In this document: one piece after another, positions 1 through 64,000 of the stretch
Position numbering within the stretch: the stretch's first letter is position 1
Layout: each line of letters starts with the position of its first letter
Assembly: GCA_007378955.1 (NCBI GenBank)
Contig: VMGY01000003.1
Span: forward strand, 26,264 to 90,263
DNA length: 64,000 nt
Direction of reading: 5' to 3'
Source of the DNA: Parcubacteria group bacterium Athens0714_12
GTDB lineage: Bacteria; Patescibacteriota; Patescibacteriia; UBA2591; VMGY01
Made by a program: the position numbers and the translations under genes
Notes under the pieces: model-generated
Database searches by the model: none
What the model was told of the DNA's origin: nothing
Seen by the model: only the letters and a program-made list of their open reading frames with translations

Positions 1-1
1 G

Positions 2-289
2 GGAACCAATGACGAGAGAAAAATAGAAGTTACGAAGCCGATTATTTCCAATATTAAAAAACCTGGTCCGGCTCGTTATCTTGAAAGTGAAACTTTAAAG
101 CCGGGAGAAATAAAAATGATTGAAAGAGCTCATGACGGCGCTGACGCGGAATTCACCAGAACTGTTATTTATTCCGCTCCGGAAAAAGAAAAACTTGAAG
201 AAACTTGGACCAGCCGCTACAAGCCATGGCAAGCTGTTTATTTAATTCCCAAAACCTCCACCACCTCGGAAAAAATCATCAAAGAATAA
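2..289 (+). CDS. C-terminal ~95 aa of an upstream gene (hypothetical); partial at window edge
   Basis: Open frame from window start to TAA at 287-289; no recognisable motif. Confidence 0.3.
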   Translation, partial: GTNDERKIEVTKPIISNIKKPGPARYLESETLKPGEIKMIERAHDGADAEFTRTVIYSAPEKEKLEETWTSRYKPWQAVYLIPKTSTTSEKIIKE

Positions 290-302
290 AAAAGACCGGA
301 TT

Positions 303-515
303 TTATTTTTTCCGATCTCTTAAATGTATGCTAAAAGTGATTGAAGTGGCATTGGCCTCGGAATTAAACATTTCTTTATCAAGTGTTATTTGAGTTATAA
401 AAAAATCTTCAATCCCTAAAACCGCGGTTTTGATTAATATTTTTTTATCTTTGTCATTTTCCGCGATCACGTTGATTTTCCAAACTTTTGAATTGAATTT
501 TACCTTTACCTTCAT
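303..515 (-). CDS. small hypothetical protein (70 aa)
   Basis: ORF-track ORF; GGAGGGGG Shine-Dalgarno 4 nt upstream of ATG; no family recognised. Confidence 0.3.
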   Translation of the reverse strand: MKVKVKFNSKVWKINVIAENDKDKKILIKTAVLGIEDFFITQITLDKEMFNSEANATSITFSIHLRDRKK

Positions 516-717
516 TCCCCCTCCTTTTTTAAATTTTTAAAGTTTTTATCCCATTCAAAAGTCTGCAGACAAGAAGATTATCTGAAGTAGCAACCGAGTT
601 AAAAACCCAGTAAATGCCCTTCTTGAGAATCCCCATGCTTTTCGTGCCTGCAGGCTTTAAAATGGAATTTTCAGCGTATTTTAACGACAAGAAACATACT
701 AACACATTTTATTCGGC

Positions 718-2085
718 TTGTCAATGACGACAAATAAATCAAAAATTTTTCTCTATTTTTGCTTAAGTTTCATTTTAGGAGTCGCCTTGCGCTCTTTTTT
801 TGATATTTCTTTTTTTCAAAGTTACATTTTATTTTTAACCAGTTTAGTAATCGCTATTTTGTCGCCCAAAACGCGCTGGCTGGCAATGGGAGGATTTTTT
901 TTATTTTTAGGAATTTTAATATATAACTTAAATTTGCCCGAATTATCCAAAAATAAAATTTCTTTTTATAATAATCAAAATCAAAATATTTCTTTTCAGG
1001 GAATAATCGCCAAAGAGCCGGAAATAGAAATTGATAAGCAAAATTTAACCATTGAAAGCGAGGCGGCTTTCATTAATCAAAGATGGCAAAAAATATCCGG
1101 TCGCGTTTTGATTGGCGTAAAGCTTTACCCCCGATATAGTTATGGCGACCGGATAGAAATCAAATGCGGCTTAAAGTCGCCGGAAAAAATTGAAAATTTT
1201 GATTATGCCGCTTATTTATCGCCGCAAAAAATTTATTCGCTCTGCTATTATCCAAAAATTAAAATCTTATCCGATAATCAGGGAAACGCCTTTTTGGCCA
1301 AGATCTTAAAAATCAAAAACAAGCTTCAATCAATCATTAATTATTCTTTGCCGGAGCCGCACGCTTCCCTCTTTTCGGCTATATTTTTGGGCAATCGCTC
1401 TGCTTTGCCGCAAGAATTATTGGAAAAATTCAAAAGAGCGGGCATCAGCCACATCATTGCCATTTCCGGCCTGCATGTTGCTATTATCGGCTTGATTTTA
1501 TCTAACTTATTTTTATTATTTTGCCTTCCCAAAAAATACGCTTTTTATTTGTCATCTGTTTCTCTTTTTTTATTTGTCGTTTTAACCGGCGCCAGAAGCA
1601 GCGTCATCAGAGCGGGCATTATGGGCTTTTTAATTTTATTGGCGGAAAAAGAAGGCAGATTAAAAAATTCCCTTAACGCTCTTGTTTTCACCGCCGCTTT
1701 AATGATTCTTTTTAATCCTTTTTTATTAAAGAACGACATTGGCTTCCAATTATCTTTTTTGGCGGTTTTAGGAATAATTTATTTTTATCCTTTTTTTGAT
1801 AATCTGAAATTTCTCCAAAAATTGCCTGATTTTTTAAAAAGCATTTTTTCCGTCACTCTTTCCGCTCAATTGGCGACTCTGCCTTTGATTATTTATTATT
1901 TTCATTATTACTCGATTATCGCGCCCTTAACCAATCTTTTAATTTTGCCCGCTCTGCCTTTGATGATGGCTTTGGGATTTTTATTTATTTTTATCGGGCT
2001 ATTCTATCCGCCTTTGGCAAAATTTCTTTTTGTTTTTGTTTATTTAATTCTGGATTATATTATAAAAATAACAGGGATTATCTAA
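718..2085 (+). CDS. comEC: ComEC/Rec2 DNA-uptake channel, N-terminal plus competence membrane domain (multi-TM)
   Basis: Polytopic membrane protein with GISHIIAISGLHV-type ComEC competence-domain motif; followed immediately by the MBL domain ORF. Confidence 0.7.
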   Translation: MSMTTNKSKIFLYFCLSFILGVALRSFFDISFFQSYILFLTSLVIAILSPKTRWLAMGGFFLFLGILIYNLNLPELSKNKISFYNNQNQNISFQGIIAKEPEIEIDKQNLTIESEAAFINQRWQKISGRVLIGVKLYPRYSYGDRIEIKCGLKSPEKIENFDYAAYLSPQKIYSLCYYPKIKILSDNQGNAFLAKILKIKNKLQSIINYSLPEPHASLFSAIFLGNRSALPQELLEKFKRAGISHIIAISGLHVAIIGLILSNLFLLFCLPKKYAFYLSSVSLFLFVVLTGARSSVIRAGIMGFLILLAEKEGRLKNSLNALVFTAALMILFNPFLLKNDIGFQLSFLAVLGIIYFYPFFDNLKFLQKLPDFLKSIFSVTLSAQLATLPLIIYYFHYYSIIAPLTNLLILPALPLMMALGFLFIFIGLFYPPLAKFLFVFVYLILDYIIKITGII

Positions 2086-2088
2086 TTT

Positions 2089-2934
2089 ATGCTTAAAAAA
2101 ATCATTGTCCTTGTTTTATTAATCATTGCTTTATCAGGCCCGACTGTTTGGCAAAATGAATTTGATAAAAATTTAAAAGTAATTTTTTTAAATGTCGGCC
2201 AAGGCGACGCTATTTTAATCAAGACTCCCGACAAAAAACATATTTTAATTGACGGCGGCCCGGATAACAAAGTCATTTACGGCTTAGGAAAAAATATCCC
2301 TTTTTACCGGCAAAAAATAGATTTAATGATTTTGACTCACTCCGACCTTGACCATCTTACCGGCTTAATAGAAGTCTTAAAAAGATATCAAGTGAAATCA
2401 ATTTTATACAACGGCTTGGAAGACGACAGCCCTGAATTTCAGGAATGGCTGAAAATAATCAAAGAAAAAAATATTCCTTTACAAATTACCCAAGCGGGCG
2501 ATGAAATGAAATCCGGCGAAGATTTAATTTTAAAAACAATTTATCCATTTGAAACGCCGGCTGAAAATCCGGAAAATAACAACAATACTTCGGTTGTCAA
2601 TAAATTGATTTATAAAAATATCTCTTTTCTTTTTACCGGCGATTTGGAAAGCGAAGCAGAGGAAAAATTATTAAGCCAAAATATTGATTTAAAAAGCGAT
2701 ATTTTAAAAGTAGGCCATCATGGAGCAAAAAAATCAACCGGTAAAAATTTCTTGAGAAAAGTTAAGCCGGAATATGCTGTCATCAGTGTCGGGAAAAACA
2801 ACTTCGGCCATCCAAGCCTTAGAGTTTTGAAAAATTTACAAGAAGCGGGCGCGGCAATTTTAAGGACTGATTCGCAAGGCGAAATAAAAATATCCACTGA
2901 CGGAGAAAAAATAGAAATTTTTACTTCCCTCTGA
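2089..2934 (+). CDS. MBL-fold metallo-hydrolase, ComEC C-terminal (beta-lactamase-like) domain encoded as a separate ORF
   Basis: HxHxDH motif (LTHSDLDHLTG), GDLE, VGHHG, fold typical of ComEC C-terminal domain; start 4 nt after comEC stop. Confidence 0.7.
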   Translation: MLKKIIVLVLLIIALSGPTVWQNEFDKNLKVIFLNVGQGDAILIKTPDKKHILIDGGPDNKVIYGLGKNIPFYRQKIDLMILTHSDLDHLTGLIEVLKRYQVKSILYNGLEDDSPEFQEWLKIIKEKNIPLQITQAGDEMKSGEDLILKTIYPFETPAENPENNNNTSVVNKLIYKNISFLFTGDLESEAEEKLLSQNIDLKSDILKVGHHGAKKSTGKNFLRKVKPEYAVISVGKNNFGHPSLRVLKNLQEAGAAILRTDSQGEIKISTDGEKIEIFTSL

Positions 2935-2974
2935 ATTAAAATCTTATAAAAAAATGTAGGCGACTTATTTTTTA

Positions 2975-3012
2975 TCAACAAAAAAAAGAACACTCCTTTA
3001 AGAATGTTCTTT
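2975..3012 (-). terminator. stem-loop plus T-run downstream of 5S rRNA
   Basis: On minus strand aagaaca..tgttctt stem followed by TTTTTTTT. Confidence 0.4.
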
Positions 3013-3020
3013 TATCAATT

Positions 3021-3136
3021 CCTGGCATTGGCCTACTTTCCCACACCCACAATGGGGTAAGTATCATCGGCGCTGAGATGCTTAACTGCCGTGTTCGGAA
3101 TGGGAACGGGTGTTGCCATCTCGCTAGAAACACCAG
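3021..3136 (-). rRNA. rrf: 5S rRNA
   Basis: Reverse complement reads ...ccgaacacggcagttaagc...cgccgatgatac... matching the 5S consensus; located just 3' of 23S. Confidence 0.85.
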
Positions 3137-3520
3137 AAAAATTTATAAATGGTTTTTCCCGCTTAAATTTTTGAGTTAAAAAATATTTTAAAAGCCCAAA
3201 AATTTAAGCGGGAAAAATTGTATTCCAATAATTCTTGCGGTTAAAATGAGTTATTAGTACGGCTCAGCTCAATCCATTGCTGGACTTACACTTGCCGCCT
3301 ATCAAACCTCTAATCTAGAGGACTCTATGAAATCTAATCTTGGGTTAGGCTTCGCACTTAGATGCTTTCAGCGCTTATCCAAACCGAACTTAGCTACCCA
3401 GCGATGCCCTTGGCAGGACAACTGGTACACTAGAGGTTCGTCCTTCCCGATCCTCTCGTACAAGGGAAGAATCCCCTCAAATTTCGACGTCTACGGCAGA
3501 TAGGAGACCGAACTGTCTCA

Positions 3521-4261
3521 CGCATATTATTCCATTATTACTAATGGTATAGACTATATCTTCGCCCTTCTTTAATAGATAAAGTTAGGGTGAGCGGCGT
3601 ATGATAACAGTTTTAAATTAATTTTCTGCTATCTCATCTTAAAAAATTTTAAGAATCAGTCGTTACGGGGAAATAATTTATGTTCTTCTAAAAATTTTTT
3701 CACGACTTTGGTAGTATTAATTCTCTTCTTTGAATAATTCAATTCTCCGAATTTGTCTACCAATAAACTAGCTTTTAAAAATTTTTTAATATTAAATTTA
3801 CCTTTTAAAACCTTGTTTATTTTTAAAGCTAATTTTATGTGCTCTTTTTTTAGCCTAACATAAGGCGCTAATAATCCCAAAATTTCTATAACGGGTTTAA
3901 TTCCTACTATGGTATATTCCGTCATCATATCTTTTCTATCTCTGATATATCCGTACTTTAGAATACTTTTTAACCATAGAAGATGATTATGGCGATCAAT
4001 TTTCTGATAAAAAACTATACTGGCTCTTATTTGATAGCCATAAATATAATCTTTCCGTCTTACTAATTGAAACATTATACAACCATCACCATCTAAAAAA
4101 CCCGAAATATAAGATTTAACTTCTTTTGAAATTACAAACGACATAAAATATTTCTTCCCTCGGTATAGCCCTTACAAATCAGTTCTAAAGTTGTAAGGAT
4201 TCCACCGATATAGCCACTTTTATTATACCGCGTTTCCGCGGTAAGACGCAATGTAATTTAC
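3521..4261 (-). mobile_element. group I intron in 23S at about the E. coli 2585/2586-equivalent site, carrying a LAGLIDADG homing endonuclease gene
   Basis: 23S exon sequence ...GGGTTCAGAACGT | CGTGAGACAGTTCGG... is interrupted by about 740 nt containing an HE ORF; boundaries approximate. Confidence 0.6.
3656..4144 (-). CDS. LAGLIDADG homing endonuclease (intron-encoded)
   Basis: GFLDGDGCI LAGLIDADG motif; lies inside the 23S insertion. Confidence 0.8.
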   Translation of the reverse strand: MSFVISKEVKSYISGFLDGDGCIMFQLVRRKDYIYGYQIRASIVFYQKIDRHNHLLWLKSILKYGYIRDRKDMMTEYTIVGIKPVIEILGLLAPYVRLKKEHIKLALKINKVLKGKFNIKKFLKASLLVDKFGELNYSKKRINTTKVVKKFLEEHKLFPRND

Positions 4262-4323
4262 GTTCTGAACCCAGCTCGCGTATCGCTTTAATTGGCGAAC
4301 AGCCAAACCATTGGGAGCTTCTT

Positions 4324-4367
<44 letters not shown>

Positions 4368-5062
4368 TCGTCGATATGAACTCTTGGAGGAGATCAGCCT
4401 GTTATCCCCGGAGTAGCTTTTATCCGTTGAGCTTCCGCGCTCCTATGAGCAGCGGTCGGATCACTAAGTTCTGCTTTCGCACCTGCGCGGCTTGTAGGCC
4501 TTGCAGTCAAGCTGGCTTTTGCCTTTACGCGTCCAGCGCGGTTTCCATCCGCGCTAAGCCAACCTTTGTAAACTTCTCCGTTACCATTTAGGAGAAATCC
4601 GCCCCAGACAAACTACCTACCAGATACTGTCCCCGGACCGGTACCTGAATTCTTATTTTTAAATAAAAATCCAAATATCGGTCTAGGGTTAGAATTAAAA
4701 ATACACAAGGGTGGTATCTCACTGGCGGCTGCCTTGCGGCAACCTCCCACCTATTCTGAACATGAATATCCCTAATCCAATATCAAGCTATAGTAAAGCT
4801 TCACGGGGTCTTTTCGTCTAGCCGTAGATAAAGAGCATCTTCACTCCTCTTGCAATTTCACCGAGTCTCTCGTCAAGACAGTTCTCATGTTGTTATGCCA
4901 TTCGTGCAGGTCGTAACTCACACGACAAGGGATTTCGCTCATTTTTGTTATCCTTTTAATAAAGGAGTGTAGGCATTTCTGCTACACACTGTATGTCGCC
5001 ATACAGATCGGACTATATCTTCCCGCCTCATTGGCAGGTTTGGCGTATAGTCTCTGGGGATA

Positions 5063-5545
5063 CTAAAGCTTTCTTACCTTTTTACGATTCATCATGCTAA
5101 TTAAATTGGCAATTTTCTTAAAACCAGAATTTTCTAGGTGTTTTCCTTTTCTCATTAATCTTACTACTTGAACAAAAATCTTAAAATCTTTTTTCTTAGC
5201 CGTTTTCAAAAGATTTTTCTCAAAGAATGGAATAATTTTTTCTTCCAATTCTTTTAAATTTCTCACGCAATAACGATAAATGTTTTCTTTGTGATTATCC
5301 CATCTTCTATTAATTGTTATCGTTCCGCAATTGAAAAATTCTTTCATAAGATTTAAAACTGAAAAACTTTTTTTCCCTTGTGTTACCACAAATTCCGGGA
5401 AAACTTGCCAACCGTTTTTGGTTGTCGGATTTCTAAAAATACTAACCGTGAAACAGCCTTCTCCATCAGTAAATCCTACAACCCAATTAGCGAACTTTAG
5501 TCTTTCCTGCTGATTGTCTGCACTAGATGATTTTTCACTTGGCAT
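5063..5545 (-). CDS. LAGLIDADG homing endonuclease (intron-encoded)
   Basis: GFTDGEGCF LAGLIDADG motif; inside the 23S insertion. Confidence 0.8.
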   Translation of the reverse strand: MPSEKSSSADNQQERLKFANWVVGFTDGEGCFTVSIFRNPTTKNGWQVFPEFVVTQGKKSFSVLNLMKEFFNCGTITINRRWDNHKENIYRYCVRNLKELEEKIIPFFEKNLLKTAKKKDFKIFVQVVRLMRKGKHLENSGFKKIANLISMMNRKKVRKL

Positions 5546-5761
5546 AATTAAACTTTATAATATATGGTTTAATTATACCATAGTACCACTAGATACTCCA
5601 GACTTTCCAGCATATAGCCAAATTTTACTAAGGCTAGCAAAACTAACCATAGGACGATTCATTTGTGTTAGCTCATGGTCGCCCATGAGATCGGACTATA
5701 TCATATCACCATCTCTGATGATTTCGGCGTATAGTCTCTGAGGATCCTCTTAATTTAAATT

Positions 5762-5875
5762 TTATTCAATCCATTCCCTGTCAGTAAAACTAGAAAGAAA
5801 ATAACCAAAATAAAATGGAATATTTTTAATAAGAGTTTCCTGCTGATTGTCCCCACTGGACATTTTTTTACTCAT
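5762..5875 (-). pseudogene. truncated remnant of a second intron homing-endonuclease gene (37 codons)
   Basis: MSKKMSSGDNQQETL... parallels the N-terminus of the 5063-5545 HE (MPSEKSSSADNQQERL...), then terminates; the DNA is a diverged duplicate. Confidence 0.45.
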
Positions 5876-6198
5876 TAATTTTGAGTAATGCCAGATACAC
5901 GGGATATTCCAGCATACAGCCGAATTTTATAACTACAATTGTCTCATAGTTATCGCCGGCGTTCATCAGCGCTTAAGTTCAAAGCTTTGCCCTGTAAACA
6001 GGGCTAACCTCTCCCCTTAACGTTCTGACACTGGCCAGGCATCAGCCCCTATACTTCAGCTTTCGCTTTTGCAGGGACCTAAGTTTTTGGTAAACAGTCA
6101 CATGAGATCTTTTACTGCGGGTCGCACAAGGCGACCAATGCTTATTCCGAAGTTACGCACGTTGTATTGCCGAGTTCCTTAACGAGAGTTCTCTCGTA

Positions 6199-6236
<38 letters not shown>

Positions 6237-7401
6237 ACGGTACGGATTTGCCAAACCTAACTCTTCAAAAATTTTCTGGGAAAGTTGCTCATTTGTATCG
6301 CCTTGATAAATCAAAACTTTTCGCCCTTCATTGGGAAAACCCTCAAAGGACAAATGTAAATCCAATAATACACACAAATTACAAACCTTCGTCTTTCTGA
6401 AAAAAATTTGGCAAAGGGTAGGAATATTAACCTACTGTCCATCGTCTACGCCATTCGGCCTCGACTTAGGACCGCCTAACCCTGGGATAATAATTATTGC
6501 CCAGGAAACCTTAGGTTTTCGGTGGTCTGGATTCTCACCAGACTTTTTGCTACTCATACCAACATTCTCTCTTCCATAACCTCCACCGACTCTCGCGGGT
6601 CGGCTTCAATGATTATGGAATGCTCCCCTACCAACCACTGCTACGCAGTGGTTTTACATCTTCGGTATCAAACTTGAGCCCCGGTAAATTTTCGGCGCAA
6701 CGCGACTTGACCAGTGAGCTGTTACGCTTTCTTTGAAAGATGGCTGCTTCTAAGCCAACTTCCTGGTTGTCATAGTTGAATCACTGCCTTTAACACTTAG
6801 TTTGAATTTTGGGACCTTAGATGGTAATCTGGGCTGTTTCCCTTTTGACTAATGGAGCTTAGCCCCCATAGTCTGACTCCAGTCGTATAATGTTGCCGGA
6901 ATTCGGAGTTTGGTTGAATTAAGTAGGCAAAGCCATCTTAACTCATTCAGTGCTCTACCTCCGGACATCACGACCAGGCTAGCCCTAAAGCTATTTCGGG
7001 GAGAACCAGCTATCACGAGGTTCGATTGGAATTTCACCCCTAACCACAACTCATCCCAAAGTATTGCACGACTTACGGGTTCGGGCCTCCCCCCGATTTT
7101 CATCGGGGTTCACCCTGGCCATGGCTAGCTCACCTCGCTTCGGGTCAAATATGTATTACCTTACATTAAATTAGTGAATTAATTATTATTTATAATCAAC
7201 TCACTAATTATAATGTACGCGCGCTATTAACACTTGGTTTCCCTTCGACTCCACTGTTTTAAGCAGTTTAGTCAAGCAACACACATAAACTCGTTGGTTC
7301 ATTCTTCAATAGGCACGCCGTCACCCCGACTTAACGTCAGGGCTCCGACTCCTTGTAAGCATATGGTTTCAGATTCTATTTCATCGCCCTCACCGGGCTA
7401 T

Positions 7402-7437
<36 letters not shown>

Positions 7438-7794
7438 ATGGCCAAAAGTATTTAGCCTTAGGTCATAGTCGACCTGGTTTCAAATAGGATTTCACGTGTC
7501 CTATTTTACTTGAGAAAAATTACTAGAAGCACAAAACACTTTTCATTTACAGGACTTTCACCTTCTATGGTTCCGCTTTCCAACGGATTCAATTAAGTAA
7601 GTTTTGATTAATATTTACTTCCTCCGGTTTTCCTAGTCCCGGAACATAATCCTCTCGCAACATCCTATAAAACATTTTAGCCTAGGAGCCTTACCTTTTA
7701 CTTCAAGTTCCGCCCGAAGGCAGACTTTCCATAAAAGTTAGGTTTTATAAGATTTAGGCTGTTCCCCGTTCGCTCGCCACTACTAGGGGAATGC

Positions 7795-8133
7795 AAGTAA
7801 CTAAACATTGGTAACTGATTTTGAGGGGGGAGATTTCTCCCCCTCGAATTTTTATAAAAAACGGGAAAATTTTATTTCTGTTCCTTCGCCGATGCTAAAA
7901 ATTTTATTAGCATCGCCATTTATAGAACCGCAAAAAGAGACATAAGCGTATTTCTGTTGTTTTTTCTCTTCCACTTTTATTATTTTCGCTCTTATTTTCT
8001 CTTTTTTATTTCTTATCTTTAAAAAAATTTTCATACTGCGATTCGATAAATCTTTTACTTTTATCATTAAGCCCTCCTTTTTTCGTTTTATAAAAATAAT
8101 TAATCCTCAAAATCAGCTACCAAAATTAGTTAC
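7795..8133 (-). other. intervening-sequence (IVS)-like insertion in 23S domain I: about 30-bp inverted-repeat stem enclosing an AT-rich loop with a 71-aa ORF (7852-8067)
   Basis: cctcaaaatcag(c/t)taccaa..ttagttac at 8104-8133 and inverted at 7795-7827; GGGGGAGAtttcTCCCCC hairpin at 7826-7845; flanked by conserved 23S blocks. Confidence 0.45.
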
Positions 8134-8722
8134 TATTATTTTTTTTCTTTTCCTCCGCTTACTGAGATGTTTCACTTCAGCGGGTTTGCTTCGTCAACCT
8201 ATGAATTCAGTTAACGATACTTTGGTTTTAAATCAAAGTGGGTTTCCCCATTCGGAAATCCCCGGGTCAAAGGTTGCTTGCCACCTTACCGAGGCTTATC
8301 GCAGGCTGCTACGTCCTTCATCGCCTTTTGGTCTCAAGGCATCCACCATATGCATTAAAATAACCGCAAGAATTATTGAAATACAATAATTCTTTAAACT
8401 TATATAATGCTCTTTATATTTTTTTGATATGCTTTTTAATTGTCAATGTTCTTTCCTTAACTTCCAGAGATAAGAATATATCCTTATCTTTGAAAACTAT
8501 GGTATTAAAAAAACCGCTTTTAAGCGGCTCTGGACACTACCTAAAATATCCTTAATTTAACCGCTTAGGATTGAAAGTTGTATTAACTGTCGCATAATTA
8601 TTTCTATCTTTAAATAATTAATTTAATTAATGCTTCTTATTATATCAATATCTTTCTCTCTTTTCAATACTCGAAAATGTGAAAGATATGTGGATAACTA
8701 AGGATTATTTTTAGTTAGTTAT

Positions 8723-8750
8723 ATTATAAACCTTTAAAAATCTTTGTCAA
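8723..8750 (-). promoter_or_regulatory. sigma70-like promoter (TTGACA-16-TATAAT) upstream of 23S
   Basis: Minus strand: TTGACA (8745-8750), 16-nt spacer, TATAAT (8723-8728). Confidence 0.4.
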
Positions 8751-8792
8751 TAGTCAATTTGAAATTATTAGTTATAAGTTATGTGTTGAGTC

Positions 8793-8880
8793 TGGTGCCG
8801 CGGGAGGGACTTGAACCCTCAAGACCTTGCGGTCACAAGATTTTAAGTCTTGCGTGTATACCAATTCCACCACCGCGGCA
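8793..8880 (-). tRNA. tRNA-Leu (anticodon TAA), CCA encoded
   Basis: Cloverleaf by eye; anticodon loop ctTAAaa; long variable arm; 88 nt. Confidence 0.8.
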
Positions 8881-8883
8881 TGA

Positions 8884-8912
8884 AACAACCGACAACTAAC
8901 AACTGATAACTA
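8884..8912. repeat. AACTAACAACT/GTTGTTAGTT heptamer-type repeat block between tRNA-Leu and tRNA-Gly (5' leader side of tRNA-Leu)
   Basis: caaccgacaactaacaactgataactaa. Confidence 0.5.
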
Positions 8913-8921
8913 AAATAAATT

Positions 8922-8996
8922 TGGAGCGGGTAAGGGGAGTCGAACCCCTTTCACCGGCTTGGAAAGCCGAGGTAATACCGGTATACGATACCCGCC
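8922..8996 (-). tRNA. tRNA-Gly (anticodon TCC), CCA encoded
   Basis: Acceptor gcgggta/tacccgc; anticodon stem ccggc/gccgg; loop ttTCCaa. Confidence 0.75.
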
Positions 8997-9352
8997 TAAA
9001 AATAAAAATTATTTCTCGCTCAATCTAAACGTTCTTCAGTTCCCGCGTCAATCCATTGCCCTTGATAAATAAAAGCTGATAATTTTCTTTGTTTAACAAT
9101 TTCAGAAAAAATATCTTTTTCAATAGAAAATTTATCTTTATTAATATTTTTAAAAAATTTCGGCGAAAGACTATAAAAAACCTACCTTGATAAATCCTTT
9201 TTCTCCGGCTAAAATAATTACTTTCATCCCGTTAGAAATTAAATATTTAAAAATATATGTACTCCTATTAGGAATTTATTATAAAAATGGAATTTCTAAG
9301 GGGATTCATAAAAAACTTTTAATTCGCCTTCGCTACGCTACGGCGAAATAAA

Positions 9353-9424
9353 TCGGGGTACAGGGATTCGAACCCAGACTAAATCCTCCCAAAGGACTTG
9401 TGCTAGCCATTACACTATACCCCG
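9353..9424 (-). tRNA. tRNA-Pro (anticodon TGG), no encoded CCA
   Basis: Acceptor cggggta/taccccg; T-loop ttcgaat; anticodon loop ttTGGga. Confidence 0.75.
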
Positions 9425-9436
9425 TTGCTTATTAAA

Positions 9437-9817
9437 CTATATTACATCTCTGCTGTTTTTTTCAGAATGTAATATCCTATGACAGTTTGCGCAAACAACA
9501 ACACATTTTTTTATCTCTTTTTTGATCCGATTAAAACCTTGTCCTTCTGTCAAGGCAGCCCCCACGCTAAACTTTTTATCGTTATCATTATCGTGATGAA
9601 AATCAAGTACTCTAGGATCAGCAATGCCACATTTGCTGCATTTCTGTTTTCTCTTATAATCAGCAATCCATCGGCGATACTTCTGCCTAAGTTCTTTTTT
9701 TGCGATACGATAGCAAGATTTACATTTGTGGCGCCGGTAGACTTTATTTTTAATCGTTAAAGCAACGCCAAATTCTGACTCTGGATAACGTTTATTACAA
9801 TATTTACATATTCTCAT
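9437..9817 (-). CDS. HNH homing endonuclease (free-standing, inside the tRNA cluster)
   Basis: Multiple CxxC pairs, HH..N..CANCH HNH motif (CVVVCANCHRILH); 126 aa. Confidence 0.8.
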   Translation of the reverse strand: MRICKYCNKRYPESEFGVALTIKNKVYRRHKCKSCYRIAKKELRQKYRRWIADYKRKQKCSKCGIADPRVLDFHHDNDNDKKFSVGAALTEGQGFNRIKKEIKKCVVVCANCHRILHSEKNSRDVI

Positions 9818-9900
9818 ATATAGTTATTATAACATTTTGAACCCATATGTAAAAGGTTCAAAATAATCGTTATTTCATTTTTAAATCAAGTAAATAACTC

Positions 9901-9975
9901 TGGTGCCGAGGGGGAGGATCGAACTCCCGACACAATGATTTTCAGTCATTTGCTCTACCACTGAGCTACCTCGGC
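9901..9975 (-). tRNA. tRNA-Phe (anticodon GAA), CCA encoded
   Basis: gccgaggtagctcagtggtagagc..ctGAAaa..ttcgatc; 75 nt. Confidence 0.85.
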
Positions 9976-10066
9976 GCGAAATAACTAATAACTTACAACC
10001 TACAACTAACAACTCAATGATAAATTTTATTGTAAGTTGTAGGTTGTAAGTTGTGAGTTAATAAAT
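9976..10066. repeat. palindromic block of GTTGTAAGTTGTAGGTTGTAAGTT-type heptamer repeats (hairpin) in the leader of tRNA-Phe
   Basis: cttacaacctacaactaacaactcaa ... ttgtaagttgtaggttgtaagttgtgag are reverse complements of each other. Confidence 0.6.
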
Positions 10067-10068
10067 AA

Positions 10069-10141
10069 TGGACGATGCAGGACTCGAACCTGCGGCCTTC
10101 TGGGTGTAGACCAGACGCTCTGCCAATTGAGCTAATCGTCC
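10069..10141 (-). tRNA. tRNA-Val (anticodon TAC), no encoded CCA
   Basis: ggacgat/atcgtcc acceptor; anticodon stem tctgg/ccaga; loop tcTACac. Confidence 0.8.
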
Positions 10142-10151
10142 CATCTTTTAA

Positions 10152-10233
10152 TGCCCTCGGTGGGACTCGAACCCACACGCCAAAAAGGCACGGCACCTCA
10201 AGCCGCTGCGTATGCCAATTCCGCCACGAGGGC
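10152..10233 (-). tRNA. tRNA-Leu (anticodon GAG), long variable arm
   Basis: gccctcg/cgagggc acceptor; loop ttGAGgt; 82 nt. Confidence 0.75.
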
Positions 10234-10238
10234 TATTT

Positions 10239-10619
10239 TTAAACTTTTTCTTCTTTTAATTTCTTATTATAATTTCTTAGATAAAAAAGTTTAGCTTTTT
10301 TTACTTTAGCTTTTTTAACTATTTCAATCTTAGCAATAACCGGAGAATATAAAGGAAAAATCTTTTCTACTCCAATGCCAAAAGAATTTTTTCTGACTGT
10401 AAAAGTCTTGCTTTTACCCACTCCTTTTATGCCTAAAACCATTCCTTCAAAAATTTGAATTCTTTCCTTTTTTTCTCCCTTGGAATTTGTTTCTATGATT
10501 TTTTGGTGGACTTTAATAGTCATGCCCGGCTTAATTTCAGGCAATGTTTTTTCTTCAGTTTTTTTTGAATTTTCTTTTTTATCCTCTTTTTGTTCAGAGT
10601 CAATTTGCTTTTCTGACAT
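10239..10619 (-). CDS. rplS: 50S ribosomal protein L19
   Basis: KERIQIFEGMVLGIKGVG..TFTVRKNSFGIGVEKIFPLYSP..AKLFYLR matches the bL19 signature. Confidence 0.85.
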   Translation of the reverse strand: MSEKQIDSEQKEDKKENSKKTEEKTLPEIKPGMTIKVHQKIIETNSKGEKKERIQIFEGMVLGIKGVGKSKTFTVRKNSFGIGVEKIFPLYSPVIAKIEIVKKAKVKKAKLFYLRNYNKKLKEEKV

Positions 10620-10695
10620 ATTTTTTTATTAATATTTACTAATTATAAGCAACACATTCTATATTTTAAGATTTTAGCGGATTAAACCGCTAATG

Positions 10696-11622
10696 TCAAT
10701 CGCTTTTAAAAAAATCATTTAATTCATCAGGCAAACCGATTTCAAAATTTTGCTTCTTGTTTTCCAAATCGTGAAATCCCAATTTATGGCAATGTAAAAA
10801 AATTCTGTCCAATTTTACTTTTTTGCTTTTTTTTGGCTTGTAAATTTTATCCCCCACCACTGGATATCCCAAAGCTTTTAAATGAACCCTGATCTGATGC
10901 GTCCGGCCGGTTTTGGTCTTTACCTTAAGAAATGAATAATCGTTAATATATTTAATCAGTTCGTATTCAGTCAAAGCTGGTTTTGCCTTGGAAAAATAAC
11001 CGGTGCTCATCTTAAATCCTTTTTTCGGCAAACGGCCGATGGGCAATTCTATTTTTCCTTTTTTCTCTTTAATTCGGCCATGGACTAAAACTAAATATTC
11101 TTTTTCTATTTGGCGGTCTTGAAACTGCTTTTTTAGATATTCAAAAGCTTTTTGAGTTTTGGCGATTGCCAACAAGCCGGACGCTTCTTTATCTAAACGA
11201 TGGACAATGCCCGGCCGAAATTCATCTTCGCCCACATTTTTAATTTCCGGAAAATAATTCAATAAAATATTAACTAAAGTTTCTTTGCGATGAGCAGCTG
11301 AAGGATGGACAATCAAGCCGGCTGGCTTATTAATGATTAAAAAATTTTTATCTTCAAAAATAATTTCTAATTTCTTCTTTGACGGCGACAAATCAATTTC
11401 TTTCGCTTTTTTCATTTCTTCTATTTTTTTCTCGTCTATTTTTATCTCCTCATTTTCTTTTAATAAATAATGGGCTTTGATTTTTTTATCATTAACTAAA
11501 ACGCCGTTGCTTTTTATCAATTCCTGAATAAAAGCGCGCGGCAAGAAAAATTTTTCCGCCAAAAATTTATCTAAACGTTGTTTTTGACAATTTTCTTTAT
11601 TTGTGGTATGCTTTAAAAACAT
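10696..11622 (-). CDS. RluA-family 23S rRNA pseudouridine synthase with S4-like N-terminal domain
   Basis: HRLDKEASGLL catalytic motif; N-terminal S4 domain. Confidence 0.85.
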   Translation of the reverse strand: MFLKHTTNKENCQKQRLDKFLAEKFFLPRAFIQELIKSNGVLVNDKKIKAHYLLKENEEIKIDEKKIEEMKKAKEIDLSPSKKKLEIIFEDKNFLIINKPAGLIVHPSAAHRKETLVNILLNYFPEIKNVGEDEFRPGIVHRLDKEASGLLAIAKTQKAFEYLKKQFQDRQIEKEYLVLVHGRIKEKKGKIELPIGRLPKKGFKMSTGYFSKAKPALTEYELIKYINDYSFLKVKTKTGRTHQIRVHLKALGYPVVGDKIYKPKKSKKVKLDRIFLHCHKLGFHDLENKKQNFEIGLPDELNDFFKSD

Positions 11623-11672
11623 TGTTCTTCAAAATTAAAAAACAAAATCAAAATAACAAAGGAGGTGTTATA

Positions 11673-11870
11673 ATGTCTGTATATGGCGAAACAAAAATCT
11701 TGGCATGTATGTTAATTTCTTTCTTGATATCAATATTATCAATAATCGCGATGATATACTTATTCAAGCTGGCAATTTTTTCAACAATCATGTTTGCTCA
11801 TCTGATTTTTCTTTTTTCTTTTTTTATTGCTCTTCGCCGCGCGAGTAACAATAAAGCTCTCTCAGAATAA
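11673..11870 (+). CDS. small membrane protein (65 aa, two TM)
   Basis: AAGGAGGTG Shine-Dalgarno 7 nt upstream of ATG at 11673 (internal start of ORF-track ORF 11601-11870). Confidence 0.5.
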   Translation: MSVYGETKILACMLISFLISILSIIAMIYLFKLAIFSTIMFAHLIFLFSFFIALRRASNNKALSE

Positions 11871-13409
11871 AAGAGAGCTTTTTTCTTTTTCCAGATGTTT
11901 TTTTAAAAATTCAAATGCTTGTTTTTTACTTTTTACTCTTTTTGCCAATTGCTCTTCTCTTAAAATTTTTAATAATTCGCCGATTTGTTTACTTGGTTTT
12001 AATTTAAATTTTTTCATTATCTCATGGCCGTCTAAAATTGATTCAGGTAGTTTTTCTTTTTCTTTGCTCATCGCCTGCAAATTTTTTATTCTCTCTGCCA
12101 TTTTATAAAAATTGGTTAAATTTGTCTTGCCTTTATCAGGAATACTGGCGATCGCGTCAATAAAACCTAATTTTAATAAATCTTGACCATTAAATTTAGG
12201 ATTAAAAAAATATTTTTCCAAGGTGCTATTTTTTATTCCATCAACATTGTTGTTAAGAAAAAACATATGCGCTCTGACCAACCAGACAACTCTGTCTATG
12301 TCAATTTGAAATTCCTCGCTTGAAGAAAGCTTTAAACGTTCGCAAATTTTTTTAGCTAAATCAGCGCCAATCTGGTCATGGTCATTAAACCTGATTCTGT
12401 CAACAATGTCTTTTTTCGGCGTTTTTATCGTGTAGGGTTTGCCAATGTCATGAAAAATAATTCCCAAAATCAATTCTATCCCCGGCTTTTCACCGCCGAA
12501 TTCATTTTTAAATTCTTTTGAATTTAATTTTTCCAAAGCTAATTTAGTATGCGACCAAACATTGCCTTCTGAATGGAAATTTTTCGGCTGGGAACATTTT
12601 TTCATTTTTAAAAGTTCCGGCATTAAAACTTTAAAAGCGCCGCTTTGGTCATATAAATCAAAGGCCTTAACTGGATTCAAATAAAAAGCCTTTAAAAATT
12701 CTTTGGCGATAATTTCATAAGAAACAATTCTCTCTCCCTTGATTTCAGAATTTAATTTGGGAATAAACTTTTTAATCGCTGACCAAGTTTTATTTTCTAT
12801 TTTAAAATCTAATTGACAGGCAAATCTCAAAGCGCGAAGCATCCTTGAATAATCTTCTTTAAATCTTTCTTCTGGCTTGCCGACAGTTCTAATCACTTTT
12901 TTTTGTAAATCTTTTAGTCCGTTAAAAGAATCAATTAGTTGTTGTAAGTTGCGGGTTGTAAATTGCGGGTTATTTATTGCAAAGGCATTAATCGTAAAAT
13001 CTCTTCTGCTTAAATCTTCTTTAATCTCCAAATCGGGATTGCTCTGCACTTCCACATCCTTATAACCGCCGGTGCCAAAAGCATGCTCTTTTCTGGGCAA
13101 AGCAATATCCAAAGGTGTTCCTATTTTTTTACCTTTAGGCAAAAATTTAAAAACGCCGAAATTTTTACCAACCAAAAAAACTTTTCCTTCTTTAGTTAAA
13201 AAATTTTCCAAATCATTCGCGGAAACTTTTCTAACCACGAAATCATAATCCCCTTCATCCGGCAATCCCAACAAAGCATCCCTGACCGCGCCGCCAACCA
13301 AATAAACTTCGCTTTGGGAAAATTTTTTGTTCAATTTTTCGGCAAAATCCAAAAGACCTTCCTTTTCCAAACGTTTAATAAATTGAGAAATAATTTTTTG
13401 GCAATTCAT
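11862..13409 (-). CDS. cca: CCA-adding tRNA nucleotidyltransferase (Pol-beta-like head plus HD domain)
   Basis: GGAVRD..DxD nucleotidyltransferase motif and HD domain (FHDIGK). ORF-track N-terminal 37 codons are read-through of tRNA-Val; start reset to MNCQ at 13409. Confidence 0.8.
   Translation of the reverse strand: MNCQKIISQFIKRLEKEGLLDFAEKLNKKFSQSEVYLVGGAVRDALLGLPDEGDYDFVVRKVSANDLENFLTKEGKVFLVGKNFGVFKFLPKGKKIGTPLDIALPRKEHAFGTGGYKDVEVQSNPDLEIKEDLSRRDFTINAFAINNPQFTTRNLQQLIDSFNGLKDLQKKVIRTVGKPEERFKEDYSRMLRALRFACQLDFKIENKTWSAIKKFIPKLNSEIKGERIVSYEIIAKEFLKAFYLNPVKAFDLYDQSGAFKVLMPELLKMKKCSQPKNFHSEGNVWSHTKLALEKLNSKEFKNEFGGEKPGIELILGIIFHDIGKPYTIKTPKKDIVDRIRFNDHDQIGADLAKKICERLKLSSSEEFQIDIDRVVWLVRAHMFFLNNNVDGIKNSTLEKYFFNPKFNGQDLLKLGFIDAIASIPDKGKTNLTNFYKMAERIKNLQAMSKEKEKLPESILDGHEIMKKFKLKPSKQIGELLKILREEQLAKRVKSKKQAFEFLKKHLEKEKSSLLF
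12940..12975. repeat. GTTGTAAGTTGCGGGTTGTAAATTGCGGGTT 14-mer tandem repeat, antisense and in frame within cca
   Basis: Encodes NNPQFTTRNLQQ in cca; same motif family as the tRNA-leader repeats. Confidence 0.55.
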
Positions 13410-13450
13410 TTTAAATAAGCCCCTTTTTTGGGGCTCTAAGTTTTCAAAAA

Positions 13451-13526
13451 TGGTGGGCATTGTAGGATTTGAACCTACGACCTTCTCGATGTCGACGAGA
13501 CGCGCTAACCACTGCGCCAAATGCCC
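13451..13526 (-). tRNA. tRNA-Val (anticodon GAC), CCA encoded
   Basis: gggcatttggcgcagtggttagcgc..tcGACat..ttcaaat; 76 nt. Confidence 0.85.
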
Positions 13527-13770
13527 TAATAATTATTAATTATTTTTTGACAAAATAAACTGCTGATAAATAGTAATCTTCTTTGAATGGCTATGTTTCC
13601 ACATCTTATTTGTTGATATTTCACCCCTTTAGCATTTCTTCTATTATTTTTTAGAATATCAAAAAATCGCGAAAACGGCAAGATGCCTTGGCATTTTTTA
13701 AAATTAAAGCTATTATGAAATAAAAGTTCTTTACAATCAAATTTAACATCTAAATAAAAGGAGGATTTAA

Positions 13771-14391
13771 ATGTCTCAATTTATCAAAGGCGTAGAGGAT
13801 TTATTAGATGAAATAATTAAAAGAAAAGAAACTTTTCTGCAAAAAATTTTGAAGCCGGCGCCTTTATGGGTAACTCCCGACCAGCTAACGCTAATTCGTA
13901 TTTTATGCATTTTTCCGATTATTTTTTTCCTTTTAGGCAAAAAATTATTCTTGGCTTTCTCTTTTTACACCTTCGGCGCTTTACTGGATTTAATCGACGG
14001 TCCCTTAGCGCGGGTTAGAAAAAAAGAAACTGATTTAGGAAAAAGACTCGACCCCTTCGCGGATAAAATTTTATTTGGCGTTACTTTCATTATTTTGGTC
14101 TTGGCTATTCGCCCATCATTTTCAAAGATTCTTTTTTGGCTGATTTTCATCTGTGAATTTATCTTGGTCGCTTTAAGCTTGATTGGAAAAAATTTTATGG
14201 TCTATAAAGGGCTCAAAAAAAAATTAGGAGCCAATCTTTGGGGAAAATGGAAATTTACTCTGCAATTTTTTGGCATCTACCTGCTCATTTTCAACCAATT
14301 ATTTTTTGCGCATATTGTTCTATGGGTGTCTCTTATTTTAGCCATCGCCAGCATCATCGGACATTTAACCTTTAAAGAAGAAAAGCCCTGA
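13771..14391 (+). CDS. pgsA: CDP-alcohol phosphatidyltransferase (phosphatidylglycerophosphate synthase-like)
   Basis: DGPLAR...G..LDPFADKIL CDP-OH P-transferase motif; multi-TM. Confidence 0.75.
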   Translation: MSQFIKGVEDLLDEIIKRKETFLQKILKPAPLWVTPDQLTLIRILCIFPIIFFLLGKKLFLAFSFYTFGALLDLIDGPLARVRKKETDLGKRLDPFADKILFGVTFIILVLAIRPSFSKILFWLIFICEFILVALSLIGKNFMVYKGLKKKLGANLWGKWKFTLQFFGIYLLIFNQLFFAHIVLWVSLILAIASIIGHLTFKEEKP

Positions 14392-14467
14392 GAAAAACTC
14401 GGGGCTTTTAATTATTGATTTGCTTTTATTGATAAAGTTGATAAAATAAAAATAAATAACGATTTTT

Positions 14468-14716
14468 ATGTATTTTATTTATTATTTATTAGCAATTTTA
14501 ATTGGAAGTTTATTAACGATTAAATCTGAATGGTTTTTAAATAATTTCGGCCGGGTGGAATGGGCGGAAAAACATTTAGGATTAGATGGCGGCAGTAGAT
14601 TATTTTACAAACTTTTGGGCATTGCCATTATTATTATAGCTTTGTTGTTTATGACCGGCTTGATGCAAAATTGGCTTTTAGGCTTCTTCTTCCCTTTTTT
14701 AAATCCTAAATTATAA
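14468..14716 (+). CDS. small membrane protein (82 aa)
   Basis: Two hydrophobic helices; no family recognised. Confidence 0.35.
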   Translation: MYFIYYLLAILIGSLLTIKSEWFLNNFGRVEWAEKHLGLDGGSRLFYKLLGIAIIIIALLFMTGLMQNWLLGFFFPFLNPKL

Positions 14717-14737
14717 ATTTTTATATAAAAGTTTTAG

Positions 14738-14765
14738 GTTGTTAATTGTAAGTTGTGGGTTGTTA
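14738..14765. repeat. GTTGTTAATTGTAAGTTGTGGGTTGTTAGTT repeat immediately 5' of tRNA-Ala
   Basis: Same heptamer family as 9976-10066, in transcript orientation directly abutting the tRNA 5' end. Confidence 0.55.
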
Positions 14766-14842
14766 GTTATTTATTGGGCTGTTAGCTCAGCTGGCTAGAG
14801 CGCCTGCTTTGCAAGCAGGAGGTCACCGGTTCGAATCCGGTA
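14766..14842 (+). tRNA. tRNA-Ala (anticodon TGC), CCA encoded
   Basis: gggctgttagctcagctggctagagc..ttTGCaa..ttcgaat; 77 nt. Confidence 0.9.
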
Positions 14843-14852
14843 CAGTCCACCA

Positions 14853-14890
14853 AGGTTTATTATTTCGCTTAAAGCGAAATTTTTTTATTT
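14853..14890 (+). terminator. rho-independent terminator after tRNA-Ala
   Basis: atttcgcttaaagcgaaat hairpin plus TTTTTTTATTTTT. Confidence 0.5.
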
Positions 14891-15157
14891 TTAACAACTT
14901 CTATTTTGAATGACTTTTTAAAAAATAATTTAACAATAAAAAATTTTAATTATCTTCATTTTAAAAAACATAAATATTTTTTAAAGTAAAATTTTTTCAA
15001 AAAATCAAAAGTTATCCACACTTTTTATTGTTGCAAAAAAAATTAGATGTTATAATAAAAATAGAATTTAAAAAAATAATTTTGAAAAATTTTACGCAAA
15101 AAATTTTTTAAAAATCAGAATGTAATTTTTTACATTCGGAAGGAGGTGAAAAAACAA

Positions 15158-15244
15158 ATGGCAAAAAGAAAAGTAACAAAGAAAAAAACAACAAAGAAAA
15201 AAGTGACTAAAAAGAAAAAAACTGCTAAGAGAAAAAAAAGATAG
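15158..15244 (+). CDS. tiny lysine-rich basic protein (28 aa: MAKRKVTKKKTTKKKVTKKKKTAKRKKR)
   Basis: GGAAGGAGGTG Shine-Dalgarno 9 nt upstream, ATG, TAG stop, immediately followed by a strong hairpin terminator. Confidence 0.4.
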   Translation: MAKRKVTKKKTTKKKVTKKKKTAKRKKR

Positions 15245-15295
15245 GTCTATAGTTCTCATGATATAAATCTTATATCAGTTTCTAAGGAGATCTCT

Positions 15296-15344
15296 TTGAA
15301 AGAAACAAAAACAAAGTTCTTATTAAGAACTTTGTTTTTGTTTA
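15296..15344. terminator. bidirectional hairpin terminator (serves the tiny ORF on + and the PHP gene on -)
   Basis: aaacaaaaacaaagttcttattaagaactttgtttttgttt perfect palindrome flanked by A/T runs. Confidence 0.5.
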
Positions 15345-15371
15345 TAATGGATTTACCGCGCGGCTATAAAA

Positions 15372-16634
15372 TTAAAATAATATTGATTGTTTGCCAATTT
15401 CCCTATCTTGATCGTTAAAAACTTTTACTGTTCCATAAATTCCATCGTAGCCGGGCTCTATTTTAAGGTCTCTTTTCTTTACTTTTTTTATTCCTTCAGC
15501 AATTTTTGGCAAAGTAATGCTTGAAAGTTCGTCAAAAGATAAATCCAATAAAATATTAAATTCGCTTTTTCCTTTTTCTATCAAACTTCGATATTCAATC
15601 TCCACTCCCTTGGTTCCTTTTTTCTTGTCCAGCCCTTCGGCGATAATTTCCCTTAATGGAACTAAATTTTTAAAAGGGATGTGATTTTTAGGAATAAAAT
15701 TTTCTTCGCGGTCGGCTAATTTATCTACTCGATGCATCACGCCGACGGTTAATGGTTTTTTGCAAACCGGACAAAGATAATTATTCTTTTTTGTCTGATT
15801 AGGAGAAAATCTAATGCCGCATAAACGATGGCCGTCAAAATGATATTTTCCTTCTTCGGGAAAAAATTCAATAGTGTATAAAAATTTTGACTTGTCTTTT
15901 TCTTTGATAATTCTAATTATTTCTTGATAAGAAAGATTTTTCGGTTCAATTTCAAAAACATTGGCTTCCCTGCCCAAGTTATCCAAGCTATGAGCGTCAG
16001 AGTTAGAAATTAAAGTTAATTCATCCATGGACGATAAGCGCCAATTCATCGCCGGATCACTGCTTAAACCAGTTTCCAAAGCATAAATGTTTGGTGTCAT
16101 TTCATCAAAGCATTCTTCCAAGGAATCAAAGCCGGATTCAGAACCGAAGATGCCGAACCACGGCGTCCAACAATGCGCCGGCACCAGCAAACAATCAGGC
16201 GAAACGTCTAAAACTATTTTTAATAACTCTTTGGAATCCATTCCTAAAATCGGCCGGCCGTCTGATTTTAATTTAGCGCCGCGCGCTAATAATTGTTTGT
16301 TTATTTTTTCCGCTGTTTCCAAATTAGGGGCGAAAATAAGCAAGTGAACTCTTCTTACTCTGCCATTCTTGGAATAAATACAGCTTATTTCCGTGGTTAA
16401 AATAAATCTTGTTTTTATTCCGGCTTCGCTATTTTTTAATTTATACAATCCTTCTTCTACGCGCAACAGCTTATTTTTTATTTCTTTAAACCATTCTGGA
16501 TGGGTAAAATCCGCGACGGTAATAATATCAATGCCTTTTTTCTTCGCCCATAAATTTAAATGCTCCAAATCCATTTTGGGGCTGGTAGCCCGGGAATATT
16601 TGGAATGAATGTGTAAATCCGCAATGTATCTCAT
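15372..16634 (-). CDS. PHP-domain metal-dependent phosphoesterase with internal C4 zinc ribbon
   Basis: N-terminal HIHSKYS.. PHP His motif; CPVCKK...CGIRF Zn-ribbon. Confidence 0.65.
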   Translation of the reverse strand: MRYIADLHIHSKYSRATSPKMDLEHLNLWAKKKGIDIITVADFTHPEWFKEIKNKLLRVEEGLYKLKNSEAGIKTRFILTTEISCIYSKNGRVRRVHLLIFAPNLETAEKINKQLLARGAKLKSDGRPILGMDSKELLKIVLDVSPDCLLVPAHCWTPWFGIFGSESGFDSLEECFDEMTPNIYALETGLSSDPAMNWRLSSMDELTLISNSDAHSLDNLGREANVFEIEPKNLSYQEIIRIIKEKDKSKFLYTIEFFPEEGKYHFDGHRLCGIRFSPNQTKKNNYLCPVCKKPLTVGVMHRVDKLADREENFIPKNHIPFKNLVPLREIIAEGLDKKKGTKGVEIEYRSLIEKGKSEFNILLDLSFDELSSITLPKIAEGIKKVKKRDLKIEPGYDGIYGTVKVFNDQDREIGKQSILF

Positions 16635-16754
16635 ATTTATTAAAAGTATAAGATCCTTCGCCTTCAGCTCGGGACGAGAGTATTGAATAATTATTTAACA
16701 CTCTTAGTTTATCATCTTAAAAAATTTTAGACAAATTTTATTTTTAAATAAAAT

Positions 16755-18074
16755 GTGCTAATCTTAAAAAATATGAATAATAAAAAAATCTTAATCTGGG
16801 GCTTAGGGAAAAGCGGAATTTCTTTAGCCAAGCTTCTAATCAGGAAAGGTTTTACTGTTTATGCCGGCGATGACAAAAAAATTCCTCTTTTAAATAAAAA
16901 AATAAAAATTGTTCTGATAAAAGAAGCGGAAAAAATTTTAAAAGGAGTAGATATTTTTTCTCCCGCGCCGGGAATATCTCCCAAACATCGTCTTTTCATT
17001 AAAGCCCAAAAATTAAAAAAAGAAATTTTAGGCGAGATAGAAATCGCCTCTTGGTTTTTAAAGGGAAAAATTATTGCTGTCACCGGCACTGACGGCAAAT
17101 CAACGACCTGCGCTTTTTTGCATAAATTATTAAAAAACGCCGGCCTGGAAGTTTGGCTGGGAGGAAATTATGGAAAGCCGTTAGCCGACTTCGCGGAAAA
17201 AACAAAAAAAGACGATTTTACAATTTTAGAAATTTCCAGTTTTCAAGGATTTTCTTTAAAAAATTTTAGGCCTAACTATGGATTTTTTTTGAATCTCTCT
17301 GATGACCACTTGGACTGGCACCTTAATTTAAATCATTATCTTTCGGCTAAATATAAAATTTTTCAAAATCAAACAAGAGCAGATTTTTTAATTATTAACG
17401 ATGATAATAGCTTTGCTCGGGCCGTTTCTTCGCCAGCAAAAAAATACTTTTTCTCTCTAAAAAACAAAACTGCCGATGCTTATTTGGACAATGAAACAAT
17501 TTATGCCTTTAAGGAAAAAATTTTCAGCCGCTCTGAACCAAAACTTTTAGGCGAACATAATTTGAGCAATCTGATGGCAAGTTGCCTTTTGGCTAAAATT
17601 TTAAAAATTAACAATGAAACAATCAGAAAAACCATTAAAACTTTCTCTCCTCTGCCGCACCGCCTGGAATTAGCCAGAAAAATTAAAGGGGTAAAATTTT
17701 ATAACGATTCTAAGGCAACTACTCCTCAGGCGATGAGAGCGGCGATAGAATCATTTCCTGAACAAAAAATTATTTTAATCGCCGGCGGCAAAGACAAGGG
17801 CAGTGATTTTAAAAAATTAAAAGAAATAATCAAAGAAAAAATAAAAGCTGCGGTCTTAATCGGCAAGACAAAAAATAAAATAAAAAAAGCCTGGCAAAAA
17901 GCAACTCTTATTTTTTTAGAAAATTCCATGGAAAAAGCCGTAAAAAAATCCTTTGCTTTAGCTAAAAAAGACGAAATTGTTTTGCTTTCTCCCGGCTGCT
18001 CTAGCCTTGATATGTTCGCTAATTATAAAGAAAGAGGAAAAAAATTTAAAAAAATCGTGAAACAGCTAAAATAA
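16755..18074 (+). CDS. murD: UDP-N-acetylmuramoylalanine--D-glutamate ligase
   Basis: N-terminal Rossmann GLGKSG; Mur-ligase P-loop VTGTDGKSTT; C-terminal domain. Confidence 0.85.
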   Translation: MLILKNMNNKKILIWGLGKSGISLAKLLIRKGFTVYAGDDKKIPLLNKKIKIVLIKEAEKILKGVDIFSPAPGISPKHRLFIKAQKLKKEILGEIEIASWFLKGKIIAVTGTDGKSTTCAFLHKLLKNAGLEVWLGGNYGKPLADFAEKTKKDDFTILEISSFQGFSLKNFRPNYGFFLNLSDDHLDWHLNLNHYLSAKYKIFQNQTRADFLIINDDNSFARAVSSPAKKYFFSLKNKTADAYLDNETIYAFKEKIFSRSEPKLLGEHNLSNLMASCLLAKILKINNETIRKTIKTFSPLPHRLELARKIKGVKFYNDSKATTPQAMRAAIESFPEQKIILIAGGKDKGSDFKKLKEIIKEKIKAAVLIGKTKNKIKKAWQKATLIFLENSMEKAVKKSFALAKKDEIVLLSPGCSSLDMFANYKERGKKFKKIVKQLK

Positions 18075-18204
18075 ACGCGTTGATTTTTATTGATTTATTT
18101 GCTATTATATTTTTATCCTATTAATACAATACCCAGCATTACAACATAAACAAAATTTTCTGATTATGGTGTTGCGATGCTGGGTTATAAATTAAAGCCG
18201 TAAA

Positions 18205-19473
18205 TTGGCTATGCGTATTTTTAAACAAAAAATAACTATTCACTTGGTTATTACTTTAATTAAAATATTAACTTTTATAAAAAGAAGTATTGCCTTCTTT
18301 TTTTTAATTATCTTAAAATTCTTAAAAAAAATAGGTGGTGTATTGTTTCAAATTATTATTTTGCCTATTTATAAATTTTATCTACCGATAAAAAAAAGAT
18401 TTCAAAAATTTTTTCAAGAATCTTCCAAAAATAAATTCTTTTTTCTTGTTACCCATCCAAAATCTATCAATGTCTTGATTATCTTATTGGCTATTCTTGT
18501 GGCAAGCGCTAATATAAATGCCGGAGACAAGCAGCAAAGCACCGCCAAAGAATCTCTTCCTTTCATTCTTTTCAATGGAGAAGAGGAAATAACAGAGGAA
18601 GCGTTCGTCGAAGAAGGCGTTCCTTTAGAAAACTACTTTTCTAACGCGGAAGCAATCAAGCCATTGTTGCAAATTGAAGAGGAAAAGTTTGACTTAGAAG
18701 CGGAAAATGTAATTAGTTTTTTTAATGATTCGTATTTATTCAAGCCTTTCACTTCTGTCACGCAACAGACTCCTCGCTCAAGGACAAGTATAGAAACTTA
18801 CGTTGTGCAACTGGGGGATACGATTGGCGAAATCGCGGAAAAATTTAACTTGTGGGTGAGTACTATTTTATGGGAAAATAATTTATCAAGTTACTCCATT
18901 ATCAAGCCGGGCCAAGAACTGACTATTTTGCCGGTCAATGGCATTACTTATAAAATCAAAAAAGGCGATACTCTGGATTCTATCGCCAAGAAATATAAAA
19001 GCGAATCGACAAAAATTATTGATTTAAATAAATTAGCCAGCGCGAATGATTTGGAAATAGGCAAAATTTTAATTATCCCCGACGGGAAAAAATATATCGC
19101 GCCAATAATCAAAAAAGTGTCGTCCCAATCTGCTTTTGCTTCAGGAAATTTTAAAGGGCATACTTTCCCTTGGGGCCAATGCACTTGGTATGTAGCCCAA
19201 AAAAGATATGTTCCTTGGAGCGGGCATGCTAAAAATTGGTTAGCCAATGCCAGAAGAATGGGATTTGAAATAGGCACAAACCCATTAATAGGAGCGATTA
19301 TTTGTTTAAAGGAGACTGGCTGGCAAGCGCGGCTTTGGGGTCATGTTGCTTACGTGGAAGAAGTGAACGGAAATAATATTATCATTTCGGAAATGAATTA
19401 TAAAGGCGTTGGCGTTTATAGCAAAAGAACTTTGCCTATTAACAGCAAAAAAATAATCGGGTATATCTATTAA
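18205..19473 (+). CDS. secreted peptidoglycan hydrolase: N-terminal TM, two LysM domains, C-terminal CHAP amidase/peptidase domain
   Basis: YVVQLGDTIGEIAEKF and YKIKKGDTLDSIAKKY LysM repeats; GQCTWYV...GHVAYVEEV CHAP Cys/His. Confidence 0.75.
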   Translation: MAMRIFKQKITIHLVITLIKILTFIKRSIAFFFLIILKFLKKIGGVLFQIIILPIYKFYLPIKKRFQKFFQESSKNKFFFLVTHPKSINVLIILLAILVASANINAGDKQQSTAKESLPFILFNGEEEITEEAFVEEGVPLENYFSNAEAIKPLLQIEEEKFDLEAENVISFFNDSYLFKPFTSVTQQTPRSRTSIETYVVQLGDTIGEIAEKFNLWVSTILWENNLSSYSIIKPGQELTILPVNGITYKIKKGDTLDSIAKKYKSESTKIIDLNKLASANDLEIGKILIIPDGKKYIAPIIKKVSSQSAFASGNFKGHTFPWGQCTWYVAQKRYVPWSGHAKNWLANARRMGFEIGTNPLIGAIICLKETGWQARLWGHVAYVEEVNGNNIIISEMNYKGVGVYSKRTLPINSKKIIGYIY

Positions 19474-19478
19474 AATTT

Positions 19479-21011
19479 CTACTCTATTTTCTCCCTATAT
19501 TGCAATGCTTCGGCAAGATGCTGAGTTTGGATAAAATCATTTTGCTCTAAATCGGCAATTGTCCGGGCGACTTTTATGGTTTTATAATAAGCCCTGGCTG
19601 ATAAATGAAATTGGTTAATGGCTTGCTTTAAAAGTTTTTCCGAATCATTATTAATAAAACAAAATTCTTTAACCATTTTTGAAGTCATTTCAGAATTATT
19701 AAAAATTTTTAAATTTTTAAAACGTTCTTTTTGCTTTAAAAAAGCTTTTTTCACTCTTTCTCTGATAATTTTAGATGCTTCGGCTAAGCTTTCTTTAGTA
19801 AGGTCTTCAATATTCAAGCGGGCAATTTCCAAATGCAAATCAATTCTGTCCAACAATGGCCCTGATATTCTTTTTCGGTATCTATTGATTTGCCCTAAAT
19901 TGCAAGTGCAATGTTTTATTGAATCGCCATAATAACCGCAAGGGCAAGGGTTTTGCGCCGCGATTAAAGTAAAGCGAGCGGGAAAAGTAAAACTTCCATG
20001 AACGCGGGAAACGGTGATTAATCCATCTTCCAAAGGCTGCCTTAAACTCTCCAAAACATCCCGAGGAAATTCCGGAAATTCATCCAAAAATAAAACTCCT
20101 CGATGAGCCAAGCTTATCTCGCCCGGCCTGGGCGAGCTTCCTCCTCCAACCAAGGAAACGGCCGAACTAGTATGATGAGGAGAGCGAAAAGGCCTTTCTA
20201 AAATTAAAGACTGATTTTTTTTAAGCAATCCGGCGGCGCTATAAATTTTACTTGTGTCTAAAATTTCTTCATAGGCCATCGGCGGTAAAATAGATATCAA
20301 GGCTTTAGAAAGTATGGTTTTGCCGGCGCCGGGAACGCCGCTCATTAATACATTATGCCCTCCGGCGGCGGCGATTTCTAATGCTCTTTTGGCGTGTTCT
20401 TGGCCTTTTATATAAGCCATATCATATTCAAAATCATTTTTTTCTTTTATTGAAATTATGCCTTTGCTAATTTCCGATTCAATAATTCTTACCCCTTTTA
20501 AATAATCAATTAAATCTTTCAAACAATTTAAAGCAAAAACTTCCAAGCCTTTTATTAATCTCACCTCTTCTATATTAGCTTTTGGCAAAAAAACTTTTTT
20601 TATTCCTTTTTGCTTGGCGTAAACCGCCATTGATAAAACGCCTCTCACCGGCCTTAATTCTCCATTTAAGGAAAGTTCTCCCATAAAAATAATTTCTTCT
20701 ATTTTCCAAGAAGAAAATAAATTAATATTTCCGGAAGCGATGAGAATGCCGACGGCGATAGCCAAATCATAACCTGCTCCTTCTTTTTTTAAATCAGCCG
20801 GCGCCAAATTAACTAAAACTCTTTTTTGAGAAGGAAAATTAAGTCCGGAATTTTTAATAGCCGTCCTCACTCTTTCTTTTGACTCTTCTAATGTTTTATC
20901 CGGCAAGCCGACTATATTAAAAGCGGGAAAACCGGAACAGACTTCCGTTTCTATTTCTACCCCCTCCCCTTCCAGGCCATTAAGGCCGCAGGAAAATATT
21001 TTAGATAACAT
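19479..21011 (-). CDS. comM: YifB/ComM-family Mg-chelatase-like AAA+ ATPase
   Basis: Lon-like N-terminus, Walker A GVPGAGKT, arginine-finger region, full-length family match. Confidence 0.85.
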   Translation of the reverse strand: MLSKIFSCGLNGLEGEGVEIETEVCSGFPAFNIVGLPDKTLEESKERVRTAIKNSGLNFPSQKRVLVNLAPADLKKEGAGYDLAIAVGILIASGNINLFSSWKIEEIIFMGELSLNGELRPVRGVLSMAVYAKQKGIKKVFLPKANIEEVRLIKGLEVFALNCLKDLIDYLKGVRIIESEISKGIISIKEKNDFEYDMAYIKGQEHAKRALEIAAAGGHNVLMSGVPGAGKTILSKALISILPPMAYEEILDTSKIYSAAGLLKKNQSLILERPFRSPHHTSSAVSLVGGGSSPRPGEISLAHRGVLFLDEFPEFPRDVLESLRQPLEDGLITVSRVHGSFTFPARFTLIAAQNPCPCGYYGDSIKHCTCNLGQINRYRKRISGPLLDRIDLHLEIARLNIEDLTKESLAEASKIIRERVKKAFLKQKERFKNLKIFNNSEMTSKMVKEFCFINNDSEKLLKQAINQFHLSARAYYKTIKVARTIADLEQNDFIQTQHLAEALQYREKIE

Positions 21012-21034
21012 AAAATTAAATAAAAATTACAATT

Positions 21035-21270
21035 ATCAAACCCCAAATCACAAACAAATACCAAATTCTAATGACCAAAATTCAAAACTGTTTGGAATTT
21101 ACCTGCCCGACTTCGCCTTGACTGATTTTATCCTCTAAATTTTTTAAATTATTATAATTAGCGAAAACTATCAATCCTGTTTATTAGAAACGGCGAAGTC
21201 AAGGCGGGCGGGTAATTTGGGATTTTGAATTTGTTTGATATTTGTAATTTGAAATTTGGGATTTAAAATT
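21035..21270. repeat. about 235-bp inverted-repeat element: AT-rich AAATTCAAA/CCAAAT arms with a GC-rich core hairpin (cccgacttcgccttgac / gtcaaggcgggcggg)
   Basis: Arms 21040-21100 and 21211-21270 are reverse complements; core arms at 21098-21124 and 21191-21216. Confidence 0.5.
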
Positions 21271-21291
21271 TTATTAAATTAATTTAGTCGT

Positions 21292-21711
21292 TTAAATCTT
21301 ATTGTTTCTAAATTTAAATAAATATTTATAAACTATCACTGCAATTCCTACTACGATCATTGCATCAGCCAAATTAAAAACCGTAAAAAAAGGAACATTG
21401 ATATAATCAATCACATAGCCGTAAACCAAGCGGTCCATTAAATTGCTAAAAGCTCCTAAAATAATCAAAGTTAAAGAAAAAATTTGATAAACATTTCTCC
21501 TTTGATAGCTTTTTATTAAAAATAAAATCAAAACAAAAATAATAATGATTATTAAAATAATCAAAATATCTTTAGGAAATGGCAGGCTAAAAGCGAGATA
21601 AGGGTTTTTAAATAAAAAACCACGCCTAGCGTGGTTAAAAAATATTTTTAAAAAACGGTCAAAGAAAAAAAATACAAAAGGAATCAAATTGGCGAAAAAA
21701 ATTTTTTTCAT
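21292..21711 (-). CDS. lspA: lipoprotein signal peptidase (signal peptidase II)
   Basis: GAFSNLMDRLVYGYVIDYINV..FNLADAMIVVG matches LspA motifs. Confidence 0.8.
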   Translation of the reverse strand: MKKIFFANLIPFVFFFFDRFLKIFFNHARRGFLFKNPYLAFSLPFPKDILIILIIIIIFVLILFLIKSYQRRNVYQIFSLTLIILGAFSNLMDRLVYGYVIDYINVPFFTVFNLADAMIVVGIAVIVYKYLFKFRNNKI

Positions 21712-21715
21712 CTAA

Positions 21716-22081
21716 TTAATTATTTTTTTCTTTTTTGCATTTAAGACAAAGAGTGGCTTGAGGAAGAGCTTTTAAGCGGGCCTCTGGAATTATTTGTTTG
21801 CATTTTTTGCAAATTCCATAATTTCCCTGTTTTATCATTTCCAAAGCTTCGCCTACTTCTTTTAAAATTTTTTCCAAATCTCTTTCCAGGGAAAGGCGAT
21901 TTTCATATAATGTAACTTCCTGAGCATTTTCTTCTTCTTTATTCCCAATTTCAAGATATTTCGCCTGATAATCATCTTTAATTTTTTTATTTTTCTGGGC
22001 GATATTGCCCAACTCTTCTTCTAATCGTTTTCTTTCTTGAAGAAGCGAGTTTTTTGCTTCTTCTAAAAATTTTTTATCCAT
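21716..22081 (-). CDS. DksA/TraR-family C4 zinc-finger protein
   Basis: Coiled coil plus CKKCKQIIPEARLKALPQATLCLKC zinc finger. Confidence 0.7.
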   Translation of the reverse strand: MDKKFLEEAKNSLLQERKRLEEELGNIAQKNKKIKDDYQAKYLEIGNKEEENAQEVTLYENRLSLERDLEKILKEVGEALEMIKQGNYGICKKCKQIIPEARLKALPQATLCLKCKKEKNN

Positions 22082-22087
22082 AAATTA

Positions 22088-22138
22088 TTATTTAACTTGC
22101 CCCGTGAAATCCCCTTCGGGGAACTGCGAAGCAGTTAT
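22088..22138 (-). terminator. hairpin terminator downstream of pnp
   Basis: ccccgtgaaatccccttcggggaactgcgaagcag GC stem in an AT-rich context. Confidence 0.45.
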
Positions 22139-22139
22139 T

Positions 22140-24305
22140 TTACTGGGCTTGTTTTAAAGAAAGGCTAATTTTGCCTTGCTCGTCAATTCTTATTACTTTA
22201 ACAGGAATTATCTCGCCCTCTTTAACAATGTCTTCTACCTTTGCCACTCTGTAAGGAGCTAATTCGGAAATATGAACCAATCCTTCTTGCTTCGGCAATA
22301 TTTCCACAAACGCGCCAAAATCCATTATTTTTACAACTCGGCCTTGAAAAATCTCGCCAATTTTCGCTTCTTTAGTTAAATTTTCAACCCATTCCACGGC
22401 TTTATCAATACCCGATGAGCTCAAGGAAGAAATAAAAACTGTTCCGTCTTGCTCTATATCAATAGACGCTACTCCTGTCTTTTCAATAATTTCGTTAATC
22501 ATTTTTCCTCCCGGCCCGATAACATCTCTGATTTTTTCCGGATTAATTTTTAAGGTTATTACCCGCGGAGCGTAAGGCGAAAGTTCCGCCCTTGGCTCGC
22601 CGATCGCTTCACTCATTGCTTCTAAAATTTTTAAACGCGCTTCTTTCGCTTGAAAAATAGTTTTTTCAACAATTTCATCAGTCAAGCCATTTGTTTTAGT
22701 GTCCATTTGTATGGCGGTAATGCCGTCTTTTGTTCCCGCTACCTTAAAATCCATTCCTCCGTTTGAATCTTCAAGGTCTTGCAAATCAGTAAAAATTTTA
22801 TAACTCTTTATTTCTTTGTTTTCTTCAATGGAAGCCAATCCCATGGCAATGCCTGCCACTGGTTTTTTAATCGGTATGCCGGCATCCATTAAAGCCATGC
22901 AAGAAGCGCAAACAGAACCCATTGAACTGGAACCATTGGAACTCAAAACTTCAGAAACTAATCTGATCGTGTAAGGAAATTTATCTTTTTCGGGCAAAAC
23001 AGGGATTAAAGCTTTTTCCGCTAACGCGCCATGGCCGATTTCTCTTCTGCCCGGCCCTCTGACCGGAGCGACTTCTCCGACGCTGAAAGGAGGAAAATTA
23101 TAATGGTGCATAAATCTTTTTTTGCCGCTCTCTTCCATTGTGTCTAAATGCAATTCTTCGCCCGGCGAACCCAAAGTTACCACTGAAAGCACTTGAGTAT
23201 CGCCCCTTTTAAATAAAGCCGAGCCGTGGACGTGAGGCAGAATAGCCACTTCGCAATTAAGCGGCCTGATCTCGTCTAATTTTCTGCCGTCAACCCTTTT
23301 ATCTTTCTCTAAAATCGCTTTACTGATTTCCTCTTCTAATAAAGCTTTAAATATTGTTTGGGCTTTTTCCCTTTTTTCTTTTCCTATCTCTTGCTCCAAT
23401 AATTCATTGTTTAACTTTTCCGCCAATTCTTCTTTTTTATGCTTTCTCCCTAATTTGCTTTTAATCTTATGATTAAACAATCCCTCTTCTAAATTTTTAT
23501 TTAAAAATTCTTTGACTTTGCTTTTTAATTCTTCTTCTTTTTCTTTGTCTTCCGGCGACTTAAGAAAGGAAGGTAAAACTTCCAAATTTTTTTCCTGGCC
23601 GATTTCTTTTTTAATTTCTTCTATCAAAGAAATGACTTTTTCTATATGTTTTTGCCCGAATCTTATCGCTTCCAAAACAACTTCTTCTTTCGCCTCTTTA
23701 GCTCCGGCTTCCAACATTACGACTTTATCTTTTGTTCCCGCGACGACCAAATCTAAATCGCTTTTTTCCCTCGCGCTATAAATGGAATTCAAAATCCACT
23801 CTTCATTAATTCTTCCGACTCTTACCGCTCCTACCGGACCGAACCAAGGAATACCAGAAACAGCCAAAGCGCAAGAAGCGGCAATTAAAGAAACAATGTC
23901 CGGATCATTTTCTTGGTCAAAAGAAAGGACGGTTAAAATAACTTGAACATCATTTCTAATTTCTTCCGGAAATAATGGCCTGATCGCCCGATCAATTAAA
24001 CGAGCGGTCAAGATCGCTTCATCGGTTGCTCTGCCTTCTCTTTTGATAAAACGAGAGCCTTTTATTTTTCCCGCCGCGTATAATCTTTCTTCGTAATCAA
24101 CTAAAAGGGGAAGAAAATCAATTCCTTCCCTTTGTTCTCTGCTTAAAACCACAGTTGCCAAAACTGTTGTTTCGCCGTATTGGACGGTGCAGCTGCTGGT
24201 GGCTAAGCCGGCTAATTTTCCAACTTCAATAATTAAATTTCTTCCTCCTAATTCTCTGACAAATTTCTGAATCGCCATAAATTTTACCTCATCCCTGATC
24301 ATCAA
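22140..24305 (-). CDS. pnp: polyribonucleotide nucleotidyltransferase (PNPase)
   Basis: Two RNase PH domains, KH and S1 domains; full-length. Confidence 0.9.
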   Translation of the reverse strand: MMIRDEVKFMAIQKFVRELGGRNLIIEVGKLAGLATSSCTVQYGETTVLATVVLSREQREGIDFLPLLVDYEERLYAAGKIKGSRFIKREGRATDEAILTARLIDRAIRPLFPEEIRNDVQVILTVLSFDQENDPDIVSLIAASCALAVSGIPWFGPVGAVRVGRINEEWILNSIYSAREKSDLDLVVAGTKDKVVMLEAGAKEAKEEVVLEAIRFGQKHIEKVISLIEEIKKEIGQEKNLEVLPSFLKSPEDKEKEEELKSKVKEFLNKNLEEGLFNHKIKSKLGRKHKKEELAEKLNNELLEQEIGKEKREKAQTIFKALLEEEISKAILEKDKRVDGRKLDEIRPLNCEVAILPHVHGSALFKRGDTQVLSVVTLGSPGEELHLDTMEESGKKRFMHHYNFPPFSVGEVAPVRGPGRREIGHGALAEKALIPVLPEKDKFPYTIRLVSEVLSSNGSSSMGSVCASCMALMDAGIPIKKPVAGIAMGLASIEENKEIKSYKIFTDLQDLEDSNGGMDFKVAGTKDGITAIQMDTKTNGLTDEIVEKTIFQAKEARLKILEAMSEAIGEPRAELSPYAPRVITLKINPEKIRDVIGPGGKMINEIIEKTGVASIDIEQDGTVFISSLSSSGIDKAVEWVENLTKEAKIGEIFQGRVVKIMDFGAFVEILPKQEGLVHISELAPYRVAKVEDIVKEGEIIPVKVIRIDEQGKISLSLKQAQ

Positions 24306-24411
24306 ACTTTAGACTTGTTAATAATCGCGCTAAGCGCAACTAAAGCCTATCTGTCTGACGACCAAAAATTAAAAAATTAAAAAAATAAATAAACTATCTT
24401 TAATCTAAAAT

Positions 24412-24672
24412 CTAAAGTTTTATTTTTTCCAACAATTTATCGTAGCGCTTTTCATTTTCTCTCTCCAAATATTTCAAAAGCCTTCTTCTTTGACCGACTT
24501 TTTTCAACAAACCCTTTCTGGAAGAAAAATCTTTTTTATGAGCTTTTAAATGCTCAGCCAAATCTTTTATTTCCGTAGTTAAAATAGCGATCTGAACTTC
24601 CGGAGAACCCGTGTCGCTTGGATGAATTTTAAATTTTTCAATAATTTTATCTTTTTTCTTTTTTTCTAACAT
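24412..24672 (-). CDS. rpsO: 30S ribosomal protein S15
   Basis: [44 protein letters not shown] uS15 signature. Confidence 0.85.
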
Positions 24673-24716
24673 AATATTTCATACCTTAACATATGCTAAA
24701 AATTTAATCAAGTCTT

Positions 24717-26057
24717 TCAAAAAAATAACTTTAAACATTCTTTCAAATTTTTAATTTCTATTATTTCCAGCCCTTGCTTATTTTTAACCCCATTTTTGGG
24801 GATAATGGCTTTTTTAAATCCTAACTTGCTTATTTCTTTTAAACGTCTTTCAGTCTGGGAAACATTTCTTACTCCTCCGTCTAAGCCGACTTCGCCAAAA
24901 GCCACCAATCCGGAATCAATAACTTGATTTTTATAAGCGGAAGCAATGGCTAAGCAAACGGCTAAATCGCAAGCCGGCTCTTCTATTTTTATTCCGCCGA
25001 CAATATTAATCAAAACATCTAAATTACTTAAATTGAGCCCGCAAATTTTAGTCAAAACAGCGATTAATAACTGCAAACGATTAAAATCAAATCCGGCGCT
25101 GCGGCGCTGCGGATAGCCATAAGCTGTCTTGGAGACTAATGCCTGAACCTCAATTAAAAATGGTCTATTGCCCTGCATCACCGCTGTCACCACCGAGCCA
25201 GGCGCGTTTCCTTCCCTTTGCTGCAAAAAAACATGCGACGGATTTTTTATTTCTTTAAGTCCGTCTTCTTTCATTTCAAAAACTCCCACTTCATTCGTCG
25301 AGCCAAACCTATTTTTAATCGTTCTTAAAAGCCTTAATTGGTGATACCTCTCGCCTTCTAAATAAATAACGCAATCAACTAAATGTTCTAAGGTTTTTGG
25401 CCCTGCCACAAAACCTTCTTTAGTCACATGGCCGACGATAAAAATAGAAATTTTATTTTTTTTAGCTACTCCCAAAAGTTTAACCGTGCAAGCGCGAACC
25501 TGATTGACACTGCCCGCTTCCGAAGGCAAACCGGAAAAAAACATCGTCTGAATAGAATCAATAATGGCTATTTGGGGCTTGCATTGTTCAAGAGTGGCGC
25601 AAATAATTTCAATATTGGTCTCGCCTAAAAATTTTAATTCCTTAACTTTTAAATTCAACCTGTCTAAGCGCATTTTAATTTGCTCGGCTGATTCTTCGCC
25701 GGAAACATAAAGAATGGGAAAAGAATTTTTCTCCGTAATTTGCAGAACCAAGGTTGATTTGCCGATGCCCGGTTCGCCGCCTAATAAAACCAAACTTCCG
25801 GGCACAATGCCGCCGCCCAAAACCTGGTCAAATTCTTCTATGCCTGTTTTTAATCTTTCTATATCATTGCCTTGCACTTTCTCAAATTCCACAATTTTTC
25901 CCGCGGCTGCTTCAATTTTTGTCCCTTGAGAATGTTCGCTCGCCATTTGCTTTTCCACTGTCCCCCAAGAACCGCATTCCGGGCACTGCCCGAGCCAACG
26001 AGGAAATTGGGCGTCGCATTTGGAACAAACATAGATTATTCTTGAAAGTTTAACCAT
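24717..26057 (-). CDS. radA: DNA repair protein RadA/Sms
   Basis: CSKCDAQFPRWLGQCPECGSW zinc finger, Walker A GEPGIGKST, Lon-like C-terminus. Confidence 0.9.
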   Translation of the reverse strand: MVKLSRIIYVCSKCDAQFPRWLGQCPECGSWGTVEKQMASEHSQGTKIEAAAGKIVEFEKVQGNDIERLKTGIEEFDQVLGGGIVPGSLVLLGGEPGIGKSTLVLQITEKNSFPILYVSGEESAEQIKMRLDRLNLKVKELKFLGETNIEIICATLEQCKPQIAIIDSIQTMFFSGLPSEAGSVNQVRACTVKLLGVAKKNKISIFIVGHVTKEGFVAGPKTLEHLVDCVIYLEGERYHQLRLLRTIKNRFGSTNEVGVFEMKEDGLKEIKNPSHVFLQQREGNAPGSVVTAVMQGNRPFLIEVQALVSKTAYGYPQRRSAGFDFNRLQLLIAVLTKICGLNLSNLDVLINIVGGIKIEEPACDLAVCLAIASAYKNQVIDSGLVAFGEVGLDGGVRNVSQTERRLKEISKLGFKKAIIPKNGVKNKQGLEIIEIKNLKECLKLFF

Positions 26058-26099
26058 TTTATTATTTAATAATGCAATTCAATCAGATTATTTTTTAAG

Positions 26100-26370
26100 G
26101 ATAAAAAAATGTCTAATTCCTAATTTCTAATGCCAAATTAATGCTCAATGCCAAAATGTCCAATCTTTAATTAATCTTATTCGGTTATTGGTCATTTAAT
26201 CGTTAAGATTTTTTATTAGAAATTAGAAATTTGACATTAGGTATTAAATAACTTTGAATTACGAAATAGGCTGAGTAGGGGGCGCGCTCATATCTTTTTT
26301 GCAGACGCGGCGATTAGTCCGCAGCGCAAAAAAGATATGAGCCCTAAATAATGAATTTCGTAATTCAAAC
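26100..26370. repeat. AT-rich inverted-repeat element (ctaatttctaatgccaaat arms) adjoining a nested GC-rich hairpin (26252-26370)
   Basis: attcctaatttctaatgccaaatt / aattagaaatttgacattaggtat inverted; ctttgaattacgaaat..atttcgtaattcaaac outer stem; gggggcgcgctcatatcttttttgc..gcaaaaaagatatgagccc inner stem. Confidence 0.5.
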
Positions 26371-26389
26371 TAAATAAAAATATTGATTT

Positions 26390-27628
26390 TTATTTGAGTT
26401 GTATCTTATTCAACTGTCCGGTATTTTGGTCGGTAAAATAAAGAAAATCTTCTTCCGCGGAAAGAAATATATCCGAGACATTATATTCGCCAACGCTTGG
26501 TTCGGCTAAAAAAGTTTTTACTCCGCGATCAAGATTTATTTTATAAAAATTATCTCCGCGATCAGCTATTTCCGGCGCTAAGCCGGCGCCTTCCGGCAAA
26601 TATTTAGGCGCGGCGCAATAAATATTTTTATTATCAGAACTAAAAACGCATTTATCCGCCCAGGTCTGCAAATCTAATTCTTTTCTTCCCCGCCCGATAT
26701 TGTCGCCTTCGGCTTCAACCGCCCACAAAGTCGGACGATAACCGGAATCAGCATTCCAAACGCTGTAAATAATTTTATTTCCTTGAGGCGACCACTTGCC
26801 TTCAAAACCCCTGCCTTCCACGACAATTGATTTAAAATTCTCGCCATAAAAACCAATGAAAAGAATTTCCTGTTTGTCAAAACCCATATCCTCGCCGGTA
26901 GCGGAAAAAGCCACAACTTGATTATTGGGCGACCAAGCGACTTGGACTTTTTGAGCGTTTTCCCCCAAAGGCTCGATCATTTTCAAACCAGTGCCGTCAG
27001 CATTAGCTTTAGCCAGCCACCTGTTATTTGGGTCGTCACTGTCAATTTTTAAGCCGATTTCATTGCCTGAAGAAGAAAAAGAAAAATCGTACCAATTTTT
27101 ATTTAAAGTTATTTGCTTGTCTTTTTCAAAATCATACAAAATTTTATTTCCATCCGGATATTCCAAAATCGCCTTATTTTTATCCGGCGACCAATTAATA
27201 TTTTCCACCTGATAAAATTTTCTTTCTGAAAGCAATTCTCGCTTGCCGTCGGCATTGATTTTATAAAATTCGTTCTTGTCTTTATCGTAATAAAAAACTT
27301 CCCCGGTATTTTTATTCAAAATAGGCGATGAGACGACTTCTTTAATCACGGACTTGACTAATGTTTCTCCGCCGGCGGCAATATCAGAAGCAACGGGCAA
27401 AGACGGGGTGATTTCCGGCGATTCGCCTGACGGAGGAACAACGATTATTCCGCCAGTTCCTTCGCCTGCCGGAGGCAAAATTCCGGGCGAGACTATTTCT
27501 TTTCCTGCTTCCGGCAAAGGTTCCTTTGATATCGGCCGAAAAAATAAATAATATAATCCAAAGCCAAAACCGATGGCAATTAAAATAAAAATAATAATTA
27601 AAATGATTTTTTTAAAATCAAAACGCAT
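26390..27628 (-). CDS. membrane-anchored TolB-like beta-propeller protein
   Basis: N-terminal TM; repeated hydrophobic/Gly/Asp-rich blades resembling PD40/WD40-like repeats. Confidence 0.5.
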   Translation of the reverse strand: MRFDFKKIILIIIFILIAIGFGFGLYYLFFRPISKEPLPEAGKEIVSPGILPPAGEGTGGIIVVPPSGESPEITPSLPVASDIAAGGETLVKSVIKEVVSSPILNKNTGEVFYYDKDKNEFYKINADGKRELLSERKFYQVENINWSPDKNKAILEYPDGNKILYDFEKDKQITLNKNWYDFSFSSSGNEIGLKIDSDDPNNRWLAKANADGTGLKMIEPLGENAQKVQVAWSPNNQVVAFSATGEDMGFDKQEILFIGFYGENFKSIVVEGRGFEGKWSPQGNKIIYSVWNADSGYRPTLWAVEAEGDNIGRGRKELDLQTWADKCVFSSDNKNIYCAAPKYLPEGAGLAPEIADRGDNFYKINLDRGVKTFLAEPSVGEYNVSDIFLSAEEDFLYFTDQNTGQLNKIQLK

Positions 27629-27649
27629 AAATTATAACATTATAAAAAA

Positions 27650-28531
27650 TTAATATCCTAAATTTTCTTTGCACATATTATCAGTAGCGAGCGTCCATCC
27701 CACGCCGCAAATATCTCTGCATTCCCCTTTTAAAGGAAGTAAAGTATATTTATATTCAAGTTGAGGAACGCATTCATTGTCAATTAATTGACAACCGGGC
27801 TGAAGTTCGCAAGCATTTATTCCAAAAAACCCGCATCTCTCCAGTTTACTTGACCAAGAAACTAACGCATCGCTGCAGCAGACTATCTTTGAATCAACTG
27901 GCGGTATTTTATTTTCTATTTCATTTCTTGTTAAACCGCACATGCGCAAGACCTCGCATTTATTGCCTGTCCACCAGCAACCCCAATTATATTGCCCTAA
28001 ACATGCTTCTCTGCCTAAAAAACCGCATTCTTGCCCAGTTTTTTTCGACTGGACATATTCTTTTATATAAATACACTTATCATCAACCCATTGGCAACCT
28101 GGTTCAGGCTCGCATTTTTCTTTGCCAAGCAAACTGCATTTATCCTGAATAATGCCTATTTCGGGCAATTTTAATTTTACCAAATTTGGATTAATGATAT
28201 AAAGCAAACCATAAGAACAAAGCGCTAAAATCAAACCAACCACGGCATTGGAAATTGCTTTTCTCGCTTCGCCGATTTGCGAACCGCTGCCCGCGGCAGT
28301 CAGCCACTGCAGACCGCCCCACATAATCATCACCACTGCCACAACACTAATCGCTCCCAAGCCAAAAGTGTACCAAGCCGCGATGTAAGAAGCTAAATCC
28401 TTGCCCGCGCCTTCCTGCCCGGGAATAGGCACCTGCAAATCAATCGCCTTATCTTGCGCTTTAACTATCAGGCAAAAGCCAAAAACCAATAAGCTCGCTA
28501 AAATAATTTTTGAATATCTTTTATTAAACAT
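27650..28531 (-). CDS. secreted membrane protein with VirB2/TrbC-pilin-like N-terminal module and about 170-aa cysteine-rich C-terminal domain
   Basis: Signal peptide, two hydrophobic helices (WYTFGLGAISVVAVVMIMWGG..; VVGLILALCSYGLLYII), then about 26 Cys. Confidence 0.4.
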   Translation of the reverse strand: MFNKRYSKIILASLLVFGFCLIVKAQDKAIDLQVPIPGQEGAGKDLASYIAAWYTFGLGAISVVAVVMIMWGGLQWLTAAGSGSQIGEARKAISNAVVGLILALCSYGLLYIINPNLVKLKLPEIGIIQDKCSLLGKEKCEPEPGCQWVDDKCIYIKEYVQSKKTGQECGFLGREACLGQYNWGCWWTGNKCEVLRMCGLTRNEIENKIPPVDSKIVCCSDALVSWSSKLERCGFFGINACELQPGCQLIDNECVPQLEYKYTLLPLKGECRDICGVGWTLATDNMCKENLGY

Positions 28532-28532
28532 A

Positions 28533-28850
28533 TTAACGCAGTAAATCCCAAAATATTTTTAAAGGCGTCGCGCCAAAAAAATTTAAAAACCCCATTGGAT
28601 CATTTATAATCCAAGCCAATAAAATAATTATAAATAAAAGAATCAGCCAAAACCACCAAGTGACGGCGAAAAAGCCGACGAGAGAACTTAAAATCCAAAA
28701 CCAAATTTTTTTTGAAACAGCTTTTTTTATTTGGTTTGCGGCTTGTTTTTTAGCCGCCTCCCGCGCTTTTTCTTTTAAATCCTGTAATTTTGATTTTTTT
28801 AATTCTCGGCTTGCTTCCAATTCTTGTTCTTGCGTAATTTCATTATCCAT
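28533..28850 (-). CDS. small membrane protein (charged N-terminus, two TM)
   Basis: ORF abutting the pilin-like gene; no family recognised. Confidence 0.45.
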   Translation of the reverse strand: MDNEITQEQELEASRELKKSKLQDLKEKAREAAKKQAANQIKKAVSKKIWFWILSSLVGFFAVTWWFWLILLFIIILLAWIINDPMGFLNFFGATPLKIFWDLLR

Positions 28851-28907
28851 ACCAAAATTATTAAAAATTTAGAACGAAGTGAATAAATTTTTTATTATAA
28901 TTTTGAG

Positions 28908-29022
28908 TATCCCCCACCTATCCTAAAGTAGGGTTCTCAAAAAAGAATAATTAGAGCGGCGAAGCGACTCCGTCTCTGAAACTTACAAAAGAATTAATCA
29001 TACTCTGGGATAGGTGGGGGAT
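28908..29022. repeat. inverted repeat atcccccacctatcc ... ggataggtgggggat enclosing a GC-rich segment
   Basis: Perfect 15-bp arms about 80 bp apart. Confidence 0.4.
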
Positions 29023-29088
29023 TAACGATTTTGTAACTAAATTTTTTTCGGTTATTATTACAACCTCAAAAATTTTAGACAAAATCAG

Positions 29089-29646
29089 TTATTCCCATTT
29101 AATTTCATTTACTTTCCAATCTCCATTTTCTTTCAAAAAGGTTATTTTTGCTTCTTGATAATATATCTTGTTATCCGAAGGGCTGTCTGAACTTTCCTGC
29201 CTTTGGCAATTTACTTTAATGAGCGCTTGATTTGAATTAAAACTTTCTATTTCACTATTTAAAAATTTCGCGGAAAATTTTTCATAAGGCTGTTCAGCGC
29301 TTTGTTTTCGCAAGGCTTGTTTTATAAAATCATCAGCCCATTTTCGCATCGCCTGAGTCATAAACGGCTTCAAATCAATAATATTTTCGTAATTATTTTG
29401 ATTGGAATAATTGCCATAACTTTCGGCAAAGAAAGAAGCCAAGCTTTGCAATTCTAATTTAAGCTTTGTTTCTTCATCCGCGATTGGAATAATAACTTCT
29501 TCTGCTATTTTATTTTCCGCCTCTTGATTGATATTATTTGATTCTTTTTCCGCCGGCGCTAAATTATTTTTATAAATAAAAAAACCGCCAATTAAAAATA
29601 TAATTATTAGTAAAACGACAAATAAAATTTTTAGATTAGTGGGCAT
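29089..29646 (-). CDS. membrane-anchored hypothetical protein (185 aa)
   Basis: N-terminal TM; no family recognised. Confidence 0.45.
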   Translation of the reverse strand: MPTNLKILFVVLLIIIFLIGGFFIYKNNLAPAEKESNNINQEAENKIAEEVIIPIADEETKLKLELQSLASFFAESYGNYSNQNNYENIIDLKPFMTQAMRKWADDFIKQALRKQSAEQPYEKFSAKFLNSEIESFNSNQALIKVNCQRQESSDSPSDNKIYYQEAKITFLKENGDWKVNEIKWE

Positions 29647-29702
29647 AATTAATAAAATTTCTAATATCTAATATCTAAATAAAATGTCAAAATCCTAATG
29701 CC

Positions 29703-29822
29703 GAATAATATGAAGTGTCATTGCGAGCGACTGGAAGGAGCGAGGCAATCCCGAGGGGAAAGCAGTGAGCGGTGGGATTGCCGCGTCGTTCATTCCGCTT
29801 CTCTCCATTCACTCCTCGCAAT
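29703..29822. repeat. GC-rich long hairpin element, GTCATTGCGAG...GCAATCCC family
   Basis: gtcattgcgagcgac..gcaatccc / gggattgccgcg..ctcgcaatgacagcg inverted; about 60% GC in an about 30% GC context; same family as 43983-44208. Confidence 0.55.
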
Positions 29823-29883
29823 GACAGCGCGAAAGAATATCTTTTGTTATTTTGATTTTTAATAATTTATTGAAAATTGATAA

Positions 29884-31773
29884 TTATTTCTCCCGCTCCA
29901 TCTCTTCCTCAAACTCCTTTTTGGCGGCTTCTATTTCCAAAAGCTGGCGCGGGTCTGAAGTGATAAGCTGGTCTTCCGCGTAAGAAGCGACTACTTTAAT
30001 CGCCGCGTGTTTGGCGCCGGCGAAAAAAATTCCTTCTCCCACTCCGCTTTCCAAAAGCAAATATTTCTCTCCTTCGGTGAGCATAAAAGTTTTAGACACC
30101 AAATCTATCGCCGCCGGCGATTGCTTAAAAAGCAATTGCAAGGCGGAATTATTGACAATCGCGTGGCCATAATCTGAACTCAAAAAATCCTGAACATCTT
30201 GAGTAATCACCGTGATGCCTAAATAATACTTGCGGCATCTTTTAACCAAGGCGTAAATAAATTTGGCTGAATCTTCGTTTTGCATCAGCCACCAAGCTTC
30301 ATCAACAACCAGCATTCTTTTCTTCATTTCCGTTCTGACGATATTCCAAATATAATTGATTATAGTATAAATAGCGATCGGCCTCAATTCGTCCTCCAAA
30401 TCACGGACGGAAAAAACAACTAATTGATTTTTGGTTTCAATATTAGTCGGCTGATTCAATAAACCGGAAAAAGTTCCTTCGGTGTATTTTTTCAAACGCT
30501 CGGCTAAACTTTCCCCGCCTTCCATTCCCTGCAAAACTTCCAATAGGTCGCTCATAATCGGCGCTTCTATCTGTTGGGAAAGATTTGAGGAGGGGGTAAT
30601 GTCTTTTTTGGCGTAAGTTTCCAATAAAGCTCTATCCAATAACGAATCTTCTTCTGGAGTAAAATGCAAAACGCCTTTTTCGTCCGGCACGCCAATCATT
30701 AATTTTAATAATCCTTTTAAGGTGATAACAGCTGTTCTGATAATATCTTCTGTTTTAAAATCTTTGGAAAGCGGCTTGGGCAAATCAAAAGGATTGATTT
30801 TGCTTTCCGAGGCCAAAGAAATATTTATATAACTTCCGCCCACCGCGTCGCAAAGGTGCTTATATTCTCTTTCCGGGTCAATGATAATCATCTCAACGCC
30901 AAACATCATACTCCTTAAAACTTCTAATTTTACGAAATAACTTTTTCCCGCGCCCGACACGGCGAAGACAGTCATATTCGCGTTCTCCAAAGAAAAACGG
31001 TCAAATAAAATCAAACTATTATTATGGCGGTTAACGCCGTAAAGAATGCCGTTATCGCTGGTGACGTCAGCTGAAACAAATGGAAATGAAGAGGCGCAAG
31101 GCGAAGTGTTCATATTAAAAGCAATCATCAGCTCGTCATTAGCCAAGGGCAAAGTGGAATTAAATCCTTGCTCTGACTGATAAAAACTTCTTCGCGAATA
31201 TATTAATTTTGAGCCCAGCAAAGATTCCACTTTTTCAGAAAGCAAATCCAATTCTTTTTGAGAATCAGCGTAAATAGTGATATATAAACTGAATTGAAAA
31301 AATTGTTCAATGCCCTGGGTCAAATCATCTCTTAATTTTTCCATATCCCTTAAAGCGGTTTCTTTTATCGGGTCTCGGGGAGCGCCTTTCTCCACCCCCG
31401 CGGAAATTTCCGCCTCTAATATTCCCACTCTATTTCTTAATTGCTTTAAAATAATTTCTGATTTAACTTTATAAAAATACATCGCGATATCCAAAGGGGC
31501 GGTTAAATTAATGATTGGCGTAAACCAGCCCACATTAATATAGCGGGGATAATTAATGACAAAAAGAGTGCGGATGAATTTATTATTCAATTCCAAATTA
31601 TAAGGATTGATACGCATGGAAGCGGGAGCAATTAAATCACGGACAGAAAATATTCCGGCGCGATAAGCCTCTTCGGACCTTATTAATTCTTTTTCCTCTT
31701 CAATAGTAAGTTTAATTTTTTCTTTATTATCCTTTTCCTTTTCTTCTATTTTTATTTTATTCGCTTTGAACAT
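29884..31773 (-). CDS. VirB4/TrbE-family type IV secretion ATPase (ATPase domain)
   Basis: Walker A VSGAGKSYFVK, Walker B VVDEAWWLM, VirB4-like length and C-terminal organisation. Confidence 0.75.
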   Translation of the reverse strand: MFKANKIKIEEKEKDNKEKIKLTIEEEKELIRSEEAYRAGIFSVRDLIAPASMRINPYNLELNNKFIRTLFVINYPRYINVGWFTPIINLTAPLDIAMYFYKVKSEIILKQLRNRVGILEAEISAGVEKGAPRDPIKETALRDMEKLRDDLTQGIEQFFQFSLYITIYADSQKELDLLSEKVESLLGSKLIYSRRSFYQSEQGFNSTLPLANDELMIAFNMNTSPCASSFPFVSADVTSDNGILYGVNRHNNSLILFDRFSLENANMTVFAVSGAGKSYFVKLEVLRSMMFGVEMIIIDPEREYKHLCDAVGGSYINISLASESKINPFDLPKPLSKDFKTEDIIRTAVITLKGLLKLMIGVPDEKGVLHFTPEEDSLLDRALLETYAKKDITPSSNLSQQIEAPIMSDLLEVLQGMEGGESLAERLKKYTEGTFSGLLNQPTNIETKNQLVVFSVRDLEDELRPIAIYTIINYIWNIVRTEMKKRMLVVDEAWWLMQNEDSAKFIYALVKRCRKYYLGITVITQDVQDFLSSDYGHAIVNNSALQLLFKQSPAAIDLVSKTFMLTEGEKYLLLESGVGEGIFFAGAKHAAIKVVASYAEDQLITSDPRQLLEIEAAKKEFEEEMEREK

Positions 31774-31786
31774 AAAATAATTTAAT

Positions 31787-32464
31787 TTATTGGTCTATCC
31801 TTAATTTTTCTAAACTTTCTAATTTTTCCTGCTCGGCAATTTCCGGATTATAAGTTTTATAAAATAATTCTATCAAACTTTGCGTATCCAAGGGAACTGA
31901 TTTCAATCCCATACTCGCCAATCCGCTCATAATCGTATCCGCTCTTTTGAATAATTCCAATTTATATTTTTCAAATAAAGTCCTTTTTAATTTTATGATC
32001 ATCACCGCGGAAAGAGTTTCTTGCAATCTGATAAAAAAATTCTTTGCTCCACCGGAAAATGGCGAATAAGAGACAGCCACATAAAAATATTTGCTCATAA
32101 TCTCGCCCATCTCCACTAATTCCTGAATATAGCTGATATATTCCGCGGTCTGCATTTTCAACAAATCATTTTCCTGATTTTCTTCAACTTCTTTTAATTT
32201 CTCTATGTAAGAAGAAATATTCAGTTTCCTTGATTGAACAATGATTTGCACTGAAAATTCCAAACTATTTAAAAAATTAACATATCCTTGAATAATCGCT
32301 TTTTGCTCTTCTTCGCTTTTTAAAGCAAAGTTAATTGAAGAAACTAATAGGATTGTTCTTAAACTGCCGTCTTTTAAAACCACGCAATCGTCTTTTATTT
32401 CCGCGATATCCAAATATTTTTGCGTGGAAGGCAAACTCTTTTTTTTAATTATATTTTCTGGCAT
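31787..32464 (-). CDS. putative VirB4 N-terminal domain encoded as a separate ORF
   Basis: LDIAEIKDDCVVLKDGSLRTILLVSS..SEEEQ resembles the VirB4 N-terminal start; ends 13 nt before the ATPase ORF start. Confidence 0.45.
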   Translation of the reverse strand: MPENIIKKKSLPSTQKYLDIAEIKDDCVVLKDGSLRTILLVSSINFALKSEEEQKAIIQGYVNFLNSLEFSVQIIVQSRKLNISSYIEKLKEVEENQENDLLKMQTAEYISYIQELVEMGEIMSKYFYVAVSYSPFSGGAKNFFIRLQETLSAVMIIKLKRTLFEKYKLELFKRADTIMSGLASMGLKSVPLDTQSLIELFYKTYNPEIAEQEKLESLEKLRIDQ

Positions 32465-32486
32465 AAATATTTTATTAAATTTTTAA

Positions 32487-32912
32487 TTACTCTTCCCGGT
32501 ACGCTCCGCCGGTGTCAACAATCAATGATAATTCCGAAAGCTTGGAGCTAATTAATTTTTTTCTGATTAATTCCGCTGGAATATCTTCTTTTATTGATAA
32601 TTTTATTTCTTCCTTCTCTTTTTCTTTTATTGTTTCTTTCCCCCAGATTCGCAAGGCTGGCTTTCTAAAAACCGATTGGATAAAATTCAAAAGAAAATAA
32701 TGGAACATTTGCCCGCCCGGCTTAAACCAGCCGAATAAATAAACAAAAAAGATAACCATCAGGCCTTCGGTGACAAATAAAGAAAAATCAGCCAGCTTAT
32801 AACTAATAACCAAAATTATTCCGCCCGCTAACATAATAATAAATTGCCGGGCGGTAATGGGCCCGATAATTTTTGGCTCGATTTCAATAAATTGCGGGAC
32901 TAAAAACTGCAT
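32487..32912 (-). CDS. VirB3-like small membrane protein
   Basis: 141 aa, two TM helices, immediately upstream of the VirB4-like genes. Confidence 0.45.
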   Translation of the reverse strand: MQFLVPQFIEIEPKIIGPITARQFIIMLAGGIILVISYKLADFSLFVTEGLMVIFFVYLFGWFKPGGQMFHYFLLNFIQSVFRKPALRIWGKETIKEKEKEEIKLSIKEDIPAELIRKKLISSKLSELSLIVDTGGAYREE

Positions 32913-32915
32913 AAT

Positions 32916-34265
32916 TTAAAATCTTAAAGATTTGTTTAAATCCACTAGGGCGATGATTTCTTCCTCGGTTAAAGCAATTTTTCCCTGCTCAATCCTTTCT
33001 TTTATTACTTCTTTGGTTTCTTTGTTTTTTTCTATGCTTTCTCTGCCTATTTCTAAATATATTCTATAAACCTCGCTTTGCCGCCAATTCCTGATGCCCT
33101 GAATCTTCTTGGAAAATGATTCCTTTTCTAAAAGGTCAATCTTTTGCTTAATTTTCAAAGCGGCTCCTTGCGCCTCATCAGCCAATTCCCTAAAATCTTT
33201 CAATTTAAAATATCTTAATTCCTCCAAAGGCCCTATTACTTTCGGGGGCGGCGCTTTTATATCTTCCATCAATGTTTTATTTGTTTCTATTTTCGGCTTC
33301 CATTCTGTGTTAATAATTTTTTCCTGTTGTTTATCAATTTCTTTTTTCCCAATTTTTGGCTCGGTTATTATTTTAGGAATCTTTGGTTCTATCAAAACCG
33401 GCGCAACTGATTTGGCGGGTTCAGCAATTTCAACGGGCTTATTTTCCTTTAAGTCAGAAAAGGAAATTTTTTCCTCATTTTTAATTTCCGGTTTCAAGGC
33501 GGGCAAGTTAGAATTTTCTATCGCTTCAGCGGCTTCGTAAATTTTAACTTCTAAATCTTTCGTAATAGGAAATTTTATGGGTTTAACCGGCTTAGAAATC
33601 TCAAATTTGGGCAAGGGCGCGTCTTTTTTAAATTTCTCGCCGAATTTTTTAAATTCTTCTTTAAAAATCTTTGCTGTTCTTTCCGCTTCGCTCTCGCTTA
33701 ATTCCAAGCCGCCGATTTTTTTGGATTTCATTAAAATTTCTTTGGTCTCTATCTCGTCCCTGATGTCCCTTAAGTGAAGGGCAATAATGCTTTTTAGCCG
33801 CTTGCTCAAAATTTCGTCGGCAAAAGGCAAATTGACTTTTCCCGCGATTTCCTCCGCCAATTTTTCTACGCTTAAAGGCTTGATTTTTCCCGCCTTTTCT
33901 CTTATTTTTTCTAATTCCTCGTCCTCCAAAGCTCCAGCAGGAACGAAGGAGGATTTTTTTTCTTCCGAAGGAATATCGGAAAAAGAAAATTTTTCCAAAT
34001 CATCCATAATAGGATTGAAAACCTTTTTTAAAACCTCTTTGATATTTTCTATATCCTCTTTCTTTTCAAGATGATAATATTCTCTTAAAAAATTTTCCGA
34101 CTCTTTTATCTTTATAGTTTTAGTGGCGATAAAAATAACCATTCTTAATAAATCAATATTATATTTTTTTTCAGCTTTTTCCAAAAATTCTAAAACTTCC
34201 GGCTTTTCAATCCTCTCTTTTATTTTCTTTGGCGCTCTTTGAAATTTTTCTAAAATTTCTATCAT
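32916..34265 (-). CDS. soluble Lys/Glu-rich hypothetical protein (449 aa) in the T4SS-like cluster
   Basis: No TM; low complexity; no family recognised. Confidence 0.45.
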   Translation of the reverse strand: MIEILEKFQRAPKKIKERIEKPEVLEFLEKAEKKYNIDLLRMVIFIATKTIKIKESENFLREYYHLEKKEDIENIKEVLKKVFNPIMDDLEKFSFSDIPSEEKKSSFVPAGALEDEELEKIREKAGKIKPLSVEKLAEEIAGKVNLPFADEILSKRLKSIIALHLRDIRDEIETKEILMKSKKIGGLELSESEAERTAKIFKEEFKKFGEKFKKDAPLPKFEISKPVKPIKFPITKDLEVKIYEAAEAIENSNLPALKPEIKNEEKISFSDLKENKPVEIAEPAKSVAPVLIEPKIPKIITEPKIGKKEIDKQQEKIINTEWKPKIETNKTLMEDIKAPPPKVIGPLEELRYFKLKDFRELADEAQGAALKIKQKIDLLEKESFSKKIQGIRNWRQSEVYRIYLEIGRESIEKNKETKEVIKERIEQGKIALTEEEIIALVDLNKSLRF

Positions 34266-34273
34266 AATTTTAT

Positions 34274-36367
34274 TTAAGCGCTTGTCTTAAAATCATTAGC
34301 CCGCTTTTCCAATTCTTTTAAATATTTATTTAATTCTATTTCAACAACCGAACTAAGCGGCTTGCCATTGATATCTTTTTTGCTTCTTAATGAATTTTTT
34401 ATTTTCTCAATTTCTGAAGCTGCCGCTGATTCGTTAAGCTTGCTCGGGTCTAAAAATGAATAATTTTCTCCTTGTGTCTTGTTGGCAGTTTTGGCAGGCC
34501 GTGTCAAAGTTGCTATTTTTTTGTTAGCCTTATTTCTAAGATCAGTCTTATATTTAGCTTGATTGGCTACTTTTTCTAATTGCCCCATAATTTGTTCTTT
34601 TGTTTTTTCAGGCATTCTAAAAAACTGTTTTTCGTCAAGCCCGAGATAAAAACGGGCTTCTTCTTCGTATTTATCGGCATTATTCATGCCCGCGATTGCT
34701 TTGCCCATATCCGCCCCGGCTATTTTCCCGGCGGCTGTTTCCGCTTTTTCCAACGCCTCTTCTCTTTCGCTCTTCTCTCCCGGCGTTTCAGGGATTTCTT
34801 TTTTCGCGCGATATTTCTTATTTTCCCATTTCGGAGCAATAACACTGACTGCTTTATTATAATCGCTCGCTCCGCTAGTCAACTTAGCCAAAACACTATA
34901 TGCTGTTTGTTGATCTTTCCCTGCTAATCCTGTTCCTTCTTTTAGCAAATTCAATTCTTCCATTCCTAATTTTTTCTCTTTATTTAATTGTCTTCCAAAA
35001 GTTTCCGCTGTTACCCAATCTCTCTTTTTAACAGCCTGCTTAAAATTATCTTTAATTTCGTCTACATCTCTAAATAATCCCTCTTCTTCGCATTCCTTTG
35101 ACCTTCTATTTACTGATTTTTCATAAGCGCCAGACACGCCTTGGCGCATCATTGCCGCTTCTTCCTTTTCTTTTGTCATTGCCGTTCTGCCTTGCGCTGT
35201 TAAAAATCTTAATCCTTTTGTTTCGCTCAATTTTTCGCCAATGGCCTTGCCTGGGGCGCCCCAGCCCAAAGCTTTAGGCGCTTCCTGCGCTGTTTTTCTC
35301 AACCATTTCATTGGCGAATAACCGCTCTTGCCGCTGGCCCAGCCGACAATCGCGCCAGATGCTCTGCCGCCTAATTTGGTGGCAACGCCCAAAGATGTTA
35401 TCAGTATCGTAATGGCGAAAGCGTAATTCAAAATATTTTTTGATTCGCTAAGCTCGCTCAAAGTCGTAGTGATTACTCCTTCTTCATTGACTCCTTTAAC
35501 GCCAAAATCTCCGGCGATATCGCTCTGGAGAATTAGCAAAGAAAACCATAAAAAGAAAGCCAAAATAGGGCCGATAATAACCCAATTAGTGAACTGTTTC
35601 CACCACTGGGAAACATACCCGGAAAACGCCGGCACTAAATTTCCCATCCAAATAATCGGGGAAAGGACGACTAAAAGCCAAAGCATTACAACGCGAATTA
35701 ATAAAATTAGAAAAAACGCTAAAAGGACCACAAAACTGATAATAACAAAAATCAGATTCAAAATCATTGTGCCGGCTATGCTAAAATTGGCTAAACTCAA
35801 ACCATTGTCCTTGCTTATATTCCACATCGTGGAAAGGCCGGTCGCGTTAATCAAAACTCCAGCGGCGCTGTCTTTAAAAGCATTGACAAAAGTAATCATC
35901 ACTATTTGACCGGCGTCAATCAATAAGCCGCAAATCATTTTGCTGAAATTAATCATCACCGCGGCAATAACCAATTTGCCTAATAATCGCCTGTAATTCC
36001 AAGCTTCCTGTCCTAAAACCGTGCCAAAAGCCATCAATAAAAGAACAATAATAAAAAACATATTGCAAATATCCCTGACTATCAGCCAAGCGGTAGTGAC
36101 CGAAGGCACATTTATAAACTTATTAAATTGGGCGACTTGAAGTAAAAGATAAATAATACCCAAAGAAAGACTTCCCAAAGCCCAAGCCGGAATCCATAAA
36201 ATCCAACTGATCATTAAAAAAATCGCATTATAAAGCTCCGCGCCAACTTCTTTGATAACATTGTCTCCTGCCGCCAAAACCGGATTTTGCCAAAAAGAAA
36301 AAATTAAAATAGAAAATAGTACTATTAAAATTACATTGGCGATTAAATTTCTTTTGTTTCTTTTCAT
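34274..36367 (-). CDS. VirB6/TrbL-like polytopic membrane protein with long C-terminal soluble extension
   Basis: Signal-anchor plus at least 6 TM helices over the first about 330 aa, then a charged domain. Confidence 0.45.
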   Translation of the reverse strand: MKRNKRNLIANVILIVLFSILIFSFWQNPVLAAGDNVIKEVGAELYNAIFLMISWILWIPAWALGSLSLGIIYLLLQVAQFNKFINVPSVTTAWLIVRDICNMFFIIVLLLMAFGTVLGQEAWNYRRLLGKLVIAAVMINFSKMICGLLIDAGQIVMITFVNAFKDSAAGVLINATGLSTMWNISKDNGLSLANFSIAGTMILNLIFVIISFVVLLAFFLILLIRVVMLWLLVVLSPIIWMGNLVPAFSGYVSQWWKQFTNWVIIGPILAFFLWFSLLILQSDIAGDFGVKGVNEEGVITTTLSELSESKNILNYAFAITILITSLGVATKLGGRASGAIVGWASGKSGYSPMKWLRKTAQEAPKALGWGAPGKAIGEKLSETKGLRFLTAQGRTAMTKEKEEAAMMRQGVSGAYEKSVNRRSKECEEEGLFRDVDEIKDNFKQAVKKRDWVTAETFGRQLNKEKKLGMEELNLLKEGTGLAGKDQQTAYSVLAKLTSGASDYNKAVSVIAPKWENKKYRAKKEIPETPGEKSEREEALEKAETAAGKIAGADMGKAIAGMNNADKYEEEARFYLGLDEKQFFRMPEKTKEQIMGQLEKVANQAKYKTDLRNKANKKIATLTRPAKTANKTQGENYSFLDPSKLNESAAASEIEKIKNSLRSKKDINGKPLSSVVEIELNKYLKELEKRANDFKTSA

Positions 36368-36441
36368 ATGAAGTTATGAAATTCCAAATCTCAAATCACA
36401 AATTTCAAACAAATTCAAAATCCCAAATTCTAAATTCCAAA
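36368..36441. repeat. AT-rich inverted-repeat arm (aaattccaaatctcaaatcacaaatttcaaacaaattcaaaatcccaaatt), partner at 36805-36856
   Basis: Reverse complement of 36805-36850 agaatttgtgatttgtttggaatttggtgcttgaaatttggaattt. Confidence 0.55.
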
Positions 36442-36804
36442 CTACTTACTATTAGTCAAAATAGAATTAAAAATTTTAATAAATTCTGAGGCTTCTTGAA
36501 TTAAAAATTTACCTTCGTTGTTGCTACTTAAATTATTAGTATCAATAATTAATCTAAGCCAATAGCGACTTTCTTTTGATTCTTTCCTGGAAATTTTTAT
36601 TCTCATCATAAAGTCTTTTTTACTTAATGATTCATTCGCTTCAATATAGTTTGCCCCAACTGAACCACTGGCTCGAACTACTTGTCTAATTAACTCAATG
36701 TTTTCTACTGTTCTTACTAATTTTTTGCAAAATTCTATTACTCGTTTAGTAAAATTAAAAGTTCTTTCTTCTAAATCGTAATTTTGGTTTTGTATTTTGG
36801 TCAT
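36442..36804 (-). CDS. four-helix-bundle protein ('23S rRNA intervening-sequence protein' family)
   Basis: VRASGSVGANYIEANESLSKKDF..RISRKESKESRYWLRL matches the family signature (GANY.EA....S.KDF...S..E..E..YWL). Confidence 0.75.
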   Translation of the reverse strand: MTKIQNQNYDLEERTFNFTKRVIEFCKKLVRTVENIELIRQVVRASGSVGANYIEANESLSKKDFMMRIKISRKESKESRYWLRLIIDTNNLSSNNEGKFLIQEASEFIKIFNSILTNSK

Positions 36805-36856
36805 TAGAATTTGTGATTTGTTTGGAATTTGGTGCTTGAAATTTGGAATTTAATCT
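36805..36856. repeat. AT-rich inverted-repeat arm, partner of 36368-36441
   Basis: See 36368-36441. Confidence 0.55.
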
Positions 36857-39800
36857 TTACGGTATCACCACTATCCGCCCGTCAAACATTTGACCGCCGC
36901 AACCGGCTTGATAGCCGCCGTTATTGCACCAACCCCAATTATCTTGAATCTGAATTGCCGGCCTAAAAACGCAACAGCCGCCATTAGTAATCCCTAAAAC
37001 AGGGCAAACAGCCTGCCAGCCGGCTCCGCCAATCTCGCACCTATAACTATGATAATAATTGAAATAACCTTCTAAACAAGCTTCTGGGGTATGCCCAAAA
37101 TCCCGGCTGTCGCATTCTCCTATTGCCAAATGATTTTTATAAAATCCCGGGAAAGGCCCACTCGCGCTTCCGTCGCCCCAATTAATAATTATATTTCTAA
37201 TGGGCATTTGGTCTTTGTCTACCAAGCTGAAAAATTTAAGACTTGTCCTTATTCTGCCCCTCGCCAAAATATCCCCGCTGTTCTGATTATTGATCGTCAT
37301 TCTATAATTCGCGTCTTGATAGCATTTTCCGCTTGACGGGTCGCAATCCAAAACGCCAACGCTTCTTATTTTTAAAGCCGATATTTGAGGCGCTCTGGAA
37401 GCATTGCTGGCGGTAAAAGTCACATCCCAAACATCGCTATTATTTACAGGCACGTATCCATTGCCAATATTATATTGATAAATTTGGTAAGACCGGGCAA
37501 AAATATCATGTAAACTTGATTTATTATTTTGATAATCATTATCCCCGATATAAAACATTTCCTGCTGAGAGCATTTTGGAAAATTCTCGTGGTCAATAAA
37601 AATAGTTTCTCTGTCCACCGCCCGATTAGGCAAAGCGGCAAAAAGAGGAGAGCAAGTACTGCTATAATTATAGCCAAGAGAATTAGTAAAATTACTTGTC
37701 TGCCAAACCCTGTCAGTCCAAGCTTTATTTTCCGCCCCTTGGGTAACTCCCGCTATTTCAGCGCATCTTTCGCCAGTACTTAAAATATTGCAATCTCCTT
37801 GGCTTAAATTAGGAATTATGGTTAAAGTGGCGGAAATATAACAGCCATTGCCGCCAATAACTTCGCAATCCCATTCGCATCTGTCATGCAAGCCTCTCCG
37901 ATATGTGCGGGTATTTCTCTCCACAAAGCCAAAGGGACAGCCATCGCATTCCCCCGAATCTTCATGATAACTTGCTCTCCAATCATAATTAAGTTCTTCT
38001 TTCTCCAAGCAATAAAACGGACCCTCGCCCAAACCTAATCCTCCGGCATTAAACCCGGCTTCCACATATTGATTATATAAATCAGAAGCGCCGACAATCA
38101 AATCAATAGGCATCCAGGTCAAACAGGCGAATTGGTCGCTTTTGCCATTGATGGTTTTACTCTTGTCTCTTTCCAAGCAATAGCCCTCCCAGCCGATATA
38201 ATTAACTTTTTTCTTAACTGGCGCGCAATGGCCATCTCCATCTCGGCAATCTTGAACTGTCACTTCTTGCCCGCAGAATTTTCCGTCTTCTTCTCCCCCC
38301 TGGCAAATAGAATCAGGAATAGTTAAATTATTTCCGGCAAAATATTTTTCTTCGCCACTGCCGTAAGACACTTTTTGATAATGACAATCGCAAGCCTCTA
38401 CTTCGCCATCGCCCGCGTCTTGGCAATAATTCGCGTTGGCAAATTCCGTGATTACTCTGGTGTTATTAGAAAAAGGGCTTTCTTTTTGAGGATACCCGCG
38501 GCAGGAAGAAGATAGCGCGCCGCCATTAGGCAAATTTCCATCTATGCCCGCCACGCACCGCTGGCTGTAGCAAAGCCCGTTTCTCCCTCCGATGTTGCAA
38601 GCCGAACCATTGGCGCTTCCCGACGGGCAATCGCCCAAAATATAAACTAATTTATTTTCCGGATTATCCAAACTGCCAAAATTAATTGAACTTAATAAAT
38701 GAATTTGATATTTATCAAACAAGGAATATCCTGAAAAATCCAAAGCTTCCCATTGACCTGTGTTCAAAGAAGCATAAACATCTTGAGTCAGAGGCTGAAG
38801 CAAATTAGGGTCATTTACTTCATTACTGCAACTAAATCCCCGCCCAAAACCTAATGACTGGTCGCAAAGAATCAAACCGCCGTCTTCGCAAACTTCTTTA
38901 TACTTGCCGATGCGGGAATCAAAAACCATATGCGTATTTTCGCAAGTAAGCCATTGCCCGCATTCTCTGTCTCTGAGCACTTTTAAAAGATTATCTTCGC
39001 CTTCTCTCGCTTGGCCATTGAAATTAATTCCCATTTTTTCTAATTTAACGCAACTATCTTTCCAATCTTCCTTAGAACAAAAAGAGAGTTTGTTATTATC
39101 CATGTAATAATAAGTTTCTCCTGTTAAATTTTCCGTATTTTCCTGATATGGCCTGAATTGCGTGCAGCCGCTGTATTTTGAAGGGCATAAGCCGGCCCAG
39201 CCAATATCAGGGTATCTATCTTCATCAATGTCACAATTTAAATTATTTACTTTAGTGAACCAGCCGGAAGTAATGACTCCGTTCAGATTAATATTTTCTT
39301 TAAACTCGCAAACTCTTTCGCCCGGGTCTTTAAAATAAGCCGTTGCTCCATTTGCTTCATATGCTTCGCATTTATCCTCGCTATTTTGGCAAAGTATCGG
39401 ACTGATTATTTTTTCCGGAGTAGAAATATATTGGTCGGGATTATTTTTTAAATAAACTGTTTGCCAAATTTGCCCATTGCTTGAATCTAATTTTAAATTC
39501 CCATTTGCGTCCAAACTCGGAAGGCCGAATACCCTGCAACCTTTATCATCGCTATGGCAATAATTCTTGGAATTAACCACGACATAAACCAAAGCATCGC
39601 TTTGTACGGTGACATCATCTATATTATCTCCTCCCTGATTAAAGCTTTCTTCATAAGGAGAAGATGAATTTCGGGTGTCTATTAAAAGTTCACAGCCTGC
39701 TTTGTCTTCTTCGCAAAGGCGGGAAAATGATTTTAAATAATATCTATTTCCTTTTTTATCTTTATATTCCTCGCAATTAATTTGCGCTTTTGTGATTGGC

Positions 39801-42800
39801 TGGTCGCAGACTGCTGGCGTATCCGCGGAATTTTTTATCAAATAAAGGCTGTCGAAAATTTCTTTCAAAATAATATTATCTAAGTAAAAAACTCCTTGTC
39901 CGTTAATCACGATGCTTTCTCCGCCATTTTCTTCCGCGTCAAAAGAAATCGGGCCTACGGTGTATGAATTCCATTCGTTAGAAATTAAGTTTACTCTGCC
40001 GAATTCCAAACTTAAATCAGGCCTTCGCAATTCGCTCAAAAGCTGGCCTTCTCCTTTTGCCCAAAAACTCAAAACATAACTTCTGCCTGGCAACGGCGAA
40101 ATTGATTTTGAAACCGCGCCGTTTACCCTTAAAGAATGCCCGCTGATATTTACCGATTCATTGCTGTTAACTCCTCCTTGCCAGCTCTGATTAGTTAAAT
40201 CTTCAAAATCATTTTTAAATAAAACGCGATAATTATTGGCGGACGCGCCTTTATATTCTCTGCAGCCCGCGCTCTGCCGGGAACATTTAACGCCTTGGCT
40301 GGGAATAGCCATATAAATACAATTATTATTCTGCCAAGTCCCGCCAGTCGCGTCGCAATCCTGCAAATTAGAATCTGTTTTTCTCAAAGGATGGCAATCA
40401 TCAGAACAGGTGATAGTTTTAGAATAAGAACGATAAAAAATTTCTCCATTGGTATTATAAAATTCCCGGCAATCAGGGTTGGTTAAAATTTTCTGACTGC
40501 AACTATTTGGGTCGTCAGAAACTAAATTAGGGTCGCAGCAACTGCCGGAATTATCAACAGTGGCAGGGACGCCCCCAGCCACTGACTCTAAATTATAAAC
40601 TTCCAATTGATATCCGGTTTGTTCGGAGCCGACCCAAGTATAAAAATTAGCGCAACTTAAATTCGGCTTCTGACATTGCCTTAAATACGTATAATATTCT
40701 TTGCCTTCGCCGCCTTGAGCCACCACATCCAAATTCGTAAATTCTTCGCAACCCGCATTCTGCGCTGAACATTTCTTCGCGTTTTTAGCGATTAAAGCCG
40801 TAAGGTCATTTCCTGTATCAAAAAAAGTGGGTGATTGCTTATAATAACGATAACCGACGCATTCCGCGGGGCATTTATTATAATCCATAATTACGCCCGG
40901 AATATCCGGCTCTCCCTGCCTTGAAACCGGAGTATAAAGCCGGCAGCCTAAATCATTCGCGTTGCAATAAGTCCGATTGCCATTAAGATAAATTTTTTCC
41001 ACCTCGGCATAATTTTCATATATATCATTTTCATCCGCATCAGCTTGCACAATATTAAAAACATCCGCCAAACTTCTATTTTCCGTAATCTTGCTTAAAT
41101 ATAAAAATTCTTCACAGCCTGATTCTTTCTCGTCGCATTTTTTAGCATTTTTATTTAAATAAATCCTGTCATTAACGTTCCATTGTTCATTAAGCATAGA
41201 CTGGCTGTACCATTTGCATCCGGCATTGTCGGCATCACAGCCATTTCTTTCCAAAGTATTGGTTAAATAGGAAAAAACCTTTCCGTCTTCCCGCCTGTAA
41301 GTTGAACAAGTGTCAAAATAAAAAGGGCATTCATCACCGCCTAAACGCCAAACATTTTTTTCTCTTAAGCAATATCCCCAGCCGCCCCGGCAATTACCAT
41401 TTTTGTCTTCACTGATGCAACTGGGCGTGTCCACGCAGACATCCTGCCTCCTATTGCTTTCATTGGATTCTAAAAATGTTCCTGAAACAAGGGACTTGCA
41501 TTGCGTAAGCGGCGCTTTTAAAAGCCACTCGGGGTCAATAAGATGAAAATATTTAGAATCAGGATTATCAAAATTATCCATCATTTGCTTTAAAGTCGCT
41601 TCTCCTTTGGAAATAGAGGCTGCTATTTCCCACCCTAAAGGTAAAATTCTAACTTTTCTTAATTTGACCAAATTACTATGGCAATAAGCGTATGTATAAC
41701 AATAAGCGTCTTGATTTTTAGCAATCTCTTCAGGAGAAATCAAAAGCCAATCGCCCTTGATGTATCCTTGCTCTATCGCTTCTCTGACGGTTAATTTTTC
41801 TCTTATCGCGTGAGCGAAATTTTCATCAATCGCGCAATTATCAATTGAGGCAAAACGAGTATCCTCCGGGCAAGAAACAAATTTGCTTAAAGGATTGTAT
41901 TCGCCGCCGGAACGGATATCAGGCACCGCCAAAGAAGAAAAGACATTTCGGGCTTTAGTGATGCCGCCCGCGCTTAAACCGCTTCCGAATCTGTTATAAT
42001 CTTCATCATCGCCTAAATCCATTAAACTCCAAAATCCTTTTTTCATTCTGTCCGTCAAGCGCGCCGTTAAAGTATTGGTAAAAATTGAAATTGTGTCCGC
42101 CCAAATTTCTCCGGTAAATGTTTTTTCCGGGGCATCCGCGCCTTTGATAGAATTTTTAACTTGTTCTTGGCTAAGGTCGGCCGGAGTTTCTATTTGTTCG
42201 GAAATAGGAGAGGTCACGTCTTTAACCCAATTACCAGCTCTCTTTAATTCAGCGTTAGTTTGAGCTTTTTGTTGGACGCTTAACATTTGACTGGATAAAG
42301 TTAAATAAGTTCCTATGTCATTTTGAGTTGGTTCAAAGCTAACCGCGAATCTTCTTAAAAAATTAGGGTCTTTCAAGGCTTTCTGCCAATTATTTCTCAT
42401 TTCTTTCCAGGTGCATTTTACTTCTCTCGGTTTTATTTCTTCACCCAATCCCAATTGAATTTTTAATTTAGCGGAAATATCTGAAGGTTCGCAGATGTTT
42501 ATATTCCATTGGCTGACGCAAACATCAGATATTTGCTTGTAAAGCCCTTCATCCGTTTTAGGGCAAGGACTTATTTCCGCTCCATTTATATCACTCAACC
42601 ATCTGCAATCAGCGGGGTCATTTGGATTATTGCACTGGCAATGAGTGCCAATAGGAGAACAAAAATTATTTTTGCCGCATCGCGCGGTTGAATTTCCCTT
42701 GCAATAGCCCGAACCGCTACTGACTAAAGTTTCCAGAAAATCTCCCGCCGCCGCGTCAGCCGCGTCTTCCAAATAAGTCTTCCAATTCTTAGTAAATAAA

Positions 42801-43147
42801 AGCGGTTTTTGGCCTTTATCTCCGCTGCCAATCCAGACCGCCGTGTCATAAGCGATTTTAGTGGTAAAAGTTTTTAAAGCGTTTTTAAAAGCAATCGCCG
42901 CCACCTTGTTATAAAGAAACTCCCCTGCTTTTTCTATTCTTTCCCATACCCATTTTGACATATTCATAACTGTTTGAATTGGATCTGTAACTACCCATTG
43001 AGCATTTGCTGGCTTTGGATAAAACAAAACAGGAATAATAACTTGCAAAATAAAAAATATCAAAACCACGCTGGCGATAACTTTTGTCTTGCCAGAATGT
43101 TTTGATGATTTGTTTTTGGGATTAAATTTCTGTTCCCGCCAAACCAT
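36857..43147 (-). CDS. giant (2096 aa) secreted cysteine-rich protein with a concanavalin/LamG-like lectin domain; putative surface adhesin of the T4SS-like locus
   Basis: N-terminal signal-anchor; more than 150 Cys in CxxC/CxC/CC-rich modules; central jelly-roll-like segment (about aa 975-1100) ending in YLDNIILKE. Confidence 0.65.
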   Translation of the reverse strand: MVWREQKFNPKNKSSKHSGKTKVIASVVLIFFILQVIIPVLFYPKPANAQWVVTDPIQTVMNMSKWVWERIEKAGEFLYNKVAAIAFKNALKTFTTKIAYDTAVWIGSGDKGQKPLLFTKNWKTYLEDAADAAAGDFLETLVSSGSGYCKGNSTARCGKNNFCSPIGTHCQCNNPNDPADCRWLSDINGAEISPCPKTDEGLYKQISDVCVSQWNINICEPSDISAKLKIQLGLGEEIKPREVKCTWKEMRNNWQKALKDPNFLRRFAVSFEPTQNDIGTYLTLSSQMLSVQQKAQTNAELKRAGNWVKDVTSPISEQIETPADLSQEQVKNSIKGADAPEKTFTGEIWADTISIFTNTLTARLTDRMKKGFWSLMDLGDDEDYNRFGSGLSAGGITKARNVFSSLAVPDIRSGGEYNPLSKFVSCPEDTRFASIDNCAIDENFAHAIREKLTVREAIEQGYIKGDWLLISPEEIAKNQDAYCYTYAYCHSNLVKLRKVRILPLGWEIAASISKGEATLKQMMDNFDNPDSKYFHLIDPEWLLKAPLTQCKSLVSGTFLESNESNRRQDVCVDTPSCISEDKNGNCRGGWGYCLREKNVWRLGGDECPFYFDTCSTYRREDGKVFSYLTNTLERNGCDADNAGCKWYSQSMLNEQWNVNDRIYLNKNAKKCDEKESGCEEFLYLSKITENRSLADVFNIVQADADENDIYENYAEVEKIYLNGNRTYCNANDLGCRLYTPVSRQGEPDIPGVIMDYNKCPAECVGYRYYKQSPTFFDTGNDLTALIAKNAKKCSAQNAGCEEFTNLDVVAQGGEGKEYYTYLRQCQKPNLSCANFYTWVGSEQTGYQLEVYNLESVAGGVPATVDNSGSCCDPNLVSDDPNSCSQKILTNPDCREFYNTNGEIFYRSYSKTITCSDDCHPLRKTDSNLQDCDATGGTWQNNNCIYMAIPSQGVKCSRQSAGCREYKGASANNYRVLFKNDFEDLTNQSWQGGVNSNESVNISGHSLRVNGAVSKSISPLPGRSYVLSFWAKGEGQLLSELRRPDLSLEFGRVNLISNEWNSYTVGPISFDAEENGGESIVINGQGVFYLDNIILKEIFDSLYLIKNSADTPAVCDQPITKAQINCEEYKDKKGNRYYLKSFSRLCEEDKAGCELLIDTRNSSSPYEESFNQGGDNIDDVTVQSDALVYVVVNSKNYCHSDDKGCRVFGLPSLDANGNLKLDSSNGQIWQTVYLKNNPDQYISTPEKIISPILCQNSEDKCEAYEANGATAYFKDPGERVCEFKENINLNGVITSGWFTKVNNLNCDIDEDRYPDIGWAGLCPSKYSGCTQFRPYQENTENLTGETYYYMDNNKLSFCSKEDWKDSCVKLEKMGINFNGQAREGEDNLLKVLRDRECGQWLTCENTHMVFDSRIGKYKEVCEDGGLILCDQSLGFGRGFSCSNEVNDPNLLQPLTQDVYASLNTGQWEALDFSGYSLFDKYQIHLLSSINFGSLDNPENKLVYILGDCPSGSANGSACNIGGRNGLCYSQRCVAGIDGNLPNGGALSSSCRGYPQKESPFSNNTRVITEFANANYCQDAGDGEVEACDCHYQKVSYGSGEEKYFAGNNLTIPDSICQGGEEDGKFCGQEVTVQDCRDGDGHCAPVKKKVNYIGWEGYCLERDKSKTINGKSDQFACLTWMPIDLIVGASDLYNQYVEAGFNAGGLGLGEGPFYCLEKEELNYDWRASYHEDSGECDGCPFGFVERNTRTYRRGLHDRCEWDCEVIGGNGCYISATLTIIPNLSQGDCNILSTGERCAEIAGVTQGAENKAWTDRVWQTSNFTNSLGYNYSSTCSPLFAALPNRAVDRETIFIDHENFPKCSQQEMFYIGDNDYQNNKSSLHDIFARSYQIYQYNIGNGYVPVNNSDVWDVTFTASNASRAPQISALKIRSVGVLDCDPSSGKCYQDANYRMTINNQNSGDILARGRIRTSLKFFSLVDKDQMPIRNIIINWGDGSASGPFPGFYKNHLAIGECDSRDFGHTPEACLEGYFNYYHSYRCEIGGAGWQAVCPVLGITNGGCCVFRPAIQIQDNWGWCNNGGYQAGCGGQMFDGRIVVIP

Positions 43148-43220
43148 AAAATTTATTTTAATTCATTAGACCTGTTGCGCAATAATTTTTTCTGCTGCAA
43201 CTTAAAATTTTGACTGAAAA

Positions 43221-43937
43221 TTATTCGGGCTTCGCGTTTTGCCGGTTCAACGCCTCTAAAAATAAAGTTCTTAAAGTCTTGTCATCAATTTGGTCCAAAA
43301 TTTCTTTTTCCGCGCCGCCTTCCATTAAAATGTTTCTGATGTCTTGAGCGGATAAATTTTCCAAGAGCGCTTGATTATTTTTTAAAACATCGGGGTTGAG
43401 ATTTTTTTCCAATGACAAATTTTCTGGGTTAATGCCCGTTTCTTTTATAGTTTCATTATACACTTCTTTTAAAGTCTTGTCATCAATTTTATCCAGAGTT
43501 TCTTTGTCCATTCCCGACTTGATTAAAAAATCTTTTATTTCTTCGGCGGATAATTCTGTTTCATCGCTTGACGAATCTTGTGAAGAAGATTCTACTGAAA
43601 CGGTTCCGCAAATTTCTCCTTCCGGACAAGAAGGATTTGTTCCCTTCTCTATTTCTTCTTTATCAAAAATTCCGTCGCCATCCGTATCTTCCAAATAAGG
43701 CGATGTCTTATAAACATTGAGCTCGTTAAAATCATTTAAGCCGTCTTTATCAGTATCTATATTATTTAAATCCAATAATTCCGAAACTTTTTGTTGTTCG
43801 CCTTGGTCATTGGCCGCTGAATTAAACGGCCTATAAATATTTGACTTGAATTGAAAAAAGGCGATAAAAAAAATCAGAATAGTTAAAAAACTTAAGCCCA
43901 ATAAAGATAATTTTTGCCGCTTGTTAAGAGATTTCAT
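43221..43937 (-). CDS. secreted calcium-binding protein with thrombospondin-type-3/dockerin-like DxDxDG loops and an internal duplicated domain
   Basis: Signal peptide; DTDKDGLNDFNE and DTDGDGIFDKEE loops; duplicated ETLDKIDDKTLKEVY / EILDQIDDKTLRTLF. Confidence 0.6.
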   Translation of the reverse strand: MKSLNKRQKLSLLGLSFLTILIFFIAFFQFKSNIYRPFNSAANDQGEQQKVSELLDLNNIDTDKDGLNDFNELNVYKTSPYLEDTDGDGIFDKEEIEKGTNPSCPEGEICGTVSVESSSQDSSSDETELSAEEIKDFLIKSGMDKETLDKIDDKTLKEVYNETIKETGINPENLSLEKNLNPDVLKNNQALLENLSAQDIRNILMEGGAEKEILDQIDDKTLRTLFLEALNRQNAKPE

Positions 43938-43982
43938 TAATTATAATTATAGCAAATAAATTAGAAAAGATAAATAAAAAAG

Positions 43983-44208
43983 ATGTCATTGTGAGGAACC
44001 TCGAGATTGCTTCGCCTGCTGGCTCGCAATGACAGGGCGGAAGAGTGTCATTGCGAGGAGCGACTGAAGGGAGCGACGAAGCAATCCCGTGTCCACTTGT
44101 CATTGCGAGGAGCGACCCCAAGGAGCGACGCGGCAATCCCGTTGTCTATCGCGTCCCCACTCTGTCATTGCGAGGAGGCAGCAGCCGACGCGGCAATCCC
44201 GTGAGTAT
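43983..44208. repeat. four tandem copies of the GC-rich GTCATTGCGAGGAGCGAC...GCAATCCCG element
   Basis: Units start at about 43986, 44047, 44099 and 44165; first unit is itself a hairpin (tgtcattgtgagg..ctcgcaatgaca). Confidence 0.6.
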
Positions 44209-45021
44209 TTATTTTAATTTCTCGCTAAGCCTGATCCAATCTTCCACGCTCAAATCCTGCGCCCTGATTTTCGGATTAAAATTCAATTTTTTAAATATTT
44301 CTTTTATCTCTTCATTGTTCATTTTTAATCCCGTGGCTAAGTTATTGTGTAATTGCTTCCGCCTGTTTGAAAAACCTATTTTTACTATCTTAAAAAAAAC
44401 TTTTTCATCTATTCTTGATTCTTGGCTTTTAATTTTTAATCTGATAATCGCGCTGTCCACTTTTGGCTCGGGATAAAAACTTTTTTTAGAGACCAAGCTG
44501 ATAATCTCCGGTTGGCTGTAAAACTGGACTGCCACGGAAAGCAAAGACATTTTACCCGGCCTTGCCGCGATTCTTTCGGCAACTTCTTTTTGAACTAATA
44601 AAACCATTTCTTCGGGCTTTATTTTGTTTTCTAAAAATTTCCGCAAAAAATTGCCGGTAATAGAATAAGGAATATTAGCGACAATCTTAAAGTTATGAGT
44701 TATAAGTTGCTGGTTGTAAGTTAATTTCAAAATGTCTCCTTCAATAATCTCCACATCTTTATAATCCTTCAAAATATCTTTCAAGGCTCTGATTATATTT
44801 TTATCAATTTCCACGGCCATGACTTTTTTAACTCTTTTGGCTAATGCTTGCGTTAAAATACCAAACCCCGGGCCAACTTCCAAAATTAAATCATCTTTTT
44901 TTAAATCAGCCGCTTCAATTATTTTATCTAAAATTTTATTGTCAATTAAAAAATTCTGCCCTTTCCAAGACTTGGGCAGAAGATTATATTTTTGGCAAAG
45001 AAATTTAATATCATTTAACAT
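44209..45021 (-). CDS. rsmA: 16S rRNA (adenine1518/1519-N6)-dimethyltransferase
   Basis: LEVGPGFGILT SAM motif, NIPYSIT, full KsgA architecture. Confidence 0.85.
   Translation of the reverse strand: MLNDIKFLCQKYNLLPKSWKGQNFLIDNKILDKIIEAADLKKDDLILEVGPGFGILTQALAKRVKKVMAVEIDKNIIRALKDILKDYKDVEIIEGDILKLTYNQQLITHNFKIVANIPYSITGNFLRKFLENKIKPEEMVLLVQKEVAERIAARPGKMSLLSVAVQFYSQPEIISLVSKKSFYPEPKVDSAIIRLKIKSQESRIDEKVFFKIVKIGFSNRRKQLHNNLATGLKMNNEEIKEIFKKLNFNPKIRAQDLSVEDWIRLSEKLK
44690..44725. repeat. AAGTTATGAGTTATAAGTTGCTGGTTGTAAGTT repeat antisense and in frame inside rsmA
   Basis: Encodes LTYNQQLITHNF; same motif family as the tRNA-leader repeats. Confidence 0.5.
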
Positions 45022-45073
45022 ATCTATGTCTGAATTACTAAATAACGATTATCCATTTCGTAATTCAAGGTAT

Positions 45074-46243
45074 TTAAATCTTTTTTAACTGGGTGATAAA
45101 GCTGTATAACAAAGTCATTAAGCCGGCGAGAACAAAAGCGGGGATAAAAGAATTCGGATATATAAATAAAAATAAATAAACAACAAGCATCGCCGCAAGC
45201 TTTCCTATTACCAAACTCATTTCAAAAAAAACAATCGTCTTCATTATTGAACTTTTAGAGCCCTGATTATAAACTAAGGACATCATCGGAATGCCAACTA
45301 ATCTTTGGCTTATTTGCGTGGAGGAATGAAGCAAGAAAACAGCAAAAGGAGAAGAAGTGAAAATTCTTAAAAACCAAGAGATTGAGCCAAAAATAATTCC
45401 GCTGTTCAAAATTTTGTATTTATCTTTTTCATCCGCCGTCTTTCCTATATAAAGAATGGATAAAGAGCTTATTAAAGTGCTTAAAGCGATTATTGAGCCA
45501 ATGGAAAAAAAATTTTTAGCGGTTAAATAAATAAAAACCGGCCAGATAACCAAAAAAATAAATTCCTCCCCGTATCCCAAATAAGCCAAAACGCCCTTAC
45601 GGTAATTTTTTTTAAACAAGCGCTTAAACGCGTCTTTATAAGAAAATTTTAAAGGAGTAAAAACTTCTTTCGTGGCAAGCATTGGCAAATTAGAAATCAA
45701 AATTAAAAAGCTAACCATCATAAACAAAACTTTAAATCCAAAAAAGGAAATTATCAAACCGCCTAAAAATGGCCCGACGACGCAAACTATTGAATAGAGA
45801 ACCACTAAATTGCTTATTTCCCTGCTTCTTTCCTCGCCTCTGCCAAAACGGGTGAAATCCGCATGGTAAGCGGGCCAATAAAGCGCTTTTGAAACAGCCA
45901 GCATTAATATCGCCAAATAAACAAAATAAACATTTCTGGAAATACTGAATAAGCTCAAATAATACAAAATGCAAAAAAAACTGCTGTAAAAAATGGAGTG
46001 TTCATAGCCTTTAGTTCTGGCGATATTGGCGCCAATAGGCACAATAAAAAAATACAATGCGTAAACGAAAATAAAAAATAAAACAATCTGGGATAAAGAA
46101 AAACCCAGCGTGTAAAGATAAATTGGCTCAAAAATTGATACCGCACTAATGGCTAAATTTAAAATCAAGGTGGATAAATAAAGTTCTTTGAGTTCCCTTT
46201 TTAAACCATTGGCAATACAGCCGTCAAAAATTTTTAGCTTCAT
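45074..46243 (-). CDS. MFS-like 12-TM transporter
   Basis: Two six-helix halves with a charged central loop; no specific subfamily recognised. Confidence 0.55.
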   Translation of the reverse strand: MKLKIFDGCIANGLKRELKELYLSTLILNLAISAVSIFEPIYLYTLGFSLSQIVLFFIFVYALYFFIVPIGANIARTKGYEHSIFYSSFFCILYYLSLFSISRNVYFVYLAILMLAVSKALYWPAYHADFTRFGRGEERSREISNLVVLYSIVCVVGPFLGGLIISFFGFKVLFMMVSFLILISNLPMLATKEVFTPLKFSYKDAFKRLFKKNYRKGVLAYLGYGEEFIFLVIWPVFIYLTAKNFFSIGSIIALSTLISSLSILYIGKTADEKDKYKILNSGIIFGSISWFLRIFTSSPFAVFLLHSSTQISQRLVGIPMMSLVYNQGSKSSIMKTIVFFEMSLVIGKLAAMLVVYLFLFIYPNSFIPAFVLAGLMTLLYSFITQLKKI

Positions 46244-46248
46244 ATTTT

Positions 46249-48714
46249 TTAGTTCGCGACGATGTTTATTAATCTGTTGTTAATATAAATTATCTTTTTT
46301 ATTTCTCTGTTTTCAAGCCATTTTTTAATTTTTTCCCTTTCCAAGACCATTTTTTTAACTTCTTCTTCTGAAATATTTATTTTTATTTCCATTTTATCCC
46401 TTACCTTGCTATTAATCTGAATTATCAATTCTATTGTTTCATCAATAATTAAATCTGGATTGTAATCAGGCCATTTTTCTTCAAAAATAGTTTTCTCTTC
46501 CGGCAATCCTTTGAGCTGATGCCATAATTCTTCACTTAAATGAGGCGCGAGCGGCGCTAAAAGTAAAATTAAAATTTCCAAATCATGAGTTGTAAGTTGT
46601 AAGTTGTAAGTTGTAAGTTTATTTACGTATTCCATTAAACAAGCGATCATGGTATTGAATTTAAATTTTTCTATATCTTCGCTCACTTTTTTAATTGTCT
46701 GATGCCTTAATTTCTCTATTTCTAAATTTGGTCGCTGGTTGTTGGTCGCGAGTTGTTGGCTGACTAAATCCCAAACTTTATTTAAAAATCTATAAACCCC
46801 AATCACGCCTCTATCCTGCCATTCAGCGTCTTGTTCCGGCGGCGACATAAAAAGTTCATACAAACGCATTGTGTCCGCGCCGTATTTTATAAAAAATTCA
46901 TTCGGATTGACGACATTGCCTTTTGATTTGCTCATTTTCTCTCCGTTTCTATAAATCATTCCTTGGTTGAATAATTTTAAAAATGGCTCTTCAAATTCTA
47001 TTATTCCCAAATCAAACATTATTTTGCTAAAAAAACGGGCGTAAAGCAAATGCAAAACCGCGTGTTCTATGCCGCCGACATATAAGTCTGTTGGCAGCCA
47101 ATATTTAATTTTTTTCTTTTCAAAAATTTCTTCTGAATTTTTCGGGTCAACATACCTTAAATAATACCAAGCCGAGTCAACAAAAGTATCCATAGTATCT
47201 GTTTCTCTTTTCGCTTCAGCGCCGCATTTAGGACATTTTGTTTTTACAAATTTTTCGGCTTTTGCTAAAGGGGATTTTTCGCCTAAAGGCTTAAAATCTT
47301 CAATTTCCGGCAAAACGAGCGGCAAATCGCTTTCAAGTACAGGAATTTCACCGCAATGCTCGCAATAAATAATCGGTATTGGCACGCCCCAGTATCTTTG
47401 CCGTGAAATAAGCCAATCCCTTAATTTATATTTTTTAGTCCCAAAGCCAATGCCTTTATCTTCCAGCCATTTGGTCATTTCTTCCTGCGCCCTTTCGGAG
47501 GATAAACCATTAAATTTTTCCGATTCAATCAAAACGCCGTCTTCTTCAAAAGCGCCGTTTTCAATAGTTGACCTGCCATCTTCTGATTTAATCACTTCAA
47601 TAATTTCCAAGCTATGCTTTTCCGCGAAAAAATAATCTCTTTGGTCATGCGCGGGCACGGCCATAATCGCGCCTGTGCCGTATTCAGCCAAAACATAATC
47701 GCCGATATAAACAGGAACTTGTTTCTGATTAAAAGGATTTAGCGCGTAAGCGCCGGTAAAAACTCCGGTTTTTTCTTTTTCCTCCGACATTCTTTCTATT
47801 TCTGTTTTTTCTTTCGCTTGCTTGATATATTCTTCAACTTCTTTTTTCCGGCTCTCGGCAGTTAGAGATTCCACCAAAGGATGTTCCGGCGATAAAACCG
47901 CGTAAGTCATTCCGAAAACCGTATCAACGCGCGTGGTATAAACTCTGATTACCTCTTCTTTTTGTCCTCCCTTTTCATCCAAAATCGGCATTTCAAATTC
48001 CACGCCATAGCTTCGGCCAATCCAATTTCTTTGCATAATTTTTACTTTTTCCGGCCAATCCACCAAATCCAAATCTTCAATCAAACGGTCGGCGTATTGA
48101 GTAATTTTTAAAAACCATTGATTAAGTTCTTTTTTTGTAATTTCAGAACAACATCTTTCGCACTTTCCATCCTTAACCTGCTCATTTGCCAAAACAGTCT
48201 GGCAGGAAGGGCACCAATTAACCAAAGCCATTTTTTTATAAGCCAATCCTTTTTTATAAAATTGCAGAAAAAGCCATTGAGTCCATTTATAATATTCCGG
48301 CTGCGAAGTATTGACTTCTTTTTGCCAATCATAAAGATAACCGGCATTTTTTAATTGTTCTTTGATGATGGAAATATTTTTTTCCGTGCTGATTCTGGGA
48401 TGAACGCCGGTTTTTAAAGCATAATTCTCCGCCGGTAATCCGAAAGCGTCCCAACCCATGGGATGCAGGACATTATATCCTTCCATTAATCTTTTTCTGG
48501 CAATCACATCGCTGTAAGTATAGCCGCGCATATGCCCGACATGAAGGCCTTCGCCGGAAGGATAAGGAAACATATCCAAACAATAAAACTTTGATTTTTT
48601 ATTATCCTCTGAAGTTTTATTAATTCCTATTTTATTCCATATCGCCTGCCATTTTTTTTCAATTTTTTGAGCTTCGTATTTCACCCCGTTAGAAATATTT
48701 TCTTTTTTAGACAT
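46249..48714 (-). CDS. leuS: leucyl-tRNA synthetase
   Basis: HMGH (HVGHMRGY) and KMSKS motifs, CP1 editing domain. Confidence 0.9.
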   Translation of the reverse strand: MSKKENISNGVKYEAQKIEKKWQAIWNKIGINKTSEDNKKSKFYCLDMFPYPSGEGLHVGHMRGYTYSDVIARKRLMEGYNVLHPMGWDAFGLPAENYALKTGVHPRISTEKNISIIKEQLKNAGYLYDWQKEVNTSQPEYYKWTQWLFLQFYKKGLAYKKMALVNWCPSCQTVLANEQVKDGKCERCCSEITKKELNQWFLKITQYADRLIEDLDLVDWPEKVKIMQRNWIGRSYGVEFEMPILDEKGGQKEEVIRVYTTRVDTVFGMTYAVLSPEHPLVESLTAESRKKEVEEYIKQAKEKTEIERMSEEKEKTGVFTGAYALNPFNQKQVPVYIGDYVLAEYGTGAIMAVPAHDQRDYFFAEKHSLEIIEVIKSEDGRSTIENGAFEEDGVLIESEKFNGLSSERAQEEMTKWLEDKGIGFGTKKYKLRDWLISRQRYWGVPIPIIYCEHCGEIPVLESDLPLVLPEIEDFKPLGEKSPLAKAEKFVKTKCPKCGAEAKRETDTMDTFVDSAWYYLRYVDPKNSEEIFEKKKIKYWLPTDLYVGGIEHAVLHLLYARFFSKIMFDLGIIEFEEPFLKLFNQGMIYRNGEKMSKSKGNVVNPNEFFIKYGADTMRLYELFMSPPEQDAEWQDRGVIGVYRFLNKVWDLVSQQLATNNQRPNLEIEKLRHQTIKKVSEDIEKFKFNTMIACLMEYVNKLTTYNLQLTTHDLEILILLLAPLAPHLSEELWHQLKGLPEEKTIFEEKWPDYNPDLIIDETIELIIQINSKVRDKMEIKINISEEEVKKMVLEREKIKKWLENREIKKIIYINNRLINIVAN
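46588..46619. repeat. (AGTTGTA) x4.5 perfect heptamer tandem repeat, antisense and in frame inside leuS; a second 14-mer pair lies at 46729-46764
   Basis: agttgtaagttgtaagttgtaagttgtaagtt encodes LTTYNLQLTTH; ggtcgctggttgttggtcgcgagttgttgg encodes QQLATNNQRP. Confidence 0.6.
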
Positions 48715-48968
48715 AATATCTTTTTTTAACTTCCCCGCAGAATATAAAATTTCTAACGGGGCGCGTATTTATATTTTATCATTTTAAATATATTTTTCAA
48801 GTTCGCGCGTTTTATCGCCGTCAAGCCATCGCTATTAAAAAAATTTAGACAAATCAAAAAAAATGTGTTAAATTAAAAATCATCATAACTGGGGTCGGTA
48901 AATGTGATAGAAAAGATTTCCCACTTCCGACATTTTACAATGCGCGCAAAGCCTGTTATTATAGAAAT

Positions 48969-50009
48969 ATGGTTAATCCGTTTATTTCTAAAAGAGTAAT
49001 TTTTCCTCCAAGCGAACAAAAAAAATTTATTATTGAAAATAAAAAAACTCTTGATTTATCAGATGAAAAACTGGCTTATTTATTAAAAATCAACCATCGG
49101 ACATTAACTAACTGGAAACGAGAAAAATTTTCTATTTCATTAAAAGCAGTTAAAATTATTTTAAAAAAAACTGATGGGAAAATGCCAAAAAATGTGGAAA
49201 TTAAGGAGGCTTTTTGGTATGCAAACAAAGGTGCTAAATTAGGCGGATTGACTGTATATAAAAAATATGGGAAAATAGGCGGCGATCCAGAATATAGAAA
49301 AAAGAAATGGTATGAATGGTGGGAAAAAATCGGAAAATTTAATCCAAATGAATATTTTGTAGCCAAAAAAATTGTTATGCCTCAAAAAAATACGGATTTA
49401 GCTGAATTCATTGGGATTATGATAGGAGATGGCGGGATTACCAAAAATCAAATAACTGTAAGTCTTAATTATAAAACTGATAAACTTTACAGTATTTTTG
49501 TAAAAAATCTTATTAGAAAACTTTTTAAAATAAATCCGAGCATTTATATCAGAAAAAATCAATCCTTAACTAATATTGTTGTTTCACGAAAACGTTTAGT
49601 ATTATTTTGTAAATCTTTGGGTTTAAAAATTGGCGATAAATTAAAACAAAATTTAGATATTCCTCAATGGATTAAAAAAAATAAATCTTTCAAAATTTTC
49701 TGCTTAAGGGGCTTGATGGACACTGACGGTTGTATATTTAATGAATGCCATAAAATTAATGAAAAAAAATATTGCTATCATAGATTATCTTTTGTAAGTC
49801 ATTCAAAACAACTTCGTTCCTCAGTCTTTAAAATATTAGAAGAATTAGATTTTTCTCCAAAAATTCGCAATAATAGAAGTGTGCAATTAGAAAGTCGAAA
49901 AGATGTTATAAAATATTTTAATTTAATAAGCACTAATAATCCAAAACATAAGAAACGTTTTAAATATTTTTTAGGAGGGGTCGGGAGTGGTTGTCCCAAG
50001 CGGTCTTGA
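48969..50009 (+). CDS. free-standing LAGLIDADG homing endonuclease with N-terminal HTH-like domain; 3' end overlaps tRNA-Ser
   Basis: Two LAGLIDADG motifs: GIMIGDGG and LRGLMDTDGC. Confidence 0.75.
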   Translation: MVNPFISKRVIFPPSEQKKFIIENKKTLDLSDEKLAYLLKINHRTLTNWKREKFSISLKAVKIILKKTDGKMPKNVEIKEAFWYANKGAKLGGLTVYKKYGKIGGDPEYRKKKWYEWWEKIGKFNPNEYFVAKKIVMPQKNTDLAEFIGIMIGDGGITKNQITVSLNYKTDKLYSIFVKNLIRKLFKINPSIYIRKNQSLTNIVVSRKRLVLFCKSLGLKIGDKLKQNLDIPQWIKKNKSFKIFCLRGLMDTDGCIFNECHKINEKKYCYHRLSFVSHSKQLRSSVFKILEELDFSPKIRNNRSVQLESRKDVIKYFNLISTNNPKHKKRFKYFLGGVGSGCPKRS

Positions 50010-50062
50010 AAACCGCTAGGGCTGCAAGGCCCTCGTGGGTTCGAATCCCACCCCCTCCGCCA
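49974..50062 (+). tRNA. tRNA-Ser (anticodon TGA), long variable arm, CCA encoded
   Basis: ggagggg/cccctcc acceptor; loop ctTGAaa; variable arm tagggctgcaaggccctc. Confidence 0.8.
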
Positions 50063-50096
50063 ATTTTCAGAATTAGAAAAACAGCCAAATAAATCA

Positions 50097-50187
50097 GGAG
50101 GAGTGCGGCGAATGGTAAGCCAGCAGTTTGCTAAACTGTAACCGTGTCAAAAGCGGTTTGTGGGTTCGACTCCCACCTCCTCCGCCA
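50097..50187 (+). tRNA. tRNA-Ser (anticodon GCT), long variable arm, CCA encoded
   Basis: ggaggag/ctcctcc acceptor; loop ttGCTaa; variable arm taaccgtgtcaaaagcggtt. Confidence 0.8.
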
Positions 50188-50234
50188 TTAAACTTCGCCA
50201 AGATTTCGCTTAAATTATTAAGTTTATATAATTT

Positions 50235-50735
50235 ATGAAAGTTAAAGAAAAAAATTACGCTTTTATAGACAGCCAAAATCTTAATTTAGGAATTCGGAGT
50301 TTAGGTTGGAAATTGGATTACAAAAGATTTAAAGTTTATTTAAGCGAAAAATATAATATTGAAACAGCGTATTTATTTATTGGCTACATGCCAGAAAATC
50401 AGGATATTTATTCATCTTTGCAGGAAGCGGGTTATGTTTTAATTTTTAAGCCGACTTTGCCGGATAAAAACGGAGATGTTAAAGGCAATGTTGACGCTGA
50501 TTTGGTTTTGCAAGTTATGCTTGATTATATAAAATATGATAAAGCCATTATTGTAACAAGCGACGGCGATTTTTATTCGTTAGTTAAATATTTATACAAA
50601 CAAAACAAACTTAAATTTGTAATGAGCCCTTATGTAAAAACTTGCTCTGCATTATTGAAAAAAACCGCTAAAGAAAAAATTATTTTTATGGCTAATTTAA
50701 AAAAGAAATTAGAGTATAAAGAAAAACACCGCTAA
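50235..50735 (+). CDS. NYN-domain (LabA-like PIN-fold) putative ribonuclease
   Basis: FIDSQNL..., TSDGDFYSLVKYL NYN/LabA motifs. Confidence 0.7.
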   Translation: MKVKEKNYAFIDSQNLNLGIRSLGWKLDYKRFKVYLSEKYNIETAYLFIGYMPENQDIYSSLQEAGYVLIFKPTLPDKNGDVKGNVDADLVLQVMLDYIKYDKAIIVTSDGDFYSLVKYLYKQNKLKFVMSPYVKTCSALLKKTAKEKIIFMANLKKKLEYKEKHR

Positions 50736-50802
50736 GGGACAGAACCTATAGAGGTGCTTTTCATATGTATTCTATTTTAGAGAATAGCAAGTTTTATCCA
50801 CA

Positions 50803-51318
50803 GTGTCAAATTTATATATGCCTAAAAAAATACAAGAAAAAAATGAGCGCGGCAAAATTTTAAACCAATGGAATTTTTCACAAATTCCCCAATACAAAAG
50901 AACGAAATCCTGGTATCTTTGGCTTGGCATTATCAGCGCCGGATTATTTATTTACGCCCTTTCTTCTTTGAATTTGCTTTTTGCTTTTTTTATTATTTTG
51001 GCGGACATTATTCTTGTTTTTGCCAATAATAATAAATTATCAAATATAAAAATTTCCATCGCTGAAGACGGTTTGGAAGTCGGCAAAAATTTTTATCCTT
51101 TTAACGACTTTGAAAAATTCTGGCTTGTCTATGAACCACCGGAAACAAAAAAACTCTATTTTGAATTTAAAAATAAATTCCGGCCTTTTTTGATTATTCT
51201 TTTGGAAAATCAAAATCCTGCTAAAATACGGCAAACTCTTTCAAAATACTTAACCGAAGACTTGGAAAAAGAAAATGAGTCTTTGGGCGAGCAAATGGAA
51301 AAATGGCTGAAAATATAA
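50803..51318 (+). CDS. hypothetical membrane protein (171 aa)
   Basis: Two TM helices; no family recognised. Confidence 0.4.
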   Translation: MSNLYMPKKIQEKNERGKILNQWNFSQIPQYKRTKSWYLWLGIISAGLFIYALSSLNLLFAFFIILADIILVFANNNKLSNIKISIAEDGLEVGKNFYPFNDFEKFWLVYEPPETKKLYFEFKNKFRPFLIILLENQNPAKIRQTLSKYLTEDLEKENESLGEQMEKWLKI

Positions 51319-51324
51319 TTATTC

Positions 51325-51399
51325 GCCCCTATAGTCTAATGGATAGAACACAAGCTTGCGGAGCTTGAGATGTAGGTTCGATTCCTACTGGGGGCACCA
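51325..51399 (+). tRNA. tRNA-Arg, anticodon reads GCG by manual folding; CCA encoded
   Basis: gccccta/tgggggc acceptor; anticodon stem caagc/gcttg; loop ttGCGga; T-loop ttcgatt. Confidence 0.7.
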
Positions 51400-51568
51400 A
51401 ATTGGACTTCGCGATTTTTTGCGGGGGGATTTTTTCGGAAAAATGCGTTCGGACTAATTCAAGAATACTGCACCAAGGATAACTTATAACTAAATTACGA
51501 AATACTAGGAATGCCGCATCCTCCCTCCTTTCCAAAAAATTGGAAATTAATATCATCAATTTTATTTA

Positions 51569-53656
51569 ATGCTCACTTCACAATCGCCTATTTCCCAGCT
51601 CCCGCGAGTGGGAAAAAGTTTAAGCAATAAATTAAAACGGCTCGAGATCTCAACTTTAGAAGATCTTATTTTTTATTATCCTTTCCGCTATGACGATTTA
51701 ACTAAAATTACGCCTATCGCCAAAATAATTCCCGGCCAAATTTTTACGGTAAGGGGAAAAATTCTTGTCATTGCCAACCGCCGAACTCCTTTAAAAAGAA
51801 AAATTATCACGGAAGCGATTATCACCGACCATTCCGGCTCCGTGAAAGCGATCTGGTTTTCCCAGCCATTTTTAACAAAAACTTTAAAGCCGGGAGAAAA
51901 TGTTTATTTTTCCGGCAAAACGGAAACCGGCCAAAACGGCCTTTATTTTTCCAATCCGGTTTACGAAAAAATCACTGAATGGAAAAAAGAAACTCTGCAT
52001 ACCGCCCGACTTGTCCCTATTTATTCTTTAAAAGATAAAATAACGCAAAAACAATTTCGCTTCTTAATCAAACAGTCTTTGCCTTACGGCAAATTAATTT
52101 ACGATTGGCTGCCTTTGGAAATTAAAAAAAACCTTACTTTGGCGGATTTAAATTTTTGCCTCAAGCAAATTCACTTTCCTGAAAATAATTATTATTTGGA
52201 AAAAGCGATTTACAGAATAAAATTCAATGAATTATTTTTACTCCAGCTTCAAGGCCAAAAAATCAAAAAAGACCTGCAAAAATTAAAAGCGGAAAAAATT
52301 GATTTTCATTTGAAGGAAACAAAAAAATTCACTTCTTCCCTGCCTTTTAAATTGACTGACAGCCAAAGAAAATCAAGTTGGGAAATTTTGCGCGACTTGC
52401 AAAAAGAAACGCCGATGAACCGGCTTTTGGAAGGCGATGTCGGCTCCGGCAAAACCTTGGTCGCGGCGATTATTTCTTTAAATAATGCTTTATCCGGCTT
52501 TCAGACCGCTTTCATGGCGCCGACGGAAATTTTAGCCAAACAGCATTTTAAAACTTTAAACAAAGTTTTTAAAAATTATAAAATTAAAATCGCTTTATTC
52601 ACCCGGACTGACAAAAAAATTCAAAACAAAAATAAAATTTCGGAAATTAAAAAATCAGCTTTAATTAAAAAAATATCCGAAGGGGAAATTCAAATTATTG
52701 TCGGCACTCACGCCTTAATCCAAAAAGAAATTGAATTTAAAAATCTTTCCTTGGTGATTGTTGACGAACAGCATCGTTTTGGCGTTGAACAAAGAGCGAT
52801 TTTGACTAAAAAATCAAAAACTCATAAATTTCCTCATTTTTTATCAATGACCGCTACGCCGATTCCCCGCTCCTTGGCCTTGACTTTATATGGCGATTTA
52901 GACCTTTCAGTGATTAATGAAATGCCCAAAGGCAGAAAAAAAATCATCACTAAAATCGTCAGTCCGCAAGATAGGACAAAAGCAAACCAATTTATCAGAA
53001 AAGAAATCGAAAAAGGCAGGCAAGTTTTTATTATCTGCCCTTTAATAGAAGAGTCTGATTTATTGGGCGTCAAAGCAACGACAATTGAATACGAAAGATT
53101 AAAAAAAGAAATTTTTCCCGATTTAAAAATCGGTTTGCTTCACGGCAAAATGAAAACGCGGGAAAAAGAAAAAATCAGATTGGAATTTTTGGAAAATAAA
53201 ATTAATATTTTAGTCGCCACTTCAATGGTTGAAGTCGGGGTAGATATCCCCAATGCTTCGGTGATGGTAATAGAAGGCGCGGAAAGATTCGGACTTGCCC
53301 AGCTTTACCAATTCAGGGGAAGAGTCGGCAGAAGCGAATATCAAAGTTATTGTTTTCTTTTCGCCGAATCAAACAGCTTAAATGCCAAACAAAGGCTGAA
53401 TGCCTTGCTAACCGCTAAAAACGGATTTGAACTGGCGGAAAAAGATTTGGAAATCCGCGGCGCCGGAGAAATTTACGGCGTTAAACAAAGCGGTTTTTTA
53501 TCCTGTTTAAAATTAGCGAAATTAACTGATTATAAAATTATTATTGAAGCGAAAAAATGGGCGATGAAAATCATCAATCAAGATCCTGAATTATCGGCGT
53601 ATCCGAATTTAAAAGAAAAATTAATTGAATTGGATAAAATTATCCATTTGGAATAA
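51569..53656 (+). CDS. recG: ATP-dependent DNA helicase RecG
   Basis: Wedge domain, Walker A GDVGSGKT, DEQHRFGV, helicase C-terminal motifs. Confidence 0.9.
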   Translation: MLTSQSPISQLPRVGKSLSNKLKRLEISTLEDLIFYYPFRYDDLTKITPIAKIIPGQIFTVRGKILVIANRRTPLKRKIITEAIITDHSGSVKAIWFSQPFLTKTLKPGENVYFSGKTETGQNGLYFSNPVYEKITEWKKETLHTARLVPIYSLKDKITQKQFRFLIKQSLPYGKLIYDWLPLEIKKNLTLADLNFCLKQIHFPENNYYLEKAIYRIKFNELFLLQLQGQKIKKDLQKLKAEKIDFHLKETKKFTSSLPFKLTDSQRKSSWEILRDLQKETPMNRLLEGDVGSGKTLVAAIISLNNALSGFQTAFMAPTEILAKQHFKTLNKVFKNYKIKIALFTRTDKKIQNKNKISEIKKSALIKKISEGEIQIIVGTHALIQKEIEFKNLSLVIVDEQHRFGVEQRAILTKKSKTHKFPHFLSMTATPIPRSLALTLYGDLDLSVINEMPKGRKKIITKIVSPQDRTKANQFIRKEIEKGRQVFIICPLIEESDLLGVKATTIEYERLKKEIFPDLKIGLLHGKMKTREKEKIRLEFLENKINILVATSMVEVGVDIPNASVMVIEGAERFGLAQLYQFRGRVGRSEYQSYCFLFAESNSLNAKQRLNALLTAKNGFELAEKDLEIRGAGEIYGVKQSGFLSCLKLAKLTDYKIIIEAKKWAMKIINQDPELSAYPNLKEKLIELDKIIHLE

Positions 53657-53740
53657 ATTCCGCGCCTTTTAGATTATGTAGTAAAACCTGCGCGTAAAAG
53701 CGCGAAATAAATTTAAATTTTATAAATTTTTTATAATAAA

Positions 53741-53776
53741 AAAACTGGACAAAAGGCCAGTTTTTTTATTTATCTT
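53741..53776. terminator. bidirectional hairpin terminator between recG and tRNA-Ile
   Basis: aaaaaaactggacaaaaggccagttttttt. Confidence 0.5.
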
Positions 53777-53825
53777 TTTTAAAAATTAATCTAAAATATT
53801 ATTAATTGCTAATTTAAAATTTATC

Positions 53826-53902
53826 TGGTGGGCGATTCAGGATTCGAACCTGAGACCTCGTCATTATCAGTGACGCGCTCTAACCAACTGAGCTAATCGC
53901 CC
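53826..53902 (-). tRNA. tRNA-Ile (anticodon GAT), CCA encoded
   Basis: gggcgattagctcagttggttagagc..ctGATaa..ttcgaat; 77 nt. Confidence 0.9.
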
Positions 53903-53940
53903 AAACAACTTATAACTGATAACTAACAACTGATAACAAT
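53903..53940. repeat. AACTTATAACTGATAACTAACAACTGATAACAAT repeat abutting the 5' end of tRNA-Ile
   Basis: Same family as 8884-8912, 9976-10066 and 14738-14765. Confidence 0.55.
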
Positions 53941-54123
53941 AAGATAACAAAAAAAATTGGCTCTGGCAAGACCAATTTTCTATTTTGACAACTAAAAAGT
54001 GATTGTAAGAATGCCTATTGTATTTAAACGAAGTTAATCAAAGATTAAACTTTAGCTTTTTATTTAAATTAAACAAAAAACTATCGACAACGGCAATTAT
54101 AAATTGCCGCCTTTTTCTCCCTA

Positions 54124-55660
<1,537 letters not shown>

Positions 55661-55794
55661 AAAAAATAATTAGTTTAAAAAACTAATTATCACAAAAAAA
55701 TAGACATTCTTACTTTTGCAAAATTCTCGCAAATTTTGCAAAACACAATCACTTTCTAATTGTCAAAGTACTTTTTCCATTTCTACATTTCTAT

Positions 55795-55822
55795 ATTATA
55801 TAACAAACTATAATACTGTCAA
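55795..55822 (-). promoter_or_regulatory. sigma70-like promoter (TTGACA-16-TATAAT) about 135 nt upstream of 16S
   Basis: Minus strand TTGACA at 55817-55822, TATAAT at 55795-55800. Confidence 0.35.
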
Positions 55823-55839
55823 GTCTTTTTAAAACCCGC

Positions 55840-56568
55840 TTATTTTCTTTTGATTTTTTTGCGTCCTTCTCGCCAGTCCTGAATTTTTTTATGGTCGCCG
55901 GAAAGCAGAATTTTAGGGACTTTGTGTTTTAAATTTTTGTTAAACAAAAAAATTTCAGGCCTGGTATATTGCGGATATTCCAGAGTAACTTTTAAATTTT
56001 TACTCTTAAATTTTGACTGGTTAAAACTCTCTTCTTTTAAAGATTCTTGATTGCCTAAAACTCCGGGAATTAATCTCGTCACCGCGTCAATAATAACCAT
56101 CGCCCCTAATTCGCCGCCGCTTAAAACATAATCGCCGATGGAAATTTCTTCGTCTATTAATTTTTTCACCCTTTCATCCACTCCTTCATAATGGCCGCAA
56201 ATAAAAATTATTCTGTCTAATTTAGAATATTTTTCAGCCGTCTTTTGATTAAAAGTTTTGCCTCTGGGGCTAAGCAAAATAATTTTTTGCTTATTTTTTC
56301 GGCCGGCGAATTTTACCTCCTTTTTTTTAACTGCTTCTAATGCCTGATAAATCGGTTCTATTTTCATCACCATGCCCGGTCCGCCGCCATAAGGTTTATC
56401 ATCAACTTTTTTATGTTTATCATTAGTATAATCTCTTATATTATATTCCTTAATAACAATCAATCCTTTTTTTTGAGCTCTTTTAATAATGCTCAAATTA
56501 AAATAAGAATCAAAAGCAGAAGGAAAAATTGTCAGGATATCAAATTTCATAATTATATTTGAAAACAA
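55840..56568 (-). CDS. trmD: tRNA (guanine37-N1)-methyltransferase
   Basis: SPOUT knot; [14 protein letters not shown] and [26 protein letters not shown] motifs. Confidence 0.9.
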
Positions 56569-56634
56569 AGACCGCGATTTCCACCGCAGTCTTTGTTTTT
56601 ATTTCTATAAAACAATTAGTTTTACTTGATAAAA

Positions 56635-56949
56635 TTAAAGTTTTAATTCTTCAACGTCTTCGCTAATCGGTCTTCTTTCTCTTCTGGCGGCTTGCGCGCC
56701 TTCTGGTTCGTAAATCTTTAAGTTGACTCTGGCATTATTTTTCGCTCCCACTATTTTTACCAAAGTTCTTAAAGCGCGAGCGTTCTGACCTTGTCTGCCG
56801 ATGATTTGGCCCATATCCTCTTGATTAATTTTCAGAGTGATAAGAACGCCCATTTCATCTACAGTTCTTTCGGTTGAAACATCTTCGGGATGACTGACTA
56901 AATTTTTTACGATATACTCTACAAATTCTTGGTCTTTTGCTTTAGCCAT
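56635..56949 (-). CDS. KH-domain RNA-binding protein (YlqC/UPF0109-like) of the rpsP operon
   Basis: KH GxxG-like core MGQIIGRQGQNARALRTLV; position between rpsP and trmD. Confidence 0.75.
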   Translation of the reverse strand: MAKAKDQEFVEYIVKNLVSHPEDVSTERTVDEMGVLITLKINQEDMGQIIGRQGQNARALRTLVKIVGAKNNARVNLKIYEPEGAQAARRERRPISEDVEELKL

Positions 56950-57238
56950 TTTTACCTTTTTCTATCCTTCCTTTTTTATCTCGCTTAATTGCTTTTTGAC
57001 GTTTAAGCTGATAGTTTAGGGAAAGATTTATCTTCGCCCCGTGAAATAATCCGCCACGAAAGCAGATTCTCGCCCTGTGGGATTCCACCGGGTTAACTTA
57101 ACTTGTATCTTATCACCAGACTGCCGACCATTTAGAGCGCTAGTTTTTCTTAACCACTAGCCTGCTATTTTCAGACTGGTTCTTAAGTTTAAGGATAACA
57201 AATCGCTTAAAATTGTCAAATTAAAAAAATCCTTACTT
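56950..57238 (-). other. 289-nt comparatively GC-rich intergenic region in the rpsP operon; possible structured leader or small RNA
   Basis: Several GC stems (ccccgtgaaataatccgccacg..; ccctgtgggattccaccggg) in an AT-rich genome; no ORF. Confidence 0.2.
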
Positions 57239-57601
57239 TTAAACTTTTAGAGTTGTTTCTTTTTTTTCCGTAATTTCTGGAGAAACTGTCTTTTTTTCTT
57301 CCGCGATAGGCTGATTTCCGCCAGCTTCTTTTTTATTTTTTGACTTAGCTAATTTAATTTTAACTCCAGCGATTACTTTATCTTCTATTAATAAATTATG
57401 GACCGTCTCCGAAGTCTGAGCTCCTTTAGAAAGCCAATATTTTATTCTTTCTTTTTTCAACTCTCTTTTTTTAGTGAAAGGATTGTAATAACCCAAGTCT
57501 TCCAAAAAATCCCCCCATGGATCTTTTTTCTTTTCTAAAACTATGATCCGATAAGAGGGTTGTTTCTTTTTTCCAATTCTTGAAAATTTTATGCTTAACA
57601 T
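57239..57601 (-). CDS. rpsP: 30S ribosomal protein S16
   Basis: MLSIKFSRIGKKKQPSYRIIV..LGYYNP bS16 signature. Confidence 0.85.
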   Translation of the reverse strand: MLSIKFSRIGKKKQPSYRIIVLEKKKDPWGDFLEDLGYYNPFTKKRELKKERIKYWLSKGAQTSETVHNLLIEDKVIAGVKIKLAKSKNKKEAGGNQPIAEEKKTVSPEITEKKETTLKV

Positions 57602-57635
57602 AATGGATTAAAATTAGCACAAGATAAAAATAAGG

Positions 57636-59870
57636 TCAAGACACAACTTCCTTTATGTCTTCCAGTTTCAAGCTTAATAATCTTGAAACTCCATTTTCTC
57701 CCATGGTTACGCCATAAAGAATTTTCGCTTTTTCCATGGTCGCCCGATTATGGGTAATAACAATAAATTGGCTTTGGTGAGCCAAGCCGGTCAAAATATC
57801 GGAAAACTTTGTTGAATTAATTTCATCCAAAGCGGCGTCAACTTCATCAAGAATGACAAAAGGGGAAGGATTGCAGGAAATTATAGCGCAAATTAAAGCC
57901 AATGAAGTCAAGGCGCGCTCTCCTCCTGAAAGCAAATTTATATTTTTTAAGCGCTTGCCCGGCGGTGTCGCTTGTATATCAATACCAGTATAACTATAGC
58001 CTTTATTCTCGTTAAAATCAGGGTTTATTAAAAATCCCCCGTCTTCATTAACCGCGGGAATTTGTTCAATCTCGCTTTTTTGCAAAACCAATTTTGCCGC
58101 GCCGCCGTCAAATAAAATTTTAAAATATTTTTCAAACCCCTGATTAATAAGGTTAAAACTGGTGTTAAATTGTTTCTTGATCATCGCGTCTAATTCTTTT
58201 ATTACTTTTTCTAAATTCTTAGTCGCGTTTTTCAAGTCATTTGTTTGGAAAAAAAGAAAATCAAACCGCTCTTTAATTTCTTGATATTCTTTATTGACCT
58301 CCGGGTCAATGCCGCCAATCACCTCCAAAGAACTTTTCAAGCGATGAATTTCCGATAAAAAACTATAAGCGTCAAAATTGTCTTCTAAAATTTGATTTTC
58401 CAATTCTTCAAAACTTTTTAACTCTTCCAAGATTTCATTTTTTAAATCTTCTCTTCTTGTCTCTATCTTGGTTGATTCAACTCTTGTTTCATTATTTAAA
58501 AAGTTTGCTTTATTAAATTCATTTTGCTTGTCTTGAAAATTTTTTTGCAAATCAAATAATTTTTGCATCTCGCCTTGTTCCGCGTTTTTATATTTTTTAA
58601 TTTTTTCGGCGATCAAGATTAATTTTTCCTCCTTCTCTTCTATTAATTCAAGCATCTTCTTAAGCTCGCTTTCAATTAAACTGATTTTTTCCTCGCTGCG
58701 GCCGTCCTTAATTTTAGATTTTTTCATTCTTAAAATCAATCTTGATATTTCCCGGGAAATTAAATTGATTTCTTGTTTTATCTCTTCCAATTCCTCCAAT
58801 CTTTCCACGCGGTCTAAATTCATAATCAAATTATGGTGCGATTTTTCTATTTCTTCTAATTTTTGCGAAATTTCTTGCATTTCTTGGGGTAAAAAAACGG
58901 GCAAAGAAATATTTTCTTTCGTTCTTTCTTTTTCTATTTCCATTCTTCCTTCAAGAATGGCTTGCTGCTTTAAAAAATTATTTTTAGCTTCTAAAATTTT
59001 TTGATAATCTTCTTCCAGCATTACTACTTCTTTATTCTCTATTTTTAAACTTGATAAATTTTTCATTTTTTCCTGAATTTCCGCGAGTTCTTTTTCAACT
59101 CTTTGATAATTCTGCTCGCTTTTGTTTAAATCCTGCCTCCGCTGTTCATAATTGCCGTCAATATTACGCCAAAGATGATAATAATATTTTTTCTGAGATT
59201 CTTTTAATATTCGCTCTACCTCTTCTCTCTTTTCCAATCTTTTCACTTGCCTTGTCAAAGACTTAAGATGAGGTTCTATTTCCTGCATCATAATTTCCAC
59301 CTTTTTCAAATTTTCTTTGGTTGCTTCCAATTTTAATAAAGTTTGCTCCCTTTTTATTTGATACTGCTTGACCCCGGCCGCTTCATTAAAAAATTCTCTT
59401 CTTTCCTGGGGGCTGGCGAGAAGAATAGAGTCAATTGTCCCTTGGCTGATAATGCTATAACTTTTTTGGCCAAAATTAGACTTCGCCAAAAGCAGAAGAA
59501 TATCCTGCAGCCTGACTCTTGATTTATTGATTAAATATTCGCTTTCCCCATTGCGATAAAGACGGCGCGTTATTACTATCTCGGAATAATCTATCGGCGC
59601 TTTTCTATCTTCATTATTCAAATATAAAGAGACTTGGGCGAATCCCACTCTGGCTAATTGAATCGAGCCGGCAAAAATTATATCTTCGGATTTTTTTCCT
59701 CTTAACGCTTTTAAGCTTTGCTCTCCTAAAACCCATCTTACCGCGTCTGAAATATTGCTTTTGCCGCTGCCATTAGGCCCGACAATGCAAATAATGCCGG
59801 GAAAAAATTTTAAGGTTGTCTTGTGAACAAATGATTTAAAGCCGAGAATTTCTATTTTTTCTAAAAACAT
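57636..59870 (-). CDS. smc: short SMC-family chromosome segregation ATPase (744 aa)
   Basis: N-terminal Walker A GPNGSGKSN, long coiled coil, C-terminal LSGGERALTSLAL signature and DEVDAALD Walker B. Confidence 0.8.
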   Translation of the reverse strand: MFLEKIEILGFKSFVHKTTLKFFPGIICIVGPNGSGKSNISDAVRWVLGEQSLKALRGKKSEDIIFAGSIQLARVGFAQVSLYLNNEDRKAPIDYSEIVITRRLYRNGESEYLINKSRVRLQDILLLLAKSNFGQKSYSIISQGTIDSILLASPQERREFFNEAAGVKQYQIKREQTLLKLEATKENLKKVEIMMQEIEPHLKSLTRQVKRLEKREEVERILKESQKKYYYHLWRNIDGNYEQRRQDLNKSEQNYQRVEKELAEIQEKMKNLSSLKIENKEVVMLEEDYQKILEAKNNFLKQQAILEGRMEIEKERTKENISLPVFLPQEMQEISQKLEEIEKSHHNLIMNLDRVERLEELEEIKQEINLISREISRLILRMKKSKIKDGRSEEKISLIESELKKMLELIEEKEEKLILIAEKIKKYKNAEQGEMQKLFDLQKNFQDKQNEFNKANFLNNETRVESTKIETRREDLKNEILEELKSFEELENQILEDNFDAYSFLSEIHRLKSSLEVIGGIDPEVNKEYQEIKERFDFLFFQTNDLKNATKNLEKVIKELDAMIKKQFNTSFNLINQGFEKYFKILFDGGAAKLVLQKSEIEQIPAVNEDGGFLINPDFNENKGYSYTGIDIQATPPGKRLKNINLLSGGERALTSLALICAIISCNPSPFVILDEVDAALDEINSTKFSDILTGLAHQSQFIVITHNRATMEKAKILYGVTMGENGVSRLLSLKLEDIKEVVS

Positions 59871-59980
59871 AAATTAAAAAATTCTAAATCCAATATCAAA
59901 ATTCGAAATTTAAAATCAAATTATTTTTATATTTTAACATTTAAAAAATATATAAACAAGAAGAGAGAGTTATTCTCTCT

Positions 59981-60112
59981 CTATTCTTTGTTTTTAATTT
60001 TTTCCTCCCGCTTATCTAAAATTTTTTCTAAAAAAGAAGATATTTTTGAAGCTGCCGCGCAATAAATGAAATAAACTATTAGTCCGATTAAGGCAATAAT
60101 TATAATCTTCAT
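59981..60112 (-). CDS. tiny single-TM protein (43 aa)
   Basis: GGGAGGG Shine-Dalgarno 5 nt upstream; MKIIIIALIGLIVYFIYCAAAS.. hydrophobic helix. Confidence 0.35.
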   Translation of the reverse strand: MKIIIIALIGLIVYFIYCAAASKISSFLEKILDKREEKIKNKE

Positions 60113-60127
60113 TCGCGCCCTCCCTTT

Positions 60128-60814
60128 TTACCATTTTTTCTTTTTTAAAGCATTTTCCGCCGCTTTTACTTGCGCTTCCTGCTTGCTCATTCCCTCCCCT
60201 GAAGCGATTAATTTATCTTCTAAAAATACTCCTATTTTAAAATATTTTGCATGGTCGGGACCGCTTTCTTCCAAAACATTGTAAATGGGCGTAATCTTAA
60301 ATTTTTCTTGAGATATTTCCTGGAATTTGGTTTTCGGGTCTATGTGAAGCTCATGTTTTAAAATATGCGGGAGCTTAAAAATCAGTTTTTTTTCAATAAA
60401 ATCAAAAGTCTTTTTCAATCCCTGGTCTAAAAAAATCGCCCCCACCAGGGCTTCAAAACCATCGGCTAAAATATATTCTCTGGCCTTGCCCTTATCTTTT
60501 GCCTCTCCCTTGCTAAGATAAAGATACTGGCCCAAATCCAAATCTTTGGCTAAAACAGAAAGCGTTTTGGCATTAACCAAGGCGGCCCGCCAATTAGTTA
60601 AATCTCCTTCTGGATTTTTATAATTTTTATAAAGATATTCCGTCACAATCAATTCCAAAACCGCGTCGCCTAAAAATTCCAATCTTTCATTATGTTCCAA
60701 ATGGAAATTGGGATGCTCGTTCAAATATGAGCGATGGACTAAAGATTGGCTTAATAAATTTTTGTCTTTAAATTTTAATCCTAAAATTTTTTCTAATTTG
60801 GAAAAATCTTTCAT
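60128..60814 (-). CDS. rnc: ribonuclease III
   Basis: ERLEFLGDAVLEL RNase III signature and C-terminal dsRBD. Confidence 0.9.
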   Translation of the reverse strand: MKDFSKLEKILGLKFKDKNLLSQSLVHRSYLNEHPNFHLEHNERLEFLGDAVLELIVTEYLYKNYKNPEGDLTNWRAALVNAKTLSVLAKDLDLGQYLYLSKGEAKDKGKAREYILADGFEALVGAIFLDQGLKKTFDFIEKKLIFKLPHILKHELHIDPKTKFQEISQEKFKITPIYNVLEESGPDHAKYFKIGVFLEDKLIASGEGMSKQEAQVKAAENALKKKKW

Positions 60815-60933
60815 AATTGCCTTATTTTATTCGTACAACCAGCATCGCATTCGTATATTGGCATCGAATTTAAAACATTGCAACGCGATGCTAATATGCG
60901 AATTCATGCTAATAATACAAATAAATCAATTTA

Positions 60934-61353
60934 TTATTTATTAAACATTTCTTTATAAATACTGCCTAAGACGCCATTAACAAACCTGCCTGAACTTTCG
61001 CCGCCGAATGTTTTAGCCAATTCTATCGCTTCATTAATCGCCACCTTGGGAGGAACTTCGGGAGAAAATTTTAATTCATAAATCCCTATCCTTAAAATGT
61101 TTCTGTCAATAATGGTAATCTGCTCAATCGGCCATTCAGGCGCGTATTTTTCAATAAACTTATCAATCGCGGAAATATTTTTTATTATTCCTTTTACCAA
61201 ATTATCAGAAAAATCTTTATCTTCCAAACCAGGGGCTAATTCTCTTTTATTGCGTTCCAATATTTCAGACAAATCTTGAACGCGCTTATCATTAAAGTCC
61301 CATTGGTAAAGAGTCTGCATCACGATTGTTCTGGAGAGATGACGATTCGCCAT
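60934..61353 (-). CDS. nusB: transcription antitermination factor NusB
   Basis: All-helical 139 aa; RAVLMQTLYQ-type N-terminus; conserved order with downstream genes. Confidence 0.8.
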
Positions 61354-61378
61354 ATGCTTTTATAAAAAAATAAATATT

Positions 61379-61603
61379 TTATTTATTTTCTTCTTTTTTG
61401 TTTTTTTTCGCTTTTGAATCTTTTTTTAATTTCAATTTCAAAATTTCTCTGCCGGCGTAAACGCCGCAAAAAGCGCAAGCATGATAAGGCAAAGCCGCTT
61501 TCTTGCATTTAGGGCAAAAAATAACTCTTACTTTTTTTAAAGCATGAGTGAACGCTCTTTTTCTTTTTTCGCTTCTTGGTCTTTTTTTGCTTGGTAAAGC
61601 CAT
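61379..61603 (-). CDS. rpmF: 50S ribosomal protein L32
   Basis: Basic N-terminus ...RSEKRKRAFTHAL plus CPKC...CAFCG zinc ribbon. Confidence 0.75.
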   Translation of the reverse strand: MALPSKKRPRSEKRKRAFTHALKKVRVIFCPKCKKAALPYHACAFCGVYAGREILKLKLKKDSKAKKNKKEENK

Positions 61604-61914
61604 ACGCTAAATTTATTTCATAAATTTTAAAATCCTAAATCCTAATTTCTAAATCCTAAACAAATTTTAAACTTCGCCGGTAGGTTTTTGCATTCCCATA
61701 GGATACATTTTATTATTTTTAATCATAAAAATTAAATCATTAAATATCTTACTTTTTAATATAGTCTATTTTAAATTTTAAAGCAAGTAAATTCTCTGTC
61801 CCCAGACTTTCCCCAGCTTATGCACAAAATAATTTTACTTAGTGTGTTTGTAGTATTTCTTATCTGTGTTATAATCTTTATTACATCCATATCTCTATTC
61901 CCTAATTTACTTTT
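61604..61914. promoter_or_regulatory. candidate replication origin / dnaA promoter region
   Basis: AT-rich divergent intergenic region between rpmF (-) and dnaA (+); DnaA-box-like TTATGCACA (61818-61826) and TTATCTGTG; tandem aaatcctaaat repeats at 61630-61665. Confidence 0.35.
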
Positions 61915-63270
61915 ATGATGACCAAAGAAGAACTTTGGCAAGCTATTTTAGGCGACCTTGAACTTTCTCTCAGTAAGGCCAACTTTACGACATGGTTTAA
62001 AAAAACTTTCATTTCTTTAGTGGAAGACGACCATATAGTAATTAGCGTGCCTAATGATTTTACTAAAACTTGGCTGGAAAAAAAATACCATAAAGCGATC
62101 TTGGAAACTCTTCAAAATTTGACTGACGATAAAATAAAAAAAATTATTTACAAAATAGAAGTAAAGGCAATTGCTAACGCGGCAAATTTAGAAACAAGCC
62201 CGATGGCGGCCAGCGTAAAAGTTGAGACCAGGCATAAAATAAATGAATTTGGACTGAATCCGCAATACAGCTTTTCCCGTTTTGTGGTCGGAAAAAATAA
62301 TGAATTAGCCCATGCCGCCTGCCAGCATGTGGCTAAAAGTCCCGGCGAAAAATACAATCCTTTATTTATTTACAGCGGCGTTGGTTTGGGGAAAACCCAT
62401 TTAATGCAAGCAGTGGGGCATCAAATTATAGAAAAATTTCGCAAGAAAAAAATTCTATACGCAAGCTGTGAAAAATTTACCAATGATTACATCCAGGCCG
62501 TCAGGGAAGGCAACGCGAAAGAATTTAAAAATCTTTACCGCAATGTAGATCTTCTATTAATTGACGATATCCAATTTATGACCGGCAAAGAAGGAACGCA
62601 AGAAGAATTCTTTCATACCTTTAATGAATTGCATCAAAAAAATAAACAAATTGTGATTACTTCCGACAGACCGCCAAAAGCCATCCCTGGCTTGGAAGAG
62701 CGTTTAAGTTCCAGATTTGGCTGGGGAATGATTACTGATATTTCCAAGCCGGATTTAGAAATGAGAACGGCTATTTTCAGGTCAAAATGCCAAGAAAAAA
62801 ACTACGCGCTCACTGAAGACATCGCTAATTATGTCGCTTCATACATTCAAAACAATATTCGCGAATTAGAAGGAGCTTTAAATAAAATAATCGCTTTTCA
62901 TGAACTGAATAACACCATACCCACGATTGATTCCGTCAAAGCAATTATTTCCAATTTAATATCGCAACCGCGGCAAGGAGCGACCACGCCCAGACAATTA
63001 ATAAAACTAATCTCGGAATTTTATGAAATAAAATTAGAAGATTTATTGGGCGTAAGGAGGACAAAAACTTTAGCCCTGCCCCGGCAAATAGCCATGTATT
63101 TATTAAGAACCGAATTAAACACTTCTTATCCCGCCATTGGTCAGGAATTGGGAAACAGAGACCATACGACCGCCATCCACGCTTGCAATAAAATCAAAAA
63201 AGAAATTGAGAATGAAAGCAGAATCAAGCAAGACATAGAAATGATCAAGCAGCGCTTATACGCGATGTAA
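61915..63270 (+). CDS. dnaA: chromosomal replication initiator DnaA
   Basis: AAA+ Walker A GVGLGKTHL, DnaA box-binding domain IV (LPRQIAMYLLR..HTT). Confidence 0.9.
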   Translation: MMTKEELWQAILGDLELSLSKANFTTWFKKTFISLVEDDHIVISVPNDFTKTWLEKKYHKAILETLQNLTDDKIKKIIYKIEVKAIANAANLETSPMAASVKVETRHKINEFGLNPQYSFSRFVVGKNNELAHAACQHVAKSPGEKYNPLFIYSGVGLGKTHLMQAVGHQIIEKFRKKKILYASCEKFTNDYIQAVREGNAKEFKNLYRNVDLLLIDDIQFMTGKEGTQEEFFHTFNELHQKNKQIVITSDRPPKAIPGLEERLSSRFGWGMITDISKPDLEMRTAIFRSKCQEKNYALTEDIANYVASYIQNNIRELEGALNKIIAFHELNNTIPTIDSVKAIISNLISQPRQGATTPRQLIKLISEFYEIKLEDLLGVRRTKTLALPRQIAMYLLRTELNTSYPAIGQELGNRDHTTAIHACNKIKKEIENESRIKQDIEMIKQRLYAM

Positions 63271-63434
63271 TTGTTTATTATCAGAATGAAATCCTGAATA
63301 AATCGTTAAATTTAATCCCGGCTTTAAATCGGGATTTTTTATAAGCCTTGAAATTTTTCAGAAAAAGAGTAAGATAAATTAAAAAAATAATTAATATCCC
63401 CCAAATGGCTATCCATGGGGTATAGGAGAATAAA

Positions 63435-64000
63435 ATGTCCGAGGAAATGAAAATAAATCTCAATAAAATGCCAAAAAGCATCGTGGAATTAACTATTGAG
63501 ATAAATACGGAAAATTTAACCCCTTTTTTAAACAAAGCCGCTAAAAGGCTTTCTCAAAAAAATAAAATTTCCGGTTTTAGGCCGGGAAAAACACCTTTTA
63601 ATCTTATAGAAAAACAATTAGGGACGATGGCGATTTATGAAGAAGCGATGGAAGAAATTTTAAATGACAGTTATTTTAAAGCCCTGAAAAAAAATCAGCT
63701 TTTACCGGTGGAAAAGCCGAAAATAGATATTATCAAATTTGCCCCAGGCAATCCATTTATCTACAAAGCTATTTTTGCCGTCCTGCCTAAAGTAAAATTA
63801 GGCGACTGCAAAAAAATCAATCTTAAAAGAAAGGAAATAAAAATTACTCCCGACCAAATGGAAAAAGCCTTGAAAGAATTGCAAAAAATGCGAGCCAAAG
63901 AAACTCTGGTTGACCGGGAAATCCAAAAAGGAGATAAAGCTATCGCTGACTTGGAAATGTTTATCGATAAAGTTCCCTTGGAAGGCGGTCAAAGTAAAAA
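63435..64000 (+). CDS. tig: trigger factor, N-terminal part (runs off window end)
   Basis: GFRPGKTPFNLIEKQLG ribosome-binding signature motif; AGGAG SD upstream. Confidence 0.65.
   Translation, partial: MSEEMKINLNKMPKSIVELTIEINTENLTPFLNKAAKRLSQKNKISGFRPGKTPFNLIEKQLGTMAIYEEAMEEILNDSYFKALKKNQLLPVEKPKIDIIKFAPGNPFIYKAIFAVLPKVKLGDCKKINLKRKEIKITPDQMEKALKELQKMRAKETLVDREIQKGDKAIADLEMFIDKVPLEGGQSK

Follow-up and report, generated by a model that had tools for sequence, protein, structure and literature searches.

A giant cysteine-rich protein encoded beside T4SS genes of a Patescibacterium has a VirB5/TrbJ/DUF4141-type N-terminal motif

Introduction

The locus described here raises the question of whether a very large secreted protein encoded beside T4SS genes in a CPR bacterium belongs to the secretion machine and, if so, which part of the machine it might be. 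The T4SSs of the Patescibacteria clade have VirB2-like pilins, with neither an adhesin nor a VirB5 reported (PMC12102498, PMC12857230), and PrgB-like adhesins were not found in Patescibacteria (PMC12102498). The window, the whole stretch of 64,000 nucleotides of Parcubacteria group bacterium Athens0714_12 that was analysed, encodes a protein of 2096 residues (hereafter the giant), which an earlier note made from the DNA letters put forward as a candidate host-attachment adhesin or pilus-tip protein. We report that its predicted mature N-terminus carries a motif of the VirB5/TrbJ/DUF4141 type, which as judged from sequence is a new point and an unexpected one.

Results

The giant is intact and belongs to a large family

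The giant is the product of what is by far the longest ORF in the window, as the earlier note had it:
36857..43147, (-) strand: giant ORF, 2096 aa plus stop codon, ATG start

The frame runs for 6.3 kb with no internal stop, and the exact protein sequence is present on three public contigs. It is 100% identical to an unannotated NCBI entry, 'Uncharacterized protein Athens101410_107' of Parcubacteria group bacterium Athens1014_10. There are at least 108 homologues (90% clustering), mostly 1.3-3.6 kaa in length and variable in their accessory modules (extra CBM_4_9, dockerin, VWA, PA14 and fn3). The family comprises at least 1000 clusters and is found in 338 GTDB species genomes of ABY1-type Patescibacteria, under the labels Kuenen-, Falkow-, Veblen-, Magasanik-, Kerfeld- and Uhrbacteria, and an HMM of the N-terminal module (aa 66-145) matched 1654 representatives of 50% clusters at E<=1e-3 and 999 at E<=1e-10. 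A giant-type protein is absent from the model Saccharibacterium with an essential T4SS.

The predicted mature N-terminus resembles those of minor pilins in a short motif

Only one hydrophobic segment is present in the giant, at the N-terminus (~aa 18-47), with no further TM-like segment. This segment had been read as a signal-anchor. The hydrophobic segment stands, but the near-invariant A-x-A site followed by Q (A47-N48-A49, then Q50, with A49 almost invariant in the family) favours a cleaved signal peptide over an anchor, and cleavage is predicted from sequence to fall between A49 and Q50. The N-terminal features are:
43001..43147, (-): predicted Sec signal peptide, aa 1-49 (basic n-region, ~22-aa hydrophobic core, P-K-P-A-N-A)
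42953..43000, (-): predicted mature N-terminus, aa 50-65, QWVVTDPIQTVMNMSK, with VirB5/TrbJ/DUF4141-type motif Q-x-V-V-x-D-P
42713..42952, (-): aa 66-145 module, predicted helix-loop-helix plus third helix

The predicted mature protein begins QWVVTDP, like VirB5, TrbJ and Bacteroidales DUF4141 proteins, and the 8-mer AQWVVTDP is identical in the giant and a Parabacteroides DUF4141 protein, at the signal-peptide junction. DUF4141 was the best Pfam match of the isolated giant N-terminus (22.8 bits, under the cutoff of 30) and its model matched 16 of 30 N-termini of the family, whereas in an NCBIfam scan of family N-termini the four most often matched families were TrbJ and VirB5 models; all HMM matches of the giant N-terminus to VirB5/TrbJ-type families score under the curated cutoffs. 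Alignment of giant N-termini with a VirB5/TrbJ-type set by hhalign gave Prob 95.1 and E 3.2e-8 over 29 columns and, with the signal peptides removed, Prob 77.6 over 16 columns with residue 1 on residue 1, the input sets having been picked in part for carrying the motif. When an 82-aa N-terminal piece was searched by tblastn against 7.3 Gb of plasmids, the only matches were one DUF4141 protein and two TrbJ proteins. The strict motif occurred seven times in 3.2 M six-frame residues from CPR loci, each time at the N-terminus of a giant, and an unselected family sample of 222 contained it in 33 (strict) or 45 (loose) members, or ~15-20%.

Within aa 66-145 lies the family signature AFKNALxxFxxKIAYDTAVWIxSGxKGQKPLF. 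AF2 places helices at H56-77, H81-107 and H122-143 with low pLDDT, its confidence being low across aa 50-400, and for aa 1-1000 Foldseek returned no VirB5-like or other fold from PDB or BFVD. As the likeness is a motif of 16-29 columns carried by a subset of the family, the giant is not established as a member of the VirB5 family from sequence.

The body is cysteine-rich and carries a CBM-like jelly roll

The giant contains 96 Cys (4.58%, versus 0.94% in the 40 other ORFs of the window), which bears out the very high Cys content noticed earlier, and nearly all of these residues are invariant among homologues (38-77 aligned). The repeated CxxC, CxC and CC modules described with it were not found: there are just one CxxC, two CxC and two CC, and it is C-x6-C that recurs instead (15 observed versus 3.5 expected; 2000 shuffles gave no more than 12), usually in the form C-x5-GC-x2-[FYW]. 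The CxxCH motif is absent from the giant. The cysteines presumably form disulfides in an extracellular architecture; no Dsb-like gene was seen within the window, and disulfides are assumed for a CPR bacterium of anoxic groundwater. The body is divided as follows:
41936..42712, (-): aa 146-404, Cys-rich insert (aa 146-250, 10 Cys), then Cys-free helical part (aa 251-404)
41273..41935, (-): aa 405-625, most conserved core domain (alignment and AF2)
40235..41272, (-): aa 626-971, first C-x6-C hairpin array, beta-rich
39848..40234, (-): aa 972-1100, CBM4/9-like beta-jelly-roll, Cys-free (AF2, Foldseek, Pfam)
39152..39847, (-): aa 1101-1332, second C-x6-C hairpin array, pairs 1145/1152, 1197/1204, 1253/1260 and 1321/1328
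36860..39151, (-): aa 1333-2096, variable C-terminal half (homologue coverage, AF2)

Model confidence is low for aa 146-404. In the domain that follows R497, E507, D538, P539, W541 and many Cys are invariant, and AF2 is confident at aa 410-560; it matched no known family or structure in Pfam, NCBIfam, PDB sequence profiles or Foldseek, and from its sequence appears to be a novel conserved domain. The first array holds the pairs C637/644, 671/678, 728/735, 793/800, 825/832, 955/962 and others, and is modelled confidently at aa 770-970; most homologues have an extra CBM_4_9 domain at ~aa 690 that is missing from this giant. The core common to all homologues ends at aa 1332; its invariant part is aa 405-1332.

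The earlier note placed a concanavalin/LamG-like jelly roll in the center of the protein. AF2 (pLDDT 70-91 over aa ~972-1100) and Foldseek uphold a central jelly roll but not the concanavalin/LamG specificity, the PDB hits including CBM16, CBM29, CBM4-2, a porphyran CBM and the CBM-like domains of CDTb/Ib (E 1e-5 to 1e-8, TMt to CBMs reaching 0.69). The beta-jelly-roll fold is that of CBM families 4/9/16/22/29 and of the CDTb and Ib receptor-binding domains, although the giant's domain differs from these CBMs in falling under the Pfam gathering score (CBM_4_9, E 0.011, 16.6 bits versus 25.9) and in being set in a non-enzymatic giant. Going by the structural model, the domain may bind host surface glycans.

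Only ~40% of homologues have the C-terminal half in common with the giant, and AF2 models beta domains in it at aa 1400-1560, 1590-1690 and 1920-2096, leaving aa 1695-1917 unmodelled. The Gly/Asn-rich repeats claimed for this half could not be recovered, as neither internal repeats by self-BLAST nor meaningful tandem repeats by TRF were detected; Gly, at ~13.5%, is only moderately enriched. The giant has neither an LPXTG motif nor a C-terminal TM segment.

The giant gene lies in a conserved T4SS neighbourhood

The conserved gene order is KsgA, a small TSP3-like membrane protein, the giant, TrbL/VirB6-like, PrgI, TrsD, VirB4 and VirB2-like pilin. The window contains:
43221..43937, (-): upstream partner, 238 aa, with N-terminal TM segment, TSP3-type Ca-binding repeat and acidic helical tail
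36442..36804, (-): 120-aa protein of the 23S_rRNA_IVP family, a four-helix bundle, encoded between the giant and VirB6-like genes
34274..36367, (-): TrbL/VirB6-like channel subunit, 697 aa, polytopic, ~7 TM segments, ~370-aa charged tail
32916..34265, (-): 449-aa highly charged protein, no TM segment, conserved downstream of the VirB6-like gene
32487..32912, (-): PrgI family protein (VirB3-like)
31787..32464, (-): TrsD/TraC-like N-terminal protein (PMC12102498)
29884..31773, (-): VirB4 ATPase (PMC12102498)
27650..28531, (-): VirB2-like T4SS pilin (PF18895) with Cys-rich C-terminal extension of ~170 aa

In 70 of 80 genomes the gene immediately before the giant is a homologue of this TSP3-like partner, in which the secreted Ca-binding neighbour of the earlier note is recognizable as a protein with a TSP3 repeat of the Ca-binding type. 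Both neighbours assigned to the giant are real, but it does not lie directly between them: the 120-aa ORF intervenes on the VirB6-like side. As the position of this ORF shifts between genomes, it is probably a passenger.

The VirB6-like gene was found downstream of the giant in 41 of the 55 loci with enough sequence and was not detected after it in the other 14. Where both are present they are on the same strand, often <1 kb apart. The VirB6-like protein was assigned through weak matches of its homologues, to PF19590 TrbL_3 (5 of 18) and to the NCBIfam CD3337/EF1877 and MMCAP2_0566 conjugal membrane protein families, and hhalign of the protein against VirB6/TrbL/TraJ gave a Prob of just 20.7. 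PrgI-TrsD-VirB4 come next in loci that reach that far, and a search for homologues beside T4SS genes, as the earlier note advised, showed synteny of the giant, TrbL/VirB6-like and PrgI-TrsD-VirB4 kept in dozens of CPR genomes. The VirB4 block is away from the giant in several loci (not adjacent in L003, L004 and L005), and the order of the giant gene relative to VirB4 is unlike that of virB operons. In the reference systems VirB6, TrbL and TraJ are directly preceded by the VirB5, TrbJ and DUF4141 genes, respectively.

Discussion

We give about an even chance to the reading that the giant is an extracellular subunit of a chromosomal monoderm-type (MPF_FATA-derived) T4SS of an ABY1-type Patescibacterium, most likely its host-cell attachment and recognition module. 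The direction of the earlier proposal, adhesin or pilus tip, is kept, on the export signal, the cysteines, the CBM fold, the accessory modules, synteny and the N-terminal motif, with the reservation that the motif occurs in only ~15-20% of members.

The closest comparison is with the VirB5/TrbJ minor pilins of MPF_T systems (A. tumefaciens VirB5, R388 TrwJ and pKM101 TraC). In these, as predicted for the giant, an AxA site closes the Sec signal peptide and the mature protein starts Q-[FW]-V-V-[ST]-D-P and continues in helices, each gene is immediately upstream of a VirB6/TrbL-type gene in a cluster that encodes a VirB2-like pilin, the protein is extracellular (predicted for the giant) and a tip or adhesin role has been proposed. 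However, the giant is ~10x larger (2096 aa versus ~220 aa), the similarity is limited to 16-29 columns with none past a curated cutoff, the VirB5 three-helix-bundle fold was not recovered, the body is Cys-rich and beta-rich with a CBM, and the T4SS is of the monoderm type, where VirB5 has not been described. The gene of the Bacteroidales DUF4141 protein (PF13605; between traG/DUF3876 and traJ) is likewise directly upstream of a VirB6-like gene, traJ, although its product is a helical protein of 209 aa. A precedent is F-plasmid TraH, recently proposed as a cryptic VirB5 of ~450 aa that keeps only the N-terminal HLH interface with VirB6 in an otherwise unrelated protein; TraH is from a Gram-negative system, and its assignment was validated by immunogold labelling (bioRxiv 10.64898/2026.07.31.741991). 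PrgB/aggregation substance and PrgC are also large extracellular proteins of MPF_FATA-type T4SS loci and mediate cell-cell contact, but the giant lacks LPXTG, a C-terminal anchor and PrgB domains.

In the proposed mechanism, Sec would export the giant, the conserved AxA suggesting that the signal peptide is cut after A47-N48-A49. QWVVTDP and the helix-loop-helix would serve as a handle, one shared with the VirB5, TrbJ and Bacteroidales TraI/DUF4141 minor pilins; docking of the giant onto the TrbL/VirB6-like oligomer by this handle would parallel the VirB5-VirB6 stalk of R388. The site of docking via the VirB5-like N-terminus is probably the VirB6-like platform or the pilus tip. VirB2 pushes out VirB5 pentamers seated on VirB6 pentamers (PMC9259494), and the VirB2-like pilin of the giant's cluster may, as it polymerises, drive the giant outward in the form of a tip complex. 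The body, made up of the novel core, about two dozen invariant C-x6-C hairpins, the CBM-like jelly roll and a lineage-variable C-terminal half, would then be a rigid oxidation-locked stalk binding host surface glycans.

Possible, although rather unlikely, is that the giant is a generic surface adhesin or envelope glycan-binding protein of an epibiont and no physical part of the T4SS, its adjacency to T4SS genes reflecting the stability of the region they share near the replication origin and the N-terminal motif being convergent or fortuitous. The entire neighbourhood, including housekeeping LeuRS, MFS and KsgA, is syntenic across genomes, hence conserved order alone is no proof of function; the detached VirB4 block of L003, L004 and L005, the low frequency of the motif and the failure of Foldseek to find a fold-level tie to T4SS proteins also fit such a protein. 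It would not be expected, however, that the motif falls exactly on residue 1 of the predicted mature protein, its place in VirB5, TrbJ and DUF4141 too, and nowhere else in the CPR residues searched, that the plasmid matches are all T4SS minor-pilin-class proteins, or that the giant and VirB6-like genes are co-stranded and so often close.

We consider it improbable that the giant is a wall-spanning or stalk component of a monoderm T4SS (compare PrgC, VirB9/VirB10 and CagY-like scaffolds), an envelope conduit rather than a host binder. The large, rigid, disulfide-type architecture with its invariant core, the gene beside that of the channel subunit and the lack of recognizable VirB8/9/10 in most Patescibacteria T4SS classes (PMC12102498) would suit a scaffold. 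A CBM-like domain with variable dockerin, VWA, PA14 and extra CBMs typifies ligand-binding surface proteins instead, the C-terminal half is poorly conserved and the only possible TM anchor is the signal peptide.

A secreted enzyme or toxin, that is, an effector or a polysaccharide- or cell-wall-degrader that carries a CBM and is released against the host envelope, seems very unlikely. CBMs are frequently appended to glycoside hydrolases, and the invariant R497, E507 and D538 of aa 405-560 could in principle be catalytic. A link to cell-wall degradation has been drawn for giant proteins of other bacteria that are ultrasmall or predatory (bioRxiv 10.1101/2023.11.21.568195). However, Pfam, NCBIfam, PDB sequence profiles and Foldseek gave no catalytic family; export is by a Sec signal rather than a T4SS signal, and the window has a separate gene for a dedicated LysM-CHAP hydrolase. 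Last, a pseudogene, assembly artefact or non-coding ORF was rejected as effectively refuted, there being no point in its support and, against it, the unbroken frame, the same protein on three contigs and invariant residues along the whole core in hundreds of homologues.

Its start, which is like that of known pilus-tip subunits, makes the giant a good candidate for the host-attachment part that is missing from the T4SS. If the attachment reading is true, the giant would supply that part of a machine on which CPR/Patescibacteria appear to depend.

The giant gene and its chromosomal setting

The giant, a cysteine-rich exported protein, is encoded by an intact ORF (36857..43147 (-)), which opens with an ATG and runs for 2096 codons to a single terminal stop. 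An earlier note, made from the sequence alone, had called this the largest ORF in the window, and it is indeed the longest; a check for frameshifts and internal stops found the reading frame unbroken. The product is byte-identical to the NCBI entry 'Uncharacterized protein Athens101410_107' of Parcubacteria group bacterium Athens1014_10. The window is chromosomal and lies near the replication origin:

61915..63270, dnaA, with the cumulative GC-skew minimum alongside

[quoted passage not shown] Many tRNA genes and genes for ComEC, RecG, RadA, PNPase, LeuRS and KsgA are also present. ComEC appears to be split across 718..2934 (+), with one ORF (718..2085 (+)) carrying the DUF4131 and Competence domains and a second (2089..2934 (+)) the metallo-beta-lactamase domain. 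The rRNA genes are unlinked within the window, the 16S gene (54125..55666) being ~46 kb from the 23S gene. The 23S rRNA match (4210..8365 (-)) spans 4156 nt versus the 2925-nt model and has a LAGLIDADG_1 ORF within it (5063..5545) and a second LAGLIDADG ORF just downstream (3656..4144). These are probably homing endonucleases encoded in an intron or intervening sequence, which are common in CPR bacteria. An Rfam tRNA-Sec match (49974..50058 (+); 53 bits versus a gathering score of 47) overlaps the 3' end of a LAGLIDADG_3 ORF (48969..50009) and may simply be a tRNA with a long variable arm. Among the tRNA genes is a 126-aa ORF (9437..9817 (-)) with 7.1% cysteine, CxxC pairs and a C-terminal CANCH motif; it gave no Pfam match at E≤1e-3 and looks like an HNH-type zinc-finger endonuclease. 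Promoter and terminator scans of 29.5-44.4 kb gave no excess over the shuffled expectation and are thus uninformative on operon structure.

Cysteine residues and export signal

The giant contains 96 cysteine residues (4.58% versus 0.94% across 40 other window ORFs), in accord with the very high cysteine content noticed earlier. However, the CxxC, CxC and CC modules that were said to be repeated occur only one, two and two times, respectively. What recurs instead is a hairpin of the C-x6-C type, mostly of the form C-x5-G-C-x2-[FYW], which was counted 15 times versus 3.5 expected. Nor were the proposed Gly/Asn-rich C-terminal repeats recovered, self-BLAST and TRF having detected no internal repeats of any kind. 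In alignments of 38-77 sequences (~35% identity) the core cysteines are essentially all invariant (C550, C571, C577, C586, C593, C607, C614, C637/644, C671/678, C728/735, C759, C793/800, C825, C883, C893, C918, C955/962 and onward), which is the signature of an extracellular fold presumably stabilized by disulfides. The giant is unlikely to be a multihaem or metal-cluster protein, for it lacks CxxCH and has only a single CxxC, which speaks against sites of the haem or zinc-ribbon type.

The N-terminal signal-anchor of the earlier note stands in part. The giant has one hydrophobic segment only, which is N-terminal, but this is followed by a near-invariant A-x-A/Q sequence (A47-N48-A49/Q50; here and below a slash marks the junction) of the cleaved-signal-peptide type, and cleavage would fall between A49 and Q50. 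Neither an LPXTG-like motif nor a C-terminal hydrophobic segment or anchor was found.

Domain structure of the giant

A core of residues ~10-1332 is common to all 107 retrieved relatives, whereas only ~40% of them have the C-terminal half. Two AlphaFold2 (AF2) runs gave models of low overall confidence (mean pLDDT 59 and 58) with confident islands at residues 410-560, 770-970, 972-1100, 1400-1560, 1590-1690 and 1920-2096. The most conserved domain is that of residues 405-625, in which R497, E507, D538, P539 and W541 are invariant, and it has no relative in Pfam or, in a search with the core-domain profile, in the PDB. The full-length giant gave nothing above threshold in Pfam and NCBIfam, and nothing meaningful came from PDB sequence searches, whether with the whole sequence or with profiles of the N-terminus and of the core domain. 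Foldseek searches with the AF2 model of residues 1-1000 gave no match with E<0.28 in the PDB and none with E<0.05 in the PDB plus BFVD.

The central jelly-roll segment proposed earlier was upheld. Residues 972-1100 form a cysteine-free beta-jelly-roll in the models (pLDDT 70-91), the sole fold assigned in the giant by Foldseek searches of the PDB (E 1e-5 to 1e-8). The matches were to carbohydrate-binding modules (CBM16 2zey, CBM29 1w90, CBM4-2 2y64 and the porphyran CBM 8xmz; TMt 0.45-0.69, E ~1e-5) and also to the CBM-like receptor-binding domains of the binary toxins CDTb/Ib; the Foldseek output gave no query coordinates and we infer that the CBM matches fall on residues 972-1100. The excised domain scored 16.6 bits (E 0.011) with CBM_4_9 (PF02018), below the gathering score of 25.9. 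Homologues exceed this cutoff at 39-43 bits, mostly via a different CBM_4_9, detectable by Pfam in most of them, that is inserted at position ~aa 690 and is absent from the giant. Other homologues have added dockerin, VWA, PA14 or fn3 modules, and such variable accessory modules are a pattern typical of ligand-binding surface proteins. The CBM-like jelly roll of the giant might bind glycans.

Extent of the family and conservation of the locus

At E≤1e-3 an HMM of the N-terminal module (135 positions) matched 1654 of 1.84 billion cluster representatives (50% identity), 999 of them at E≤1e-10. Almost all of the matches long enough to judge were of 1.3-3.6 kaa, and with a family median length of 2552 aa the giant (2096 aa) lies at the small end. 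One scan of GTDB species genomes found 338 with the core motif GC[ED][EQ][FY]TNL[DE], which were labeled Kuenen-, Falkow-, Veblen-, Magasanik-, Kerfeld-, Uhrbacteria and the like. Many GTDB records with a clearly Patescibacterial giant locus bear the title 'uncultured Gammaproteobacteria bacterium' (binchicken / SRP co-assemblies), which is probably a placeholder or erroneous.

The gene content around the giant agreed with the T4SS neighborhood put forward in the earlier note:

27650..28531 (-), VirB2-like T4SS pilin (PF18895), 293 aa
29089..29646 (-), candidate VirB8/PrgL-like subunit, 185 aa
29884..32464 (-), VirB4, preceded by a separate 225-aa TraC/TrsD-like protein
34274..36367 (-), probable VirB6-like protein, 697 aa
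36442..36804 (-), four-helix-bundle protein, 120 aa
36857..43147 (-), the giant
43221..43937 (-), TSP3-repeat protein, 238 aa

That note had placed the giant directly between the VirB6-like gene and a Ca-binding protein, but the four-helix-bundle ORF separates it from the former. This four-helix-bundle gene (23S_rRNA_IVP / TIGR02436) is found between the TSP3-like gene and the giant in several genomes and after a 633-aa gene in L001, one of the related loci from other genomes (its shifts were noted in L023, L029, L031, L044, L045, L056 and L081). It behaves like a mobile passenger.

Homologues of the giant were also found beside T4SS genes in other genomes. Among 80 fetched loci, 55 extended at least 1.5 kb past the stop of the giant, and in 41 of these a gene homologous to that for the 697-aa protein followed the giant on the same strand. 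Directly upstream of the giant, 70/80 loci had a homologue of the TSP3-repeat protein (238 aa), and hence this gene and the giant appear to be an obligate pair; KsgA was upstream in 54/80. Where the flank extended further, PrgI (VirB3-like), a TrsD/TraC-like protein and VirB4 came next. The 238-aa protein combines a TM segment at its N-terminus with a single Ca-binding repeat of TSP3 type and a pair of acidic helical repeats (…EEIKDFL…IDDKTLKE… and …QDIRNIL…IDDKTLRT…), and might serve as a chaperone, an anchor or a Ca-dependent partner. Eight loci (L020, L022, L033, L043, L044, L045, L050 and L053) have a short giant (~1300-2000 aa) followed by a gap of 4-6.5 kb before the VirB6-like gene. This points either to a split giant, with the C-terminal half encoded by a large second ORF, or to the substitution of that half by a different large protein, as is the case in L005. 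No equivalent of the giant was found in the essential T4SS locus of Southlakia (supplement of PMC10633639), and given the lack of an equivalent in this Saccharibacterial locus, the family appears to be restricted to ABY1-type lineages.

The 697-aa protein has ~7 TM helices and a long charged tail. Neither it nor four orthologues gave a Pfam match, and profile comparison with VirB6/TrbL/TraJ by hhalign was non-significant (Prob 20.7). Weak PF19590 (TrbL_3) matches were seen in 5/18 of its homologues; homologues also gave weak matches to families of conjugal membrane proteins from Firmicutes and Mollicutes (CD3337/EF1877 and MMCAP2_0566). Hence, the designation VirB6-like, based on topology, position and the TrbL_3 matches of the homologues, is probable rather than proven. 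The VirB2-like pilin consists of a two-TM pilin core and a tail of ~170 aa, with 20 cysteine residues and three C-x6-C-x5-GC-x6-C units in the tail. Such a cysteine-rich tail is unusual among VirB2 pilins. A module common to this tail and the giant was rejected, BLASTP having found no detectable similarity (E 0.41). The 185-aa protein, with a TM segment at the N-terminus and a small alpha+beta domain at the C-terminus, gave no significant family match; its size, topology and position after VirB4 make it a candidate VirB8/PrgL-like subunit. The TraC/TrsD-like protein resembles the VirB4 N-terminal domain, and among the accessory T4SS components of Patescibacteria such proteins are reported to be the most abundant (PMC12102498).

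The predicted mature N-terminus resembles those of VirB5, TrbJ and DUF4141 proteins

Behind the predicted Sec signal peptide, the predicted mature N-terminus of the giant carries a QxVVxDP motif that resembles those of VirB5 and TrbJ, the minor pilins of T4SS, and of DUF4141 (PF13605), a family of Bacteroidales conjugative elements.

Junctions of the giant and of comparison sequences
Giant (predicted mature end): ...PANA/QWVVTDPIQ...
VirB5 (plasmid-derived): ...ARA/QFVVSDPATE
TrbJ (plasmid-derived): ...AHA/QFGGIVYDPTNYAQN (QFGGIVYDP at the junction)
DUF4141 (Parabacteroides): ...ARA/QWVVTDPGNLAQ (8-mer identical to that of the giant)

In six-frame translations of 86 CPR loci (3.24 million residues) the strict motif occurred seven times, all seven at the N-terminus of a giant, and in a broader sample it was present in 33/222 members (strict) or 45/222 (loose). 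A tblastn search of all 72,556 PLSDB plasmids with the 82-aa N-terminal piece at E≤10 gave three matches only, one DUF4141 and two TrbJ. Upon alignment of giant N-termini with VirB5/TrbJ/DUF4141 by hhalign, using sets enriched for members bearing the motif, we obtained Prob 95.1% and E 3.2e-8 over 29 columns; when all signal peptides were omitted the values were Prob 77.6% and E 1.9e-5 over 16 columns, with residue 1 aligned on residue 1.

The similarity stops before the helical region and nowhere reaches curated cutoffs. DUF4141 (cutoff 30 bits) scored 18 bits with the full-length giant and 22.8 bits with its N-terminal 145 aa, and matched 16 of 30 family N-termini at E≤1 (best E 1.2e-6). In NCBIfam, the four families with the largest numbers of matching members were 'pilin minor subunit VirB5', TIGR02780 TrbJ and two further TrbJ models, but these matches were weak (best E 3.8e-5), far below cutoffs and confined to N-termini that had been taken in isolation from some members. 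The N-terminus of the giant itself was not matched by the VirB5/TrbJ models (PRK13860, PRK13874, TIGR02780), and no NCBIfam family matched the full-length protein. AF2 predicted helices at residues 56-77, 81-107 and 122-143 (pLDDT 35-65), and the model of residues 50-400 was too poor for comparison with the VirB5 fold, which in TraC/TrwJ is an elongated bundle of three helices bearing a globular appendage.

Gene order is a further likeness. In all three reference systems the VirB5, TrbJ or DUF4141 gene is just upstream of a VirB6-type gene (VirB4-VirB5-VirB6; TrbE-TrbJ-(TrbK)-TrbL; TraG-DUF3876-DUF4141-TraJ), and the giant is likewise upstream of and adjacent to the VirB6-like gene, with only the 120-aa ORF intervening in the window. 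As the family thresholds were tested and not reached, the giant is not assigned to VirB5/TrbJ, DUF4141 or CBM_4_9; the features that hold for it are the N-terminal motif, the gene order and the jelly-roll fold.

Discussion

The giants are a real, very large and unannotated family that is extracellular, invariant in its cysteines and tied to the Patescibacteria T4SS locus. Our literature search found no earlier description of the family and nothing known resembles its architecture. The closest functional analogues are the VirB5/TrbJ/CagL-type tip adhesins. The sortase-anchored PrgB-type adhesins of Gram-positive T4SS differ in having an LPXTG motif, a C-terminal TM segment and PrgB domains, whereas the giant lacks an LPXTG motif and a C-terminal segment and has no Pfam match. 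The host-attachment adhesin or pilus-tip protein proposed in the earlier note is the best-supported reading, although we hold it to be an evenly balanced one. The position upstream of the VirB6-like gene, the CBM-type domains, the variable heads and, in a subset, the VirB5/TrbJ-type N-terminus make this conserved extracellular family a concrete and testable candidate for the host-contacting component.

If the giant is such a tip protein, it would be exported by the Sec pathway, processed at A49/Q50 and docked on an oligomer of the VirB6-like protein via its VirB5-like N-terminus and the predicted helix-loop-helix (residues 56-77 and 81-107). [quoted passage not shown] The evidence for this docking step is circumstantial and drawn from analogy, and we regard the step as possible but doubtful. 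From the T4SS or pilus tip a rigid disulfide-locked stalk would then hold its variable and CBM-type heads out to the surface of the host. In the fullest form of this reading, which we consider somewhat more doubtful still, ABY1-type Patescibacteria would have turned a small VirB5 tip subunit into a megadalton-scale tip organelle. This would be an oligomer (perhaps a pentamer) of 2000-3600-residue disulfide-locked proteins standing on a VirB6-like platform and carried out by the VirB2-like pilus, with swappable CBM, dockerin, VWA and PA14 heads setting which host cell the epibiont latches onto and taps.

A survey of Patescibacteria T4SS detected no adhesins and listed VirB5 only in one Gram-negative-type outlier (PMC12102498), and no adhesin or VirB5-class subunit has been reported for the systems of the Patescibacteria clade (PMC12102498, PMC12857230). 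VirB2-like pilins are considered the exceptional feature of these systems in a recent review (PMC12857230), and in the sole species tested the T4SS is essential for epibiotic growth (PMC10633639, PMC11665869). Should the link to T4SS prove wrong, the giants would remain an unannotated family of several hundred species in which both the conserved core domain and the cysteine-hairpin repeat are new. If the tip-organelle reading is true, the giants would represent the first subunit of the VirB5 class, and also the first dedicated adhesin, in a T4SS of the monoderm type, and would give a direct handle on the host range of uncultivated CPR bacteria. If the family is indeed the host-contacting component, VirB5-like tip subunits would be shown to exist in such systems and the host specificity of a major CPR class would be tied to a readable gene.

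Follow-up and report, generated by a model that had tools for sequence, protein, structure and literature searches.

The GC-rich repeats found at two sites of the window (the whole 64-kb stretch of DNA that was analysed) very probably represent a non-autonomous palindromic DNA element, dispersed and REP-like, which belongs to the superfamily of REPs tagged by CGTC or TGTC. The repeated unit is Y-GTC / ATTGC / GA / variable hairpin / G-N-R / GCAAT / C(C/T)C, with a length of 28-60 nt; the minimal unit has 28 nt (GTCATTGCGAGCGnAGCGAAGCAATCTC, or d(GTCATTGCGAGCGAAGCGAAGCAATCTC) written as a DNA oligonucleotide). The original prediction, which described a GC-rich hairpin repeat family and proposed either a selfish MITE-like element or a structured RNA, was partly confirmed as an observation (the repeat family is real and non-random) and partly supported in its interpretation.

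Copies in the window were counted using a covariance model built from family members outside the window and run over the whole 64 kb. Exactly six full units were retrieved, the runner-up match scoring just 13 bits, and these units together with one truncated head constitute the window total, everything else being at noise level (Table 1). The array that had been described as four tandem units is composed of the truncated head, one inverted unit and three tandem units. Two further matches of the model inside a 2096-aa gene (37844-37872 and 38810-38840) were dismissed as chance matches, being AT-rich and devoid of the inner hairpin. The head GTCATTGCGAGG, with at most 2 mismatches allowed, has 8 occurrences in the window vs 2.2 expected, a number reached in 0 of 100 shuffles, and all heads within the window (7/7) carry T-GTC. 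The announced compositional contrast was recovered, with a GC content of 0.615 at 44000-44199 vs about 0.30-0.35 in the flanking DNA. The GC-rich island of the window is explained, and calls for masking or for annotation as a repeat region; small ORFs arising from the repeats (e.g. 43924-44136, 44007-44204, 44045-44476 and 29698-29862) are spurious.

Table 1. Repeat units and dimer recognised in the window, with cmsearch scores against the covariance model
Feature	Position	Strand	Sequence	cmsearch	Remark
Truncated unit head, tail absent	43985-43999	+	T-GTCATTGTGAGGAAC		Pairs with head of adjoining inverted unit; below the full-unit call of the model
Complete minimal-type unit, inverted	44003-44033	-	GTCATTGCGAG-CCAGCAGG-CGAAGCAATCTC	27.0 bits, E 4e-6	
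Tandem unit 1	44047-44088	+	GTCATTGCGAGGAGCGACTGAAGGGAGCGACGAAGCAATCCC	47.9 bits, E 1e-12	
Tandem unit 2	44099-44140	+		46.0 bits	87% identity to tandem unit 1 (repeat search)
Tandem unit 3	44164-44200	+	GTCATTGCGAGGAGGCAGCAGCCGACGCGGCAATCCC	55.0 bits, E 7e-15	Top match in the window
Dimer left arm, solo site	29717-29752	+		41.3 bits	Tags outward (HH)
Dimer right arm, solo site	29774-29825	-		32.1 bits	Tags outward
Whole tags-outward dimer	29716-29826		T-GTCATTGCGAG...CTCGCAATGAC-A		Two inverted units; 109-nt hairpin at 29717-29825

Folding of the window copies was compared with that of shuffled sequences. The solo dimer beats 200 of 200 shuffles (z -3.9 as RNA, -3.4 as DNA), so that the long fold originally predicted at this site stands, in the form of an imperfect dimer rather than a near-perfect hairpin of 120 nt; in its right arm, a long and badly paired insert replaces the P2 hairpin. 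In the array, the hairpin formed at 43984-44034 by the truncated head and the inverted unit has a z of -1.9, and the inverted unit itself folds as DNA into P1 and a 3-bp P2 (z -2.0). Folded singly, the window units range from z -2.0 to +0.5, i.e. no better than shuffles, and folding energy is therefore unusable as evidence for monomers. Their inner hairpins are weak, and the window units may be decaying copies. The pairings GTCATTGCGAGG/CCTCGCAATGAC and GCAATCCC/GGGATTGC, which had been attributed to each unit, exist between inverted partners only, and the three tandem units have no such partner; pairing within a single unit involves ATTGC/GCAAT plus the inner hairpin.

It is covariation across the family, and not the folding energy of the window units, that argues for structure. 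Public collections were scanned for the exact pattern GTCATTGCGAGG-N15-45-GCAATCCC, which yielded 161 unique units. In the part of these units left free by the pattern, a hairpin is found at constant distances from both ends: its pair 1 is G-C in 95% of the units, pairs 2-3 are either Watson-Crick or tandem G·A/A·G, and pairs 4 and 5 form in 87% and 89% of the units, respectively, with all four Watson-Crick types being used. When the 3' anchor was moved by 1-2 positions as a control, pairs 1, 4 and 5 fell to 2-65% (mostly <40%). In an alignment of 56 sequences, 88.3% of the cells were paired vs 17-54% with slid partners, and 75 cells had a double change vs 27.8 in shuffles, the observed value being reached in 0 of 500. 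A looser search, with one mismatch permitted in the head and one in the tail, revealed covariation of the outer stem P1 as well (ATCGC/GCGAT, ATTAC/GTAAT, ATTCC/GGAAT and ATTGT/ACAAT); P1 is ATTGC/GCAAT in 330 of 378 unique units, and the compensated variants retain the A-T/T-A start. Position -1, which was free in all search patterns, is a pyrimidine in 95% of 422 units (T 69%, C 26%), the GTC of the tag is invariant (partly through the construction of the search), and the tail is C(C/T)C with C in 60% and T in 39%. The boundaries of the unit are sharp, conservation ending at position -1 and right after the tail. On this covariation, the unit architecture is under structural constraint, in single-stranded form.

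A structured RNA (a small RNA, a signal for processing or termination, or an element stabilising the mRNA in cis), with a conserved protein binding its ATTGC/GCAAT stem and G·A loops, would be in keeping with the strong covariation of P1 and P2 and with the tandem G·A motifs, which are classic RNA protein-binding modules. It would also suit the position of both window sites between co-directional genes of apparent operons, and the retention, in several phages, of a unit just upstream of the ribosome-binding site of the portal gene. This reading is nevertheless decidedly improbable. Rfam contained nothing matching the repeats, either at the gathering score or at E<=10 (within 43850-44350, the only match was an unrelated mir-251 at E=8, outside the repeats). 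With genes called crudely as longest ORFs, the units show no preferred orientation with respect to co-directional flanking genes (27 same, 20 opposite) and are distributed over divergent, convergent and tandem intergenic regions roughly in proportion to what is available, the divergent ones not being avoided. The three tandem window units (44047-44200) are antisense to both neighbouring genes, an intrinsic terminator (stem plus T-tract) is absent from the gene strand at both window sites, and copies lie in frame inside genes in either orientation. Among stem mismatches, G·T is not favoured over A·C (24 vs 22), and G·A/A·G number 345 vs 9 for T·C/C·T. Terminal loops are mostly of 3-4 nt (the longest >20 nt), mainly triloops or heterogeneous tetraloops, in which GNA represents 22 of 38 triloops and GNRA only 6 of 42 tetraloops, with no UUCG. 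C-GNA-G triloops, like tandem sheared G·A pairs, are characteristic of stable DNA hairpins, and the loop and G·A profile of the family suggests a DNA hairpin.

Other readings of the array were considered and discarded. In a CRISPR array, direct repeats of 28-37 nt are identical and alternate with unique spacers of about the same length; the window units differ internally (<=87% identity), are separated by gaps of 10-23 nt and have mixed orientations. Integron attC, hammerhead-like and k-turn readings were dropped on account of unfitting spacing, conserved boxes and bulge geometry.

The REP-like family extends far beyond the window. The head/tail pattern matched at least 120 genome stretches and 44 viral-contig stretches, as well as 4 plasmids and 2 unannotated phage records in reference collections (no annotated features lie under the matches in these six records). 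According to record titles, about 19 phylum-level groups carry the unit among the matches listed: Chloroflexota, Bacteroidota, Ignavibacteriota, Bacillota, Alpha-, Beta-, Gamma- and 'Delta'-proteobacteria, Gemmatimonadota, Patescibacteria (Parcu-, Morani- and Daviesbacteria), Acidobacteriota, Nitrospirota, Methylomirabilota, Elusimicrobiota, Omnitrophota, Planctomycetota, Hydrogenedentota, Latescibacterota, Spirochaetota, Verrucomicrobiota and Cyanobacteriota; no archaea were found among the 120 loci listed. Carriers include cultured organisms (Mucilaginibacter, Chryseobacterium, Kangiella, Bradyrhizobium and Dapis, and plasmids of Methylosinus and Methylocystis), so that contamination during binning is unable to explain this breadth. 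The outcome named beforehand as contrary to the original prediction, namely no further copies and no structure beyond chance, is not what was found, since the family is very widespread.

Arrangement of the units was analysed at 242 unique sites obtained by pattern search, which comprise 116 single units, 83 tags-outward dimers, 7 tags-inward dimers, 6 tandem pairs and, for the rest, mixed arrays. In tags-outward dimers the tails face each other, often across a spacer of ~10 nt. Heterodimers combining a GAGG-type unit (GAGG...CCC) with a minimal GAGC-type unit (GAGC...CTC) account for 60 of 105 dimers. Considering the single-unit sites and the tandem and mixed arrays, the unit, and not the dimer, is the building block. 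Sites are intergenic in 64% of cases vs about 15% expected, on the crude longest-ORF calls.

These arrangements bear on a classic MITE, i.e. an internally deleted DDE insertion sequence moving by cut-and-paste between terminal inverted repeats TGTCATTGCGAG...CTCGCAATGACA. The size of the dimers (69-153 nt), their perfect terminal inverted repeats of 11-12 nt, and a multi-copy, dispersed occurrence with presence/absence alleles are what such an element would display. Against it, target-site duplications of 2-8 bp, sought at three offsets around 82 isolated dimers, were no more frequent than in the shuffled control; nearly half of the sites hold a single unit and others hold tandem or mixed arrays, and the two arms of a dimer are usually of different unit types. 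In the 120 genome loci listed (~8 kb each), no two units were seen to bracket a transposase gene, and the neighbourhoods of the units share no recurrent protein family. A classic MITE is accordingly highly improbable, and of the 'selfish MITE-like' element first proposed, in which selfish DNA was rightly suspected, there remain the dispersed, multi-copy and sharply bounded character, the presence/absence alleles and the in-frame copies.

Candidate enzymes for the REP-like element were also searched for. An all-against-all comparison of 670 neighbouring proteins brought out phage structural genes only. A phmmer search with an IS200 TnpA query, which is a weak test, gave 0 matches in the window and 168 loci (1.2 Mb), and neither in the window nor in the loci examined was a RAYT/Y1 gene detected with units on both sides.

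Homologous sites differ by the gain and loss of units, and protein-coding frames tolerate them. Three related CPR rsmA genes (loci L182, L183 and L191) have an in-frame unit in the linker joining the two domains of RsmA, where it encodes ...PLPVIARSEATKQPFF... and longer stretches; a fourth CPR rsmA (L184) has a variant unit with a compensated outer stem, and the insertion is absent from other relatives and from the rsmA of the window itself. The leucyl-tRNA synthetase gene of Parcubacteria GW2011_GWB1_42_6 contains two dimers in frame, and other in-frame dimers were found in genes for another class I aminoacyl-tRNA synthetase, UvrA, UvrB, a histidine kinase, a MiaB-like enzyme and a Mur ligase. 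Related tailed-phage contigs carrying portal, capsid and adaptor genes present both filled and empty alleles in the portal gene: the empty ones (n=4) read ...LLYGRAI-EKKQATITEVW..., and the filled ones (n=6) have, at that point, a 75-nt dimer, sometimes accompanied by a further unit, and read ...LYGDVIASAAKQSQGIATSPRFIGAPRND... The intergenic region 5' of the phage portal gene holds from 0 to >5 units depending on the member. Arrays also expand and contract (L005 vs L017), with a tandem duplication in L101. In one Deltaproteobacteria MAG, two near-identical dimers have unrelated 10-nt spacers, which does not fit a simple copy-and-paste of the whole dimer.

Units persist at orthologous sites (rsmA and upstream of the portal gene) with compensatory changes, which could reflect host-level selection on structure rather than pure selfishness. 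The units might in this sense be host-beneficial DNA sites bound by a conserved host protein and kept by selection, as for the E. coli BIMEs that bind gyrase, IHF and Pol I. Such a role would agree with the conservation of ~20 invariant nucleotides across about 19 phylum-level groups (among the matches listed) in genomes of 30-70% GC, and with a superfamily that has no known transposase (PMC3733652). It is very improbable all the same, given a copy number that is very uneven among related phages and genomes (from none to dense arrays), 477 kb of rsmA-bearing loci that are almost copy-free, and insertions in essential and phage-portal coding sequences that are hard to reconcile with a site-specific role. 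Di Nocera et al. argue likewise against a host-beneficial role from a 50-fold variation in the size of CGTC REP families (PMC3733652).

In the window, the array (43985-44200) has as its neighbours, both on the - strand, the stop codon of rsmA (44209-44211) on one side and the start of a TSP3-repeat gene (43937) on the other; it ends about 7-8 nt from the rsmA stop, which it had indeed been said to abut. The T4SS-like genes announced in the vicinity were found by Pfam (T4SS_pilin, 27650-28531; TraG/VirB4-like ATPase, 29884-31773), and the solo dimer occupies the gap that separates the ATPase stop codon from the start of the next gene. In two other samples, contigs of this genome terminate within the array, ~36 nt beyond the rsmA stop. 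Short-read assemblers behave in this way at multi-copy repeats; assemblies of the source genome break at or near the array. The nearest rsmA relative among 241 M metagenome records has about 65-70% protein identity; upstream, the MFS-rsmA synteny is kept, and rsmA is followed by an 84-nt AT-rich, repeat-free spacer and by another gene than in the window. The position of the array is therefore that at which synteny with this relative ends, in a comparison too distant for dating an insertion. The window copies are most likely, and most simply, neutral passengers of the source genome; a secondary effect of the array on the transcript downstream of rsmA, for which no evidence was found, is conceivable.

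By analogy with REP/RAYT and IS200/IS605 systems, whose chemistry is established for those families, the REP-like element would spread in the form of folded single-stranded DNA hairpins. The strand bearing the G·A pairs would be recognised by a trans-acting nuclease or transposase, of HUH/Y1 type or another enzyme, which would cut and join next to the YGTC tag, and arrays and dimers may then grow and shrink through unequal recombination between units. A broader proposition is that the ATTGC-GA...GNR-GCAAT family forms a previously uncharacterised, pan-bacterial branch of YGTC-tagged repeats (including CPR, tailed phages and plasmids), whose ~20 invariant nucleotides and G·A-rich hairpin are kept constant by a widespread host factor or non-RAYT enzyme. 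This factor would act on the folded single strand, copying or inserting it with no target duplication, essential genes included, and phages would serve as vectors between phyla; the proposition is rather unlikely as a whole.

The class of element has already been described and the window instance is ordinary, the novelty residing mainly in its occurrence in a tiny CPR genome; worth noting are this CPR presence, the breadth across phyla and the in-frame copies in essential genes. Full-text literature searches with the DNA strings and the encoded peptides returned chance primer matches only, and searches associating Patescibacteria or CPR with REP or MITE returned nothing relevant. If the description holds, REP-like elements reach reduced CPR genomes, in which the searchable literature describes none, and essential enzymes, among them RsmA and LeuRS, are lengthened in frame by 10-45 residues, which matters for annotation, alignments and structure prediction of CPR proteins. 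A core that is invariant over genomes of 30-70% GC would likewise sharpen the question of CGTC-REP propagation raised by Di Nocera et al. (2013), for which the filled and empty phage portal alleles provide a tractable test case.

Among known systems, the GTAG REPs/REPINs, which RAYT (TnpA_REP) transposases mobilise and which flank a single-copy RAYT gene, and the E. coli BIMEs share with the window family short tagged hairpins, inverted dimers foldable as one long hairpin, mixed arrays, the absence of target duplication and a mostly intergenic location. They differ by their tag (GTAG instead of YGTC), and GTAG REP/RAYT pairs are lineage-specific and vertically inherited, whereas the sequence of the window family is conserved across phyla. 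Rickettsia palindromic elements, which Ogata and colleagues are said to have described in 2000, reportedly are palindromes present in frame within the coding sequence for surface or linker regions, where they are tolerated, and resemble in this respect the copies of the ATTGC family in rsmA, LeuRS, UvrA, UvrB and the phage portal gene. RPE-1 measures about 100-150 bp and is restricted to Rickettsia; the ATTGC family is GC-rich and occurs in many phyla. Correia and Nezha elements exemplify the MITEs derived from DDE insertion sequences, to which the ATTGC family is similar in dimer size, terminal inverted repeats of the dimers and multi-copy dispersal, and from which it differs by the lack of target-site duplication, by being monomer-based and by a parent insertion sequence that was not found.

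The closest system is the CGTC-tagged REP superfamily (Di Nocera, De Gregorio & Rocco 2013, BMC Genomics 14:522, PMC3733652), which comprises families CGTC-1 to -4, including Neisseria dRS3 and Rickettsia RPE-4/RPE-6. Its members are described there as having an unpaired terminal CGTC tag (variants TGTC and CCTC), an 8-9-bp stem opening with A-T and T-A, a loop of 4-5 nt and a 3-nt tail of consensus CCA. HH dimers (tags outside) prevail, TT dimers are rare and HT dimers negligible, heterodimers are frequent, copies lie in frame in uvrA, uvrB, dnaE and the Rickettsia dimethyladenosine transferase gene, and the authors found no transposase (PMC3733652). The ATTGC family has the corresponding unpaired tags (T-GTC and C-GTC, vs CGTC/TGTC), a stem that also opens with A-T then T-A, a 3-nt unpaired tail (C(C/T)C vs the published CCA), mostly HH dimers with common heterodimers, and in-frame intragenic copies, notably in DNA-repair and translation genes; its head translates as V-I, ...N-D or ...M-T, comparable to VIPAKAGI and ...RGND. 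It differs by a 5-bp stem followed by purine-rich GA/GNR internal loop(s) and a variable inner hairpin of 3-12 bp, in place of an uninterrupted 8-9-bp stem with its short loop, and by its presence in phages and in many more phylum-level groups (on the matches listed) than the 5 phyla published. The peptides VIARSEATKQS, SLRGAKRRSN, CHCEERSDEAI, APRND and LLAMT are absent from those given for CGTC-1 to -4 in Additional file 3 of the article (PMC3733652). Compared by described features and peptides, the window family matches, body geometry aside, a member of the CGTC-tagged REP superfamily.

The GC-rich, YGTC-tagged REP-like repeats of the window, which keep five of the six reading frames open, give rise to four ORFs of 54-143 aa (see table), with motifs such as SLRGA, CHCEER, LLAMT and PRND, which gene callers could list as spurious "hypothetical proteins". 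Additional GC-rich palindromic modules lie in frame within rsmA genes of other CPR genomes, at L183 (1840-1880) and L191 (1160-1195), two rsmA loci that also carry a REP-like unit in frame, and at L178. One of these modules is CTGCCCGCCGGAGCTTCAGCGTAGGCGGG (peptide CPPELQRRRE), and the in-frame palindromic stretches of the L178 rsmA gene (4001-4981) are YPVKSPAKGSGAIKSQFNR, IYPVKCRQAAISPKAKLFHR and RQPASPELQRGEGFGESKG. CPR genomes seem to host several families of coding-tolerant palindromic repeats.

In the dimer located inside a phage portal gene (L014), the loop of the minimal unit holds a different GC-rich hairpin, CCTGCCCGCCGAAGCTTGGCAGGCGGGAG, in nested position, which suggests that the unit can acquire its variable inner hairpin when other small palindromes insert into the loop.

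Features of the window and of the comparison loci
Feature	Location	Strand	Remark
5S rRNA gene	window 3020-3137	-	paired with 23S
23S rRNA gene	window 4210-8365	-	model of 2925 positions
Repeat-derived ORF	window 29698-29862	+	
Giant cysteine-rich protein, 2096 aa	window 36857-43147	-	
Repeat-derived ORF	window 43924-44136	-	
Repeat-derived ORF	window 44007-44204	+	
Repeat-derived ORF	window 44045-44476	+	
346-aa ORF	window 48969-50009	+	faint LAGLIDADG_3 match; beside leuS
tRNA	window 49974-50062	+	Rfam tRNA-Sec; ARAGORN tRNA-Ser(tga)
16S rRNA gene	window 54125-55666	-	unlinked to the 23S-5S pair
Portal-gene dimer, first unit	L014 3572-5128	-	minimal unit GTTATTGCGAGCGA...CGAAGCAATCTC
Dimer 1, Deltaproteobacteria MAG	L052 5903-5976		
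Dimer 2, same MAG as L052	L057 6731-6804		
Four same-strand units, Cyclobacterium MAG	L118 1555-2359		52-nt body GTCATTGCGAGGCTTAGGGGAGGCTTTG...GCAATCCC

The giant cysteine-rich protein has no Pfam domain on record; its gene has a TSP3-repeat gene directly upstream and is adjoined by T4SS-type genes (T4SS_pilin, 27650-28531; TraG/VirB4-like ATPase, 29884-31773). The ORF beside leuS may be a free-standing homing-endonuclease-like gene. The tRNA that Rfam labels tRNA-Sec, at 53 bits where the gathering score is 47, adjoins a tRNA-Ser(gct) at 50097-50187 and is probably a serine tRNA with a long variable arm, not a selenocysteine tRNA. The 23S rRNA gene measures 4156 nt against the 2925 positions of its model and therefore contains one or more insertions (about 1.2 kb), and about 46 kb separate the 16S gene from the 23S-5S pair; both an insertion-bearing 23S gene and an unlinked 16S gene are common traits of CPR genomes.

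The two dimers from unrelated loci of one Deltaproteobacteria MAG have nearly identical units and wholly different 10-nt spacers (GATTGCAACC vs GCGGATCATC), so that spacer length is kept and spacer sequence is not. In the Cyclobacterium MAG, the units follow one another at intervals of about 190-310 nt, a longer-period array that differs from the compact unit arrays found at other loci.

Follow-up and report, generated by a model that had tools for sequence, protein, structure and literature searches.

The leuS gene of Parcubacteria group bacterium Athens0714_12 contains a tandem array of 7-nt units, which raises the question of how such a repeat comes to lie in frame within an essential gene and what, if anything, it does there. 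We analysed this array together with the 64,000-nucleotide stretch of DNA in which it lies (the window). Tandem Repeats Finder reports the array at 46588-46619 as unit AGTTGTA with a period of 7, 4.6 copies and a 100% match, confirming the perfect heptamer tandem described in an initial annotation made from the letters alone. The 14-mer pair in leuS and the blocks in cca and rsmA that were described with it are likewise recovered by this program, with a period of 14 at 46728-46759 (2.3 copies, 88%) and at 12941-12971 (2.2 copies, 94%), and a period of 7 at 44690-44708 (2.7 copies, 83%), the rsmA block being the weakest of the four. Coordinates are collected in Table 1; the start of cca was placed at Met38 of its open reading frame since the sequence before it overlaps tRNA-Val(gac).

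Table 1. Coding arrays with their host genes, tRNA-flanking arrays and rnc, in coordinates of the window
Feature	Position	Strand	Description
leuS host gene	46249..48714	-	821 aa; LeuS by Pfam
leuS array a	46588..46619	-	+ strand, perfect (AGTTGTA)x4.6; gene strand, (TACAACT)n
leuS array b	46728..46764	-	14-nt unit, alternating heptamers GGTTGTT/GGTCGCK, ~2.3 copies
cca host gene	11862..13409	-	CCA-adding/poly(A) polymerase-family enzyme by Pfam
cca array	12940..12975	-	14-nt unit GGTTGTA + ARTTGCG, 2.2 copies
rsmA (ksgA) host gene	44209..45021	-	270 aa; RsmA/KsgA by Pfam
rsmA array, degenerate	44690..44725	-	gene strand AACTTAC/AACCAGC/AACTTAT/AACTCAT
5' leader of tRNA-Leu(taa), family-A	8884..8913	-	tRNA sense AGTTATC AGTTGTT AGTTGTC GGTTGTT
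3' trailer of tRNA-Leu(taa), complementary orientation	8765..8792	-	ACACATAACTTATAACTAAT; pairs with leader, z = -4.8
5' leader of tRNA-Phe, family-A	9983..10014	-	
3' trailer of tRNA-Val(tac)	10030..10059	-	(ACAACTT)n; pairs with tRNA-Phe leader, z = -9.1
5' leader of tRNA-Ala, family-A	14729..14768	+	no cis partner
5' leader of tRNA-Ile, family-A	53907..53950	-	ATCAGTT/AGTTATC units; downstream of 16S rRNA gene; no cis partner
rnc (RNase III)	60128..60814	-	candidate cutter of long array-built helices

The reading frame is unbroken through all four coding arrays. Translation of the gene strand gives LTTYNLQLTT, VSQQLATNNQRP, NNPQFTTRNLQ and LTYNQQLITHN, in agreement with the peptides first assigned to the blocks. 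Array a of leuS encodes residues 700-709 of LeuS, which belong to the anticodon-binding domain and lie in its second variable loop; the peptide of array b, SQQLATNNQRP, occupies the first variable loop past RFLNKVW. The cca peptide lies in a loop past the RRDFTINA motif, and that of rsmA is flanked by DILK and (F)KIVANIPY. Alignments with solved LeuS, KsgA and CCA/A-adding enzymes in the PDB place the arrays at gaps or variable stretches, bearing out their earlier assignment to variable loops.

The leuS, cca and rsmA blocks form one repeat family, (RGTTRYN)n. We scanned the 64-kb window for the GTTG core at 7-nt spacing (three units, at most one mismatch) and found eight arrays, compared with 0.06 expected from 100 first-order Markov shuffles, in which the maximum was one. 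The shared core and these counts support the proposals of the initial annotation that the blocks are a single family and that they exceed chance. Periods 7 and 14, and no others, are enriched in the window, and the per-bp density of family-A is about 6-fold higher in spacers than in coding sequence.

A collapsed or chimeric repeat might be suspected of low-complexity sequence in a short-read metagenome assembly, and a collapsed-repeat artefact had been named from the start as an outcome that would refute the repeat. The leuS region, however, reads identically (100%) in three further assemblies, a second NCBI MAG, an ENA re-assembly and a Logan assembly of an SRA run, which makes such a collapse very unlikely given that the assemblies are independent. 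The frame is also intact across four arrays and analogous arrays are present in many unrelated assemblies, so that we consider an assembly or sequencing artefact of any kind to have next to no probability. No copy-number polymorphism is seen across the four assemblies, which derive from the same population. A phase-variable contingency locus, in which a change in repeat number would switch a surface or virulence gene on and off, was rejected: the hosts are essential housekeeping enzymes, and their frames are intact in every assembly.

In each of the four arrays, the coding strand is the one opposite to the GTTG strand. Stop codons occur on the GTTG strand in three of three frames for leuS array a and rsmA, in two of three for cca and in one of three for leuS array b. 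Since this strand carries stops, only the other orientation can code, and the "antisense" placement is mostly a coding filter. The original statement that every block is antisense to its host thus stands as a description of orientation, but not in the functional meaning attached to it. In another genome (L119), the unit that would bring TAA in frame is mutated.

The closest LeuS relative (P0002, 72% identity) has a loop 2 of equal length that reads LFKNQDKISLDY and shows no 7-nt periodicity. The repeat-encoded peptide is therefore lineage-specific, the point that a comparison with close relatives had been suggested to settle. Loop 1 of LeuS is approximately 3 aa shorter than in P0002, the cca loop is 7 aa longer than in the relative L212 (21 nt, or three units), and the rsmA loop is 3 aa longer than in a 70%-identical relative (P0209). 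An earlier claim that the blocks cause no net length change consequently holds for leuS loop 2 but not for leuS loop 1, cca or rsmA. The orthologous rsmA loop of P0209 itself contains (AATTTAC)2(AATTTTC)2, and some RsmA loops among relatives also differ by 7 aa. In the 90%-identity clusters of six CPR LeuS proteins, loop indels of 5, 10 and 18 aa were observed, with no clean 7-aa step at an array.

Heptamer arrays recur throughout the clade; the LeuS and RsmA loops that carry them here carry them elsewhere in CPR too, built from other units. Sequence from this clade totalling 155 kb contains 19 arrays of period 7 and zero to two of every other period. In 1.03 Mb of mixed bacterial leuS loci, drawn from the metagenome matches listed (43-52% identical, mostly outside the clade), there are 12, below the counts for periods 6, 9 and 12, so that period-7 density is approximately 10-fold higher in the clade than in these loci. 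Periodicity is also evident in the proteins: among 120 CPR LeuS sequences, amino-acid runs at lag 7 number 106, versus 13-41 at other lags, and cluster at five sites that include both of those in the window, and among 119 RsmA sequences there are 44 such runs, versus 0-19 at other lags, mostly in the same loop. At the DNA level, Nealsonbacteria carry three independent arrays in leuS and one in tsaD, built from other units, and their LeuS loop 2 encodes LSVISYR/LSVISYQ. A Kuenenbacteria locus has arrays in genes for PFOR and a MiaB-like protein and in xerC. Exact (AGTTGTA)3 is found, among the matches listed, in the genomes of more than 118 species from many phyla, and its in-frame hosts there are UvrC, PrmC (three times), enolase, a glycosyltransferase, a DegT aminotransferase, a prepilin peptidase and methyltransferases. 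The presence of the same heptamer in such diverse proteins of other phyla indicates that it has no specificity for RNA-related genes.

The non-coding members of the (RGTTRYN)n family in the window all adjoin tRNA genes, with G/U-rich arrays in 5' leaders and A/C-rich arrays in 3' trailers. Leader arrays stop 3-8 nt short of the mature tRNA 5' end. These flanking arrays are capable of forming helices: pairing of the tRNA-Leu(taa) leader with its trailer lengthens the acceptor stem, the tRNA-Val(tac) trailer and the tRNA-Phe leader give a predicted hairpin of approximately 30 bp, and non-coding arrays also pair as flanking helices around an ORF for a 23S-rRNA-IVS protein. Processing stems of rRNA and of its intervening sequences are cut by RNase III. 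The non-coding arrays resemble them in forming long flanking helices in DNA that also encodes rnc, whose product is a candidate to cut the array helices. The likeness is limited to the non-coding members, as the coding arrays lack a cis partner. A syntenic relative (L211) keeps the order tRNA-Val(gac)-cca ... rplS-tRNA-Leu-tRNA-Val and has no family-A arrays at those tRNAs, so that deep conservation of the tRNA-flank arrays is unsupported. The inverted arrays at tRNA flanks suggest that CPR process pre-tRNAs and operons in a way that has yet to be studied.

The closest known kind of sequence is the bacterial heptanucleotide simple-sequence repeat, especially TAACTGA/TCAGTTA (MacGregor 2015, PMC4679880), and the family is probably the CPR counterpart of such repeats. 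TAACTGA direct repeats occur in Beggiatoaceae, cyanobacteria and Bacteroidetes; their forward orientation has stops, copies in ORFs occur only reversed, encoding LSVISYQ, and they have been proposed to act post-transcriptionally (PMC4679880). The arrays described here share the tandem 7-nt units, the stop-bearing G/T-rich orientation and the reversal of copies in ORFs. Moreover, AGTTATC, an exact unit in the tRNA-Leu(taa) and tRNA-Ile leaders, is a rotation of the reverse complement TCAGTTA, and the reverse translation LSVISYQ appears verbatim in the Nealsonbacteria LeuS loop 2. In contrast, the coding arrays use AGTTGTA, GGTTGTT or AGTTGCG, one to three mismatches from AGTTATC, and AGTTGTA, the dominant unit, departs from it at two of seven positions. 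TAACTGA copies are mostly intergenic, a few nucleotides upstream of start codons, whereas the non-coding copies in the window flank tRNAs, often as inverted pairs; coding copies of TAACTGA lie at protein termini or in hypothetical ORFs, whereas ours are internal to essential enzymes of a Patescibacteria/CPR host, a phylum unlisted in PMC4679880. More generally, as relayed in that paper, Mrazek, Guo and Shah (2007) found heptanucleotides to be the most abundant long simple-sequence repeats (units of 5-11 nt) in most prokaryotic genomes, proposed polymerase slippage, and expected units that are multiples of 3 inside genes. Head-to-tail 7-nt units beyond chance, with 7 and 14 as the sole enriched periods, agree with that account as relayed; 7-nt units in frame within essential genes differ from it and are not readily allowed by slippage alone. 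Borg repeats are rapidly evolving, independently arising perfect tandems that are tolerated in ORFs and create disordered protein regions (PMC9879509). They likewise add new low-complexity peptide in ORFs, but they belong to archaeal extrachromosomal elements and are of another scale.

Our literature search found no paper joining heptamer or tandem repeats with Patescibacteria or CPR. Cyanobacterial STRR heptamers, which Mazel et al. reportedly described in 1990, are said to be dispersed and mainly intergenic, with several unit families per genome. Dispersed tandem heptamers are common to both cases; the STRR units (CCCCAGT, TTGGTCA, CAACAGT) and the phylum are different, and we know of no description of STRRs that form helices at tRNA flanks or encode loops of housekeeping proteins.

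We propose that the arrays are tolerated in-frame passengers of genome-wide heptamer repeat dynamics acting at the level of DNA, and we consider this explanation probable. The tRNA flanks are the denser sites of the family, at which leader and trailer can build long helices that are plausible substrates for RNase III or for processing. Arrays would arise and turn over through DNA-level repeat dynamics. Slippage in non-coding DNA is one candidate source; template switching and array-to-array conversion are others, and either of these two might occasionally write an array into a gene. Its survival there would depend on a stop-free orientation, yielding polar T/N/Q/L/Y peptides, on a site in a surface loop that accepts any sequence, and on a net length change divisible by three, such as +21 nt in cca or 0 in leuS loop 2. 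Filtering for a stop-free orientation would explain the "antisense" placement. With all three filters in operation, the encoded peptides would be by-products, presumably neutral at the level of the protein, and an antisense signal would be unnecessary.

Several observations stand against the passenger explanation. An essential gene would be thrown out of frame by slippage in steps of 7 nt, and slippage alone is insufficient to account for a perfect 4.6-unit leuS array with zero net length change; a replacement-type event, itself hypothetical, would be needed. Periodic DNA is kept in the same RsmA and LeuS loops in lineages that are 50-70% identical, which could reflect selection on the nucleic acid. 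The identical copy number in all four assemblies gives no direct sight of ongoing repeat dynamics. In addition, the window's three host genes all act on tRNA or rRNA, for which the chance is approximately 0.01 in a test framed post hoc, after the data had been seen, such genes making up about 20% of window CDS by summed ORF length.

A rival reading is that RNase P releases G/U-rich fragments of pre-tRNA leaders which would pair with the A/C-rich arrays in mRNAs, or that a heptamer-reading protein would target these arrays. The stability or translation of mRNAs for tRNA and rRNA enzymes would thereby be coupled to tRNA precursor flux, possibly via duplex cleavage by RNase III. Duplexes predicted for the tRNA-Ala or tRNA-Phe leader with the four arrays in mRNAs have energies of -27 to -43 kcal/mol, compared with -12 to -16 for shuffled leaders; the complementarity, however, is automatic given one repeat family and the stop-codon filter, and the strongest-pairing leader, that of tRNA-Phe, is locked in a cis hairpin. 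The tRNA-Ala and tRNA-Ile leaders are free of a cis partner, as pairing in trans would favor. In L211, the syntenic tRNA-Leu and tRNA-Val genes lack family-A arrays, and in L119 units vary between loci of one genome. All three hosts in the window are tRNA or rRNA enzymes, tsaD and the MiaB-like gene of relatives bear arrays as well, rnc is encoded in the window and, across CPR, the same loops retain arrays. Against this, hosts elsewhere have varied functions (UvrC, enolase, glycosyltransferase, PFOR, XerC), and an RNA-gene regulon was demoted to a rival idea because identical-heptamer hosts are diverse in other genomes and PFOR and XerC are hosts in relatives. We therefore regard pairing in trans as unlikely; if true, it would represent a new kind of post-transcriptional network. 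Somewhat more doubtful still is a genome-wide RNA-RNA pairing code, in which (AGUUGUN)n leader fragments would pair with the leuS, cca and rsmA arrays and recruit RNase III or block ribosomes, tying enzyme output to tRNA precursor flux, with units kept matched by array-to-array conversion. Such a code would amount to a regulatory layer made of microsatellites embedded in coding sequence, in a genome that has few classical regulators.

Three 7-nt units span seven codons and so yield peptides that repeat every 7 residues, are mostly polar and lie in exposed loops, as expected if the loops required a peptide that is heptad-like, or polar and of low complexity, and the periodicity of the DNA were secondary. 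Yet the peptides in the same loop are wholly different by lineage (LQLTTYN, LSVISYQ, NSKFKI, none in P0002), the common feature is nucleotide periodicity with perfectly identical units lacking synonymous variation, and non-coding tRNA flanks contain these units as well, all of which makes selection on the protein highly improbable. We assign an equally low probability to an antisense promoter or an array of DNA-binding sites tolerated in coding sequence, as the initial annotation had suggested. By eye, TTGTAA inside the unit looks like a -35 hexamer, and the same orientation precedes tRNA genes, but a scan of 46300-47000 for canonical sigma-70-type sites (-35/-10, 16-18 nt spacing), with non-canonical CPR promoters outside its scope, found no match at the arrays. 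The leader arrays also end too near the mature tRNA (3-8 nt) to leave room for a -10 element and a leader, and the orientation within genes is set by stop codons. The analogy with RPEs drawn at the same time fails. According to what Ogata et al. are said to have described in 2000, RPEs are palindromic, 100-150 bp in length and add 30-50 residues. Dispersed in-frame copies in several essential genes, tolerated in surface regions, are indeed common to both, but the blocks here are 32-37 nt direct tandems that form no hairpin, with no inverted-repeat arm overlapping the four arrays within the host genes, no target-site duplication and no conserved termini. Their net effect is -3 to +7 residues and, in leuS loop 2, zero net insertion, so that they are not simple insertions, and a mobile palindromic element of this type is the least probable of the biological alternatives.

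If the passenger explanation is true, the same surface loops of universal enzymes, among them LeuS, RsmA, CCA, PrmC and UvrC, are overwritten time and again by 7-nt microsatellites even in streamlined CPR genomes, and new peptides particular to a lineage arise in this way. The perfect leuS array, with its zero net change in length, is suggestive of a so far undescribed DNA mechanism of the replacement type. Loops that contain arrays will also mislead alignments, phylogenies and domain-boundary calls for CPR proteins.

A variable region of a diversity-generating retroelement was considered and rejected, as the arrays are tandem repeats with no TR/VR pair; among the window ORFs scanned against Pfam, no reverse-transcriptase domain was detected. 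An ORF for an Avd-like protein (PF05635) stands alone in the window. A separate repeat family, (GGAATTT)n, sits directly upstream of start codons.

The initial annotation reported antisense, in-frame repeats inside three genes, which Pfam assigns to LeuS, a CCA-adding/poly(A) polymerase-family enzyme (cca) and RsmA/KsgA. Tandem Repeats Finder recovered all four of these blocks, two of them in leuS (arrays a and b), and the peptides given for them match the gene-strand translations. In a lag-autocorrelation scan of the window, periods 7 and 14 were the sole enriched periods, and a scan for GTTG cores at 7-nt spacing returned eight arrays, compared with 0.06 in Markov shuffles, confirming the blocks. 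We refer to these (RGTTRYN)n heptamer arrays as family A. The leuS region reads the same in three further assemblies (another NCBI MAG, a Logan assembly and an ENA re-assembly), and therefore an assembly artefact is very unlikely. LeuS of the window has 100% identity with its counterpart in the CPR/Patescibacteria MAG Parcubacteria group bacterium Athens1014_10. A 14-nt pair internal to trmD may be a further array, in frame and from a different family, in this gene for tRNA modification.

Repeat arrays and other features of the window, by position
Feature	Position	Description	Method
leuS array a	46588-46619	AGTTGTA, 4.6 copies, perfect	Tandem Repeats Finder
leuS array b	46728-46759	period 14, 2.3 copies, 88% match	Tandem Repeats Finder
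cca array	12941-12971	period 14, 2.2 copies, 94% match	Tandem Repeats Finder
rsmA array	44690-44708	period 7, 2.7 copies, 83% match	Tandem Repeats Finder
trmD pair	55988-56018	ACTCTTAAATTTTG, 2.2 copies, 88% match	
Inverted pair (AAATYCC)n/(GGRATTT)n	21040-21271	protein-gene spacer; encloses G+C-rich palindromic core (CGCCCGCCTTGACTTCGCC...GGCGAAGTCGGGCAGG)	
Inverted pair (AATTTCT)n/(AGAAATT)n	26113-26240	protein-gene spacer	
PF05635 ORF with enclosing inverted arrays	36368-36860 (-)	ORF of 120 aa	
5S gene	3020-3137		
Second LAGLIDADG ORF	3656-4144	between 23S and 5S genes	
23S rRNA gene	4210-8365	4,156 nt vs 2,925-nt model; contains LAGLIDADG ORF (5063-5545)	
16S gene	54125-55666	~46 kb from 23S; only tRNA-Ile after 16S	
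LAGLIDADG_3 ORF	48969-50009	346 aa	
tRNA-Ser(tga) or tRNA-Sec	49974-50062	Rfam 53 bits vs gathering score 47	ARAGORN (Ser), Rfam (Sec)
dnaA and preceding spacer	61400-63270	dnaA (61915-63270, +) after 560-bp spacer holding (AAATCCT)n array (61630-61660)	

Alignment to solved structures placed both LeuS arrays at gapped positions in the anticodon-binding domain, the cca array in the loop following RRDFTINA, which varies in length among solved CCA/A-adding enzymes, and the rsmA array between the DILK strand and the VANIPY motif, where it aligns with a longer, unrelated stretch in B. subtilis KsgA. In the closest LeuS relative (P0002, 72% identical), LFKNQDKISLDY stands in place of the window's LTTYNLQLTTHD. 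The two loops have equal length and the same conserved flanks, and the P0002 loop shows no 7-nt periodicity (9/21 matches, compared with 21/21 in the window). The structure alignments and the different, non-periodic sequence of P0002 at this site thus support the description of the blocks as lineage-specific in-frame repeats in variable loops. The accompanying statement that they cause no net length change holds for this equal-length loop but is only partly right, since, measured against the closest relatives, LeuS loop 1, the site of array b, falls ~3 aa short of that in P0002, the rsmA loop exceeds that of the RsmA homologue P0209 (70% identical) by 3 aa, and the cca loop exceeds that of a syntenic relative (L212) by exactly 7 aa (21 nt, three units). 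The P0209 rsmA loop holds (AATTTAC)2(AATTTTC)2, oriented as in the window and differing by a single mismatch from the AACTTAC found there, so that the degenerate array in rsmA probably arose earlier than the perfect one in leuS. In the sister MAG L125 (GCA_007376655.1, VMGP01000002.1), rsmA is without 65 nt of window positions 44811-44875; the gap is bordered by short GGCCA direct repeats, the gene is split into 50-aa and 191-aa ORFs, and this is either a true deletion allele of an "essential" gene within the population or an assembly error.

All non-coding members of family A, comprising the four remaining core-scan matches and two weaker arrays, are adjoined by tRNA genes. tRNA-Leu(taa), tRNA-Phe, tRNA-Ala and tRNA-Ile each have an (AGTTRTN)n array as 5' leader, and tRNA-Val(tac) and tRNA-Leu(taa) have the complementary (NACAACT)n as 3' trailer. 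Folding predicts a leader-trailer helix that lengthens the tRNA-Leu(taa) acceptor stem (z = -4.8) and a ~30-bp hairpin between tRNA-Val and tRNA-Phe (z = -9.1). The density of family A per bp is ~6 times as high in spacers as in coding sequence. Protein-gene spacers carry other heptamer units (such as GGAATTT/AAATTCC, AATTTCT and AAATCCT), often as inverted pairs, and RNase III is encoded within the window. An ORF of the 23S-rRNA-intervening-sequence-protein family (PF05635, Avd-like four-helix bundle) is flanked upstream by (AAATTCC)n and downstream by (GGAATTT/GATTTGR)n, inverted arrays that fold to a ~55-bp stem (z = -3.6). Because the ORF and its inverted arrays are located elsewhere in a syntenic relative (L128, 11806-12371), the module has the look of a cassette outside rRNA that is mobile or cut out by RNase III. 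In L211, a relative's locus that has no family-A arrays, tRNA-Leu(gag) is preceded by a spacer (6352-6420) containing a ~7-8-nt periodic run, AAAATGC AAAAGTGC AAACGC AAAAGCGC, and then its complement, TTTTGCGTCTTTGCGTTT. The tRNA leaders of the clade may generally be made of lineage-specific short repeats.

Across 155 kb of the clade (the window, Nealsonbacteria and Kuenenbacteria loci and three syntenic relatives), we observed 19 period-7 arrays, compared with 0-2 for each other period from 4 to 12. About half are gene-internal (leuS four times, tsaD, PFOR, a MiaB-like gene, rsmA and ogt). Mixed bacterial leuS loci, 1.03 Mb among the matches listed, hold 12 period-7 arrays, below periods 6, 9 and 12. 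Among 120 CPR homologues of LeuS, 7-residue periodicity gives 106 runs, compared with 13-41 at other lags, and these cluster at five sites, two of which are those of the window; among 119 RsmA homologues there are 44 runs, compared with 0-19, mostly in one shared loop. The encoded peptides vary by lineage (KFQIPNS, ISNLKSQ, NYELRIT, LSVISYQ, LQITNYK and others), and the recurring feature is DNA periodicity, with no shared peptide. Exact (AGTTGTA)3 occurs in >118 species-representative genomes of many phyla among the matches listed, and these loci contain 71 other perfect heptamer arrays, compared with no more than 7 for any of periods 5, 6, 8, 9 and 11. Beyond CPR, in-frame hosts of the AGTTGTA heptamer include UvrC, PrmC (three cases), enolase, a GT4 glycosyltransferase, a DegT aminotransferase, a prepilin peptidase and methyltransferases, a diversity that speaks against a preference confined to RNA-handling genes.

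In prokaryotes, long simple-sequence repeats most commonly have heptanucleotide units, according to the account of Mrazek et al. (2007) in PMC4679880, and the window arrays belong with these bacterial repeats as a variant form. The TAACTGA repeats of Beggiatoaceae, cyanobacteria and Bacteroidetes lie chiefly directly upstream of start codons, have stops in every frame in forward orientation, and include a few "reverse" copies within ORFs that code for LSVISYQ (MacGregor 2015, PMC4679880). AGTTATC, a rotation of the TAACTGA reverse complement, is present in tRNA leaders of the window, and an AGTTATC-type unit gives LSVISYR/Q in loop 2 of Nealsonbacteria LeuS. However, the window arrays differ in dominant unit and phylum, their non-coding members flank tRNAs, often as inverted pairs, and their coding members occupy internal loops of essential enzymes. 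Our literature search found no paper connecting heptamer repeats with CPR. The initial likening to Rickettsia RPEs or antisense promoters was not supported, in that the arrays lack a tested defining feature of an RPE-like element and, in a scan of 46300-47000, of a sigma-70 promoter; the contingency-locus and DGR readings each failed in the same way.

The antisense placement of the coding arrays follows mostly from stop codons. On the GTTG strand, stops fall in all three frames of leuS array a and the rsmA array, in two of three for cca and in one of three for leuS array b. Because arrays of at least three 7-nt units pass through all three frames, the A/C-rich orientation alone can be read through, and the same stop-codon argument was made for TAACTGA repeats (MacGregor 2015, PMC4679880). 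Among the AATTTCT units of one Nealsonbacteria leuS array (L119, 10688-10724), the only one that would bring TAA into frame has become AATTCCC, a direct footprint of selection against an in-frame stop. Thus, array orientation is mostly a survival filter and alone is no sign of function, and the arrays are not demonstrably antisense signals. The best-supported account is that a DNA-level repeat process would make and homogenise heptamer arrays, most actively in the least constrained sites, the spacers, and that gene copies would be the survivors of three filters, which require an orientation without stops, a loop that tolerates the array and a net change in length divisible by three.

Alternatively, the arrays in mRNAs might act through complementarity to tRNA leaders, which is predicted to be strong for tRNA-Ala and tRNA-Phe (-27 to -43 kcal/mol), and periodic DNA persists in the same loops across deep lineages. 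This functional reading is weakened, however, since the complementarity is a consequence of family membership, hosts of heptamer arrays elsewhere are diverse, and the tRNA-flank arrays are absent from a syntenic relative. Under the DNA-level repeat process, the additional 7 aa in cca fit a three-unit step. Stepwise slippage does not account for the perfect, zero-net-length leuS array, since each step of 7 nt would shift the reading frame of an essential gene; we infer that it may have arisen by template switching or conversion out of a pre-formed array. The arrays are of interest in that the same loops of universal enzymes are hit repeatedly clade-wide, the leuS array may have a replacement-type origin, and arrays are predicted to build helices around tRNAs.

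The window also bears the CPR hallmarks of unlinked rRNA genes, an oversized 23S gene and LAGLIDADG ORFs; rRNA arrangements of this sort are typical CPR oddities. The 3' end of the LAGLIDADG_3 ORF overlaps the tRNA-Ser(tga)/tRNA-Sec locus by ~35 nt. Since GC and AT skew flip sign at the spacer before dnaA, the replication origin probably lies there, and nearly all genes to its left are co-oriented with replication. At L129 (3907-7473), in a syntenic relative, a 1,188-aa LeuS has alpha/beta-hydrolase (Abhydrolase/Ser_hydrolase) Pfam matches among its synthetase domain matches, which may reflect an aminoacyl-tRNA synthetase with an unusual inserted domain.
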